A stretch of 64,000 nt of DNA from positions 34,038,001 to 34,102,000 of the forward strand of contig NC_135903.1 of the NCBI RefSeq assembly GCF_964194155.1, written 5' to 3'. Source of the DNA: Cetorhinus maximus (taxonomy: Eukaryota). Positions 1 to 64,000 of this stretch are shown piece by piece. The notes under the pieces were generated by a model. It did not search any database, was not told the origin of the DNA, and saw only the letters and a list, made by a program, of their open reading frames with translations. How positions within the stretch are numbered: the first letter of the stretch is position 1; each line of letters begins with the position of its first letter. The position numbers and the translations under genes are program-made.

Positions 1-2310
1 ATTTTTCAGTTGTGTCGATTGGTTTTCCATACTCAGCTCTGGGTTCTACTAACTGCTGCCTCTTCCGGTCAGTCCTTTCCTTTTCTCCTCTCCTTTCTCC
101 ACAATCGGATTTTCCCTCACCCGTTGGAACTCTGAACCTATTGTGAACCGAACTGCCCTGATTTATCATCTTTTACGCCTCTGCTTCTCAACGCCACATT
201 CCAGCTCCAAAGGAGAGAGGACTGAGCGTGATGTTCAGGACAGACAAGTGGAAAATGGAGGCATTAATTGGAAATGGACAGATGGAGAAATGGAATGGGT
301 GGGATTAGAAGATGACTGGAGTGTCAGCATCTGTGAATATATGGGGACATCAGACAATGGGGTTGAGAGTGACATCAGTCATTGAGTAGGAAGGAGAATG
401 AGTGGAGGGTGGGGATGAAAATCTCTTATTTCGCATGGTGGTTTACACATTCTGAAAATCTGTATGATAAACACTGTCTGCATTACATGAGAAGAGAAAA
501 AAAAGGAGCTGGAGTTGGCCATTTGTCCCCTCAAGCCTGTTCCACCATTCAATAAGATTCCGACTGATTTGATTGTGGCCTTAAATCCACTTGTCTACCA
601 GCCACTTATAACCTTTGACTCCTTTGTTGATCAAATTCTAACGCAGACTTGAATATATTCAATGACATGACCTCTACTGTTCTCTGGGGTGAAGAATTTC
701 AAAGATTAATGACACTCGGTGCAAAAGAAATCCTCCTCATCTCCATCTCACATGCAGTTGCCGTGCTTTGAATCTGTGACCCCCAACCACCGTTCCTGAT
801 TCCTCCAGAGAGGAAACACCTCAACATCTACCCGGTCAAATCTCCTCACAATCTTAAATGATTCAATGACATCACCTCTAATTCCTCTAAACTCGAAGGA
901 GTATCGGCCCAACCTGGTCAAGATTGCTTCATTAACCAACTGCTCCTTCCAGGAATCAACCTGGTGAACCCTTTCTGAATTGCCTCCAATGCAAGTTAAT
1001 CCCTGTTTATTTAAGGAGTCCAAAGCTGTACATAGTACTCCAGGTCTGGTCTCACAAATGGCCTGTAGAGTTGAAGCAAAACTTCCCTACTTGTATTCTT
1101 CATCCTCTTTGCAATAAAGGACAACATACCATTTACCTTTCCAATTGCTTGCCTTACCAGCTAGCTAAATTTTCATTGCTCACTTACAATGACACCCAGA
1201 TCCCTTTACACTGCAAGGTTCTGCAGTGTTTTTCCATTTAAACAACATTCTGATTTTCTGTTCCGTGTTATACAATTTATAAAGTGAGTATTTAATGAAA
1301 ACTTATCCAATGATATTTAAACAAAGGCTAACTTTTATCCCACATGACAGCAGTCACTATACACCTAAAGTACTTTATAAGCTGTGGAGTGCTTTGAGAT
1401 GCCTGTAGACAGGAGGGGCACTATGTGAACGCAAGTCTGTTTTGAAAAGAAATCAGAGAGAAAGCTGGTTCCACACACAAAACTGACCACATCCCAGGGT
1501 GAATTAATAAGTAGTGCAATTGTTTCCAGGCCTTCCAAAGAGCCCCAAAGATAAACTTGGTCATTTGGGATTGAGGACTGTAACAGACATGTGTTAAAGG
1601 GTTTGCAATGCAGATTTTTTTAATTTACAAAGACAATAACTATTGCATTCCAATATAACCAGAAAATGGGCCTGTCTTCTTTTCAAGTAAGTTTCAGCAT
1701 TTGAAAAGTATGTTACACACAGCAGGTGGATTGATACTGTTGTTAAAATCCTGAAGTTTTGGAATGAACACATTTTCTGTGTACTAATAGAATTGCACCC
1801 TTTAACATGCTTAAATATGTAAATGAATATTTCAAGACAGTTTTACAAATTCCATTTTAAAATCTTGCCCAATTGTGCTGGTTCATGGTAGATGTCAGGT
1901 TTGGTGATTGGCGCATGCGTTTGAGTGGGAAGTCTAGGAAAAGAATCCCAGTTTTGCTGGGGGGATGGTGTGGGTGGGGGGTCAGACAGGGTGAAAAGTG
2001 CAGATGAACCAACCCAATTTCTAACATCATTAATTTCTACAAAACAGAAAACAGACCCCAAAAGTGGTGTCAAGATGTGGACGTCAGGAAGTCTACAACC
2101 CTCCCACCAACTTCAATATTCAATGCCCACCACCGACGCACAATGGGATCAGTGTGTACCATGTACATGGTGAACTGCAGGAACTCACCAAAGCCCCTTC
2201 AACACCGCTTCCCAAACTCATGACTTCTACCACACAGAAGAAAAAGCGTAGCAGACGCAAGGGAGCAGAACCAACCTTTGGTTCCCATTCAAGATACACA
2301 GCATCTTGCC
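1..2310 (+). repeat. Diverged copy of the IFN 3'-flank unit (implies another IFN copy left of the window)
   Basis: Colinear with 17470-19150 and 26970-28870, including the CR1 remnant and the LINE tail. Confidence 0.8.
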
Positions 2311-2311
2311 T

Positions 2312-3650
2312 TAAGAACATAAGAACATAAAAACTAGAAGCAGGAGTAGGCAATTAAGCCCCTCGAGCCTTCCCCGCCATTCAATACAGTCATGGCTGAT
2401 CGTATTTCGGCCTCAATTCCAATTTCCCACCCTCTCCCCAAAACGTTTCAACCAGAAACTAATTAAAGATCTGTCTATCTCCTCCTTAAATCTATTCAGC
2501 GTCCCAGCATCCACTGCATTCTGAGGTAATTAATTCCACAGATTCATGACCTTTGAGAAAAGTAATTCCTCCTTATCTCTGATTTAAAACTACCACCCCT
2601 TAGCCTAAAGCTATGGCCTCTTGTTCTAGAATGCCCCACAAGGAGAAACCGCCACTCCATGTCTATTTTGTCTATCCCCTTTAGCATCTTATATACCTCA
2701 ATTAGATATCCTCTCATCCTTCTAAACTCTAGCGAGTATAGGCCTAAACTGTCCAATCCCTCCTCATAATACAAGCCCCACATCTCTGGAATCAATCTAG
2801 TGAACCTACTCTGAACTGCCTCCAGTGCAACTACATCTTCCTCAAGTAAGGAGACCAAAATTGTGCACAGTACTCCAGGTGCGGGCTCACCAATGCATTT
2901 TACAGTTGCAACAACACTTCCCTATTTTTATACTCTATTCCTTTAGCAATAAATGCCAAAATTCCATTTGCCTTCTGTATTATCTGCTTTACCTGTTTGC
3001 TAGCTTTCAGCGATTCATGCACGAGGACACCCAGATCCCTCTGCACTGAAGCATTCTGAAGTTTCTCTCCATTTAAATACTAAGTCACCTTTTTATTCTT
3101 CTGACCAAGCTGGTTAACTTCACACTTATCCATGTTAAACTCCATCTGCCAAATTTTGGCCCATTCACCTATCTTGTCTATATCCATTTGTAAATTTCTT
3201 ATTTCTTCACAACAACTTATTTTCCCACCTATTTTGGTGTCATCTGCAAAGTTAGCTATGGTACCTTCTATCCCTGAATCAAAGTCAGTATTATAGATTG
3301 TAAATAGTTGGGGCCCAAGGACCGAACCCTCTGGCACCCCACTAGTTACAGCTTGCCATCCAGAAAAAGACCCATGTATACCAATTCTCTGCTTTCTGTT
3401 GTTTAGACAATCCTCTATCCAAGCTCATATATTACCCCTAACTCCGTGTGATCTTAAGACCATAAGACATAGGAGCAGAAATTAGGCCATTCGGCCCATC
3501 AAGTCTGCTCCGCCATTCCATCATGGCTGATAAGTTTCTCAAGCCCATTCTCCCGCGTTCTCCCCGTAACCTTTGATCCCCTTACCAATCAAGAACCTAT
3601 CTTATCTTGTGTATTAACCTTTTGTGCGGCACCTTATCAAAGGTCTTCTT
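2312..3650 (-). mobile_element. CR1-type LINE 3' part (RT C-terminus and tail), with a short nested CR1 tail at about 3456-3600
   Basis: Minus-strand ORFs with GSVLGP..FADDTK and LGLYSLEFRRMRG; AAGAACAT tail repeats at 2313-2330. Confidence 0.88.
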
Positions 3651-4242
3651 TGGAATCTTCTCCCAAAACGACACTTTCTCTCAGACGCCTTCGCTTCACG
3701 TTCAGGGTTTCGAACTCCTTCCGATATTCCTCTCCCCTGGGTCGCCACATGCATTCAAACTGTCTTCTGTGCACTCTCTATCACCGACTCAGCCGTCAAC
3801 AGTGCACACTGCTTCAAATGCCCATAGCAAAGACTTACAGCCCTTCAACCGTCTCTTTCGGCCGTCTTGTCTCTTGCAAGCTGTTTTTGACCCTGAAGTT
3901 AATCCAGGCTTGACTGCAACCATTTTACCTGAACTCCAATTCCAGAGTGGGAAAAGCTCCCTGCTTCACTGGACTCAAAGGTACATGAACTGCTAACTAT
4001 TCTGCTTGTTTTAATATGTGTAGAAGTGCACAAATGTTTTTAATTGTATCTTTCTTGGGCATGTGTTGTGTGATTGATGTTGCAATACATCTTTCTGAGG
4101 TTTATGTGTGTGTACGAATAAATAATGCTTCTTGTTTACATCCATGAAAGTCTGCTGCTGGTGGCTTAAATTGACCGCACACTAATGGGAAAGGGGTATG
4201 GGGGTTTCAGTCTCTCCCACTCTCTCTTCTCAGTCTGTAACA
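3650..4242 (+). mobile_element. Possible solo-LTR fragment
   Basis: Unique non-coding block with AATAAA near 4117, ending in TGTAACA; resemblance to an LTR only. Confidence 0.35.
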
Positions 4243-4483
4243 AGATGAATTTAGGTAATGTTTTGAAAGATGAGAGAGAAGTACAAAATTGTAGGCACTT
4301 AGTGGACAGATTGGGCTAAATGACCTGTTTCTGTGCCATATGCCCCACGTAGGGGAGGTATTACTTGAACTGCTGCCTTCAGGGACCTGTGTACTTGTAC
4401 GTCAAGATCTCTCACTTCATCTACCCCTCTTAGTATATTCCCATTTATTGTGTAATCCCTGTAACTGTTTGACCTCCCTAAAT

Positions 4484-4670
4484 GTGGTATTGTCACTGGA
4501 CTAGTAATCTAGAGACCCAGGGTAATGCTGGGCAGAAGGTGGAATTTGAATTCAATACAAATCCGGAATTAAATGTCTAATGATGACCATGAAACCATTG
4601 TCGACTAATGTTCTTGTGGGAAGGAAATCTGCTTTACCTGGTTAGGCCTACATGTGATTCCAGACCCACA
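4484..4670 (+). mobile_element. Degenerate tRNA-derived SINE fragment
   Basis: Homologous to the SINE at 25400-25770 (GGTGGAATTT..ATTCAAT, GACCATG, GGAAAT). Confidence 0.6.
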
Positions 4671-4681
4671 GGAACCATCAT

Positions 4682-5868
4682 GTGGAAAGGCATGGACTAG
4701 TCAGGGATTGTCAGCATGGAATTGTTAAAGGAAGGTCTTGCCTCACAAATTTGATTGGATTCTTTGAGGAAGTGACAAGAAGGACTGATGAAGGTAGTGC
4801 ACTGGATGTTGCGTACATGGATTTTAGCAAGGCATTTGACAAGGTCCCACATGTCAGGTTGGTGAGGAAAGTAAAAGCCCATGGGATTCAGGGTAATATG
4901 GCAAAATGGAAAAAAGGTTGGCTTTGTAACAGGAAACAAAGGTAATGGTCGATGGATGCCCTTACGAATGGAAAGATGTGTTAAGTGGTGTTCCACATGA
5001 CTCGGTGTTGTTTGTGTTATATATTAACGATTTGGACTTGAATGTGGGGGGCACGATTAGGAAATTTGCAGATGACACAAAGATTGGCTGAGTTGTGGAT
5101 GTGTAGAGGATAGCCATAATCTCCAAAATGATATAGATGGGTTGGTGGAGTTGGCGGTAAAGTGGCAGATGGATTTTAACATAGAGAAGTGTGAGCTCAT
5201 ACATTTAGGGAGGACAAGGTTGTAAAGAAGGCATATGGAATGCTCTCCTTCATTGGCAGAGATATAGAATATAAAAGTAAGGATATGATGTTGTAATTGT
5301 ATAAAACACTGGTGAGGCCACAACTGGAGTATTGTGTGCAGTTTTGGCTACCACATTACAGGAAGGACATAATAGCTCTGGAGAGAATGCAGAGGAGGTT
5401 TACAAGAATGTTGCCAGTGTTAGAAAAGTTTAGCTATGAGGAGAGATTGGATAGGTTAGGGTTATTTTCCTTAGAATAAAGAAGGCTGAGAGGTGACTTG
5501 ATTGAGGTGTACAAAATTATGAGGGGAATAGATAAAATGGACAGGATAAAATTGTTTCTCTTGATGGAGAATTCTAGAAACAGGGGACATAGATTCAAGA
5601 TAAGTGGCAGAAGGTGTAGGGGATCATGAGGAAGATCCTTTTTTCCGCAGAAGGTAGTGGGTGTCTGGAATTCGCTGCCCAAGTTGGTGGTAGAGGCAGA
5701 AACTTTTAACTCTTTTAAAAAGTACCTGAAAGTGCTGTAAGCTGCAAGGCTATGGGCCGAGTGCAGGATGGTGGGATTAGAAAGGGCACCTGGGTGTCCT
5801 CGGGCTGGCATGGACAAGATGGACCGAATGGCCTCCTTCTGTGCTGTAACTTTTCTATGGTTCTATGG
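4682..5868 (+). mobile_element. CR1-type LINE 3' fragment (RT, degenerate)
   Basis: [43 protein letters not shown] motifs; TTCTATGG tail. Confidence 0.9.
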
Positions 5869-6742
5869 TCCTGGAAGTCCAGATGTACTACATCTACAGG
5901 ATCCCCATTATCCACTTTGCTTGTCACATCTTCAAAGAACTCATTACTACTTCCTTAATAATGGATTCCAACAATTTCCCAATGACAGACGTTAAACTAA
6001 TTGGTTTATAGTTTTCTGCTTTCTGCCTCCCTCCCTTTTTGAATAATGGCATTATATTAGCATTTTTCCAATCCATTGGATTCTTTGCAGAATCCAGGGA
6101 ATTTTGGAATATTATTAACAATGCATGCACTATATCCATTGCCACTTTCTTTAAGACCCTGGGATGTAGGCCATCAGGTCCTGGGGGCTTGTCACCCTTT
6201 AATCCCAATAGTTTTCACAGTACTTTTTCTCTTGTGATGGTGATTGTTCTAAGTTCCTCCTTCTCTATACCCTCTGCTCTTCTTGTTACTATTGGGGTGG
6301 TGCTAGTGTTCTCCACTGTGAAAATTGAGGCAAAATGTTGATTAAACATCTCTGCCATTTCTGTGTTCCCCACTATTAACTCCCCAGTCTCATCCTCCAA
6401 TGGACCAACGTACACTTTAGCTACACTCTTTCCTTTTTTATACTTGTAGAAGCTTTTGCTATCAATTTTTACATTTTGCGCTAGATTTCTTTCATAATTT
6501 ACCTTTGCTTGTTTTATTGTTTTTTTAGTAACGCTTTGTTGATCTTTAAAAGTTTCTCAATCTTCCAGCCTGCCACTGACCTTTGCAATTTAGTATGCCT
6601 TAGTTTTTGCCTTTATGTTACCTTTAATTTCCTTGCTTAGCCATGGATGCTTTTTCCCCCTCTTACCATCTTTCTTCCTCTTTAGAATATATTTTACTTG
6701 GGAGGAATTGAATATCCCCTTAAATATCTGCCATTGCTCATC
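5869..6742 (-). mobile_element. CR1 ORF2 internal fragment
   Basis: KPPGPDGLHPRVLK, WKNANIMPLFKKG, NYKPISLTS motifs. Confidence 0.88.
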
Positions 6743-7884
6743 ATGGCAGATTGGTCAGGAAAGTAAAAGCCCATGGGATTCAGGGTAAAACTGGATAAAA
6801 GGTTGGCTTTGTAACAGGAAAGAAACGGTAATGGTCGATAGATGTCCTTGCAAATGGAAAGTTGTCTCAAGTGGTGTTCCACAGGGCTTGTTGTTGGGAC
6901 CCTTGCTGTTTGTGTTATATATTAATGATTTGGATGTGAACATAGGGGTCATGATTGGGAAATTTGCAGATGACACAAAGATTGAGTGGTGGATAGTGTA
7001 GAGGATAGCCATAATCTCCAAAACGATATAGATGGGTTGGTGGAGTGGTTGGTAAAGTGGCAGATGGATTTTAACATAGAGAAGTGTGAGCTCATACATT
7101 TAGAGAGGTCAAACAGTTACAGAGATTACACAATAAAAGGGAATATACTAAGAGGGGTAGATGAAGTGAGAGATGTTGGCGTGCAAGTACACAGGTCCCG
7201 GAAGGCAGCAGTTCAAGTAAACAAGGTTGTAAAGAAGGCATATGGAATGCTCTCCTTCAATGGCAGAGGTATAGAATATACAAGTAAGGATATGATGTTG
7301 GAATTGCATAAAACACTGGTGAGACCACAACTGGAGTATTGTGTGCAGTTCTCATCACCACATTACAGGAAGGACGTAATAGCTCTGGAGAGAGTGCAGA
7401 GGAGGTTTACAAGAATGTTGCCTGTGTTAGAAATGTGTAGCTATAAAGAGAGATTGAATAGGTTAAGGCTATTTTCCCTGAGAACAAAGAAGGCTGAGAG
7501 GTGACTTGATTGAGGTGTACAAAATTATGAGGGGAATAGATAGATGGACAGGATAAAATTGTTTCCCTTGATGGAGAATTCTAGAACCAGGGGACATAGA
7601 TTCAAGATAAGTGGCAGAAGGTGTAGGGGGGACATGAGGAAGAATTTTTTATGCAGAGGGTAGTGGGTGTCTGGAATTCACTGCCCAACTTGGTGGTGGA
7701 GGCAGAAACTTTAAACTCTTTTAAAAAGTACCTGGATCTGCACCTAAAATGCTGTAAGGTGCAAGACTATGGGCCGAGTGCAGGAACGTGGGATTAGAAA
7801 GGGTACCTGGGAGTCCCTGGGCTGGCATGGACAAGTTGGGCCGAATGGCCTCCTTCTGTGCTGTAACTTTTCTATGGTTCTACG
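6743..7884 (+). mobile_element. CR1-type LINE 3' fragment, duplicate of 4860-5868
   Basis: ORF 6986-7504 with CR1 RT C-terminal motifs; same tail. Confidence 0.9.
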
Positions 7885-10140
7885 GATCTGGAAGTCCAGA
7901 AGTACTACAGATACAGGATCCCCATTGTCCACTTTGCTTGTCACATCTTCAAAGAACTCATTACTACTTCCTTACTAATGGATTTCAACAATTTCCCAAT
8001 GACAGACATTAAACTAACTGCTTTATAATTTTCTACTTTCTGCCTCCCCCCCCCCCCACCTTTTTGAATAAGGGCATTATATTAGCATTTTTCCAATCCA
8101 CTGGAATCTTTCCAGAATCCAGGGAATTTTGGAACATTATTACCAATGCACCCACTATCTCCATTTCCACTTCCTTTAACACCCTGTGATGTAGGCCATC
8201 AGGTCCTGGGGGCTTGTCACCCTTTAATCCCAATAGTTTTCTCAGTGCTTTTTCTCGAGAGATGGTGATGGTTCTAAGGTCCTCCATTTCTATACCCTCT
8301 GCACTACTTATTATTGGGGTGGTGCTAGTGTCCTCCACCATGAAAACTGAGGCAAAATATTGATTAAGCGTCTCTGCCATTTCTGCGTTCCCCCCTATTA
8401 ACTCCCCAGTCTCATCCTCCAAGGGACCAACATTCAGTTTAGCTACTCTCTTTCCTTTTATATAATTGTAGAAGCTTTTGCTATCAGTTTTTACATTTTG
8501 CGCTAGTTTTCTTTCATAATTTACCTTTGCACATTTTTTAATCATTTTTTAGTAACGCTTTGTTGATCTTTAAAAGTTTCCCAATCTTCCAGCCTGCCAC
8601 TGACCTTTGCAATTTTGTATGCCTTAGATTTTACCCTTATGTTACTTTTAACTTCCTTGCTTAGCCATGGATGCTTTTTCCCCCTCTTACCATCTTCCTT
8701 CCTCAATAGAATATATTTTCCTTGGGAGGTATTGAATATCCCCTTAAATATCTGCCATTGTTCATCAACTGTCCTACCTTGTATTCTTCCTGCCCCAGTC
8801 CACTAGGCCCAAAACTGCTCTCATGCCTATGTAGTTCCCTTTGTTAAACTCCAGAACACTAGTGTGGGACTCAGGTTTCTTGCTCTCAAACTGAACTTGA
8901 AATTCTAGCATGCTATGATCACTCTTCCCTAGAGGATCCTTTACTCAGAGATCATCAATTAATCCCATCTCATTACACAAAACAAAATCCATAACAGCCT
9001 GCTGCCTGGTTGGTTCCACAACATATTGCTCCAAGGAACAATCTCTAATACACTCTATGAACTCTCCCTTGAGGCTACCCTTGCCAATTTGATTAGTCCA
9101 GTCCATATGCATGTTAAAATCACCCAGGATTATTGCCGTGCCTTTCTTACATGCTCCCACTATTTCCTGGTTTATACTGTGCCCTACTGCTGAACTATTG
9201 TTTGGGGACCTATAGATTACTCCCACCAGGGACTTTTTTCCCTTGCAATTTCTTATTTCTACCCAGACTGACTCTATGTCTTGCTCTCCAGTGCCTATAT
9301 CATTCCTCACTATAGTATTGATCTCTTCATTTACTAACAAATCTACACCACCTCCTTTTTGGTAACAATCAGCCCCATCACTAATCTGCACTCTTACCCT
9401 CTCCTTAAACTTTGATTGTTTATATTTCCATGCAACTGAACCCTCCTCCCAACTATTTAGTTTAAAGCCCTATCTACAGCCCTAGTTCTGCGATTCACCA
9501 AGACACTGGTCCCAGCCTGATTCAAGCGAAGCCGATCTGAATGAAATAGCTCCCTCTTTCCCCAGTATTGGTGCCAATGTCCCATGAATTCGAACCCATT
9601 TTTCCCACACCAATCTTTGAGCCATGCATTTATCTCCATAATCTTATTGGCCCTGTGCCAATTAGCTCGTGGCTCAGGTAGTAATCGGGAGATTGTTATC
9701 TTTTTGGTTCTGCTTTTTAATTTATCCCCCAGCTGCTCGTATTCCCTCAGCAGAACCTCTTTCCTAATTCTACCTATATCATTAGTACCTACGAGGACCA
9801 CCACAACTGGATATTTCCCCTCCCACTCAAGTTCCTCTGCAACCTAGATGAGATATCCTTAACCCTGGTACCAGGTAGGCAACACAGCCTTAGGGACTCT
9901 TGATCCTGGATACAGAGAACAGTATCTATTCCCCTGCCTATACTATCACGGATTACAACTACATTTCTCTTTTCTCCCCCAACTTGAATGGCTCTCTGTA
10001 CCATGGTGCTATGGGAGCTCATCCTCCCGACAGTCCCCGCTCTCGGCCACACAGGGGGCAAGAATCTAGAACCTGTTGGATAAGGGCAAGGGTTGAGGCT
10101 CCTGCAGTGCTACTTCCTGGATCCCTCTACCTGCCTCACC
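7885..10140 (-). mobile_element. CR1 LINE 5' part: ORF1 esterase domain, APE endonuclease and linker (degenerate)
   Basis: VVLVGTNDIGR SGNH-esterase motif (9457-9804); GGGV..VWVE..VIYRSP..ILGDFN endonuclease motifs (8945-9391); PGPDG (8033-8545). Confidence 0.9.
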
Positions 10141-10439
10141 CATACTTGGGCTCAAGTCTTGGGCTCAGAACTATGTCCTCATTCCTTCACTGTTACTGGC
10201 TAAAACTCCTGGAAACACCCCTGTACATTTAGCTACACCACATGGTCGGCAGTGGTTCAAGGAGAGGGTTCTTCACCACCTTCTGAGGGGTAATTAGGGA
10301 GGAGAAACAAATTCTGGCCTTGCCAGTGACGCCCACATCCGATCAGGGAATAAATGAAGCCGAATACTTCAAAAGTACCTGTGAATGAGCCTAATATTTT
10401 TGTATGGTAAAGATGGACACGCTCCTGTAGGTCCGTCCT

Positions 10440-11469
10440 TTTCCAACTGCCCATCACCCCTCTCAGTCTGATCCACCCTCTTTACAAACTCTCCTCCCTT
10501 TCGGAAATGACAAAACACGTCACTTTCCTTCAGACACTTTCGCTTTGGGATGAAATTGACACCAGGTTAATTTCCAGAGAGAAAGTGACACGGACACTTT
10601 CCCGGGAGAGAGACAAGAAAGAAAGGATGAAAGAAAAGAGAGCGGGATCACTTTCGGACTCAGAATCGGAGCAGATCAAATATTCTTTCAATCCGACTCT
10701 GAAAATGGCTCCAGAAAACAACCGAGAAATGAGAAACTTCTCCCAGTTAAAGAGCAGATTGTGGGACAGGTCAATCGGAGCGGAGTCTGTCCCCATGAAG
10801 CGGTGTCCCTGGGCTGTGAGCCGAGCTCTCTGCAATGTCCAACCTGTGAAGTGTGAACAGGACAAGCGCCAGGTGAACACACCGCGGGGACACAGTGGAT
10901 TTCAAAGGGAATCGCTCTTCATGGGGCCCAATGTCAGCACTAAAAGCCGCCGCACCGGATCACCGCTGTCGCTCTCTCTATAATCCGGATGATAAAATCC
11001 AGCCCCCGATACATGTTCACACTGCCCCCAATTCAGAGCCTCCCTCTACACCACCTTCGTGCCCCAGGTGAGCTGAAGCCACACAACACTGAGCTGGAAC
11101 CGAGCGCTGCCTGTGATTTTCAACCGGGGATTTTCCACTCGCTGCTTCCGGAATCTCCAGCTTTTACATTCCTGACCTCAGAAAGGAAACCGGACAAACT
11201 ATTGATCTCCCGCAGCTCTTCCAAAAATCCTCGAGCCCGTTTTCACTTTTCGAATGTAATGCCACACATTAAAGCCGACAGCATGGCAGCGCCAGTGAGA
11301 GCACCGAGCAGACTCCACACTCACACTCACACCGTTCGGCAGCACAGGCGCTCGCTCCCGGATCACAAGCGGCTCCGATTCGACTTTCCCAGTTTAAATC
11401 CGCCGCGGAATCAAGAAGCCGTCGGTTTCTCATCTTTCACATCGGTGTTTCACTCTGGGTCGCTTGATC
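10440..11469 (+). promoter_or_regulatory. IFN promoter type A (CpG-rich): distal GAAAGTG cluster, NF-kB site, IRF element, TATA-like box
   Basis: GGGGATTTTCC at 11126-11136; TTTTCACTTTTC at 11240-11251 (GAAAAGTGAAAA on -); five GAAAGTG motifs within 10521-10655; TTTAAAT near 11393. Confidence 0.75.
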
Positions 11470-14400
11470 ATGGCTTTGGCGAGTATCTGGAGATTCTGGA
11501 TGGTGTTGCTCTTCTTGTCCGGGACCCTCAGTCTGGGATGTGAGAGGCTGCAATTACAGCAAGTTCTCAACACAGAGACTCTCAGCAAACTGAATGCAAT
11601 GGTGAGTTGAACCTGCAGCCAGAGCAGGAGGTGAATCACATTGTGTCCATTTGTTTTGAAAAATTATATCAGGAGAAGTCGTTTTCGTCCTTGCAACGGT
11701 TAATTGTCAGCGGACTGCAGTATTTCTGTTTCTCATGTGTTTGAAACAGTGTTTGTCTTTTCTCTCAGGGCGGTCGCTTCCCCCGACAATGTATAAGGGA
11801 AAGGTTGGACCTGAAAACCAAGCCCATGGATCTAGTGAGGCTTTCGGAGGGTTTGCAGGTGAGTGAACACTGGGGCTTATTTTCACTTATACTAACAGAA
11901 TTTTATGTAAAACCAGGTTGAGATCCACAGCCCTCGCCCAGAACGTACATAGCAGGTCGCCCACTGATGTGAAGATGTCGGTAGAGATAAGAGTCAGTTC
12001 CTGCTTAGAGTCAGGATTGATTACGTGCTGCGCAGTTTAAGATCCCTGGAGGGATGTCCACATGTCAGATCCACATCCCTGAAAAACTCAGCAGGTTTGG
12101 CAGCATCGGCGGAGAAGAAAAGAGTTGACGTTTCGAGTCCTCATGACCCTTCGGCAGAACTGAGTAAAGTTAGGAGAGGGGTGAAATATAAACTGGTATA
12201 AGGTGGGGGGTGGGGGCGGGGGAGAGAAGTTGGTGCGATGCGGGGGGTGGGGGGAGTGGTTGTAGGGACAAGCAAGCAGTGATAGGAGCAGATAATCAAA
12301 AGATGTCACAGACAAAAGGATCAAAGGGGTGTTAAAGGTGGTGATATTACCTAAGAAAATGTGCTAATTAAGAATGGATGGCAGGACACTCAAGGTACAG
12401 CTCTAGTGGGGCTGGGGTGGAAAGACTGACGACAGGGTATTACAGTTATAGATTTAAAAATAATGGAAATAGGTGGGAAAAGAAAAATCTATATAAATTA
12501 TTGGACCAAAACAAAAGGGAGGGGGATGAAACGGGAAGGGGGTGGGGATGGGGGAGGGAGTTTAAGATCTAAAGTTTTGAATTCAATATTCAGCCCGGAA
12601 GGCTGTAAAGTGCCTAGTCGGAAGATGAGGTGCTGTTCCTCCAGTTTGCGTTGGGCTTCACTGGAACAATGCAGCAAGCCAAGGACAGATATGTGGGCAA
12701 GAGAGCAGGGTGGAGTGTTAAAATGGCAAGCGACAGGGAGGTTTGGGTCTTTCTTGCGGTCAGACCGCAAGTGTTCTGCAAAGCAGTCACCCAGTTTGCA
12801 TTTGGTCTCTCCAATGTAGAGGAGACTGCATTGGGAGCAACGAATGCAGTGGACTAAATTAGGGGAAATGCAATTGAAATGCTGCTTCACTTGGAAGGAA
12901 TGTTTGGGCCCTTGGACGGTGAGGAAAGAGGAAGTGAAGGGGCAGGTGTTGCATCTTCTGCGTGGGCATGGGTAAGTGCCATAGGTGGGGGGTGAGGAGT
13001 AGGGGGTGATGGAGGAGTGGACCAGGGTGTCCCGGAGGAAACGATCCCTACAGAATGCCGCCAGGGGGGGTGAAGGGAAGATGCGTTTGGTGGTGGCATC
13101 ATGCTGGAGTTGGCAGAAATGGCGGAGGATGATCCTTTGAATGCGGAGGCTGGTGGGGTGATAAGTGAGGACAAGGGGGACCCTATCATGTTTCTGGGAG
13201 GGAGGAGAAGGCATGAGGGTGGATGCACGGGAGATGGGCCGGACACGGTTGAGGGCCCTGTCAACGACCGTGGGTGGAAAACCTCGGTTAAGGAAGAAGG
13301 AGGACATGTCAGAGGAACTGTTTTTGAAGGTAGCATCATCAGAACAGATGTGACGGAGGCAAAGGAACTGAGAGAATGGGATGGAGTCCTTACAGGAAGT
13401 GGGGTGTGAGGAGCTGTAGTCGAGGTAGCTGTGGGAGTCAGTAGGCTTGTAATGGATATTGGTGGACAGTCTATCATCAGAAATTGAGACAGAGAGGTCA
13501 AGGAAGGGAAGGGAAGTGTCAGAGATGGACCATATGAAAATGATGGCCATTAGCTTAGTTGGTTAGTCGAGAATAACGCCACCAGAGCGGGTTCAATTCC
13601 TTTCCCACTGAGGTAGATTTTGAGACCTGCCGCTTTGCCCTGCACCTGACATTGGGAGAAAATGGCAAACCACCACCGACAAATGAAAAACTGCCCAGAA
13701 ATCAGTTCAGGATGAAGAATCAACAGATAACAAGCCAAGGACATGCCTTCTGGCACAGCGCACCTCCCGCTGGCAGGGATACAATCAACTAATTGGCAGT
13801 CAATTAAATATTGAGAAGTCCAAAGACATTCTTTTCAACTACCGCCATTAACTCTGTTCCCTAGTTACTGACTTCAAAGCTCTACCGAACCAATGTCTGA
13901 TACTGACTCAGAATATTGGCCTTCTATTTAACCCACAGCTGAGCTTCCAACACCATCAGCAAGCTAACCTATTTCAACCTTCGTAATATCACCCATCTCT
14001 GCACTTGCCTCAGCTCATCTGATCCTGAAACTTTGATCCATGTATTTCTTCCCCTAGACTCCATTATTCTAATACTCTTCAGGCTGACCTCCCACCTTGC
14101 ACCCTCTATAAACTCGAACTCACTCAATTAACTGCTGCAATATATCTAAACTCTAATATATCTAAATATCCCAACGAGCACAATGTCCTAATCAGCCATC
14201 ACCTCAGTATTCTGAGATCTATTCTGAGGCAATGTAAGATCAAAAGGCAGCTGTAAGCCTCCAACTGGCTCCACAGTGGAAAGAACCTCATTTTGAATTC
14301 GTAAGATGAAAATGCTTTGCCTGATGTTTGGTTAAGTCTGTGCGTTTCTGGTGCCTTAATGGAGATTAGTTTGGGAATCTGTTTAAAATTATGATGGTAG

Positions 14401-15769
14401 TAATTTGTAGCCATGTGTGCATATTTTAACCTGTGTAAATGAATAAAATATTTCAATTAGTTTCATGTAAAACCTCAAGAACTGGTGGTCTGATTCCTGA
14501 ATTTAGAGTTGTATCTCAAACATAACACTTAAAATGATAGGTTATTACAGTTGTTTAAAGTTTTCCTCAGGGACTTTTAAATAACTCAGCTGCACCAACT
14601 GCATCGCCCCAGCTTCCAAACCAGCAACATCTCTTTTTTTATATACTCATGCTGGTTTTGCCCCTTGCATTTTTTGTAACTTCCTCCAGGCCCCAACAAC
14701 CCTTCCAGATCTCTGTGTTACATCCAATGTTCTCATCATGCTCATTCCAGATGTTCATTGCTCCATCACTGTGTAGCTGTGCCTTCATCTGTCTGGCCCT
14801 TAAGCTCTGGAATTAACTCCTTCCTAACTCTCTCTCCTCTGTAATTGCCTCCTAAAAGCCTAACTCTGAGCAAACATTCCACCTCCTTTTGTGGCTGGGT
14901 GTAAATTTTCTTTGATAATGCCCCTGTGAACCTTCTTGAGGTTTTTCACTATGTTAAATGTCCTACATAAATGCAAGTTGTTATTGTTGGTATCATGGGA
15001 CCAATTGGAACTGTACATAGACTGGTCTAAATGGGGTGTGATGTCACCATCAGCAGAGAGTCTCAAAGTGTTTGGCCAGGTGATAGATCTTCAGTGCCAG
15101 TTGGACTGTAGAGTTTGCATCAGTACTAGCCTGTACCACCTAGTAACTACATTTCAGGGAATATAATAATCAGTTAAATAGAGGCAGCAACTTTATTGAT
15201 GTGATGTAATTAGTCACTTTCTCCTGAGCAACAGCAAGGATTAACTGTGAAATTTGCACCAACCCTGACTGGTTACACAGGAACAGGTCCTCTCTAATGT
15301 CCTTGTGAATATTTCTCACAGGCCCAGGACAGGATCCAGATTGTCCATCAAACCCTGCGTCACATCAGTAAGATCTACAGCATGAACCTGGGCTCAGTCA
15401 CGTGGCCCCGAGACAAGGTGGAAAACGTCCGGCTTCTCCTGGATCGGCAGCTCAGCGAGCTGGAAGAATGTGTCAGGGAACCAGGGTCAGAGCACAAGAT
15501 GAGGAGAAACTCCGCCATTCAAAAATACTTCAGGAAACTTCGAAAGTTTCTCAAACAGAAGGTGAGACAATAAATAATTGACAGTGTGATTACTGCCATG
15601 TCGTTCATTCAGCTGCATTTAAATCTGTTCATTCTCTAATGAGGTTTCCTGAATGATTTCTCTTTTTCAGGGATTCAGTGACTGTGCCTGGGAAATAATC
15701 CGCACTGAGACCAGGACCCGTTTACAACAGCTCCTTTTCGTAACGGCACAAATCAACAGAAGAAACTGA
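11470..15769 (+). CDS. IFN1: Type I interferon gene A, 4 exons: 11470-11601, 11769-11858, 15322-15561, 15671-15769 (186 aa); the divergent paralog
   Basis: Spliced translation MALASIWRFWMVLLFLSGTLSLG|CERLQ...NAM / GGRFPRQC...EGLQ / AQDRIQIVHQTL...EECV...YFRKLRKFLKQK / GFSDCAWEIIRTETR...RRN*. GT-AG phase-0 introns, hydrophobic signal peptide, 4 Cys, CAWE motif of type I IFNs. Confidence 0.93.
12082..13547 (-). mobile_element. 5'-truncated Penelope-like retroelement in intron 2 of gene A
   Basis: Open 350-aa frame: FLDLSV..YKPTDSHSYL..SSHP (RT thumb), CxxC linker and GIY-YIG endonuclease (VHCIRC..LYIGET..EH). Confidence 0.9.
12123..12161 (-). ncRNA. Minimal hammerhead-ribozyme-like motif of the Penelope element (variant core)
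   Basis: Minus strand AGUU CUGCCGA A GGGUC AUGAG GACUC GAAA CG UC AACU: stem I AGUU/AACU, stem II GGGUC/GACUC, palindromic ACGU stem III; core is CUGCCGA rather than CUGANGA. Confidence 0.65.
13548..13770 (+). mobile_element. tRNA-derived SINE-like element
   Basis: A-box-like TAGCTTAGTTGG and B-box GGTTCAATTCC; body contains GAAAATGGCAAACCAC. Confidence 0.5.
13900..14990 (+). mobile_element. Old L2-like LINE 3' remnant interrupted by an LTR-like block (about 14230-14605)
   Basis: Ends with an L2-type tail (..CCTGTGAA..TAAATGCAAGTTGTTATTGTTG); highly degenerate. Confidence 0.5.
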
Positions 15770-16864
15770 AAAAATTCCAGTAGTAGAGACTAAATTAATT
15801 TATTTAAATTACCTCCTATTTATAAAAATAATTATATCTTATTGTATTTTATTGTATTGCTGAGATGACACTTTGATGCTTGGTGGCCGATGGAGAGCAA
15901 AGAATATCTTGATGCCACTTTATATTTGATTATTTGTTTCAATTTATTGATAGTTCTCGCTCTGATATTTTTCTGTGTTGAAATGTTAAATGTTTCACGA
16001 GGGGAAAAATCTGAGGAAAAATGCTATTTCTGTCCCTCCCTTTATTGGCTGGCAGTGGCTGCAATAACAGTTTCATTTCACCTTTGCTCTGTTAAGCACC
16101 TGATTCCAGTGGTTGGATATCCAGCGTAGATTCTCTGAACTGGCCCACGTAGCTTGCTCCTAATGCTCCTTATCTTATCTGCATTGAGTTAAACTGAATG
16201 CCATGATGCCTTTCTGCAATAGATGTTACGGTTTTTAAGGTGTAAAATCAAAAATGAAAAGAAGGAACTGAAGATTTTTCAATGACAAGTTTTATACAGA
16301 TTGAAAAGATAATAAGTTATTTTAGAGTCCTCACTTTTTAAAGAAGTATAATATTTTATGCATACAGAATGCAAAGTATCATTAATTATAAAGTTCTGTC
16401 AGCTTGGCTCAATGCTGGCACTCTGAGGCAGAAAGTGGTAGGTTCAAACCCCACTCCAAAGGTTTAATTTCCATTGAGTTTTATGAAGCTCCTTATCCAA
16501 CTGCTGGACTTCCAGTGACAATTCTGCACTGGAAATGGTCTGGCCATTCCACAACTCTGGTTTCCAGGTTACTCTCAGGCTCAAGGGTGGGGTTGCAGCC
16601 CAATGACCACTGACCTTATTCCTGTTCCACAGTAACCTTTACATTTCTGCTCTCCAAGACGTCAACACTGCAACTAATTCCACGTCATTTTAATGTATTG
16701 ATATTTATCATTGTGATGCCTTTGTGTAATGAATTGCTACAGTTTTATACAATGTATGAAGTGAGTTCAAAAAGAAATGTTAATTTATTGATATTTAAGA
16801 TTTGCGAAATTAGTGTTTTTTTTATAAAACTGAAAACTTTTTATGTTGAAGGAAAGCATGTTTG

Positions 16865-17430
16865 TAATAGCTCAAATCAGCAGAAGAAACTGAAAAAGAC
16901 ATGTTTACTACAGGCTGGGAGCAATGAATATTTATTTTTAAAAACTTTCAATTTAAAGCTATTTCCATATATATTTGTAACAAATTTTATATTTTATTGT
17001 ACTGATCACAGAACAATCAGTGACATGATGGTATTATTTATTTTATTTATTGATTGATATTTATTGCTGTGACATTTTCACCTGATGTAATCCTAAACCT
17101 TCAGTGGCTGGGGTGTCTGCTCTGGAATTTACTGTCAGGCTTTCAAGATATGGGTTTGCAGACCTATAAACCCTGGGCTGCACTGACCTTTCCATTTCTC
17201 CCTTCCTAAGTTAAGTGGCCAACTTTCCAATCTATTTCAGCCACTGTAATTTATTGATCTTTATTGTTGTGATGTCTTCATATAATGAAATATTACAGTG
17301 TTATACAATGTATAACGTGAGTTTTTCACAATAACTTATTTAATGATATTTATTAAGATTTGGGGAACACACAATGTTTTTTGTAACTGGAAAATTTTAT
17401 ATACAATGAGAGCCTTTTCCTGTAAATAAA
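16865..17430 (+). pseudogene. Stub of interferon exon 4 end plus 3'UTR of a B-type gene
   Basis: ATAGCTCAAATCAGCAGAAGAAACTGA (IAQISRRN*) followed by sequence matching the 3'UTR at 26394-26930, including AATAAA at 17425. Confidence 0.8.
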
Positions 17431-17959
17431 TTATTTTCAATATTACGCATTAACTGAAATGATGTTCGTTTGTCAGTTCTGTGGATTGGTTTTCCATACT
17501 CTGTATAAATGCTCTGGGTTCTCTTACCTGCTGCCTCTTCCTGTCAGTCCTTCTCTGTTCTCCTCTCCTTTCTCCACAATTGGATTTTCCCTCACCCGTT
17601 GGAACTGTGACCACATTGTGAACCAAACAGGCCTGATTTATCATCTTTTAACCCTCTGCTTCTCAAGGCCATATTCCAGCTCCAAATGAGAGAGGACTGA
17701 ACGTTATGTTCAGGACAGACAAGTGGAAAATGGAGGCAATAATTGGAAATGGACAGATGGAGAAATGGAATAGTTGGATGTAGGAGATGACTGGAGTGTC
17801 AGCCATAGTGAAGATATGGGGACAACAGACAATGGGGTTAAAAGTGACATCAGGCAATGAGTAGGAAGGAGATGACTGGAGAGTGGGGATGAAAATCTCT
17901 TATTTCGCATTGTGGTTTACACCTTCTGAAAATCTGCATGTTAAACACTGTCTGCATTA

Positions 17960-18750
17960 CATAAGAACAGAAAAAAAATAGAAGGATTAGGCCATTTGGC
18001 CACTCAAGCCTGCTCCACCATTCAATAATATTCTGACTGATTTGATTGTGGCCTGAAATTCACTTCCCTGCCTTCCACCCATAACATTTGACTCCTTTGT
18101 TGATCAAATTCTATATAACTCAGTTTTGGATATATTCAGTAACCCAACCTCTACTGTTCTCTGGGGTGAAGAAATTCAAAGGTTAATGACACTCGGCACA
18201 AAAGAAATCCTCCTCATCTCCATGTCACATGCAGTTGCCGTACTCTGAAACTGTGACCCTGAATCCCCCTCCCGCCCTCACCCCATTCCAGATTCCTCCA
18301 GAGAGGAAATATCTCAATACCTACCCGTTCAAATCTCCTCACAATCTGAAATGATTCAATGACATCACCTCTCATTCTTCAAAACTCGAAGGAGTATAGG
18401 CTCAACCTGGTTAAGTTTGCTTCATAAACCAACTTCTCTTTCCAGGAATCAACCTGGTGAACCCTCTCTGAAGTGTCTCCAATGCAAGTTAATCGCTGCT
18501 TAAATAAGGAGACCAAAGCTGTACATAGTACTCCAGGCCTGGTCTCACAAATGGCCTGTAGAGTTGAAGCAAAACTTCCCTAATTGTATTCTTCATCCTC
18601 TTTGCAATAAAGGACAACATACCATTTACCTTTCCAATTAATTGCTCTACCTGTTTGCTAAATTTTCATTGCTCAGGTCCAAGGACACCCAGGTCCCTCT
18701 GCACTGAAAGATTCTGTGTTCTTTCTCCATTTAAACAACATTCTGACTTT
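17960..18750 (-). mobile_element. CR1 3' remnant embedded in every IFN 3'-flank copy
   Basis: Minus-strand LLQLYRPFVRPDLEY and RMRGDVIE motifs in the paralogous copies near 27450-28220, 31260-32030, 38800-39560, 42600-43380, 49250-50000, 53010-53780 and 62740-63490. Confidence 0.8.
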
Positions 18751-19764
18751 CTGCTGGGCACAGCAACGGCTAACTTGTGTCTTAAATTACATCAGTCACT
18801 ATATATCTAAAGTACTTTATAAGCTGTTGAGTGCTTTGAGACACCTGTGGTCAGGAAGGGCACAATGTGAATGCAAGCCTGTTTTGAAAAAAATATCATC
18901 GAGAAAGCTGGGCCTACACACAAAACTGCCCTCACTCCAGGGTGAATTTATCAGCAGTGCAGTTGTTTACAGGCCTTCCAAAGGGCCCCAAAAAATAAAC
19001 TGGATGATTTGGGTTTGAGTACAGCAACAGACATGTGTTAAAAGGTTTGCAAAGCAACTTTATTAATTTACAAATACAATAACTATTGCATTCCAATTCC
19101 AAAAAAGTGGGAATGAACCAATCCAATTTCCATCACCATTAATTTCTACAAAACAGCAAAGGTTGCTTCCCATTCAAGGGACAAGCATACTGACTTGGAA
19201 CTATTTACCATTTCTTCACTGTTACTGGCTAACACTCCTGGAAAACCCTTCCCAACACCTCTGTAAATTCACCTACACCACATGAACGGCAGCAGTTCAG
19301 GTGTTCAAGGGGGCGGTTCATCACCACCTTCTGTCGGGTAATTAGGGAGGAGCAACAAATTCTGGCCTTTCCAGAGACGCCCACGTTCCATCAAGGAAGA
19401 AATGAAGCCAAATTATGCAAAAGTAGCTGTGAATGATCCGCATATTTTAGTAATGTAAAAATGCACACGCTCCCGTAGGTCCTTCCTATTTCCTCTAATG
19501 TCACTCGCCAGTGTTTTTAATATTCTTCCTTCAGTTCCCTGACCCTCCTTCCGCCTCCGCCTTCAATAATTACAATTCCCACTGTTCTATTCGCCAATAA
19601 CAGCATTGTTGTAAATTGTAGTTTCTCGCGTGTCTCCAGTTGGGGAATGTGGGATCCCGCTCCCACATCCACCCGGACGGTAGATTTTGGTTACACTTCC
19701 AGCTGAGAGGGATTTGGTGACATTTCCTATGTACCCGGGCATTTACCGAATACCCTAAAGCTTT

Positions 19765-20793
19765 TCCCAACTGCCCCTCACCCCTCTCAGTCTGATCCAC
19801 CCTCTTTACAAACCCTCCTCCCTTTCGGAAATGACAAAACACGTCACTTTCCTTCAGGCACTTTCGCTTTGGGATGAAATGGACACCAGGTTAATTTCCA
19901 GAGAGAAAGTGACACGGACACTTTCCCGGGAGAGAGACAAGAAAGAAAGGATGAAAGAAAAGAGAGCGGGATCACTTTCGGACTCAGAATCGGAGCAGAT
20001 CAAATATTCTTTCAATCCGACTCTGAAAATGGCTCCAGAAAACAACCGAGAAATGAGAAACTTCTCCCAGTTAAAGAGCAGATTGTGGGACAGGTCAATC
20101 GGAGCGGAGTCTGTCCCCATGAAGCGGTGTCCCTGGGCTGTGAGCCGAGCTGTCTGCAATGTCCAGCCTGTGAAGTGTGAACAGGACAAGCGCCAGGTGA
20201 ACACACCGCGGGGACACAGTGGATTTCAAAGGGAATCGCTCTTCATGGGGCCCAATGTCAGCACTAAAAGCCGCCGCACCGGATCACCGCTGTCGCTCTC
20301 TCTATAATCCGGATGATAAAATCCAGCCCCCGATACATGTTCACACTGCCCCCAATTCAGAGCCTCCCTCTACACCACCTTCGTGCCCCAGGTGAGCTGA
20401 AGCCACACAACACTGAGCTGGAACCGAGCGCTGCCTGTGATTTTCAACCGGGGATTTTCCACTCGCTGCTTCCGGAATCTCCAGCTTTTACATTCCTGAC
20501 CTCAGAAAGGAAACCGGACAAACTATTGATCTCCCGCAGCTCTTCCAAAAATCCTCGAGCCCGTTTTCACTTTTCGAATGTAATGCCACACATTAAAGCC
20601 GACAGCATGGCAGCGCCAGTGAGAGCACCGAGCAGACTCCACACTCACACTCACACCGTTCGGCAGCACAGGCGCTCGCTCCCGGATCACAAGCGGCTCC
20701 GATTCCACTTTCCCAGTTTAAATCCGCCGCGGAATCACGAAGCCGTCGGTTTCTCATCTTTCACATCGGTGTTTCACTCTGGGTCGCTTGATC
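19765..20793 (+). promoter_or_regulatory. IFN promoter type A copy
   Basis: Near-identical to 10440-11469; kB site at 20450-20460. Confidence 0.72.
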
Positions 20794-20925
20794 ATGGCTT
20801 TGGCGAGTATCTGGAGATTCTGGATGGTGTTGCTCTTCTTGTCCGGGACCATCAGTCTGGGATGTGACAGGCTGCAGTTACAGCAAGTTCTCAACACAGA
20901 GACTCTCAGCAAACTGAATGCAATG
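20794..20925 (+). CDS. Extra interferon exon 1 (signal peptide + first helix) upstream of gene B; alternative first exon or truncated gene
   Basis: MALASIWRFWMVLLFLSGTISLGCDRLQLQQVLNTETLSKLNAM with intact GTGAGT donor; homology to intron 1 stops about 12 nt later; no exon 2 before the next exon 1. Confidence 0.75.
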
Positions 20926-21224
20926 GTGAGTTGAACCCAAAACACCGAGTCGGTAATTAGGTTGAGGGGAGACAGGGAATCAGCCTCCAGGAGAGATTAA
21001 ATCTGGATTTGGGTGAAGGAACAAATGGGATCTGAGAGGAAATTGGAAAGCAGACATTGAGGAGGAGGGCGCTCAATGACGGAAGAAGCGGAATGTGAAC
21101 CTGAAGGGGGAGAGGGGGCAAATCAGAGACAGCCCATCAGTAACAACCATTCAGAATAATAGAGCGACTTTAAGGTCTCAAGGTGCCTCACGGGAATGTT
21201 ATACAGCAACATTTGTTGTGGTGG

Positions 21225-21930
21225 GCACAGCAAGATTTCAAACTTTGCAGATGATACAAATTTTGGAAATGTTGTCAACTGTGATGCGGATGGTGCTGAA
21301 CTTAAAAACGACGTTGGCATGTTTGTGGATTGGGCAGACAAGTGGCAGATGAAGTTCAATGTAGAGAAATGTGAGGTGATACGTTTTGGGAGGCAAGATA
21401 AGGCGAGACCTTATAAAATAAAGGGAGTGACTCTACAGGATGTGCAGGAACAGAGGGACCTCGGTGTATATGCGGATTGGTCATTGAAGATGGCAGGGCA
21501 TATTGAGAGCAGTTAATAAAGAATATACTAGCATAGGCTTTATTAATTGTGGCGTTGAGTAGAAGAGAAAAGAGGTCATGTCGAACTTGTATAAGACACC
21601 AGTTAGGCATCATCTGGAGTACTGTTCTGGGCACCATACTTGAGGAAGGATGTGAGGGTATTGGTGAGAGTACAGAGGAGGTTAACAAGAATCATTCCCA
21701 GGATAACGAACTGTAGCTACGCGGGAGGATTGGAGAGGTTGTCACTGTTTTCCTTGGAGAAAAGAATGTGGAGATTAGGCTTAATTGAGGAACTCAAGAT
21801 ACCCTGTGGGGTATGGACAGCGTAAATAATAAGAAACCGTCTCCACGAAAGCGAACATCAAGAAATATAGGGCACAGGTTGAAAATAGTTGGCAAAGGGA
21901 GTAAATGTGATATGAGGAGCAATTTTTGAA
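21225..21930 (+). mobile_element. CR1 RT remnant between exon 1a and promoter B (copy at about 56495-57200)
   Basis: SNFADDT, WADKWQMKFNVEKCEV, EQRDLGV motifs. Confidence 0.85.
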
Positions 21931-22540
21931 CCCAGGGTGTGATTGGAGCAAACTTCACACAGTGCTTTCAATATTTGAAAATGTGGATGAGAATTTTAAA
22001 ATGAAGGTATTTCTTATCCAGGAGACTGACGCTGTGTTTTGTTTGATCTCCCTGAGGGGATGCATGTCGAACAGAAATAGAAAGGGACCTAAAATAGATT
22101 CTTGGGGACACAGAGGCTAAACGTTGGGGCTGGGTGGGTGATGTTGTTAAGAGATGCCATTCTGGGGGTTTACAGTCTGCATTTAGACAGTGGGAGCCAG
22201 GCAGTGTATCCCCAACCAGCAGGCCCATGGTGGAGAAAGTTGAATTCTGATGTTCATGTCGACTATGTCACAGGACTAGAAGGAGGAGAATGTTTTACAT
22301 ATGTCACGGGCATGTTGAATGTAATTTATGAATTTGCCTATCACCTTATGGAGATCTTGTGATGCAATGGGTCGGACCTGCTTTCAGGCAGAGAACTCAA
22401 GAACAAGTACAGCCTTATAATCTATCAATGTAACCAAATGCCCCTTCATTGCCCCCTTAATGCGAATCCGTTCAATTTGGAGGAAGCATGATAATTTTCC
22501 CAAAACATTGTTAAAACTGTTGATCCAAATTTCTAGAACT

Positions 22541-22943
22541 TTGAGCTGGAACCGAGCGCGGGTTGTGATGTTCTCTCGGGCATCTTACAGTCACTGGATC
22601 AGGAATCTCCAGATTTCAGGTTCCTTATCTCAGACAGGGAGCAGACAAACTCTTCCTCTCCTGAAGTCCTTCCAAAACTCCAGCAACCAGATTTCACTTT
22701 TCGAGTGTAATAGCAACATCGCCAGTCTCCCCTCTTCACAGCGACAGCAACTCCCAGCACAATTCTCACACAAACATACACAAACAGGACTGGACATTCA
22801 GGCGGTCGCTCCGGCTTCACAAGCGGCAGCATTTCCACTCCTCGTGTTTCATTCGCTTCAAAGGAATAGACTTTCGGTGTGGTCCCAGATCCGCTCAGTG
22901 TCTGATCCTCAGCTCGGGGTGTTTCACTCTGGGTCGCTTGATC
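22541..22943 (+). promoter_or_regulatory. IFN promoter type B (diverged paralog of the proximal type A promoter)
   Basis: Shares TGAGCTGGAACCGAGCGC, GGAATCTCCAG and TTTCACTTTTC (22692-22702) with type A; kB site degenerate; unrelated further upstream. Confidence 0.65.
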
Positions 22944-25900
22944 ATGGCTTTGGCGAGTATCTGGAGATTTTGGATGGTGTTGCTCTTCTTGTCCGGGACC
23001 CTCAGTCTGGGATGTGACAGGCTGCAGTTACAGCAAGTTCTCAACACAGAGACTCTCAGAAAACTGAATGCAATGGTGAGTTGAACCTGCAGTCAGAGCA
23101 GGAGGTGAATCACATTGTGTCCGCTTGCTGTGAAATGTCACATCAGGGGAAATGTTTTGCGATTTGTCATTTTGTGCAATGAATTGTCTGTGATTCTCCA
23201 GTATTTGAGTTTTTGGGGCTGATTGTAACAGTGATTGTTTTCCCCTCTCAGGGCGGACCCTTTCCCCGACACTGTATAAGACAGAGACTCTCACTGAAAA
23301 CCAAACCCTTGAACCTGGTGAAACTCTCGAAGGAATTAGAGGTGAGTGAACACTCGGTTCATTTGAGTCACACAGGGCTTTTATACAAAGTAAGATCAAC
23401 AACCGGATCGGAAACTTCCACATCAGGAATTTGAAACAGAGTGAAATGTACCCATTGTGAATGTAGGAGCAGTCTCACTTATTGTATTTCACTCACTATC
23501 TCACTCATGAACTATATCACTCTCTCTAACCGCACTCACTACCCCTTATCTCCAACTCTCTCCCTCCCTGATATTATGTCCCTCCCGCTAACTACCTGCT
23601 CTGGGAACTATCCGACTGGATCTCCCATCTCCTTTTCCTGCAGGGCCTCTAGAATATTCCGTGCAGACCACTGCCTGATGGGCCTGTTGTCAAAGATGTT
23701 TCTCTGCCTAAGCATTTCTACACGGGATAGGTGGTGAGTCAGGTTCCAAAGGCTTCGAGTGTTCGCGACAACAAGGCCAGTTCCATCCTTTGCAACACGT
23801 GGGACAGGTTGAAAGTCAGCACTTGCAGTTTGCGTTCCAAGGGTCCACGCACAGCTTGATGCAGCAAGACCCAAATGTAGTCATCAGGATGAGGGCGATG
23901 TTCAGTGCGTTTTGTCCTCTGATCATTGACTATGTGAAAACTTCTCAACTTTTCTCAACCTAACACCCTTTAATTTTCTCACTGCCTCTAACCACCTCAC
24001 TTCCTCTAATCATCTTATTCCCTGTAACAATTTGCCTCCCTCGAAACATCTCACTCCTCAGCTGCACTGAATGACTTTGGGGCATGAACCACGCAGGCAG
24101 GTTAGGCCATAGGATCATAGAATGATCCTGTGCTGAAGGAGACCGATTGGGCAGAATGGCCTGTTTCTGTGCCACGTTTCCGATCAACTACCTGGTGGAA
24201 AAATATGTTAGTAGGTACGCACTAACCAGCATTCATATATTCAAGAAAAATCACCTTTCCCAAACTTGATTGAGTTATGTGATAATGTAGAAGAGGGTGT
24301 TCATGAGTTTAGTGCGCTTAATCTTCTGCTGATGTCATCATACCTCTGCAGCACTTTGAATGAAAGATATAAATTATTCCCGCTCTCATCCCCCATTACA
24401 ATGCAAAAATCTTCTCTGACTATTTATCCAATTCTCTCTAGAAAGTTATTATTGAATCTGCTTTTGCTGTTTTGTAAATCAATCCATACGCACACTTTTA
24501 AAAGACTAATCATCACAAGATCCAGCGCACAATCCTCATCAACACTCTCTGCTGCATTATCGCATAACTCAATCAAGCTGGGTAAGGATAATTTGATGGT
24601 AAAGATGTCTCCCCACAGATCATTGTATCTGAAGTTTTCCCACCACCCAAAATGGTCTAACTGGCCTGTATTTGTTGGGTTTATCCCTCTTCCATTTTTG
24701 AATGGGATGTAAGTATTTGAAATCTTCTGGTCCGCTGCCATCATGTCCCTCATATCTAAAGAGGACTGGAGGAAAGCGGCCAGAAGTGTCATTTCAACCC
24801 TTGCTTTCCTCAGCAATCTCAGCTGTATTCCGACCAGATCAGGTGACTTTCCTAACCTGAGTGCTGCCAATATTTTACGTAACTCCTCTTTATCTATTTT
24901 AATCCTACCCAATTTCTCTACTCGCTCCCCCTGCACTGTGACTTTTGAAGTATCTGCTTGTGAAGTGAAGACAAATTCCAAGAACTGGTTTAGATCCTCC
25001 GCCATGTCCTTTGTGTCCCACAAGAAGATTTATTTTTTGCTCACTAATCAACACAAACAAACATTTATTTACATGCTTATTAAAAGTTTTTAGCTTCCCT
25101 CTTACGTGACCTGCTCATCAATTCTCACGCATTCTGTTTATTCCTTATTTCTTTTGATAACTTTTCTCCATATTGGCTGCATTCAGCTTGGTTCCTCACT
25201 CAGCTAGGAGCCTAATGTTTCACATAAGGCTTCGTTTTCTGTTTTGTTTTAATGTCTACATCTTTCGGCGATGAGGTCATTGACCTTGCCATGCCCTTCC
25301 TTTCTGCTTCATTGAAAGGAGTCCAGTCTGCAACCATAACATCACCACTTAAAAAGAGCCTCAATTGCTACTTTCCTCCTGAGTTAGCACTATTTAAGAG
25401 GAGATGGTGGCTTAGTGGTAGATTCACAGGGTTAATAATTCATGGCCTAGGCTAATGCTCTGGGTACCTGAGTTCATGCCCCATCACACAGCTGGTGGAA
25501 TTTTAATTCAATCAATAAACGTGGAATATAACACTAGTGTCAGTAATACTGACCATGCAACTATCATGGATATTTGTAAAACCCTTCTGATTCACTAATG
25601 ACTTTTAAGAAAGGAAATGTGACTTCTGCATCTGGACTGGATGACATGTCACTCTCAGCACATGGTCGAATCTTCACTGTCCTTTCAAATATTCAGTTCA
25701 AGGGACATTAGGGATGGACATGTAATGCTGGCTTTGCCAGTGATGCCCACATCCCATGAATGTCTAAAGGAAAATAGAATCCTTGATTCAAATACACCTG
25801 GGCCAGATCCCGTTTAAATGCATAAAATTAATCCTCCCCCTTTTGCCCATTTTCAGCTCTAATTGTATTTTGTTATTTAACATAGTCTGTTCTAAAATTA

Positions 25901-26393
25901 AAGGTAAACATGTCCTTTCCAATGTCATTCTCTACATTATACACAGATACAGGACAGGATCCAGATTGTCCATCAAACCCTGCGTCACATCAGCAAGATC
26001 TACAGCATGAACCTGGGTTCAGCCACATGGGCCCAGGACAAGGTGGAAAACCTCCGGCTTCTCCTGGATCGGCAGCTCGCTGAGCTGGATGAATGTGTCA
26101 GGAAACCAGGATCAGAGCACAAGATGAGGAGAAACTCCGCCATTCACAATTACTTTAGGAAACTGGAAAAGTTTCTCAAACAGGTGGTAGGTCAATTGAT
26201 AAATGACAATGTGATTGCTGGCATGTAGTTCATTTCACCACATTTAAATCTGCGCATTCTCTAATCGGTTTCCCTGAATAATTTTCTTTTTCAGAAATTC
26301 AGTGACTGTGCCTGGGAAATAATCCGCAATGAGACCAGAGCCCGTTTACAACAGCTCCTTTTCATCATAGCACAAATCAGCAGAAGAAACTGA
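22944..26393 (+). CDS. IFN1: Type I interferon gene B, exons 22944-23075, 23252-23341, 25947-26186, 26295-26393
   Basis: Intact 186-codon spliced ORF, GT-AG sites, exon 2 GGPFPRHC..., exon 4 KFSDCAWEIIRNETR...SRRN*. Confidence 0.92.
23580..23890 (-). mobile_element. L1/Tx1-like ORF2 remnant in intron 2 (copies in genes C, D, E)
   Basis: Minus-strand peptide IRQWSARNILEALQEKE..DPVGWFPEQ resembles the Tx1-type ORF2 C-terminal region; recognised from memory, not searched. Confidence 0.4.
24400..25390 (-). mobile_element. Old CR1 ORF2 remnant in intron 2 (copies in C and E; mostly deleted in D)
   Basis: MAEDLNQF..VFT, LGKSP(D/G)LDGI..RLL, FLQSSLD motifs. Confidence 0.75.
25400..25775 (+). mobile_element. 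tRNA-derived SINE upstream of every B-type exon 3
   Basis: A box TGGCTTAGTGG, B-box-like GAGTTCATGCCC, and a 3' tail (ATTAGGGATGG..GCCAGTGATGCCCACATCCC) shared with the LINE tail at 19320-19400; copies near 29180, 36740, 40525, 47200, 50965 and 60685. Confidence 0.7.
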
Positions 26394-26932
26394 GAAAGAT
26401 GTTTAGAACAGACTGGGAGCAATGAATATTTATTTTAAAAACTTTTAACATATAGCTATTTATATATATATTTGTAACAAATTTTATATTTTATTGTACT
26501 GATGACAGAACAATGAGTGACATGATTGGATTATTTATTTATTTTATTTATTCATTTATTTATTGATATTTATTGCTATGATATTTTCCCCTGATGTAAT
26601 CCTAACACTTCCGTGGCTGGGGTGTCTGCTCTGGAATTTACTGTCAGGCTTTCAAGATATGGGTTTTCAGACCTATAAACCCTGGGCCGCACTGACCTTT
26701 CCATTTCTCCTCTCCTAAGTGGCCAACTTTTCAATCTATTTCAGCCACTGTAATTTATTGATCTTTATTGTTGTGATGTCTTCATGTAATGAAATGTTAC
26801 ATGTTATTTAATGTGTAATGTGAATTTTTAATGATAATTTATTTATTGATATTTATTAAGTGTTGGCGAACAGAAATATTTTTTTGTAACTGGAATATTT
26901 TATACACAATGAGAGCATTTGGTACAAATAAA
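26394..26932 (+). promoter_or_regulatory. IFN 3'UTR with AU-rich elements and poly(A) signal (repeated after each B-type exon 4)
   Basis: Overlapping ATTTA pentamers near 26530-26572 and AATAAA near 26927; equivalent tracts near 30340, 37872, 41682, 48320, 52092 and 61820. Confidence 0.7.
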
Positions 26933-29753
26933 TTGTTTTCAATATTACGCATTGACTGGAATGATGTTCATTTTTCAATTCTGTCGGTTGGCTTTCCATA
27001 CTCAGTATGAATGCTCTGGATTCTCCCACCTGCTGCCTCTTCCTGTCAGCCCTTCTCTGTTCGCCTCTTCTGTCTCCACAATCAGATTTTCCCTCACCCG
27101 TTGGAACTGTGAACCTATTGTGAACCGAACTGCCCTGATTTATCATCTTTTACCCCTCTGCATCTCAACGCCACATTCCAGCTCCAAAGGAGAGAGGCCT
27201 GAGCTTGATGTTCAGGAGAAAAGTGGAAAATAGAGGTATAAATTAGAAATGGACAGATGGAGAAATGGAATGGGTGGACATAGAAGATGACTGGAGTGTC
27301 AGCCTCTGCGAATATATGGGGACATCAGACAATGGGGTTGAGAATGACATCAGGTAATGAGTAGGAAGGAGAATGAGTGCAGAGTGGGGATGGAAATCTT
27401 TTGTTTCACATGGTTGTTTACACCTTCTGAAAATCTGTATGATAAATACTGTCTGCATTACATTAGAACAGAAGAAAAAAGAGAAGTAGGGCATTTGGCC
27501 ACTCAAGCCTGCTCCACCATTCAATAAGTTCCGACGGATTTGATTGTGGCCTTAAATCTACTCCCCTGCCTGCCACCTATAACCTTTGACTCCTTTGTTG
27601 ATCAATCCCATCTAACTCATACTTGAATATATTCAATATCACAATCTCCAACTGTACTCTGAGGTGGAGATTTAAAAGATTAATGACACTCAGCACAAAA
27701 TAAATCCTCCTCATCTCCGTCTCATGTGCATATTGAAACTTTGGCCCCCAGTTAGAGACTCCCACAGAGAGGAAACACCTCAACATCTACCCGGTCAAAT
27801 CTCCTCACAATCTTAAATGATTCAATGACATCACCTCTCATTCTTCCAAACTCGAAGGAGTATAGGCTCAACCTGGTTACGATTGCTTCATAAACCAACT
27901 TCTCTTTCCAGGAATCAACCTGGTGAACCCTCTCTGAAGTGTCTCCAATGCAAGTTAATCGCTGCTTAAATAAGGAGACCAAAGCTGTACATAGTACTCC
28001 AGGTCTGGTCTCACAAATGGCCTGTAGAGTTGAAGCAAAACGTCCCTACTTCTATTATTCATCCTCTTTGCAATAAAGGACCACATACCATTTACCTTTC
28101 CAATTAATTGCTCGACCTGTTTGCTAAATTTTAATTGCTCAGGTCCAAGGACACCCAGGGCCCTCTGCACTGAAAGATTCTGTGTTCTTTCTCCATTTAA
28201 ACAACATTCTGACTTTCTGCTGGGCACAGCAATGGCTAACTTGTGTCCAACATTACATCAGTCACTATATATCTAAAGTACTTTATAAGCTGCTGAGTAC
28301 TTTGAGACACCTGTGGTCAGGAAGGGCACAATGTGAATGGAAGCCTGTTTTGAAAAAAATATCATAGAGAAAGTTGGGCCTACACACAAAACTGACCTCA
28401 CTCCAGGGTGAATTTATCAGCAGTGCAGTTGTCTACAGTCCTTCCAAAGGGCCCCAAAAAATAAACTGGATGATTTGGGTTTGAGCACAGCAACAGACAT
28501 GTGTTAAAAGATATGCAAAGCAACTTTAGTAATTTACAAAGACAATAACTATTGCACTCCAATTCCAAAAAAGTGGGGATGAACCAATCCAATTTCCATC
28601 ACCATTAATTTCTACAAAACAGAAAACCGACCCCAAAAGTGGTAACAAGTTGTGAACGTCAGTAAGTCTACAACGCTCTAACCAACTTCAATATTTACTG
28701 TCCACCACCGACAAACACTGGGGTCAGTGTGTACCATGTACATGGTGAACTGCAGGATCTCACCAAAGCCCCTTCAATGCCGCTTCCCAAACTGACGACT
28801 TCTACAACTCAGAAGAACAAGGGTAGTAGGTGCAAGGGACCAGCAGAAAAGTTCGTTTCCCATTCAAGGGACAAGATACTGACTTGGAACTATTTCCCAT
28901 TTTTTCACTGTTACAGGCTAACAATCCTGGAAAACCCTTCCCAACACCTCTGTAAATTCTCGTACACCACATGAATGGCAGCAGTTCACGGGTTCAAGGG
29001 GGAGGTTCATCACCACCTTCTGTTTTGTTTTAATCTCTACATTTTTGGCGATGACGTCATTGACCTTTCGATGCCCTCCCTTTGTACTTCATTGAAAGGA
29101 GTCCAGTCTGCAACCATAACATCTCCAGTTAAAAAGAGCCTCAATTGCTCCTTTTCTCCTGAGGAAGCACTATTTAAGAGGAGATGGTGGCTTAGTGGTA
29201 GATAGTGGTGGTAGATAGTGGTGGTAGATTCACAGGTTTAATAATTCATGGCCTAGGCTAATGCTCTGGGTACCTGAGTTCATGTCCCATCACACAGATG
29301 GTGGAATATTAATTCAATCAATAAACGTGGAATATAACACTAGTGTCAGTAATACTGACCATGCAACTATCATGGATATTTGTAAAACCCTTCTGATTCA
29401 CTAATGCCTTTTAAGAAAGGAAACGTGACTTCGGCTCCTGGACTGGATGACATGTCACTCTCAGCACATGGTCGAATCTTTACTGTCCTTTCAAATATTC
29501 AGTTCAAGGGACATTAGGGATGGGCATCTAATGCTGGCTTTGCCAGTGATGCCCACATCCCATGAATGAATAAAGGAAAAAAGAATCCTTGATTCAAATA
29601 CACCTGGGCCAGATCCCCTTTAAACGCACTAAAATTAATCCTCCCCCTTTTGAACATTTTTATCTCTATTTATAATTTGTTCTTTAACATAGTCTGTTCT
29701 AAAATTAAAGGTGAACATGTCCTCTCTAATGTCATTCTCTACATTATACACAG

Positions 29754-30200
29754 ACACAGGACAGGATCCAGATTGTCCATCAAACCCTGCGTCACATCAG
29801 CAAGATCTACAGCATGAACCTGGGTTCAGCCACATGGGGCCACGACAAGGCGGAAAACTTCCGGCTTCTCCTGGATCGGCAGCTCGGTGAGCTGGAAGAA
29901 TGTGTCAGGAAACCAGGATCAGAGCACAAGATGAGGAGAAACTCCGCCATTCACAATTACTTTAGGAAACTGGAAAAGTTTCTCAAACAGGAGGTAGGTC
30001 AATTGATAAATGACAATGTGAATGCTGGCATGTAGTTCATTTCACCACATTGAAAACTGCTCATTCTCTAATCGGTTTCCCTGAATAATTTTCTTTTTCA
30101 GAAATTCAGTGACTGTGCCTGGGAAATAATTCGCTATGAGACCAGAGCCCGTTTACAACAACTCCTTTTCATCATAGCACAAATCTGCAGAAGAAACTGA
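29754..30200 (+). pseudogene. Orphan interferon exon 3 (29754-29993) + exon 4 (30102-30200), open frame, intact splice sites
   Basis: TQDRIQ...KQE / KFSDCAWEIIRYETRARLQQLLFIIAQICRRN*. No promoter or exons 1-2 between gene B and this cassette. Pseudogene status is uncertain. Confidence 0.75.
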
Positions 30201-33200
30201 GAAAGACATGTTTAGCTGAGACTGGGAACAAAGATTATCTATTTAAAAATTTTTAACATAAAGCTATCTATATATATATTTGTAACAAATTTTATATTTT
30301 ATTGTACTGATGACAGAACAATGAGTGACATGAGGAGATTATTTATTTTATTTATTTATTTATTTATTGATATTTGATGCTATGTCATTTTCCTCTGATA
30401 TAATCCTAACCCTTTAATGGGTGGGGTGTCTGCTCTGGAATTTACTGGTAGGCTTTCAAGATATGGGTTTTCAGACCTATAAACCCTGGGCCGCACTGAC
30501 CTTTCCATTTCTCCTCTCCTAAGTGGCCAACTTTTCAATCTATTTCAGCCACTGTAATTTATTGACCTTTATTGTTGTGATGTCTTCATGTAATGAAATG
30601 TTACATGTTATTTAATGTGCAATGTGAATTTTTAATGATAATTTATTTATTGATATTTATTAAGTGTTGGCGAACAGATAAATTTTTTTGTAACAGGCAA
30701 ATTTTATACACAATGAGAGCCTTTGGTACAAATAAATTGTTTTCAATATTACGCATTGACTGGAATGATGCTCATTTTCCAATTCTGTCGGTTGGCTTTC
30801 CATATTCAGTATAAATGCTCTGGATTCTCCCACCTGCTGCCTCTTCCTGTCAGCCCTTCTCTGTTCTCCTCTTCTTTCTCCACAATCAGATTTTCCCTCA
30901 CCCTTTGGAACTGTGAAACTATTGTGAACCGAACTGCCCTGATCTATCATCTTTTACCCCTCTGCTTCTCAACGCCACATTCCAGCTCCAAAGGAGAGAG
31001 GACTGAGCGTGATGTTCAGGAGACAAGTGGAAAATAGAGGTATAAATTAGAAATGGACAGATGGAGAAATGGAATGTATGGTCATAGAAGATGACTGGAG
31101 TGTCAGACTCTGTGAATATATGGGGACATCAAGACAATGGGTTTGAGAATTACATCAGGCAATTAGTAGGAAGGAGAATGAGTGCAGAGTGGGGATGAAA
31201 ATCTTATATTTTGCATTGTTGTTTACACCTTCTGAAAACCTGTATGATAAATACTGTCTGCATTACAATAGAACAGAAGAAAAAAGAGAAGTAGGCCATT
31301 TGGCTTGTAAAGCCTGCTCCACCAGTCAATAAGATTCTGACTGATTTGATTGTGGCCTTATATCTACTCCCCTGCCTGCCACCTATAACCTTTGACTCCT
31401 TTGTTGATCAATCCCATCTAACTCAGACTTGAATATATTCAATAACACAACCTCCACTCTTCTCTGAGGTGATTAATTTAAAAGATTAATGACACTCGGT
31501 GCAATAGAAACGCTCCTCATCTCCGTCTCACGTGCAGTTTCCACATATTGAAACTTTGGCCCCCAGTTACAGACTCCCCCAGAGAGGAAACACCTCAACA
31601 TCTACCCTATCAAATCTCCTCACAATCTTAAATGACTCAATGACATCACCTCTCATTCTTCAAAACTCGAAGGAGTATATGCTCAACCTGGGTAAGATTG
31701 CTTCATAAACCAACTTCTCTTTCCAGGAATCAACCTGGTGAACCCTCTCTGAAGTGTCTCCAATGCAAGTTAATCGCTGCTTAAATACTGAGACCAAAGC
31801 TGTATATAGTACTCCAGGCCTAGTCTCAAATATGGCCTGTAGAGTTGAAGCAAAACTTCCCTACTTCTTTTCTTCATCCTCTTTGCAATAAACGACAACA
31901 TACCATTTACCTTTCCAATTAATTGCTCTACTGTTTGCTAAATTTTCATTGCTCAAGTCCAAGGACACCCAGGTCTCTCTGCACTGAAAGATTCTGTGTT
32001 CTTTCTCCATTTAAACAACATTCTTACTTTCTGCTGGGCACAGCAACGGCTAACTTGTGTCCTGCATTACATCAGTCACTATATATCTAAAGTATTTTAT
32101 AAGCTGCTGAGTGCTTTGAGACACCTGTTGTCAGGAAGAGCACAATGTGAATGCAAGCCTGTTTTGATAAAAATATCATAGAGAAAGCGGGGCCTACACA
32201 CAAAACTGACCTCAGTCCAGGGTGAATTTATCAGCAGTGCAGTTGTTTACAGTCCTTCCAAAGGGCCCCAAAAAATAAACTGGATGATTTGGGTTTGAGC
32301 ACGGCAACAGACATGTGTTAAAAGGTTTGCAAAGCAACTTTATTAATTTACAAAGACAATAACGATTGCATTCGAATTCCAAAAAAGTGGGGATGAACCA
32401 ATCCAATTTCCATGACCATTAAATTCTACAAAACAGAAAACCGACCCCAAAAGTGGTAAGAAGTTGTGTACGTCAGGAAGTCTACAACGCTTTAACCAAC
32501 TTTAATATTTACTGTCCACCACCGACACACACTGGGATCAGTCTATACCATGTACATGGTGAACTGCAGGATCTCACCAAAGCCCCTTCAACACCGATTC
32601 CCAAACTGACGACTTCTACCACCCAGAAGAACAAGGGTAGCAGACGCAAGGGACCAGCACCAAATTTCGCTTCCCATTCAAGGGAGAAGCATACTGACTT
32701 GGAACTATTTCCCATTTCTTCACTGTTACTGGCTAACACTGCTGGAAAACCCTTCCCAACACCCCTGTAAATTCACCTACACCACATGAACGGCAGCAGT
32801 TCAGGGGTTAAATGGAGCGGTTCATCACCACCTTCTGACGGGTAATTAGGGAGGAGCAACAAATTCTGGCCTTTCCAGAGACGCCCACGTTCCATCAAGG
32901 AAGAAATGAAGCCAAATCATGCAAAAGTAGCTGTGAATGGGCCGCAGATTTTTGTAAGTTAAAAATGGACACGTTCCCGCAGGTCCTTCCTATTTCCTCT
33001 AATATCACTCGCCAGTGCTTTTAATATTCTTCCTTCAGTTCCCTGACCCTCCTTCCGCCTCCGCCTTCAATAATTACAATTCCCACTGTTTTATACGCCA
33101 ATAACAGCATTGTTGTAAATTGTAGTTTCTCTCATGTCTCCAGTTGGGGAATGTGGGATCCCGCTCCCACATCCACCCGGACGGTAGATTTTGGTTACAC

Positions 33201-33269
33201 TTCCAGCTGAGAGGGATTTGGTGACATTCCTTATGTACCCGGGCATTTACCGAATACCCCAAAGGCTTT

Positions 33270-34297
33270 CCCAACTGCCCCTCACCCCTCTCAGTCTGAT
33301 CCACCCTCTTTACAAACTCTCCTCCCTTTCGGAAATGACAAAACACGTCACTTTCCTTCAGGCACTTTCGCTTTGGGCTGAAATGGACACCAGGTTAATT
33401 TCCAGAGAGAAAGTGACACGGACACTTTCCCGGGAGAGAGACAAGAAAGAAAGGATGAAAGAAAAGAGAGCGGGATCACTTTCGGACTCAGAATCGGAGC
33501 AGATCAAATATTCTTTCAATCCGACTCTGAAAATGGCTCCAGAAAACAACCGAGAAATGAGAAACTTCTCCCAGTTAAAGAGCAGATTGTGGGACAGGTC
33601 AATCGGAGCGGAGTCTGTCTCCATGAAGCGGTGTCCCTGGGCTGTGAGCCGAGCTCTCTGCAATGTCCAACCTGTGAAGTGTGAACAGGACAAGCGCCAG
33701 GTGAACACACCGCGGGGACACAGTGGATTTCAAAGGGAATCGCTCTTCATGGGGCCCAATGTCAGCACTAAAAGCCGCCGCACCGGATCACCGCTGTCGC
33801 TCTCTCTATAATCCGGATGATAAAATCCAGCCCCCGATACATGTTCACACTGCCCCCAATTCAGAGCCTCCCTCTACACCACCTTCGTGCCCCAGGTGAG
33901 CTGAAGCCACACAACACTGAGCTGGAACCGAGCGCTGCCTGTGATTTTCAACCGGGGATTTTCCACTCGCTGCTTCCGGAATCTCCAGCTTTTACATTCC
34001 TGACCTCAGAAAGGAAACCGGACAAACTATTGATCTCCCGCAGCTCTTCCAAAAATCCTCGAGCCCGTTTTCACTTTTCGAATGTAATGCCACACATTAA
34101 AGCCGACAGCATGGCAGCGCCAGTGAGAGCACCGAGCAGACTCCACACTCACACTCACACCGTTCGGCAGCACAGGTGCTCGCTCCCGGATCACAAGCGG
34201 CTCCGATTCGACTTTCCCAGTTTAAATCCGCCGCGGAATCACGAAGCCGTCGGTTTCTCATCTTTCACATCGGTGTCTCACTCTGGGTCGCTTGATC
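33270..34297 (+). promoter_or_regulatory. IFN promoter type A copy
   Basis: Near-identical copy with the same kB and IRF motifs. Confidence 0.72.
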
Positions 34298-37200
34298 ATG
34301 GCTTTGGCGAGTATCTGGAGATTTTGGATGGTGTTGCTCTTCTTGTCCGGGACCCTCAGTCTGGGATGTGACAGGCTGCAGCTACAGCAAGTTCTCAACA
34401 CAGAGACTCTCAGCAAACTGAATGCAATGGTGAGTTGAACCTGCAGCCAGAGCAGGAGGTGAATCACATTGTGTCCGCTTGCTGTGAAATGTCACATCAG
34501 GGGAAATGTTTTGCAATTTGTCATTTTGTGCAATGAATTGTCTGTGATTCTCCAGTATTTGAGTTTTTGGGGCTGATTGTAACAGTGATTGTTTTCCCCT
34601 CTCAGGGCGGACCCTTTCCCCGACACTGTATAAGACAGAGACTCTCACTGAAAACCAAACCCTTGAACCTGGTGAAACTCTCGAAGGAATTAGAGGTGAG
34701 TGAACACTCGGTTCATTTGATTCACACAGGGCTTTTATACAAAGTAAGATTAGCAACCGAATCGGAAACTTCCACATCAGGAATTTGGAATAGAGTGATT
34801 TGTACCCATTGTGAATGTAAGAGCAGTGTTACTTATTGAATTTCACTCACTATCTCACCCATGAACTATATCACTCTCTCTAACTGCATTCACTACCGAC
34901 TTATCTCCAACTATATCCCTCCCTGATATTATGTCCCTCCCTCTAACCACCTGCTCTGGGAGCCATCCGACTGGATCGCCCATCTCCTTTTCCTGCAGGG
35001 CCTATAGATTATTCTGTGCAGACCACTGCCTGCTGGGCATGTTGTCAAAGATGTTTCTCTGCCTAAGCATTTCTACACGGGATAGGTGGTGAGGCAATTA
35101 CAAAGGCTTCGAGTGTTCACGACAGCAAGGCCACACCCATCCTTTGCAACACTGGGGACAGGTTGAAACTCAGCACTTGCAGTTTGCGCTCCAAGGGTCC
35201 ACGCACAGCTTGATGCAGCCAGACACAAATGTAGTCATCAGGATGAGGGCGATGCTGAGAGCATTTTGTCCTCTGATCATTGACTACGTGAAAACTTCTC
35301 AACTTCTCTCAACCTAACACCATTTAATTTTCTCCCTGCCTCTAACCACCTCACTTCCTCTAATCATCTTATTCCCTGTAACAATTTGCCTCCCTCGAAA
35401 CATCTCACTCCTCAGCTGCACTGAATGACTTTGGGGCATGAACCACGCAGGCAGGTTAGGCCATAGGATCATAGAATGATCCTGTGCTGAAAGAGACCGA
35501 TTGGGCAGAATAGTCTGTTTCCTTGCCACGTTTCCGATCAAGTACCTGGTGGAAAAATACGTTAGTAGGTACGCACTAACCAGCATTCATATATTCAAGA
35601 AAAATCACCTTTCCCAAACTTGATTGAGTTATGTTATAATGTAGCAGAGAGTGTTCATGAGGTTAGTGCGCTTAATCTTCTGATGATGTCATCATACCTC
35701 TGCAGCACTTTGAATGAACGATTCAAATTATTCCCGATCTCATCCCCCATTACAATGCAAAAATCTTCTCTGACTATTTATCCAATTCTCTCTAGAAAGT
35801 TATTATTGAATCTGCTTTTGCTGTTTTGTAAATCAATCCATACGCACACTTTTAAAAGACTAATCATCAGAAGATCCAGCGCACAATCCTCATCAACGCT
35901 CTGCTACATTATCACATAACTCAATCAAGCTTGGTAAAGATAATTTGATGGTAAAGATGTCTCCCCAGAGATCACTGTGTCTGAAGTTTTCCCACCACCC
36001 AAAATAGTCTAACTGGCCTGTATTTGTTGGGTTTATCCCTCTTCCATTTTTGAATGGGATGTAAGTATTTGAAATCTGCTGGTCCGCTGCCATCATGTCC
36101 TTCATATCTAAAGAGGACTGGAGGAATGCGGCCAGAAGTGTCATTTCAACCCATGCTTTCCTCAGCAATCTCAGCTGTATTCCGTCCAGATCAGGTGACT
36201 TTCCTAACCTGAGTGCTGCCAATATTTTACGTACCTCCTCTATCTAGTTTTATCCTACCCAATTCCTCTACTCGCTCCCCCTGCACTGTGACTTTTGAAG
36301 CATCTGCTTGTGAAGTGAAGACAAATTCCAAGAACTGGTTTAGATCCTCCACCATGTCCTTTGTGTCCCACAAGAAGATTTATTTTTTGCTCACTAATCA
36401 ACATTTATTTACATGCTTATTAAAGGTTTTTAGCTTCCCTCTTACGTGACCTGCTCATCAATTCTCATGCATTCTGTTTATTCCTTATTTCTTTTGATAA
36501 CTTTTCTCCATATTGGCTGCATTCAGCTTGGTTCCTCACTCTGCTAAGAGCCTAATGTTTCACATAAGGCTTCGTTTTCTGTTTTGTTTTAATGTCTACA
36601 TCTTTTGGCGATGAGGTCATTGACCTTTCCATGCCCTTCCTTTCTGCTTCATTGAAAGGAGTCCAGTCTGCAACCATAACATCTCCACTTAAAAAGAGCC
36701 TCAATTGCTACTTTCCTCCTGAGGAAGCACTATTTAAGAGGAGTCGGTGGCTTAGTGGTAGATTCACAGGGTTAATAATTCATGGCCTAGGCTAATGCTC
36801 TGGGTACCTGAGTTCATGCCCCATCACACAGCTGGTGGAATTTTAATTCAATCAATGAACGTGGAATATAACACTAGTGTCAGTAATACTGACCATGCAA
36901 CTATCATGGATCTTTGTAAAACCCTTCTGATTCACTAATGCCTTTTAAGAAAGCAAACGTGTCTTCTGCACCTGGACTGGATGACATGTCACTCTCAGCA
37001 CATGGTCGAATCTTCACTGTCATTTCAAATATTCAGTTCAAGGGATATTAGGGAAGGACATCTAATGCTGGCTTTGCCAGTGATGCCCACATCCCATGAA
37101 TGAATAAAGGAAAAAAGAATCCTTGATTCAAATACACCTGGGCCAGATCCCCTTTAAACAAACTAAAATTAATCCTCCCCCTTTTGCCCATTTTTAGCTC

Positions 37201-37733
37201 TATTTGTATTTTGTTCTTTAACATAGTCAGTTCTAAAACTAAAGGTGTACATGTCCTCTCTAATGTCATTCTCTTCATTATACACAGACACAGGACAGGA
37301 TCCAGATTGTCCATCAAACCCTGCGTTACATCAGCAAGATCTACAGCATGAACCTGGGTTCAGCCACATGGGCCCAGGACAAGGTGGAAAACCTCCGGCT
37401 TCTCCTGGATCGGCAGCTCGGTGAGCTGGAAGAATGTGTCAGGAAAGCAGGATCAGAGCACAAGATGAGGAGAAACTCTGCCATTCACAATTACTTTAGG
37501 AAACTGGAAAAGTTTCTCAAACAGGAGGTAGGTCAATTGATAAATGACAATGTGATTGCTGGCATGTAGTTCATTTCACCACATTTAAATCTGCTCATTC
37601 TCTAATCAGTTTCCCTGAATAATTTTCTTTTCAGAAATTCAGTGACTGTGCCTGGGAAATAATCCGCAATGAGACCAGAGCCCGTTTACAACAGCTCCTT
37701 TTCATCATAGCACAAATCAGCCGAAGAAACTGA
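34298..37733 (+). CDS. IFN1: Type I interferon gene C, exons 34298-34429, 34606-34695, 37288-37527, 37635-37733
   Basis: Same exon sizes (132/90/240/99 nt), intact splice sites, CAWE motif, no stops seen. Confidence 0.92.
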
Positions 37734-40700
37734 GAAAGACATGTTTAGCACAGACTGGGAACAATGAATATTTATTTTAAAAACTTTTAACATAAAGCTA
37801 TTTATATATATATTTGTAACAAATTTTATATTTTATTGTACTGATGACAGAACAATGTGTGACATGATTGGATTATTTATTTATTTTATTTATTCACTTA
37901 TTTATTGATATTTATTGCTATGATATTTTCCCCTGATATAATCCTAACCCTTTAGTGGGTGGGGTGTCTGCTCTGGAATTTACTGGTAGGCATTCAAGAT
38001 ATGGGTTTTCAGACCTATAAACTCTGGGCCGCACTGACCTTTCCATTTCTCCTCTCCTAAGTGGCCAACTTTTCAATCTATTTCAGCCACTGTAATTTAT
38101 TGATCTTTATTGTTGTGATGTCTTTATGTAATGAAATGTTACATGTAATTTAATGTGTAATGTGAATTTTTAATGATAATTTATTTATTGATATTTATTA
38201 AGTGTTGGCGAACCGATAAAATTTGTTTGTAACTGGAATATTTTATACACAATGAGAGACTTTGGTACAAATAAATTGTTTTCAATATTACGCATTGACA
38301 TGAATGATGTTCATATTTCAATTCTGTCGGTTGGCTTTCCATAATCAGTATAAATGCTCTGGATTCTCCCACCTGCTGCCTCTTCCTGTCAGCCCTTCTC
38401 TGTTCGCCTCTTCTGTCTCAACAATCAGATTTTCCCTCACCCGTTGGAAATGTGAACCTATTGTGAACAGAACTGCCCTGATTTATCATCTTTTACCCCT
38501 CTGCTTCTCTACACCACATTCCAGCTCCAAAGGAGAGAGGCCTGAGCTTGATGTTCAGGAGAAAAGTGGAAAATAGAGGTATAAATTAGAAATAGACAGA
38601 TGGAGAAATGGAATGGGTGGACATAGAAGATGACTGGAGTATCAGCCTCTGTGAATATATGCGGACATCAGACAATGGGGTTGAGAGTGACATCAGGTAA
38701 TGAGTAGGAAGGAAAATGAGTGGAGGGTGGGGATGGAAATCTTTTGTTTCGCATGGTTGTTTACACCTTCTGAAAATCTGTATGATAAATACTGTCTGCA
38801 TTACATTAGAACAGAAGAAAAAAGAGAAGTAGGCCATTTGGCCACTCAAGCCTGCTCCACCATTCAATAAGATTCCAATTGATTTGATTGTGGCCTTAAA
38901 TCCACTCCCCTGCCTGCCACCTATAACCTTTGACTCCTTTGTTGATCAATCCCATCTAACTCAGACTTGAATATATTCAATAACACAACCTCCACTGTTC
39001 TCTGAGGTGGAGATTTAAAAGATTAATGACACTTGGCACAAAAGAAATCCTCCTCATCTCCGTCTCACGTGCATATTGAAACTTTGGCCCCCAGTTACAG
39101 ACTCCCACAGAGAGGAAACACCTCAACATCTACACGGTCAAATCTCCTCACAATCTTAAATGATTCAATGACATCACATCTCATTCTTCAAAACTCAAAG
39201 GAGTGTTGGCTCAACCTGGTTAAGATTGCTTCATAAACCAACTTCTCTTTCCAGGAATCAACCTGGTCAACCCTCTCTGAAGTGTCTCTAATGCAAGTTA
39301 ATCCCTGCTTAAATAAGGAGACCAATGCTGTACATAGTACTCCAGGTCTGGTCTCACAAATGGCCTGTAGAGTTGAAGCAAAACTTCCCTACTTCTATTC
39401 TTCATCCTCTTTGCAATAAAGGACAACGTACCATTTACCTTGCCAATTACTTGCTCTACCTGTTTGCTAAATTTTAATTGCTCAGTTCCAAGGTCACCCA
39501 GGTCCCTCTGCACTGAAAGATTCTGTGTTCTTTCTCCATTTAAACAACATTCTGACTTTCTGCTGGGCGCAGCAATGGCTAACTTGTGTCCTACATTACA
39601 TCAGTCACTATATATCTAAAGTACTTTATAAGCTGCTGAGTGCTTTGAGACACCTGTGGTCAGGAAGAGCACAATGTGAATTCAAGCCTGTTTTGAAAAA
39701 AATATCATCGAGAAAGTTGGGCCTACACACAAAACTGACCTCACTCCAGGGTGAATTTATCAGCAGTGCAGTTGTTTACAGTCCTTCCAAAGGGCCCCAA
39801 AAAATAAACTGGATGATTTGGGTTTGAGCACGGCAACAGACATGTGTTAAAAGATATGCAATGCAACTTTATTAATTTACAAAGACAATAACTATTGCAC
39901 TCCAATTCCAAAAAAGTGGGGATGAACCAATCCAATTTCCATCACCATTAAATTCTACAAAACAGAAAACCGACCCCAAAAGTGGTATCAAGTTGTGAAC
40001 ATCAGTAAGTCTACAACGCTCTAACCAACTTCAATATTTACTGTCCACCACCGACAAACACTGGGGTCAGTGTGTACCATATACATGGTGAACTGCAGGA
40101 TCTCACCAAAGCCCCTTCAACGCCGCTTCCCAAACTGACGACTTCTACCACCCAGATGATCAAGCGTAGCAGGTGCAAGGGACCAGCAGAAAAGTTCGTT
40201 TCCCATTCAAGGGACAAGCATCCTGACTTGGAACTATTTCCCATTTTTTCACTGTTACAGGCTAACACTCCTGGAAAACCCTTCCCAACACCTTTGTAAA
40301 TTCTCGTACACCACATGAATGGCAGCAGTTCACGGGTTAAAGGGGGCGGTTCATCATCACCTTCTGTTTTGTTTTAATCTCTACATTTTTGGCGATGACG
40401 TCATTGACCTTTCGATGCCCTCCCTTTGTACTTCATTGAAAGGAGTCCAGTCTGCAACCATTACATCTACGGTTAAAAAGAACCTCAATTGCTCCTTTTC
40501 TACTGACAAAGCACTATTTAAGAGGAGATGGTCACTTAATGGTAGATAGTGGTGGTAGATAGTAGTGGTAGATTCACAGGTTTAATAATTCATGGCCTAG
40601 GCTAATGCTCTGGGTACCTGAGTTCATGTCCCATCACACAGATGGTGGAATTTTAATTCAATCAATAAACGTGGAATATAACACTAGTGTCAGTAATACT

Positions 40701-41097
40701 GACCATGCAACTATCATGGATCTTTGTAAAACCCTTCTGATTCACTAATGCCTTTTAAGAAAGGAAACGTGAATTCTGCACCTGGACTGGATGACATGTC
40801 ACTCTCAGCACATGGTCGAATCTTCACTGTCCTTTCAAATATTCAGTTCAAGGGACATTAGGGATGGGCATCTAATGCTGGCTTTGCCAGTGATGCCCAC
40901 ATCCCATGAATGAATAAAGGAAAAAAGAATCCTTGATTCAAATACACCTGGGCCAGATCCCCTTTAAACGCACTAAAATTAATCCTCCCCCTTTTGAACA
41001 TTTTTATCTCTATTTATAATTTGTTCTTTAACATAGTCTGTTCTAAAATTAAAGGTGAACATGTCCTCTCTAATGTCATTCCTTACATTATACACAG

Positions 41098-41544
41098 ACA
41101 CAGGACAGGATCCAGATTGTCCATCAAACCCTGCGTCACATCAGCAAGATCTACAGCATGAACCTGGGTTCAGCCACATGGGCCCAGGACAAGGTGGAAA
41201 AGTTCCGGCTTCTCCTGGACCGGCAGCTCGGTGAGCTGGAAGAATGTGTCAGGAAAGCCGGATCAGAGCACAAGATGAGGAGAAACTCCGCCATTCACAA
41301 TTAATTTAGGAAACTGGAAAAGTTTCTCAAACAGGAGGTAGGTCAATTGATAAATGACAATGTGAATGCTGGCATGTAGTTCATTTCACCACATTGAAAA
41401 CTGCTCATTCTCTAATCGGTTTCCCTGAATAATTTTCTTTTTCAGAAATTCAGTGACTGTGCCTGGGAAATAATTCGCTATGAGACCAGAGCCCGTTTAC
41501 AACAACTCCTTTTCATCATAGCACAAATCTGCAGAAGAAACTGA
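41098..41544 (+). pseudogene. Orphan interferon exon 3 (41098-41337) + exon 4 (41446-41544) with premature stop
   Basis: TAC>TAA at 41302-41304 in the HNYFRK motif; lacks exons 1-2. Confidence 0.88.
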
Positions 41545-44500
41545 GAAAGACATGTTTAGCTGAGACTGGGAACAAAGATTATCTATTTAAAAATTTTTAA
41601 CATAAAGCTATCTATATATATATTTGTAACAAATTTTATATTTTATTGTACTGATGACAGAACAATGAGTGACATGAGGAGATTATTTATTTTATTTATT
41701 TATTTATTTATTGATATTTGATGCTATGTCATTTTCCTCTGATATAATCCTAACCCTTTAATGGGTGGGGTGTCTGCTCTGGAATTTACTGGTAGGCTTT
41801 CAAGATATGGGTTTTCAGACCTATAAACCCTGGGCCGCACTGACCTTTCCATTTCTCCTCTCCTAAGTGGCCAACTTTTCAATCTATTTCAGCCACTGTA
41901 ATTTATTGACCTTTATTGTTGTGATGTCTTCATGTAATGAAATGTTACATGTTATTTAATGTGCAATGTGAATTTTTAATGATAATTTATTTATTGATAT
42001 TTATTAAGTGTTGGCGAACAGATAAATTTTTTTGTAACAGGCAAATTTTATACACAATGAGAGCCTTTGGTACAAATAAATTGTTTTCAATATTACGCAT
42101 TGACTGGAATGATGTTCATTTTCCAATTCTGTCGGTTGGCTTTCCATATTCAGTATAAATGCTGTGGATTCTCCCACCTGCTGCCTCATCCTGTCAGCCC
42201 TTCTCTGTTCTCCTCTTCTTTCTCCACAATCAGATTTTCCCTCACCCTTTGGAACTGTGAACCTATTGTGAACAGAACTGCCCTGATTTATCATCTTTTA
42301 CCCCTCTGCTTCTCAACGCCACATTCCAGCTCCAAAGGAGAGAGGACTGAGCGTGATGTTCAGGAGACAAGTGGAAAATAGAGGTATAAATTAGAAATGG
42401 ACAGATGGAGAAATGGAATGGGTGGTCATAGAAGATGACTGGAGTGTCAGACTCTATGAATATATGGGGACATCAGACAATGGGTTTGAGAATTACATCA
42501 GGCAATTAGTAGGAAGGAGAATGAGTGCAGAGTGGGGATGAAAATCTTATATTTTGCATTGTTGTTTACACCTTCTGAAAATCTGTATGATAAATACTGT
42601 CTGCATTACAATAGAACAGAAGGAAAAAGAGAAGTAGGCCATTTGGCCACTCAAGCCTGCTCCACCATTCAATAAGATTCTGACTGATTTGATTGTGGCC
42701 TTAAATCCACTCCCCTGCCTGCCACCTATAACCTTTGACTCCTTTGTTGATCAATCCCATCTAACTCAGACTTGAATATATTCAATAACACAACCTCCAC
42801 TCTTCTCTGAGGTGATGAAATTAAAAGATTAATGACACTCGGCGCAAACGAAACCCTCCTCATCTCCATCTCAGGTGCAGTTGCCACATATTGAAACTTT
42901 GGCCCCCAGTTACAGACTCCTCCAGAGAGGAAACACCTCAACATCTACCCGATCAAATCTCCTCACAATCTTAAATGACTCAATGATATCACCTCTCATT
43001 CTTCAAAACTCGAAGGAGTATAGGCTAAACCTGGTTAAGATTGCTTCATAAACCAACTTCTCTTTCCAGGAATCAACCTGGTCAACCCTCTCTGAAGTGT
43101 CTCCAATGCAAGTTAATCGCTGCTTAAATAAGGAGACCAAAGCTGTACAAAGTACTCCAGGCCTAGTCTCACAAATGGCCTGTAGAGTTGAAGCAAAACT
43201 TCACTACTTCTTTTCTTCATCCTCTTTGCAATAAAGGAGAACATACCATTTACCTTTCCAATTAATTGCACTACTGTTTGCTAAATTTTCATTGCTCAGT
43301 TCCTAGGACACCCAGGTCTCTCTGCACTGAAAGATTCTGTGTTCTTTCTCCATTTAAACAACATTCTTACTTTCTGCTGGGCACAGTAAAGGCTAACTTG
43401 TGCCCTACATTACATCAGTCACTATATATCTAAAGTATTTTATAAGCTGCTGAGTGCTTTGAGACACCTGTGCTCAGGAAGGGCACAATGTGAATGCAAG
43501 CCTGTTTTGATAAAAATATCATAGAGAAAGCGGGGCCTACACACAAAACTGCCCTCACTCCAGGGTGAATTTATCAGCAGTGCAGTTGTTTACAGGCCTT
43601 CCAAAGGGCCCCAAAAAATAAACTGGATGATTTGGGTTTGAGCACAGCAACAGACATGTGTTAAAAGGTTTGCATAGCAACTTTATTAATTTACAAAGAC
43701 AATAACTAATGCACTCCAATTCCAAAAAAGTGGGGATGAACCAATCCAATTTCCATCACCATTAATTTCTACAAAACAGAAAACCGACCCCAAAAGTGGT
43801 ATCAAGTTGTGGACGACAGGAAGTCTACAACGCTCTAACCAACTTCAATATTTACTGTCCACCACCGACACACACTGGGATCAGTGTGTACCATGTACAT
43901 GGTGAACTGCAGGATCTCAGCAAAGCCCCTTCAACACCGATTCCCAAACTGACGACTTCTACCACCTAGAAGAACAAGGGTAGCAGACGCAAGGGACCAG
44001 CACCAAAGTTCGCTTCCCATTCAAGGGACAAGCATACTGACTTGGAACTATTTCCCATTTCTTCACTGTTACAGGCTAACACTCCTGGTAAACCCTTCCC
44101 AACACCCCTGTAAATTCACCTACACCACATGAACGGCAGCAGTTCAGTGGTTAAATGGGGCGGTTCATCACCACCTTCTGTCGGGTAATTAGGGAGGAGC
44201 AACAAATTCTGGCCTTTCCAGAGACGCCCACGTTCCATCAAGGAAGAAATGAAGCCAAATTATTCAAAAGAAGCTGTGAATGGGCCGCAGATTTTTGTAA
44301 GTTAAAAATGCACACGCTCCCGCAAGTCCTTCCTATTTCCTCTAATGTCACTCGCCAGTGCTTTTATTATTCTTCCTTCAGTTCCCTGACCCTCCTTCCG
44401 CCTCCGCCTTCAATAATTACAATTCCCACTGTTTTATTCGCCAATAACAGCATTGTTGTAAATTGTAGTTTCTCGCGTGTCTCCAGTTGGGGAATGTGGG

Positions 44501-44611
44501 ATCCCGCTCCCACATCCATCCGGACGGTAGATTTTGGTGACACTTCCAGCTGACAGGGATTTGGTGACATTCCCTATGTACCCGGGCATTTACCGAATAC
44601 CCCAAAGCCTT

Positions 44612-45640
44612 TCCCAACTGCCCCTCACCCCTCTCAGTCTGATCCACCCTCTTTACATACCCTCCTCCCTTTCGGAAATGACAAAACACGTCACTTTCCT
44701 TCAGGCACTTTCGCTTTTGGCTGAAATGGACACCAGGTTAATTTCCAGAGAGAAAGTGACACAGACACTTTCCCGGGAGAGAGACAAGAAAGAAAGGATG
44801 AAATAAAAGAGAGCGGGATCACTTTCGGACTCAGAATCGGAGCAGATCAAATATTCTTTCAATCCGACTCTGAAAATGGCTCCAGAAAACAACCGAGAAA
44901 TGAGAAACTTCTCCCAGTTAAAGAGCAGATTGTGGGACAGGTCAATCGGAGCGGAGTCTGTCTCCATGAAGCGGTGTCCCTGGGCTGTGAGCCGAGCTGT
45001 CTGCAATGTCCAACCTGTGAAGTGTGAACAGGACAAGCGCCAGGTGAACACACCGCGGGGACACAGTGGATTTCAAAGGGAATCGCTCTCCATGGGGCCC
45101 AATGTCAGCACTAAAAGCCGCCGCACCGGATCACCGCTGTCGCTCTCTCTATAATCCGGATGATAAAATCCAGCCCCCGATACATGTTCACACTGCCCCC
45201 AATTCAGAGCCTCCCTCTACACCACCTTCGTGCCCCAGGTGAGCTGAAGCCACACAACACTGAGCTGGAACCGAGCGCTGCCTGTGATTTTCAACCGGGG
45301 ATTTTCCACTCGCTGCTTCCGGAATCTCCAGCTTTTACATTCCTGACCTCAGAAAGGAAACCGGACAAACTATTGATCTCCCGCAGCTCTTCCAAAAATC
45401 CTCGAGCCCGTTTTCACTTTTCGAATGTAATGCCACACATTAAAGCCGACAGCATGGCAGCGCCAGTGAGAGCACCGAGCAGACTCCACACTCACACTCA
45501 CACCGTTCGGCAGCACAGGCGCTCGCTCCCGGATCACAAGCGGCTCCGATTCGACTTTCCCAGTTTAAATCCGCCGCGGAATCAAGAAGCCGCCGGTTTC
45601 TCATCTTTCACATCGGTGTCTCACTCTGGGTCGCTTGATC
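44612..45640 (+). promoter_or_regulatory. IFN promoter type A copy
   Basis: Near-identical copy with the same kB and IRF motifs. Confidence 0.72.
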
Positions 45641-48191
45641 ATGGCTTTGGCGAGTATCTGGAGATTTTGGATGGTGTTGCTCTTCTTGTCCGGGACCCTC
45701 AGTCTGGGATGTGACAGGCTGCACTTACAGCAAGTTCTCAACACAGAGACTCTCAGCAAACTGAATGCAATGGTGAGTTGAACCTGCAGCCAGAGCAGGA
45801 GGTGAATCACATTGTGTCCGCTTGCTGTGAAATGTCACATCAGGGGAAATGTTTTGCGATTTGTCATTTTGTGCAATGAATAGCCTGTGATTCTCCAGTA
45901 TTTGAGTTTTTGGGGCTGATTTTAACAGTGATTGTTTTCCCCTCTCAGGGCGGACCCTTTCCCCGACACTGTATAAGACAGAGACTCTCACTGAAAACCA
46001 AACCCTTGAACCTGGTGAAACTCTCGAAGGAATTAGAGGTGAGTGAACACTCGGTTCATTTGATTCACACAGGGCTTTTATACAAAGTAAGATCAACAAC
46101 CGGATCGGAAACTTCCACATCAGGAATTTGGAACAGAGTGATTTGTACCCATTGTGAATGTAAGAGCAGTCTTACTTAGTGAATTTCACTCACTATCTCA
46201 CTCATGAACTATATCACTCTCTCTAACCGCACTCACTAACCCCTTATCTCCAACTATATCCCTCCCTGATATTATGTCCCTCCCTCTAACTACCTGCTCT
46301 GCGAGCCATCCGACTGGATCTCCCATCTCCTTTTCCTGCAGGGCCTATAGATTATTCTGGGCAGACCACTGCCTGATGGGCCTGTTGTCAAAGATGTTTC
46401 TCTGCCTAAGCATTTCTATACGGGAAAGGTGGTGAGGCAATTCCAAAGGCTTCGAGTGTTCACGACAGCAAGGCCACTCCCATCCTTTGCAACAACGGGG
46501 ACTGGTTGAAACTCAGCACTTGCAGTTTGCGTTCCAAGGGTCCACGCACAGCTTGATGCAGCAAGACACCAATGTAGTTATCAGGATGAGGGCGATGTTG
46601 AGAGCATTTTGTCCTCTGATCATTGACTACGTGAAAACTTCTCAACATTTCTCAACCTAACACCCTATAATTTTCTCCCTGCCTCTAACCACCTCACTTC
46701 CTCTAATCATCTTATTCCCTGTAACAATTTGCCTCGCTCGAAACATCTCACTCCTGAGCTGCACTGAATGACTTTGGGGCATGAATCACGCAGGCAGGAT
46801 AGGCCAAAGTATCATAGAATGAAGGTTTATTTTATGCTCACGAATGATCAAAAACAAATATTTAATTACATGCTTATTAAAGGTTTTTAGCTTCCCTCTT
46901 ACGTGACCTACTCATCAATTCTCATGCATTCTGTTCACTCCTCATTTCTCTTGATAACTTTTCTCCATATTGGCTGCATTCAGCTTGGTTCCTCACTCTG
47001 CTAAGAGCCTAATGTTTCACATAAGGCTTCGTTTTCTGTTTTGTTTTAATCTCTACATCTTTTGGCGAGGACGTCATTGACCTTTCCATGCCCTTCCTTT
47101 CTGCTTCATTGAAAGGAGTCCAGTCTGCAACCATAACATCTCCACTTAAAAAGAGCCTCAATTGCTACTTTCCTCCTGAGGAAGCACTATTTAAGAGGAG
47201 ATGGTGGCTTAGTGGTAGATTCACAGGTTTAATAATTCATGGCCTAGGCTAATGCTCTGGGCACCTGAGTTCATGCCCCATCACACAGCTGGTGGAATTT
47301 TAATTCAATCAATAAACGTGGAATATAACACTAGTGTCAGTATTACTGACCATGCAACTGTCATGGATCTTTGTAAAACCCTTCTGATTCACTAATGCCT
47401 TTTAAGAAAGAAAACGTGACTTCTGCACCTGGACTGGATGACATGTCACTCTCAGCACATGGTCGAATCTTCACTGTCCTTTCAAATATTCAGTTCAAGG
47501 GACATTAGGGATGGACATGTAATGCTGGCTTTGCCAGTGATGCCCACATCCCATGAATGAATAAAGGAAAAAAGAATCCTTGATTCAAATACACCTGGGC
47601 CAGATCCCTTTTAATTGAAACTAAAATTAATCGTCCCCCTTTGCCCATTTTTATCTCCATTTATAATTTGTTCTTTATCATAGTCAGTTCTAAAATTAAA
47701 GGTGAACATGTCCTCTCTAATGTCATTCTCTACATTATACACAGACACAGGACAGGATCCAGATTGTCCATCAAACCCTGCATCACGTCAGCAAGATCTA
47801 CAGCATGAACCTGGGTTCAGCCACATGGGCCCAGGACAAGGTGGAAAACCTTCGGCTTCTCCTGGATCGGCAGCTCGGTGAGCTGGAAGAATGTGTCAGG
47901 AAAGCAGGATCAGAGCACAAGATGAGGAGAAACTCTGCCATTCACAATTACTTTAGGAAACTGGAAAAGTTTCTCAAACAGGAGGTAGGTCAATTGATAA
48001 ATGACAATGTGAATGGTGGCATGTAGTTCATTTCACCCCATTTAAATCTGCGCATTCTCTAATCGGTTTCCCTGAATAATTTTCTTTTTCAGAAATTCAG
48101 TGACTGTGCCTGGGAAATAATTCGCAATGAGACCAGAGCCCGTTTACAACAGCTCCTTTTCATCATAGGACAAATCAGCAGAAGAAACTGA
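45641..48191 (+). CDS. IFN1: Type I interferon gene D, exons 45641-45772, 45949-46038, 47745-47984, 48093-48191
   Basis: Intact spliced ORF; intron 2 shortened by about 0.9 kb relative to B/C/E. Confidence 0.92.
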
Positions 48192-51100
48192 GAAAGATGT
48201 TTAGCACAGAATGGGAGCAATGAATATTTATTTTAAAAAACTTTTAACATGAAGCTATTTATATATATATTCGTAACAAATTTTATATTTTATGAGTCAC
48301 AATGAGTGACATGATTGGATTATTTATTTATTTTATTTATTCATTTATTTATTGATATTTATTGCTTTGAGATTTTCCCCTGATATAATCCTAACCCTTT
48401 AGTGGGTGGGGTGTGTGCTCTGGAATTTACTGGTAGGCTTTCAAGATATGGGTTTTCAGACCTATAAACCCTGGGCCGCACTGACCTTTCCATTTCTCCT
48501 CTCCTAAGTGGCCAACTTTTCAATCTATTTCAGCCACTGTAATTTATTGATCATTATTGTTGTGATGTCTTCATGTAATGAAATGTTACATGTTATTTAA
48601 TGTGTAATGTGAATTTTTAATGATAATTTATTTATTGATATTTATTAAGTGTTGGCGAACAGATAAATTTTTTTGTAACTGGCAATTTTATACACAATGA
48701 GAGCCTTTGCTACAAATAAATTGTTTTCAATATTACGCATTGAGTGGAATGATGTTCATTTTTCAATTCTGTCGTTTGGCTTTCCATACTCAGTGTAAAT
48801 GCTCTGGATTCTCTCACCTGCTGACTCTTCCTGTCAGCCCTTCTCTGTTCTCCTCTTCTGTCTTCACAATCAGATTTTCCCTCACCCATTGGAAATGTGA
48901 ACCTATTGTGAACCGAACTGCCCTGATTTATCATCTTTTAGCCCTCTGCTTCTCAACGCCACATTCCAGCTGCAAAGGAGAGAGGACTGAGCGTGACATT
49001 CAGGAGACAAGTGGAAAATAGAGGTATAAATTAGAAATGGACAGATGGAGAACTGGAATGGGTGGACATAGAAGATGACTGGAGTGTCAGCCTCTGTGAA
49101 TATATGGGGACATCAGACAATGGGGCTGAGAGTGACATCAGGTAATGAGTAGGAAGGAGAATGAGTGGAGAGTGGGGATGGAAATCTTTAGATTCACATG
49201 GTTGTTTACACCTTCAGAAAATCTGTATGATAAATACTGTCTGCATTACATTAGAACAGAAGAAAAAAGAGAAGTAGGCCATTTGGCCACTCAAGCCTGC
49301 TCCACCATGCAATAAGATTCCGACTGATTTGATTGTGGCCTTAAATCCATTCCCCTGCCTGCCACCTATAACCTTTGACTCCTTTGTTGATTAAATCGCA
49401 TCTAACTCAGACTTGAATATATTCAATAACACAACCTCCACTGTTCTCTGAGGTGGAGATTTAAAAGATTAATGACACTCGGCACAAAATAAATCCTCCT
49501 CATCTCCGTCTCACGTGCATATTGAAACTTTGGCCCCCAGTTACAGACTCCCCCAGAGAGGAAACACCTCAACATCTACACGGTCAAATTTCCTCACAAT
49601 CTTAAATGATTCAATGACATCACCTCTCATTCTTCAAAACCCGAAGGACTATAGGCTCAAACTGGTTAAGATTGCTCATAAATTCTCTTTCCAGGAATCA
49701 ACCTGGTCAACCCTCTCTGAAGTGTCTCTAATGCAAGTTAATCCCTGCTTAAATAAGGAGACCAAAGCTGTACATAGTACTCCAGGCCTGGTCTCACAAA
49801 TGGCCTCTAGAGTTGAATCAAAACTTCCCTACTTGTATTCTTCATCCTCTTTGCAATAAAGGACAACATACCATTTAACTTTCCAATTAATTGCTCTACC
49901 TGTTTGCTAAATTTTAATTGCTCAGGTCCAAGGACAACCAGGTTCGTCTGCACTGAAAGATTCTGTGTTCTTTCTCCATTTAAACAACATTCTGACTTTC
50001 TGCTGGGCACAGCAACGGCTAACTTGTGTCCTACATTACTTCAGTCACTATATATCTAAATAACTTTATAAGCTGCTGAGTGCTTTGAGACACCTGTGGT
50101 CAGGAAGGGCACAATGTGAATGCAAGCCTGTTTTGAAAAAAATATCATAGAGAAAGCTGGGCCTTCACACAAAACTGACCTCACTCCAGGGTGAATTTAT
50201 CAGCAGTGCAGTTGTTTACAGTCCTTCCAAAGGGCCCCAAAAAATAAACTGGATGATTTGGATTTGAGCACAGCAACAGACATGTGTTAAAAGATTTGCA
50301 AAGCAACTTTATTAATTTACAAAGACAATAACTATTGCATTCCAATTCCAAAAAAGTGGGGATGAACCACTCCAATTTCCATCACCATTAATTTCTACAA
50401 AACAGAAAACCGACCCCAAAAGTGGTATCAAGTTGTGTACGTCAGGAAGTCTACAACGCTCTAACCAACTTCAATATTTACTGTCCACCACCAACAAACA
50501 CTGGGGTCAGTGTGTATCATGTACATAGTGAACTGCAGGATCTCACCAAAGCCCCTTCAATGCCGCTTCCCAAACTGACGACTTCTACCACCCAGAAGAA
50601 CAAGGGTAGCAGGCGCAAGGGACCAGCAGAAAAGTTCGTTTCCCATTCAAGGGACAAGGATACTGACTTGGAACTATTTCCCATTTCTTCCCTTTTGCTG
50701 GCTAACACTCCTGGAAAACCCTTCCCAACACCCCTGTAAATTCACCTACACCACATGAACGGCAGCAGTTCAGGGGTTCAAGGGGGCGGTTTATCACCAC
50801 CTTCTGTTTTGTTTTAATCTCTACATTTTTGGCTAATGACGTCATTGACCTTTCGATGCCCTCCCTTTCTACTTCATTGAAAGGAGTCCAGTCTGCAACC
50901 ATAACATCTCCAGTTAAAAAGAGCCTCAATTGCTCCTTTTCTCACGAGGAAGCACTATTTAAGAGGAGATGGTGGCTGAGTGGTAGATTCCCAACTTTAA
51001 TAATTCATGGCCTAGGCTAATGCTCTGGGCACCTGAGTTCATGCCCCATCACACAGATGGTGGAATTTTAATTCAATCAATAAACGTGGAATATAACACT

Positions 51101-51505
51101 AGTCTCAGTAATACTGACCATGCAACTATCATGGATCTTTGTAAAACCCCTCTGATTCATAATACCTTTTAAGAAAGGAATCGTGCCTTCTGCACCTGGC
51201 TTGGATGACATGTCACTCTCAGCACATGGTCGAATCTTCACTGTCCTTTCAAATATTCAGTTCAAGGGACATTAGGGATGGGCATCTAATGCTGCCAGTG
51301 ATGCCCACATCCCATGAAAGAATAAAGGAAAAAAGAATCCTTGATTCAAATACACCTGCGCCAGATCCCCTTTAAACACACTAAAATTAAACCTCCCCCT
51401 TCTGAACATTTTTAGCTCTATTTGTATTTTGTTCTTTAACATAGTTTTTTCTAAAACTAAAGGTGAGCATGTCCTCTCTAATGTCATTCTCTACATTATA
51501 CACAG

Positions 51506-51952
51506 ACACAGGACAGGATCCAGATTGTCCATCAAACCCTGCGTCACATCAGTAAGATCTACAGCATGAACCTGGGTTCAGCCACATGGGCCCAGGACAA
51601 GCTGGAAAACCTCCGGCTTCTCCTGGATCGGCAGCTCGGTGAGCTGGAAGAATGTGTCAGGAAAGCAGGATCAGAGCACAAGATGAGGAGAAACTCCGCC
51701 ATTCACAATTACTTTAGGAAACTGGAAAAGTTTCTCAAACAGGAGCTAGGTCAATTGATAAATGACAATGTGATTGCTGGCATTTAGTTCATTTCACCAC
51801 ATTTAAATCTGCTCATTCTCTAATCGGTTACCCTGAATAACTTTCTTTTTCAGAAATTCAGTGACTGTGCCTGGGAAATAATCCGCACCGAGACCAGAGC
51901 CCGTTTACAACAGCTCCTTTTCATCATAGGACAAATCAGCAGAAGAAAGTGA
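51506..51952 (+). pseudogene. Orphan interferon exon 3 (51506-51745) + exon 4 (51854-51952) with mutated splice donor
   Basis: Exon 3 donor reads CTAGGT at 51746 instead of GTAGGT; lacks exons 1-2. Confidence 0.85.
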
Positions 51953-54900
51953 GAAAGACATCTTTAGCACAGACTGGGAACAAAGATTATTTATTTTAAT
52001 GGCTTTTAACATAAAGCTTTTTATATATATATTCGTAACATATTTTATATTTTATTGTACTGATGACAGAACAATGAGTGACATGATGGGATTATTTATT
52101 TTATTTGTTTATTTATTGATATTTATTGCTATGATATTTTCCCCTGATGTAATCCTAACACTTCAGTGGATGGGGTGTCTGCTCTGGAATTTACTGTCAG
52201 GCTTTCAAGATATGGGTTTGCAGACCTATAAACCCTGGGCCGCACTGACCTTTCCATTTCTCCTCTCCTAAGTGGCCAACTTTTCAATCTATTTCAGCCA
52301 CTGTAATTTATTGATCTTTATTGTTGTGATGTATTCATGTAATGAAATGTTACATGTTATTTAATGTGTAATGTGAATTTTTACTGATAATTTATTTATT
52401 GATATTTATGAACTGTTGGCAAACACATAAATTTATTTGTAACTGGAAAATTTTATACACAATGAGAGCCTTTGCTAAAATAAATTGTTTTCAATATTAC
52501 GCATTGACTGGAATGATGTTCATTTTCCAATTCTGTCGGTTGGCTTTCCATACTCAGTATAAATGCTCTGGATTCTCCCACCTGCTGCCTCTTCCTGTCA
52601 GTCCTTCTCTGTTCTCCTGTCCTTTCTCCACAATCAGATTTTCTCTCACCCGTTGGAAATGTGAACCTAGTGTGAACCGAACTGCCCTGATTTATCATCT
52701 TTTACCCCTCTGCTTCTCTACACCACATTCCAGTTCCAAAGGAGAGAGGCCTGAGCATGATGTTCAGGAGACAAGGTGAAAAGAGAGGCATAAATTAGAA
52801 ATGAACAGATGCAGAAATGGAATGGGTGGGCATAGAAGATGACTGGAGTGTCAGCCTCTGTGAATATATGGGGACATCAGACAGTTGGGTTGGGAGTGTC
52901 ATCAGGCAATGAATAGGGAGGAGAATGAGTGGAAAGTGGGGATGGAAATCTTTTGTTTCGCATGGTTGTTTACACCTTCTGAAAATCTGTATGATAAATA
53001 CTGTCTGCATTACATAAGTACAGAAGGAAAAAGAGATGTAGGCCACTTGGCCTCTCAGGCCTGCTCCACCATTAAATAAGATTCTGACTGATTTGATTGT
53101 GGCCTTAAATCCACTCCCCTGCCTGCCACCTATAACCTTTGACTCCTTTGTTGATCAATCCCATCTAACTCAGACTTGAATATATTTAATAACCCGACAT
53201 CCACTGTTCTCTGAGGTGGAGAATTTACAAGATTAATGACACTCGGCGCAAAAGTAATCCTCCTCATCTACGTTTCACGCGCATTTGCCCTATTTTGAAA
53301 CTGTGCTCCCCAGTTACAAATTCGCCCACAGTGGAAATGCCTCAACATCCACCCGGACAAATCTCCTCACAATCTTAAATGATTCAATGACATCACCTCT
53401 TATTCTTCAAAACTCGAAAAGAGTATAGGCTCAAACTGCTAAGATTGCTTCATAAACCAACTTCTCTTTCCAGGATTTAACCTGGTGAACCCTCTCTGAA
53501 GTGTCTCCAATGCAAGTTAATTCCTGCTGAAATAAGGAGAACAAAGCTGTACATAGTACTCCAGGCCTGGTCTCACAAATGGCCTCTAGAGTTGAAGCAA
53601 AACTTCCCTACTTGTATACTTCATCCTCTTTGCAATAAAGGACAACATACCATTTACCTTTCCAATTAATTGCTCGACCTGTTTGCTAAATTTTCATTGC
53701 TCAGTTCCAAGGACACCCAGGTCCCTCTGCACTGATAGATTCTGTGTTCTTTCTCCATTTAAACAACATTCTGATTTTCTGCTGTGCACAGCATAGGCTA
53801 ACTTGTGTCCTACATTACATCAGTCACTATATATCTAAAGTATTTTATAAGCTGCTTAGTGCTTTGAGACACCTGTGGTCAGGAAGGGCACAATGTGAAT
53901 GCAAGCCTGTTTTGATAAAAATATCATAGAGAAAGCGGGGCCTACACACAAAACTGCCCTCACTCCAGGGTGAATTTATCAGCAGTGCAGTTGTTTACAG
54001 ACATTCCAAAGGGCCCCAAAAAATAAACTGGATGATTTGGGTTTGAGCACAGCAACAGACATGTGTTAAAAGATTTGCAAAGCAACTTTATTAATTTACA
54101 AAGACAATAACTATTGCATTCCAATTCCAAAAAAGTGGGAATGAACCAATCCAATTTCCATCACCATTAAATTCTTCAAAACAGAAAACCGACCCCAAAA
54201 GTGGTATCAAGTTGTGTACGTCAGGAAGTCTACAACGCTCCAACCAACTTCAATATTTACTGTCCACCACCGACACACACTGGGATCAGTGTGTACCATG
54301 TACATGGTGAACTGCAGGATCTCAACAAAGCCCCTTCAACACGGCTTCCCAAACTGACGACTTCTACCAACCAGAAGAACAAGGGTAGCAGACGCAAGGG
54401 AGCAGCACCAAAGTTTGCTTCCCATTCAAGGGACAAGCATACTGACTTGGAACTATTTCCTATTTCTTCACTGTTACTGGCTAACACTCCTGGAAAACCC
54501 ATCCCAACACCTCTGTAAATTCACCTACAGCACATGAACGGCAGCAGTTCAGGGGTTAAAGGGGGCGGTTCATCACCACCTTCTGTCGGTTAATTAGGGA
54601 GGAGCAACAAATTCTGGCCTTTCCAGAGACGCCCACGCCCCTCAAGGAAGAAATGAAGCCTAATTATGCAAAAGTAGCTGTGAATGGGCGGCAGATTTTT
54701 GTAAGGTAAAAATGCACACGCTCCCGCAGGTCCTTCCTATTTCCCCTAATGTCACTCGCCAGTGCTTTTAATATTCTTCCTTCAGTTCCCTGACCCTCCT
54801 TCCGCCTCCGCTTTCAATAATTACAATTCCCACTGTTTTATTCGCCAATAACAGCATTGTTGTAAATTGTAGTTTCTCTCCAGTCTCCAGTTGGGGAATG

Positions 54901-55014
54901 TGGGATTCCGCTCCCACATCCACCCGGACGGTAGATTTTGGTCACACTTCCAGCTGAGAGGGATTTGGTGACATTTCCTATGTAGCCGGGCATTTACCGA
55001 ATACCCTAAAGCTT

Positions 55015-56063
55015 TTCCCAACTGCCCCTCACCCCTCTCAGTCTGATCCACCCTCTTTACATACCCTCCTCCCTTTCGGAAATGACAAAACACGTCACTT
55101 TCCTTCAGGCACTTTCGCTTTGGGATGAAATTGACACCAGGTTAATTTCCAGAAAGAAAGTGACACGGACACTTTCCCGGGAGAGAGACAAGAAAGAAAT
55201 GATGAAAGAAAAGAGAGCGGGATCACTTTCGGACTCAGAATCGGAGCAGATCAAATATTCTTTCAATCCGACTCTGAAAATGGCTCCAGAAAACAACCGA
55301 GAAATGAGAAACTTCTCCCAGTTAAAGAGCAGATTGTGGGACAGGTCAATCGGAGCGGAGTCTGTCCCCATGAAGCGGTGTCCCTGGGCTGTGAGCCGAG
55401 CTGTCTGCAATGTCCAACCTGTGAAGTGTGAACAGGACAAGCGCCAGGTGAACACACCGCGGGGACACAGTGGATTTCAAAGGGAATCGCTCTCCATGGG
55501 GCCCAATGTCAGCACTAAAAGCCGCCGCACCGGATCACCGCTGTCGCTCTCTCTATAATCCGGATGATAAAATCCAGCCCCCGATACATGTTCACACTGC
55601 CCCCAATTCAGAGCCTCCCTCTACACCACCTTCGTGCCCCAGGTGAGCTGAAGCCACACAACACTGAGCTGGAACCGAGCGCTGCCTGTGATTTTCAACC
55701 GGGGATTTTCCACTCGCTGCTTCCGGAATCTCCAGCTTTTACATTCCTGACCTCAGAAAGGAAACCGGACAAACTATTGATCTCCCGCAGCTCTTCCAAA
55801 AATCCTCGAGCCCGTTTTCACTTTTCGAATGTAATGCCACACATTAAAGCCGACAGCATGGCAGCGCCAGTGAGAGCACCGAGCAGACTCCACACTCACA
55901 CTCACACCGTTCGGCAGCACAGGCGCTCGCTCCCGGATCACAAGCGGCTCCGATTCGACTTTCCGAGTTTAAATCCGCTCGCAAGAACCGTTTTCGCCGC
56001 GGAACCACGAAGCCGCCGGTTTCTCATCTTTCACATCGGTGTTTCACTCTGGGTCGCTTGATC
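55015..56063 (+). promoter_or_regulatory. IFN promoter type A copy with 19 extra nt after the TATA-like box
   Basis: kB site at 55701-55711; extra TCGCAAGAACCGTTTTCGC at 55979-55997. Confidence 0.72.
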
Positions 56064-56195
56064 ATGGCTTTGGCGAGTATCTGGAGATTTTGGATGGTGT
56101 TGCTCTTCTTGTCCGGGACCCTCAGTCTGGGATGTGACAGGCTGCAGTTACAGCAAGTTCTCAACACAGAGACTCTCAGCATACTGAATGCAATG
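56064..56195 (+). CDS. Extra interferon exon 1 upstream of gene E; alternative first exon or truncated gene
   Basis: Intact 44 codons (...ETLSILNAM), GTGAGT donor, same downstream junction as the copy at 20794. Confidence 0.75.
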
Positions 56196-57820
56196 GTGAG
56201 TTGAACCCAAAACACCGAGTCGGTAATTATGTTGAGGGGAGAGAGGGAATCAGCCTCCAGGAGAGATTAAATCTGAATTTGGGTGAAGGAACAAATGGGA
56301 TCCGAGAGGAAACTGGAAAGCAGACATTGAGGAGGAGGGCGCTCAGTGACGGACGGAGCGGAATGTGACCCTGAAGGGGGAGAGGGGGCAAATCAGAGAC
56401 AGCCCATCAGTAACAACCATTCAGAATAATAGAGCCACTTTAAGGTCTCAAGGTGCCTCACGGGAATGTTATACAGCAACATTTGTTGTGGTGGGCACAG
56501 CAAGATTTCAAACTTTGCAGATGATACGAAGTTGGAAATGCTGTCGACAGTGACGGGGATGGTGTTGAACTTAAAAAGGACATAGACATGTTGGTGGATT
56601 GGGCAGACAAGCGGCAGATGAAGTTTAGTGCAGAGAAGTGTGAGGTGATAAGTTTTGGGAGGCAAGATAAAGTGAGACGGTACAAAATAAAGGGAGTGAC
56701 TCTACAGGAGGTGCAGGAACAGAGGGACCTCGGTGTATATGCGGATTGGTCAGTGAAGATGGCTGGGCATATTGAGAGAGCAGTTAATAAAGCATATACT
56801 AGCTTAGGCTTTATTAATCGTGGCATTGAGTAGAACAGAAAAGAGGTCATGTCGAACTTGTATAAGACACTAGTTAGGCATCATCTGGAATACTGTTCTG
56901 GGCACCATACTTGAGGAAAGATGTGAGGGTATTGGTGAAAGTACAGAAGAGATGCACAAGAATGATTCCCAGGATAATGAACTGTATCTACGCGGGAGGA
57001 TTGGAGAGGTTGTCAATGTTTTCCTTGGAGAAAAGAATGTGGAGATTAGGTTTAATTGAGGAACTCAAGATCCTGTGGGGTATGGACAGGGTAAATAATG
57101 AGAAACTGTCTCCACTAAAGCGAACATCAAGAAATATAGGGCAAAGGTTCAAAATAGTTGGCAAAATGAGTAAATGTGATGTGAGGAGCAATTTTTGAAC
57201 CCAGGATGTGATTGGAGCAAACTTCACACAGTGCTTTCAATATTTGAAAATGAGGATGAGAATTTTAAAATGAAGGTATTTCTTATCCAGGAGACTGACG
57301 CTGTGTTTTGTTTGATCTCCCTGAGGAGTGGCATGTCGAACAGAAATAGAAAGGGACCAAAAATAGATTCTTGGGGACACAGGGGCTAAACGTTGGGGCT
57401 GGGTGGGTGATGGTTGAGAAGAGATGCCATTCTGGGGGTTTATAGGCTGCATTTAGACAGTGGGAGCCAGGCAGTGTATCCCCAACCAGCAGGCCCATGG
57501 TGGAGAATGTTGAATTCTGATGTTCATGTCGAACATGTCAAAGGTTGCGGACAGGGCGAGAAGGAGGAGAACAGTTTACGTATGTCACGGGCATGTTGAA
57601 TGTAATTTATGAATTTATCTATCATCTTATGGAGATCTTGTGATGCAATGGGTCGGACCTGCTTTCAGGCAGAGAACTCAAGAACAACTACAGCCTTATA
57701 ACCTATCAATGTAACCAAATGCCCCTTCATTGCCCCCTTGATGTGAATCAGTTCAATTTGGAGGAAACATTATAATTTTCCCAAAATATTGTTAATACTT
57801 TTGATCAAAATTATAGAACT

Positions 57821-58228
57821 TTGAGCTGGAACCGAGCGCGTGTTGTGATTTTCTCTCGGGCATCTTCCAGTCACTGGTTCAGGAATCTCCAGATTTCAGA
57901 TTCCTTACCTCAGACAGGGAGCAGACAAACTCGTCCGCTCCTGAAGTCCTTCCAAAACTCCCGCAAGCAGATTTCACTTTTCGGGTGTAATAGCAACATC
58001 GCCAGTCCCCCCTCTTCACAGCGACAGCAACTCCCAGCACAATTCTCACACAAACATACACACACACACAGGACTGGACATTCAGGCGGTCGCTCCGGCT
58101 TCACAAGCGGCAGCATTTCCACGCCTGGTGTTTCATTCGCTTCAAAGGAAGTGTCTTTCGGAGTTGATCCCGGATCCAGTCAGTGTCTGATCCTCAGCTC
58201 GGGGTGTTTCACTCTGGGTCTCTTGATC
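57821..58228 (+). promoter_or_regulatory. IFN promoter type B copy
   Basis: Homologous to 22541-22943; IRF element near 57972-57982. Confidence 0.65.
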
Positions 58229-61200
58229 ATGGCTTTGGCGAGTATCTGGAGATTCTGGATGGTGTTGCTCTTCTTGTCCGGGACCCTCAGTCTGGGATGT
58301 GACAGGCTGCACTTACAGCAAGTTCTCAACACAGAGACTCTCAGAAAACTGAATGCAATGGTGAGTTGAACCTGCAGCCAGAGCAGGAGGTGAATCACAT
58401 TGTGTCCGCTTGCTGTGAAATGTCACATCAGGGGAAATGTTTTGCGATTTGTCATTTTGTGCAATGAATAGTCGGTGATTCTTCAGTATTTGAATTTATG
58501 GGGCTGATTGTAACAGTGATTGTTTTCCCCTCTCAGGGCGGACCCTTTCCCCGACACTGTATAAGACAGAGACTCTCACTGAAAACCAAACCCTTGAACC
58601 TGGTGAAACTCTCGAAGGAATTAGAGGTGAGTAAACACTCGGTTCATTTGATTCACACAGGGCTTTTATACAAAGTAAGATCAACAACCGGATCGGAAAC
58701 TTCCACATCAGGAATTTGGAACAGAGTGATTTGTACCCATTGTGAATGTAGGAGCAGTCTCACTTATTGTATTTCACTCACTATCTCACTCATGAACTAT
58801 ATCACTCTCTCTAACCGCACTCACTACCCCTTATCTCCAACTCTCTCCCTCCCTGATATTATGTCCCTCCCGCTAACTACCTGCTCTGGGAACCATCCGA
58901 CTGGATCTCCCATCTCCTTTTCCTGCAGGGCCTCTAGATTATTCCGTGCAGACCACTGCCTGATGGGCCTGTTGTCAAAGATGTTTCTCTGCCTAAACAT
59001 TTCTACACGGGATAGGTGGTGAGGCAAGTTCCAAAGGCTTCGAGTGTTCCCGACAACAAGGCCACTCCCATGCTTTACAACACCGGGGACAGGTTTAAAC
59101 TCAACACTTGCAGTTTGCGTTCAAAGGGTCCACGCACAGCTTGATGCAGCCAGACACAAATGTAGTCATCAGGATGAGGGCGATGTTGAGTGCGTTTTGT
59201 CCTCTGATCATTGACTTCGTGAAAACTTCTCAACTTTTCTCAACCTAACACCCTATAATTTTCTCACCGCCTCTAACCACCTCACTTCCTCTAAACATCT
59301 TATTCCCTGTAACAATTTGCCTCCCTCGAAACATCTCACTCCTGAGCTGCACTGAATGACTTTGGGGCATGAATCACGCAGGCAGGATAGGTCATAGGAT
59401 CATAGAATGATCCTGTGCTGAAGGAGTCCGATTGGGCAGAATGGTCTGTTTCTGTGCCACGTTTCCGATCAACTACCTGGTGGATAAATACGTTAGTAGG
59501 TACGCACTAACCAGCATTCATATATTCAAGAAAAATCACCTTTCCCAAACTTGATTGAGTTATGTGATAATGTAGCAGAGCGTCTTCATGAGATTAGTGC
59601 GCTTAATCTTCTGATGATGTCATCATACCTCTGCAGCACTTTGAATGAACGATTCAAATTAATCCCGCTTTCATCCCCCATTACAATGCAAAATTTTTCT
59701 CTGACTATTTATCCAATTCTCTCTTGAAAGTTATTATTGAATCTGCTTTTGCTGTTTTGTAAATCAATCCGTACGCACACTTTTAAAAGGCTAATCATCA
59801 GAAGATCCAGCGCACAATCCTCATCAACACTCTCTGCTACATTATCACTTAACACAATCAAGCTTGGTAAAGATAATTTGATGGTAAAGATGTCTCCCCA
59901 GAGATCATTGTGTCTGAAGGTTTCCCACCACCCAAAATGGACTAACTGGCCTGGAGTTGTTGGATTTATCCCTCTTCCATTTTTGAATGGGATGTAAGTA
60001 TTTGAAATCTTCTGGTCCGCTGCCATCATGTCCCTCATATCTAAAGAGGACTGGAGGAATGCGGCCAGAAGTGTTATTAAAACCCTTGCTTTCCTCAGCA
60101 ATCTCAGCTGTATTCCGTCCAGACCAGGTGACTTTCCCAACCTGAGTGCTGCCAATATTTTACGTACCTCCTCTTTATCTATTTTTATCCTGCCCAATTT
60201 CTCTACTCGCTCCCCCTTCACTGTGACTTTTGAAGCATCTGCTTGTGAAGTGAAGACAAATTCCAAGAATTGGTTTAGATCCTCCGCCATGTCCTTTGTA
60301 TCCCACAAGAAGATTTATTTTTTGCTCACTAATCATCACAAACAAACATTTATTTACATGCTTATTAAAGGTTTTTAGCTTCCCTCTTACGTGATCTGCT
60401 CATCAATTTTCATGCATTCTGTTTATTCCTCATTTCTTTTGATAACATTTCTCCATATTGGCTGCATTCAGCTTGGTTCCTCACTGTGCTAAGAGCCTAA
60501 TGTTTCACATAAGGCTTCGTTTTCTGTTTTGTTTTAATCTCTACATCTTTTGGCGATGACGTCATTGACCTTTCAACGCCCTTCCTTTCTGCTTCATTGA
60601 AAGGAGTCCAGTCTGCAACCATAACATCTCCACTTAAAAAGAGCCTCAATTGCTACTTTCCTCCCGAGGATGCACTATTTAAGAGGAGATGGTGGCTTAG
60701 TGGTAGATTCACAGGTTTAATAATTCATGACCTAGGCTAATGCTCTGGGCACCTGAGTTCATGCCCCATCACACAGATGGTGGAATTTTAATTCAATCAA
60801 TAAACGTGGAATATAACACTAGTGTCAGTAATACTGACCATGCAACTATCATGGATCTTTGTAAAACCCTTCTGATTCACTAATGCCTTTTAAGAAAGGA
60901 AACGTGACTTCTGCACCTGGACTGGATGACATGTCACTCTCAGCACATGGTCGAATCTTCACTGTCCTTTCAAATATTCAGTTCAAGGGACATTAGGGAT
61001 GGGCATCTAATGCTGGCTTTGCCAGTGATGCCCACATCCCATGAATGAATAAAGGAAAAAAGAATCCTTGATTCAAATACACCTGGGCCAGATCCCATTT
61101 AAACGCACTAAAATTAATCCTCCCCTTTTTGACCGATTTTAGCTCTATTTGAATTTTGTTCTTTAACATAGTCTGTACTAAAACTAAAGGTGAACATGTC

Positions 61201-61679
61201 CTCTCTAATGTCATTCTCTACATTATACACAGGCACAGGACAGGATCCAGATTGTCCATCAAACGCTGCGTCACATCAGCAAGATCTACAGCATGAACCT
61301 GGGTTCAGCCACATGGGCCCAGGACAAGCTGGAAAACCTCCGGCTTCTCCTGGATCGGCAGCTCGGTGAGCTGGAAGAATGTGTCAGGAAAGCAGGATCA
61401 GAGCACAAGATGAGGAGAAACTCTGCCATTCACAATTACTTTAGGAAACTGGAAAAGTTTCTCAAACAGGAGGTAGGTCAATTGATAAATGACAATGTGA
61501 TTGCTGGCATGTAGTTCATTTCACCACATTTAAATCTGCTCATTCTCTAATCGGTTTCCCTGAATAACTTTCTTTTTCAGAAATTCAGTGACTGTGCCTG
61601 GGAAATAATCCGCAATGAGACCAGAGCCCGTTTACAACAACTCCTTTTCATCATAGCACAAATCAGCAGAAGAAACTGA
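58229..61679 (+). CDS. IFN1: Type I interferon gene E, exons 58229-58360, 58537-58626, 61233-61472, 61581-61679
   Basis: Intact spliced ORF, GT-AG sites, CAWE motif. Confidence 0.92.
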
Positions 61680-64000
61680 GAAAGAGATGTTTAGCATAGA
61701 CTGGGAGCAAAGATTATTTATTTTAATGGCTTTTAACATAAAGTTATTTATATATATATTTGTAACAAATTTTATATTTTATTGTACTGATGACAGAACA
61801 ATGAGTGACATGATGGGATTATTTATTTTATTTATTTATTTATTTATTGATATTTTTTGCTATGACATTTTCCTCTGATATAATCCTATCCTTTAGCGGG
61901 TGGGGTGTCTGCTCTGGAATTTACTGGTAGGCTTTCAAGATATGGGTTTTCAGACCTATAAACCCTGGGCCGCACTGACCTTTCCATTTCTCCTCTCCTA
62001 GGTGGCCAACTTTTCAATCTATTTCAGCCACTGTAATTTATTGATCTTTATTATTGTGATGTCTTCATGTAATGAAATGTTACATGTTATTTAATGTGTA
62101 ATGTGAATTTTTAATGATAGTTTATTTATTGATATTTATCAAGAGTTGGAGAAGAGCTAAATATTTTTGTAACTGGTAAATTTTATACACAATGAAAGCC
62201 TTTGCTAAAATAAATTGTTTTCAATATTACGCATTGACTGGAATGATGTTCATTTTTCAATTCTGTCGGTTGGCTTTCCATACTCAGTATAAATGCTCTG
62301 GATTTTCCCACCTGCTGCCTCGTCCTGTCAGCCCTTCTCTGTTCTGCTCTCCTTTCTGCACAATCAGGTTTTCCCTCACCCGTTGGAACTGTGAACGTAT
62401 TGTGAACCGAACTGCCCTGATTTATCATCTTTTACCCCTCTGCTTCTCAACGCCACATTCCAGCTCCAAAGGAGAGAGCACTGAGCATGATGTTCAGGAG
62501 GCAAATGGAAAATAGAGGCATAAATTAGAAATGGCCAGATGGAGAAATGGAATGGGTGGACATAGAAGATGACTGAAGTGTCAGCCTGTGTGAATATATG
62601 TGGACATCAGACAATGGGGTTGAGAGTGACATCAGGCAATTAGTAGGAAGGAGAATGAGTGGAGAGTGGGGATGAAAATCTTTTATTTCGCACGGTTGTT
62701 TACACCTACTGAAAATCTGTATGATAAATACTGTCTGCATTACATTAGAACAGAAGAAAAAAGGCCATCCAAGCCTGCTCCACCATTCAATAAGATAACG
62801 ACTGATTTGATCGTGGCCTTAAATCCACTCCCCTGCCTGCCACCTATAACCTTTGACTTCTTTGTTGATCAATCCCATCTAACTCAGACTTGAATATATT
62901 CAATAACACAACCTCCACTGTTCTCTGAGGTGGAGATTTAAAAGATTAATGACACTCGGGGCAAAAGAAATCCTCCTCATCGCCGTCTCACGTGCAGTTG
63001 CTGCATATTGAAACCTTGGCCCTAGTTACAGCCTCCCCAAGAGAGGAACCACCTCAACATCCACCCGGTCAAATCTCCTCACAATCTTAAATGAATTAAT
63101 GACATCACCTCTCATTCTTCAAAACTCAAAGGAGTATAGGCTCAACCTGGTTAAGATTGCTTCATAAACCAACTTCTCTTTCCAGGAATCAACCTGGTGA
63201 ACCCTCTCTGAAGTGTCTCCAATGCAAGTTAATCCCTGCTTAAATAAGGAGACCAAAGCTGTACATAGTACTCCAGGCCTGGTCTCACAAATGGCCTGTA
63301 GAGTTGAAGCAAAACTTCCCTACTTGTATTCTTCATCCTCTTTGCAATAAAGGACAACATACCATTTACTTTTCCAATTCTTTGCTCGACCTGTTTGCTA
63401 AATTTTCATTGCTCATTTCTAAGGACACCCAGGTCCCTCTGCACTGATAGATTCTGTGTTCTTTCTCCATTTAAAAAACATTCTGACTTTCTGCTGGGCA
63501 CAACAAAGGCTAACTTGTGTCCTACATTACCATAGTCACTTTATATCAAAAGTACTTTATAAGCTGCTGAGTGCTTTGAGACACCTGTGGTCAGGAAGGG
63601 CACAATGTGAATGCAAGCCTGTTTTGAAAAAAATATCATAGAGAAATCTGGACCGACACACAAAACTGCCCTCACTCCAGGGTGAATTTATCAGCAGTGC
63701 AGTTGTTTACAGGCCTTCCAAAGGGCCCCAAAAAATAAACCGGATGATTTGGGTTTGAGCACAGCAACAGACATGTGTTAAAAGGTTTGCAAAGCAACTT
63801 TATTAAGTTACAAAGACAATAAATATTGCATTCCAATTCCAAAAAAGTGGGGATGAACCAACCTAATTTCCATCACCATTAATTTCTACAAAACAGCAAA
63901 GGTTGCTTCCCATTCAAGGGACAAGCATACTGACTTGGAACTATTTACCATTTCTTCACTGTTACTGGCTAACACTCCTGGAAAACCCATCCCAACACCC

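Follow-up and report, generated by a model that had tools for sequence, protein, structure and literature searches.

The interferon unit examined here is one gene of a large tandem cluster of shark type I interferon (IFN) genes. It is best read, with a probability somewhat under one half (about 0.47), as a single four-exon gene which starts in the first of two promoter-like modules (module A) and in which exon 1a is joined directly to exon 2, a second first exon (exon 1b) and a second terminal cassette (exons 3′-4′) being probably unused leftovers of partial duplication. A sequence-only reading of this DNA had proposed a 2x2 system, in which a choice of promoters and of last exons around one exon 2 yields several interferon isoforms; the unit is very probably not a selected system of that kind. 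The layout, the copy counts, the one junction common to the spare cassettes and the decay of these cassettes were observed directly; history and expression are inferred.

Layout of the unit and its array

The window, that is the whole stretch analysed, comprises 64,000 nt from Cetorhinus maximus (assembly GCF_964194155.1, contig NC_135903.1, positions 34,038,001-34,102,000 of the forward strand), and the parts of the unit described below lie on its plus strand. The coding part of exon 1a (20794..20925) and exon 1b (22944..23075) are each 132 nt (44 codons) long with a GT donor, and they are 97.7% identical. Exon 2 (23252..23341; 90 nt), which has the same sequence across 12 copies in the array, is separated from the exon 1b donor by 176 nt. 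Exon 3 (25947..26186; 240 nt) and the coding part of exon 4, including the stop codon (26295..26393), are followed by a 3′ UTR (26394..26932) with an intact AATAAA at 26927; 11 ATTTA motifs lie within 700 nt past the stop. The second terminal cassette contributes exon 3′ (29754..29993), open and with the private bases G29839, C29843 and C29851, and exon 4′ (30102..30200), also open, which has N166Y and S183C in common with a cassette at 41446.

The exon order claimed by the sequence-only reading is real: all seven exons have an open reading frame bounded by GT donors and AG acceptors, and lengths of 132, 90 and 240 nt leave any join in phase 0. The diagnostic residues that it named are likewise found in the sequence. 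As evidence of use, open frames are weak: a neutrally evolving cassette 3′/4′ would have a chance of 0.33-0.52 of having stayed intact, and recent duplication together with gene conversion gives open frames, GT/AG boundaries and phase 0 for free. The Pfam interferon domain PF00143 is matched by exon 3 at 46.3 bits and by exon 3′ at 44.5 bits (cut-off 26.8). RefSeq models the unit as a single gene that joins exons 1a, 2, 3 and 4; its protein (P0032) has the conserved cysteines of cartilaginous-fish type I IFNs, which occur in a four- or two-cysteine form, as C24, C52, C124 and C159. The 31 clusters of homologs are every one labelled shark or ray.

The cluster contains about 38 gene units, 22 on the plus strand and 16 with an exon 1 on the minus strand, and the locus includes a higher-order repeat of 69-73 kb with copies 97-99% identical. 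Alongside the 22 plus-strand genes there are 11 spare first exons and seven spare exon 3-4 cassettes, and the unit studied is the only one of the 22 to carry both kinds of spare. The minus-strand cluster contains two headless fragments, both broken.

Module A as the likely start of the gene

Module A (19763..20793) comprises a conserved promoter and a long 5′ leader, with a match to the kB consensus at 20451 and TTTAAA at 20717. It is retained in all 22 genes. The kB match is present in 21/22 A copies versus 0/11 copies of the second module (module B), and TTTAAA in 19/22 versus 0/11; both motif matches are weak against shuffles (p=0.11 for kB and p=0.04 for TTTAAA). A cluster of IRF elements was expected in distal module A, where the patterns gave one match against 0.89 expected. 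Within the same units, divergence is 0.8-1.8% in module A, 6.5% in module B and 6-7% in the LINE part of the spacer that separates them. Against DNA of the related organism B, 13 of 504 letters differ in module A, while pieces of the spacer and module B differ at 43/425 and 53/397.

The transcript evidence consists of contigs of relatives, from runs of organisms B and C that are presumed to be RNA, and these cannot be assigned to one unit. Contigs lie on module A in all five such runs, two of which (X16 and X19) join it to exon 2, and a spliced contig of run X19 crosses all four exons. The contigs extend back to about 19882-19899 and carry module A as a leader of some 1 kb joined to exon 2; across 19899-20924 the leader is crossed unspliced. 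The join itself lies at 20924>23251, and genes with a single exon 1 would give an identical one. The window's copy of module A has 12 ATGs in the 895 nt from 19899 to 20793, and no Pfam match was obtained for two long leader ORFs. As the interval ~19899-20793 is mostly covered by RNA contigs of relatives, what had been called promoter A is at least partly 5′ leader, and that label holds only in part.

Module A, not module B, is likely to be the working start of the unit, because A is conserved and appears in the relatives' RNA contigs whereas B diverges like the LINE spacer and has been deleted in seven genes. The sequence-only reading took module B as the default start, whereas the evidence points to A. 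Gene conversion alone could also preserve unused A modules.

The doubled first exon

Module B (22542..22943) is an old duplicate of proximal module A, to which it is 75% identical, and it has neither the kB match nor TTTAAA. Between the two 546-bp copies lies a spacer (20938..22541) that consists of about 200 bp exclusive to the 11 doubled units and then a broken LINE reverse-transcriptase fragment (RVT_1, E=0.00035, under the curated cut-off), and has AATAAA at 21417 and 21515. This A-B layout occurs in 11 of the 22 genes and also in organism B, whose DNA contigs bridge both A-B junctions. Both first exons are open in 9 of the 11 A-B units. Module B is deleted in seven genes, and exon 1b is destroyed in two more. 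The seven genes without module B nest within the A-B genes in a tree from which four genes with a divergent exon 2 were left out. Several origins of the single-exon-1 genes were considered; the tree places them in one clade (support 72), so only one event is claimed. From these sequence comparisons the A-B layout looks ancestral, and the doubled first exon is older than the terminal cassette duplication and common to a related organism.

Under the preferred reading, an old duplication of 546 bp, covering the proximal promoter and exon 1, would have created the A-B layout, with a LINE-derived spacer of 1.6 kb between the copies. Gene conversion likely holds exon 1b near-identical to exon 1a as promoter B drifts, and the seven single-exon-1 genes that have the common form of exon 2 likely go back to one crossover between exons 1a and 1b, by which A was kept and B lost.

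Exons 1a and 1b differ at two residues (I20L and S39R), so promoter choice would add almost no protein diversity. The unit's exon 1a has the private base A20851 (L20I), and among the exon 1a copies there are two with changes in the signal peptide seen nowhere else (L20I and G18R), which was counted against the preferred reading. Splicing from exon 1a to exon 2 is plausible. The junction test proposed earlier, which relied on diagnostic residues in cDNA, is confounded because the end of exon 1a, exon 2, ETLSK and RYET..ICRRN all recur in other copies: the last 74 nt of exon 1a are identical to nine other exon 1 copies, ETLSK is the common form, and the cassette at 41446 has RYET..ICRRN as well. 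RefSeq picks exon 1a in seven and exon 1b in one of the eight A-B units among those listed; these picks were rejected as splicing evidence, since they also fit a choice of the best match to homologs.

An unlikely alternative is that the first exon in actual use is exon 1b, or that the A-B units are crippled: transcripts from A would end in the spacer or splice out of frame, protein would come only from starts in B, if at all, and the 3′ cassette would be debris. The intron between exon 1b and exon 2 is short (176 nt), and the spacer offers AATAAA twice. Module B contains a candidate cryptic acceptor (AG at 22740-22741; 14/17 pyrimidines against 12-13 in real acceptors), present in 8 of 11 B copies, the use of which in this unit would create an internal exon out of frame; however, the introns contain several candidate acceptors of equal quality that go unused. 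An IRF-core match remains in module B at 22699, as does part of the CpG content (observed/expected 0.65-0.83 versus 0.37 in intron 2), but the module varies as fast as the LINE spacer, and neither the kB match nor TTTAAA is present. The two genes with a destroyed exon 1b have seven amino-acid changes in exons 3-4, of which four are unseen in other sharks (Fisher p=0.38), and this hints that exon 1a is perhaps not rescuing them. Against this, three divergent A-B genes are intact in exons 3-4 despite an exon 1b with the signal-peptide changes F15S and S21I.

The doubled first exon could also act as a second promoter. Both modules would then be working promoters, A with a kB site and B with an IRF site only, each first exon would splice to exon 2, and regulation would change while the protein hardly did; the 3′ cassette would again be debris. 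The frequency of the A-B layout, its apparent ancestry, its occurrence in organism B and the open state of both first exons in 9/11 units are consistent with this, and two promoter regions are known in teleost IFNa genes (PMC5127012; PMC3828176). Nevertheless, we consider it still less probable: module B bears no clear sign of constraint, with divergence at the level of the spacer and partial CpG retention, it was deleted in seven genes and its exon destroyed in two more, and conversion accounts for the identity of exon 1b without selection.

Contig cover of module B in the five presumed-RNA runs is 0-0.26, absent contig cover carrying no weight as evidence. With A-B units, B-less units and units with a destroyed exon 1b side by side, the array is a natural splicing experiment: comparison of these three layouts can show if the donor nearest the cap bypasses an identical donor downstream.

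The spare terminal cassette

The spare terminal cassette (29018..32837; 3.8 kb) is 92.6% identical to 25237-29022 and comes without a separate promoter, exon 1 or exon 2. At its start, a TTCTGT microhomology junction (29018..29023) joins pre-promoter sequence to intron 2. The same junction is found in all seven spare cassettes, which form one clade (support 1.0). Four of the seven are broken, three by a common TAA in exon 3′ and one by loss of a donor. Disrupting events in the spares number three, with 2.1-3.4 expected under neutrality, whereas the 15 attached cassettes show one where 4.5-7.5 were expected (P 0.005-0.06). Spare and attached cassettes were not separated by dN/dS (5 synonymous and 12 nonsynonymous versus 5 and 11; p=1.0), nor by pooling the residues that other sharks do not show (8/17 versus 8/25; p=0.35). 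In the cassette at 29754, five of seven amino-acid changes are unseen among 53 other shark IFNs. None of the three sister copies of the unit within the higher-order repeat of 69-73 kb has the cassette.

Judged by its sequence, this cassette appears to be debris of a partial duplication, because of the one shared 6-bp junction, the four broken copies of seven and the sister copies without it. Partial-duplication debris had been offered earlier as the neutral alternative for the whole arrangement; it fits the 3′ half well and may or may not hold for the 5′ half, where a doubled promoter and exon 1 recur in 11/22 genes and in organism B. A single microhomology-mediated rearrangement, separate from the older duplication, would have given rise to the headless exon 3-4 cassette, and unequal crossing-over would then have copied and lost it. 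Transcripts would be terminated by the intact AATAAA at 26927 and so stop 2.8 kb short of exon 3′. In a simple motif comparison, all seven attached cassettes that precede a spare have the usual acceptor type and an intact AATAAA.

A 2x2 system kept by selection, with promoter choice and alternative last exons giving four isoforms, is very improbable. The seven open, phase 0 exons are compatible with it, and cassette 3′/4′ retains an acceptor, a donor and AATAAA, and its use would alter 10 residues; in the exon 3 donor of the unit, position -2 (26185) bears an A>T change private to this copy. Set against these are a layout confined to 1/22 units and to one of four sister copies, spare cassettes that decay at a neutral rate, a proximal acceptor and poly(A) signal that are not weakened, and first exons two residues apart. 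The spare cassette also appears in none of the RefSeq models listed, which cover 15 of the 22 cluster members. Equally hard to credit is a young protocadherin-like design made from duplication leftovers, in which two working starts with different inputs, from a doubled promoter and exon 1 present in half the array and common to more than one shark species, and exon 2 joined to exons 3′-4′ in this one unit, give four cytokine variants. A genuine 2x2 system would mean interferon diversity generated through exon choice, of which no description was found in the literature searched; if the preferred reading is true, the unit reflects ordinary turnover of a tandem immune-gene array.

Assembly error is extremely improbable: the locus does have repeats of 69-73 kb at 97-99% identity, and the spare-cassette junction is not among the joints listed for organism B, an absence that carries no weight because the joints listed for the positive control X1 (124 more lay outside that listing) do not include it either, but 452 kb are free of any N, the duplicated cassettes are 7% apart, the same junction occurs in seven diverged copies, organism B DNA bridges both A-B junctions, and run X1, which may be the assembly's own source, contains the exon 1b inversion joint.

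Comparison with known systems

In the UGT1 locus, tandem first exons with promoter-like upstream sequence precede shared exons. Eleven of the 22 units resemble protocadherin, sDscam and UGT1 arrays in having tandem first exons, promoter-like upstream sequence and shared downstream exons. They differ in having two cassettes rather than dozens, two residues of difference rather than distinct recognition domains, one promoter that is drifting, and no transcript that displays a choice between cassettes. In the 5′ cassette arrays of chelicerate sDscam, downstream cassettes are spliced in too (PMC4835542), which was counted against exon 1a skipping exon 1b.

Cartilaginous-fish type I IFN clusters have genes of four exons and three introns and undergo birth-and-death evolution (PMC5332411, PMC6640115). 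The present cluster is like them in its PF00143 domain, four phase 0 exons, 186-aa protein and tandem arrangement; unlike those described, it has about 38 units, a 69-73 kb repeat and a doubled promoter and exon 1 in 11 genes, three features of which our literature search returned no description.

Calcitonin/CGRP and the secreted and membrane ends of IgM are examples of genes with alternative terminal exons. As in those genes, the first 3′ cassette of the unit is followed by another that has an acceptor and a poly(A) signal. Unlike in those genes, neither the acceptor nor the poly(A) signal of the proximal cassette is weakened, and the distal cassette is a 92.6% identical duplicate, broken in 4/7 copies and absent from the sister copies.

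In teleosts, IFNa/IFNphi1 genes combine a long 5′ leader with two promoter regions (PMC5127012, PMC3828176). Module A likewise has a long leader rich in upstream ATGs and possibly contains both distal and proximal starts; here, however, module B is a duplicate that brings a complete signal-peptide exon with it, and hence no signal-less isoform would arise from it. The leader of about 1 kb with its many upstream ATGs suggests that a long-leader transcript of the teleost IFNa type may exist in sharks.

An interferon gene in a repeated array

The seven exons proposed by the sequence-only reading lie where it placed them: exon 1a (20794-20925), exon 1b (22944-23075), exon 2 (23252-23341), exons 3 and 4 (from 25947 and 26295) and the spare pair 3' and 4' (from 29754 and 30102) are all open, bounded by GT/AG and in phase 0. 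Exons 3 and 3' both score above the Pfam interferon cut-off. The homologues fall into 31 clusters, every one labelled shark or ray; one carries the label Cetorhinus maximus and matches at 100% identity across the aligned part. Type I interferon (IFN) genes of cartilaginous fish are described as having four exons and three introns (PMC5332411), and the shark family as undergoing birth-and-death evolution (PMC6640115); the present gene belongs to it.

The window corresponds to G000:C26:34038001-34102000. The 452 kb surveyed around it contain zero N; positions beyond the window are expressed relative to it. The plus strand carries 22 exon 2-bearing units, together with 11 spare copies of exon 1 and 7 spare cassettes, that is, exon 3-4 pairs without a promoter, exon 1 or exon 2 of their own. 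Only the unit described here (1/22) combines both types of spare element; the remaining six cassettes sit behind genes that have one exon 1 each. Higher-order repeats of 69-73 kb, 97-99% identical to one another, make up the plus array. Roughly 3.5 of them, each of some six genes, cover window positions 10400-64000 and the neighbouring stretches L007-L022, and the period varies by 3.8 kb, the length of a spare cassette. In a minus-strand cluster (L028-L038, G000:C26:34190294-34286448), exon 1 occurs 16 times, exon 2 17 times and the exon 3-4 pair 18 times; its exons 1 and 2 differ from those of the plus array, while exon 3 is 91-95% identical, and both of its headless exon 3-4 fragments are broken.

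Origin and decay of the spare cassette

The spare cassette is most likely debris of partial duplication, the neutral alternative of the sequence-only reading, as its shared junction and near-neutral decay indicate. Positions 29018-32837 are a copy of 25237-29022 (92.6% identical). All seven spare cassettes start with TTCTGT, fusing pre-promoter sequence with intron 2, and they form a single clade in a tree of flanking DNA; the common junction and single clade thus point to one rearrangement behind all seven. This junction, which we take to reflect microhomology repair, would be equally expected from tandem duplication or from deletion of a gene's 5' half.

An identical TAA interrupts exon 3' in three of the seven (at 41302 in the window), one of which has additionally lost its stop codon; one spare cassette has lost a donor (51746), and R111W and R116W occur in two further ones. 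Under a neutral expectation calibrated on the tree of flanking DNA, using either its full rate or 0.6 of that rate and with gene conversion ignored, the spare cassettes show 3 disrupting events against 2.1-3.4 expected, and 15 attached cassettes (exons 3-4 of complete genes, the seven most divergent left out) show 1 against 4.5-7.5 (P 0.005-0.06). The neutral probability that the cassette at 29754 would still be intact is 0.33-0.52. Its use would alter 10 residues of the protein, and 5 of its 7 changes are unseen in 53 other shark IFNs. Attached cassettes that precede a spare retain the usual acceptor and AATAAA in 7/7 cases. Two comparisons of spare with attached cassettes count against debris, as neither dN/dS (synonymous/nonsynonymous 5/12 vs 5/11, p=1.0) nor the number of residues unseen in the 53 other IFNs (p=0.35) separates them. 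In the attached gene beginning at L024:7971 the exon 4 acceptor is changed from AG to CG (L025:1308-1309); broken genes are thus also found among the attached.

The doubled 5' modules

The 5' doubling is old and shared with a related organism, B. Positions 22542-23087 are a copy of 20414-20937, with 75% identity overall and 97.7% within the exon, and the spacer separating them contains a broken LINE fragment. Module A, the promoter-like sequence before exon 1a, has 22 genome copies, one per gene; module B, before exon 1b, and the first 200 bp of the spacer have 11 each, every copy in this array. Across six lineage representatives, divergence is 0.8-1.8% in module A, 3.4% in its upstream flank and 3.2% in exon 1b, against 6.5% in module B and 3.8-6.9% in the spacer. 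A match to the kB consensus is present in 21/22 A copies and 0/11 B copies, and TTTAAA in 19/22 and 0/11, any single match being weak against shuffles. Proximal A has a CpG observed/expected ratio of 0.96-1.21 and module B one of 0.65-0.83, compared with 0.37 for intron 2. Module A is likely the working start.

When the tree is rooted on the most divergent lineage carrying both modules, the seven genes that have one exon 1 and the common form of exon 2 make up one clade (support 72) nested among the 11 two-module genes. From this nesting the two-module layout looks ancestral, with B dispensable at least once. DNA contigs of organism B (run X5) span both the exon 1a/spacer junction (20907-21347, the short side being 31 letters only) and the spacer/B junction (22284-22680), and because both are bridged the layout is taken to be common to B. 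Organism B differs from the window at 13/504 letters in module A and at 43/425 and 53/397 in the junction pieces.

In two units (L008:2837-3170 and L015:1913-2245) an inverted spacer piece, a templated copy, replaces the 3' half and donor of exon 1b, leaving a pyrimidine-rich, usable-looking AG ahead of exon 2. The inversion joint is present in run X1, possibly the source of the assembly. These units provide a natural test of splicing from exon 1a to exon 2.

Proposed expression

Transcription most likely begins in module A, with the cap-proximal donor of exon 1a most probably joining exon 2 and the transcript most probably ending at the poly(A) signal at 26927. Module A contigs occur in all five presumed RNA runs, X15-X18 from organism B and X19 from a second relative, C. 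In X16 a single contig runs from 20924 into exon 2 and on into exon 3, and in X19 one contig covers all four exons. These joins establish the use of A-type first exons; the same joins are expected from single-exon-1 genes, and so are uninformative on exon 1b skipping. Contigs of X17 and X18, from two separate studies, end at the same point (19899), a weak hint of a transcript start about 900 nt upstream of the ATG. The leader in the window contains 12 ATGs. Within 19899-20793, the part covered by the relatives' RNA contigs, lie two ORFs, one of 118 aa (19951-20307) and one of 184 aa that runs across the start codon in another frame; a Pfam search of the two found no match.

Several observations cast doubt on the exon 1a to exon 2 join. 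Only 176 nt separate the exon 1b donor from exon 2, AATAAA occurs twice in the spacer, and use of a candidate acceptor at 22741 would make exon 1b an internal exon out of frame. Furthermore, in two genes without exon 1b, 4/7 changes are unseen residues (p=0.38). For protocadherins the model is that the cap-proximal donor is the one joined, whilst in sDscam downstream cassettes splice too (PMC4835542). Among the 15 of 22 cluster members listed, 7 of 8 two-module units have RefSeq models built on exon 1a, and no model includes a spare cassette, although this choice may simply track protein similarity. An A>T change at 26185 (E154V), private to this unit, lies at position -2 of the donor of exon 3 and may weaken it.

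Comparison with known systems

UGT1, calcitonin/CGRP, IgM and nonsense-mediated decay form the background for comparison. A 2x2 isoform system, as the sequence-only reading had proposed, is very improbable: the layout is confined to the one unit described here, four of seven spare cassettes are broken, all three sister copies lack the cassette (the next promoter following directly at the equivalent position), and the protein differs by two residues whichever first exon is chosen. The gene departs from alternative-last-exon genes in two defining features, a weakened proximal acceptor or poly(A) signal and a distal cassette kept intact, and from protocadherin-type arrays in one, variable exons encoding distinct protein parts. 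It resembles teleost IFNa genes, as described in PMC5127012 and PMC3828176, in its long leader with many start codons. A literature search at the level of titles and abstract openings, with few subscription journals covered, found no paper that describes a doubled first exon or a spare terminal cassette in a shark IFN gene; the gene tables supplementing PMC6640115 may be relevant to copy number.

Neighbouring paralogues and repeats

A divergent paralogue (10439-15769) is only 73% identical to the unit in exon 2, about 91% in exons 3-4 and 97-99% in module A and exon 1; identity falls some 47 nt inside intron 1, resembling the end of a conversion tract. Behind it, 16867-19160 is a third kind of fragment, made of the terminal 27 nt of exon 4, 3' UTR and 2.3 kb of the DNA further downstream, without an acceptor; this type sits behind three of the four genes with the divergent exon 2. 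The first AATAAA of the gene at 11470-15769 lies within the fragment (17425), which may therefore provide its poly(A) site. Further upstream, 4361-8767 holds nested and duplicated LINE-like pieces (5214-6743 and 7221-8767 are 90% identical), among them an inverted 125-bp copy at 4361/7220.

Follow-up and report, generated by a model that had tools for sequence, protein, structure and literature searches.

Region B, at 22542-22943 of the window (the whole 64-kb stretch of DNA analysed here), is probably the old 5' region of a type I interferon (IFN) gene of the Y type, displaced by a captured promoter, A, and now drifting in intron 1 and largely non-functional, as judged from comparison of the copies within the sequence. 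If so, the locus would be a clear case of promoter capture and replacement in an immune gene array, in which the intermediate (A plus B) adjoins the product (A only). An earlier note had taken A and B for two promoters of one transcription unit that divide induction into an early and a late mode. On present evidence B is more likely a by-product of array turnover; if it is active, the locus would represent regulatory diversification without protein diversification.

Type I interferon genes of the window

Shark type I IFN genes of four exons lie in tandem on the + strand of the window. Exon 3 (25947-26186) matched a Cetorhinus maximus interferon alpha-F-like protein, from a cluster of 22, at 100% identity over 99% of length, and matched Pfam family PF00143 (E 6.5e-12; for protein P0002, E 3.4e-27). 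Thirty-one of 62 candidate proteins passed, every one with PF00143 and a shark or ray name. The genes have four exons, three introns and four cysteines (positions 24, 52, 124 and 159), as expected of shark type I IFNs. Four exons and four cysteines are likewise given for the type I IFN genes of cartilaginous fish in the available portions of PMC5332411 and PMC6640115, and the genes of the window share with these the four exons, the four cysteines, PF00143 and the tandem cluster. The shark IFN genes themselves are already known and annotated, with proteins in RefSeq.

23252..23341, + strand: exon 2, Y type, identical in all four Y genes
25947..26186, + strand: exon 3, PF00143
26295..26393, + strand: exon 4 with stop codon
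10439..15769, + strand: paralog of type X, with promoter A; its exons at 11470, 11769, 15322 and 15671
33267..37733, + strand: Y gene driven by A that has no B block; colinear with unit 1 once the block is taken out
44610..48191, + strand: second A-driven Y gene without the B block

Exon 1 is present in seven copies, exon 2 in five and the exon 3-4 block in eight. One gene is of type X (ATG at 11470) and four are of type Y; over 186 residues, X and Y proteins differ at 30-33 positions and Y proteins among themselves at 5-10. The X-type exon 2 is found in white shark P0010 and the Y-type exon 2 in white shark P0006, and the X/Y split is therefore older than basking and white shark.

Three Y genes are followed, 3.8 kb downstream, by a second exon 3-4 block (29754-30200, 41098-41544 and 51506-51952) without its own exon 1 or 2, and a search of the window for a divergent exon 1 or 2 belonging to these blocks found none. 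The block at 29754-30200 is intact, with open frames, normal splice sites and an additional cysteine near the end, and could be an alternative 3' end for its Y gene. The block at 41098-41544 has an in-frame stop, and that at 51506-51952 has lost its GT donor. Behind the X gene, 16867-16893 consists of a 27-base exon 4 end followed by Y-type 3' flank, a remnant of a deleted gene. Positions 4230-4310 bear a weak likeness to the middle of IFN exon 3 (E 0.04-0.08) with an acceptor-like site adjoining; the likeness had no match from a second IFN type and is possibly due to chance. Intron 2 of the X gene contains on the minus strand (12498-13550) an open frame of 350 codons without a Pfam match, which presumably resembles the remnant of a retroelement endonuclease.

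Motifs in regions A and B

Motifs were located by searching with IUPAC consensus patterns rather than with position-weight matrices; the pattern for a kB site is GGGRNWYYCC. Pattern search and alignment of A with B bore out the kB, IRF and GAAAGTG motifs and the coordinates that had been named for them. The features of A are, in the copy upstream of B:

19763..20937, + strand: A tract copy 2, homogenised; distal and proximal regions, exon 1 and 12 intron-1 bases
19845..19979, four on the minus and one on the plus strand: distal cluster of five GAAAGTG words
20451..20460, + strand: consensus kB site of A, -343 from the ATG
20565..20575, - strand: IRF-type element of A, -229 from the ATG
20717..20723, + strand: TATA-like word, -77 from the ATG, without counterpart in B

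The consensus kB site GGGATTTTCC occurs in all five A copies (at 11127, 20451, 33955, 45298 and 55702), and these five are the sole exact matches to the pattern on either strand of the 64 kb; 0.03 exact matches were expected in the A proximal region (P = 0.033, 300 shuffles). Five GAAAGTG words lie in 19763-20100 against 0.13 expected, a number that none of 300 shuffles reached, the motif having been picked post hoc. TATA-like words stand at -77 and -202 from the ATG, neither preserved in B. The A copies differ pairwise by 8-15 positions in about 1030 bases upstream of the ATG (~1%) and have a CpG observed/expected ratio of 1.08. With a consensus kB site plus IRF elements, as found by pattern, region A has the makeup of an IFN-beta-like promoter. 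It is a concrete candidate for a shark IFN promoter, kept in related organisms and spread over the paralogs by conversion.

A copy 5 (55665-56063) retains a 19-base segment that is missing from the other four A copies, is present in organisms C and D and is aligned across by B. The 19 bases would thus have been lost recently in an ancestor of the four A copies, and conversion or duplication would have spread the loss. Long open reading frames in the A and B leaders (158, 184 and 185 aa) were considered as genes and rejected, having no Pfam family at the cut-off; that of 184 aa is also shifted in frame by indels in organisms C and D.

Region B and the exon behind it comprise the following:

22542..22943, + strand: region B copy 1, a paralog of A's proximal 380 bp and probably a relic promoter or leader of the Y paralog
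22578..22588, + strand: degenerate counterpart of the A kB site, 3 mismatches (2 mismatches in copy 2, at 57858)
22602..22610, + strand: second kB-like site GGAATCTCC, the same in all 7 copies
22692..22702, - strand: IRF-type element of B, the same in all 7 copies
22944..23075, + strand: the IFN exon 1 that follows B; 44 codons, with an intact GTGAG donor and, on inspection, a signal peptide

Homology between A and B starts abruptly at 22542 and runs through to the ATG at 22944, so that A and B are paralogous 5' regions before near-identical type I IFN coding sequences, as had been proposed. Neither B copy has an exact kB match at the position of the A site, and copy 1 carries one change there beyond those of copy 2. 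The second kB-like site, a pattern picked post hoc and one mismatch from the kB consensus, is identical in all seven A and B copies (at 20474 in A and 22602 in B). The postulated difference in NF-kB wiring thus holds for the consensus site, found only in A, but not for this one; with GGAATCTCC the same as in A, it is not clear that B lacks NF-kB input.

The IRF element lies on the minus strand, reads TTTCACTTTTC on the + strand and is identical in the seven 5' regions; GAAANNGAAA with one mismatch occurs twice against 0.7-0.8 expected (P 0.14-0.20), which makes the element weak by itself. Upstream of B (21891-22540) there is no GAAAGTG, as the note had said. IFN-alpha-like promoters need several clustered IRF elements. 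B has one AANNGAAA core and no GAAAGTG, and the loss of the distal cluster removes IRF-type sites, the opposite of what an IFN-alpha-like B would need. The CpG observed/expected ratio of B is 0.67-0.74 against 0.38 for the window, and the exons behind B are intact. An exact GAAANNGAAA lies at 22074-22083 and at 57343-57352, about 870 bases upstream of the B ATG (P = 0.06), at a distance resembling that of the A distal cluster and at the edge of a high-copy repeat.

Layout of the B loci and use of exon 1

Both B loci consist of A, exon 1, 12 intron bases, a 1.6-kb spacer, B, a second exon 1, intron 1 and exons 2-4. The parts not yet listed are:

20794..20925, + strand: the upstream ('orphan') copy of exon 1, following A, with frame and donor intact; RefSeq model XP_078385331.1
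20938..22541, no strand: spacer containing repeats, among them the remnant of a LINE reverse transcriptase (21196-21513); present in the two B-bearing units only
55014..58360, + strand: second unit, with A, upstream exon 1 (56064), spacer, B (57822-58228) and exon 1 (58229); XP_078385334.1

The LINE remnant matched RVT_1 at E 4e-4, under the Pfam cut-off. The block between the two exon-1 copies measures 2150 and 2165 bases, and B is missing from two of the four Y-type genes in the window. When the 2150-bp block is removed from unit 1, the remainder aligns with the B-less gene at 34298, the one used in this alignment of the two B-less genes (34298 and 45641), with 185 mismatches in 5181 columns and 28 gap columns; units 1 and 4, both B-bearing, show 197 mismatches in 5196 columns. 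In their upstream flank the B-less genes match the B-bearing units, not the X gene. B-bearing and B-less genes would be linked most simply by crossing-over from one exon-1 copy to the other, presumably in the direction of loss. The tandem promoter-plus-exon-1, whose B block is removable, represents a variation on ordinary array turnover.

In sequence and in RefSeq models alike, an upstream exon with an intact donor and an in-frame downstream exon are present, as in an alternative first exon. The proposal that A and B share a transcription unit therefore stands as an arrangement: the upstream A exon, with its donor, lies 2.15 kb before B, and both could feed exons 2-4. At both B loci the RefSeq models, automated and perhaps based on homology, skip B by splicing from the upstream A exon: P0032 (XP_078385331.1) and P0043 (XP_078385334.1) match the upstream exons exactly and then the exons of the B loci. 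The B exon is in none of the 15 proteins listed of the 22-member cluster. Accessions ...330 to ...334 are the five window genes in order.

Four of 24 listed sequencing runs were compared with the window; none was listed as RNA, and three small-share runs, two of them among the four, were taken as RNA by guess. A contig of run X20 covers the A leader at 19899-20926, breaks at the exon-1 donor and continues with 86 other letters, and one of run X18 covers 20450-20926, breaks at the exon-1 donor and continues with 585 other letters; both runs were taken as RNA by guess and come from two studies and two related organisms, and the comparison covered a stretch that excluded exon 2. The spliced contigs listed were all of the A-leader kind and from other organisms, and in Cetorhinus maximus no read or contig joining the upstream exon to exon 2 turned up among those listed. 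A DNA contig (X5) passes the donor to 20937. The 86 and 585 letters are compatible in length with exon 2 and with exons 2-4 plus 3' UTR. What the X20 and X18 contigs show is splicing of transcripts whose A leader takes in the kB and IRF sites, and contigs of this kind cannot mark starts. Positions 22710-22943 were without cover in the two runs guessed to be RNA, and 22456-22943 were without cover in X18, which is not evidence of silence.

The spliced contigs of related organisms thus contain a leader of up to 895 bases upstream of the ATG (19899-20793). Because the long A leader of the window holds 12 upstream ATGs, the proximal region would be expected to give a further, short leader that is productive, as in the two-region promoters of teleost IFNa (PMC5127012), and the TATA-like word at -77 would be a candidate for it.

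Divergence, origin of B and known systems

The two B copies differ at 23 of 378 positions (6.1%) and the spacer plus intron 2 of the two B loci at 228 of 4204 (5.4%; P = 0.56 against B). A2 and A5 differ at 6/651 and 4/380 positions (10/1031 together), with P values of 1e-8 and 2e-5. Without CpG sites the differences were 16/336 in B, 311/6138 in the flanks and 8/919 in A. The divergence of B thus equals that of its flanks, as in sequence that is not maintained by selection, although with two B copies there is little power to detect short motifs under constraint. Both B copies retain the IRF element and the second kB-like site unchanged, a matter of only 20 bases. CpG transitions between the B copies (2/21 against 35/125 in the flanks, P = 0.10) show a trend to low methylation. 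Conversion rather than selection may account for how little the A copies diverge.

A and B differ at 40 of 170 positions of the 5' block, against 75 of 179 of the 3' block (P = 3e-4); the 5' motif block of B, being closer to A than the 3' block, therefore experienced constraint during some of its history. The 24-42% by which A and B differ is similar in order to the X-Y distance in intron 1 (39/127), exon 2 (26/90) and intron 3 (26/108). Exon 1 of X and Y differs at 4/132, and its near-identity, to go by these comparisons, is a conversion patch. A is found on the X gene too, with near identity from 10439 to about 11640 and abrupt ends, and the X-type gene is the probable source of A. In DNA of organism C, among the matches listed, two A contigs gave 25/727 differences and a contig of B plus flank, with only 236 bases within B, gave 63/926 (P = 0.003); an A-flank contig gave 16/196, the four contigs having been chosen among 32 matches listed and the denominators being span minus gaps.

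B would on these grounds be the original 5' region of Y and A that of X, with Y capturing A via the homogenised exon 1. An old duplication would have produced the paralogs, X with 5' region A and Y with 5' region B, and a copy of A with exon 1 and 12 intron bases would later have been placed 1.6 kb upstream of B, an event suggested by the arrangement observed. Transcripts from A, as modelled in RefSeq, would splice the upstream exon 1 to exon 2 and skip spacer, B and second exon 1. Crossing-over between the exon-1 copies would delete the 2.15-kb block and give plain A-driven Y genes, in line with the observed colinearity if deletion was the direction. Selection together with gene conversion would hold A near-identical, and B would drift. 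Induction of all five genes would then run via one IFN-beta-like promoter A, driven by NF-kB and IRF3/7, as its motifs and established IFN biology suggest.

B might instead be a live but weak or tissue-restricted alternative promoter, responsive to NF-kB (through the second site) and to IRF, and differing from A in strength and not in early or late action. Such activity is unlikely, though it would fit several observations: GGAATCTCC and the IRF element are identical in seven of seven copies, conservation is higher in the motif block than elsewhere in B, CpG is high relative to the window with few CpG transitions, the exon behind B is intact, and B stands with its flank on one contig in organism C. 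The neutral rate at which the B copies diverge, the absence of the TATA-like words and the skipping of the B exon in RefSeq models argue against it. It is less likely again that tandem homologous promoters, each with its own exon 1, act onto the same exons 2-4 to give two induction modes for an almost identical protein, with exon-1 crossing-over toggling between the dual- and single-promoter state. The specific division put forward in the note, an IFN-beta-like early A (NF-kB plus IRF3) and a maintained IFN-alpha-like late B (IRF7) on the same exons 2-4, we regard as doubtful to a still greater degree. It draws on the consensus kB site (5/5 in A, 0/2 in B) with the IRF element kept in B, on an arrangement that permits two first exons, on the exact GAAANNGAAA upstream of B and on IRF3/IRF7 splits among teleost IFN promoters. 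A maintained late promoter free of NF-kB is, however, not supported: against it stand the kB-like site that B retains, its single IRF element where A has the same element plus five GAAAGTG words, neutral drift with an extra change inside the degenerate kB site of copy 1, the lack of TATA-like words and the absence of B from two of four Y genes, one of which is a B-bearing unit minus the block.

Two further readings deserve very little weight. In one, B is part of a 5' leader or an internal exon, with the start in the distal cluster and an acceptor at 22742 for the upstream exon. The spliced contigs are indeed continuous over A from 19899 (X20) and 20450 (X18), so that the A kB and IRF sites can be transcribed, and an acceptor-like site is present at 22742 and 58022, in copy 2 at 207 bases from the ATG, in frame and stop-free. 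In copy 1, however, the splice is out of frame (distance 202) and meets a stop, the long A leader has its 12 upstream ATGs, the contigs cannot mark starts, and acceptor-like sites occur at 0.48 per kb in the window, or about 0.18 expected in B. As a real acceptor the site was rejected, being within background, failing a stricter filter and probably due to chance. Hardest of all to credit is that the succession of A exon, spacer and B is an assembly artefact: the array is highly repetitive and none of the contigs listed spans the whole stretch, but the arrangement is present twice with 99/1599 spacer differences, both upstream exons break at the same base, and a contig of run X5 crosses the junction (20908-21113), though with only 30 letters on one side, one fewer than the rule for bridging demands. 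Displacement of B by a captured A is accordingly retained as the probable reading.

Mammalian IFN-beta and IFN-alpha form a pair of IRF3- and IRF7-driven promoters. IFN-beta has kB and IRF sites as A does, and B is without the consensus kB site. Salmon IFNa reportedly has a kB site and IFNb/c reportedly lacks one. In their accessible portions, PMC10425769, PMC7582293 and bioRxiv 10.64898/2026.05.30.728932 contributed nothing on this point. The accessible text of PMC6640115 does not contain the word 'promoter', and that of PMC5332411 gives no description of a shark promoter. The literature searched, with subscription journals and supplements outside its scope, yielded no study of shark or cartilaginous-fish IFN promoters, and neither the duplicated first exon nor the A/B mosaic turned up in it.

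IRF3- and IRF7-driven IFN promoters are described for zebrafish IFNphi1/phi3 (PMC5127012, available part) and croaker IFNh/IFNd (PMC5013148, available part), so that the convergence claimed for an early/late split would not be new; in salmonids, IFN subtypes are cell- and stimulus-specific (PMC5127012, section 13). As far as these sources go, the zebrafish, croaker and mammalian pairs are separate genes with divergent proteins and tested promoters, whereas B has fewer IRF sites, a kB-like site and no between-copy constraint. The teleost IFNa/IFNphi1 promoters, as given in the part available of PMC5127012 (also citing Bergan 2006), have two regions and resemble A in the distal IRF-type cluster, the proximal kB/IRF block and the long-leader contigs. 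Their long transcript, by the same account, lacks a signal peptide. In contrast to teleost IFNa as described there, no intron was observed in the A leader, and the upstream unit has its own full coding exon 1.

Gene conversion and birth-death turnover in IFN arrays are reported in the available part of PMC6640115, and the window shows the same patchwork identity, sharp tract ends, partial duplicates and broken copies as are set out there. In the window the homogenised stretch comprises promoter and exon 1 (about 1.2 kb), and the paralogs sharing it are 24-31% apart in exon 2 and in introns 1 and 3. Among accessions XP_078385318-341, one X-type protein appears under three accessions seven apart (...323, ...330 and ...337), and this spacing suggests a higher-order repeat of about seven genes extending beyond the window.
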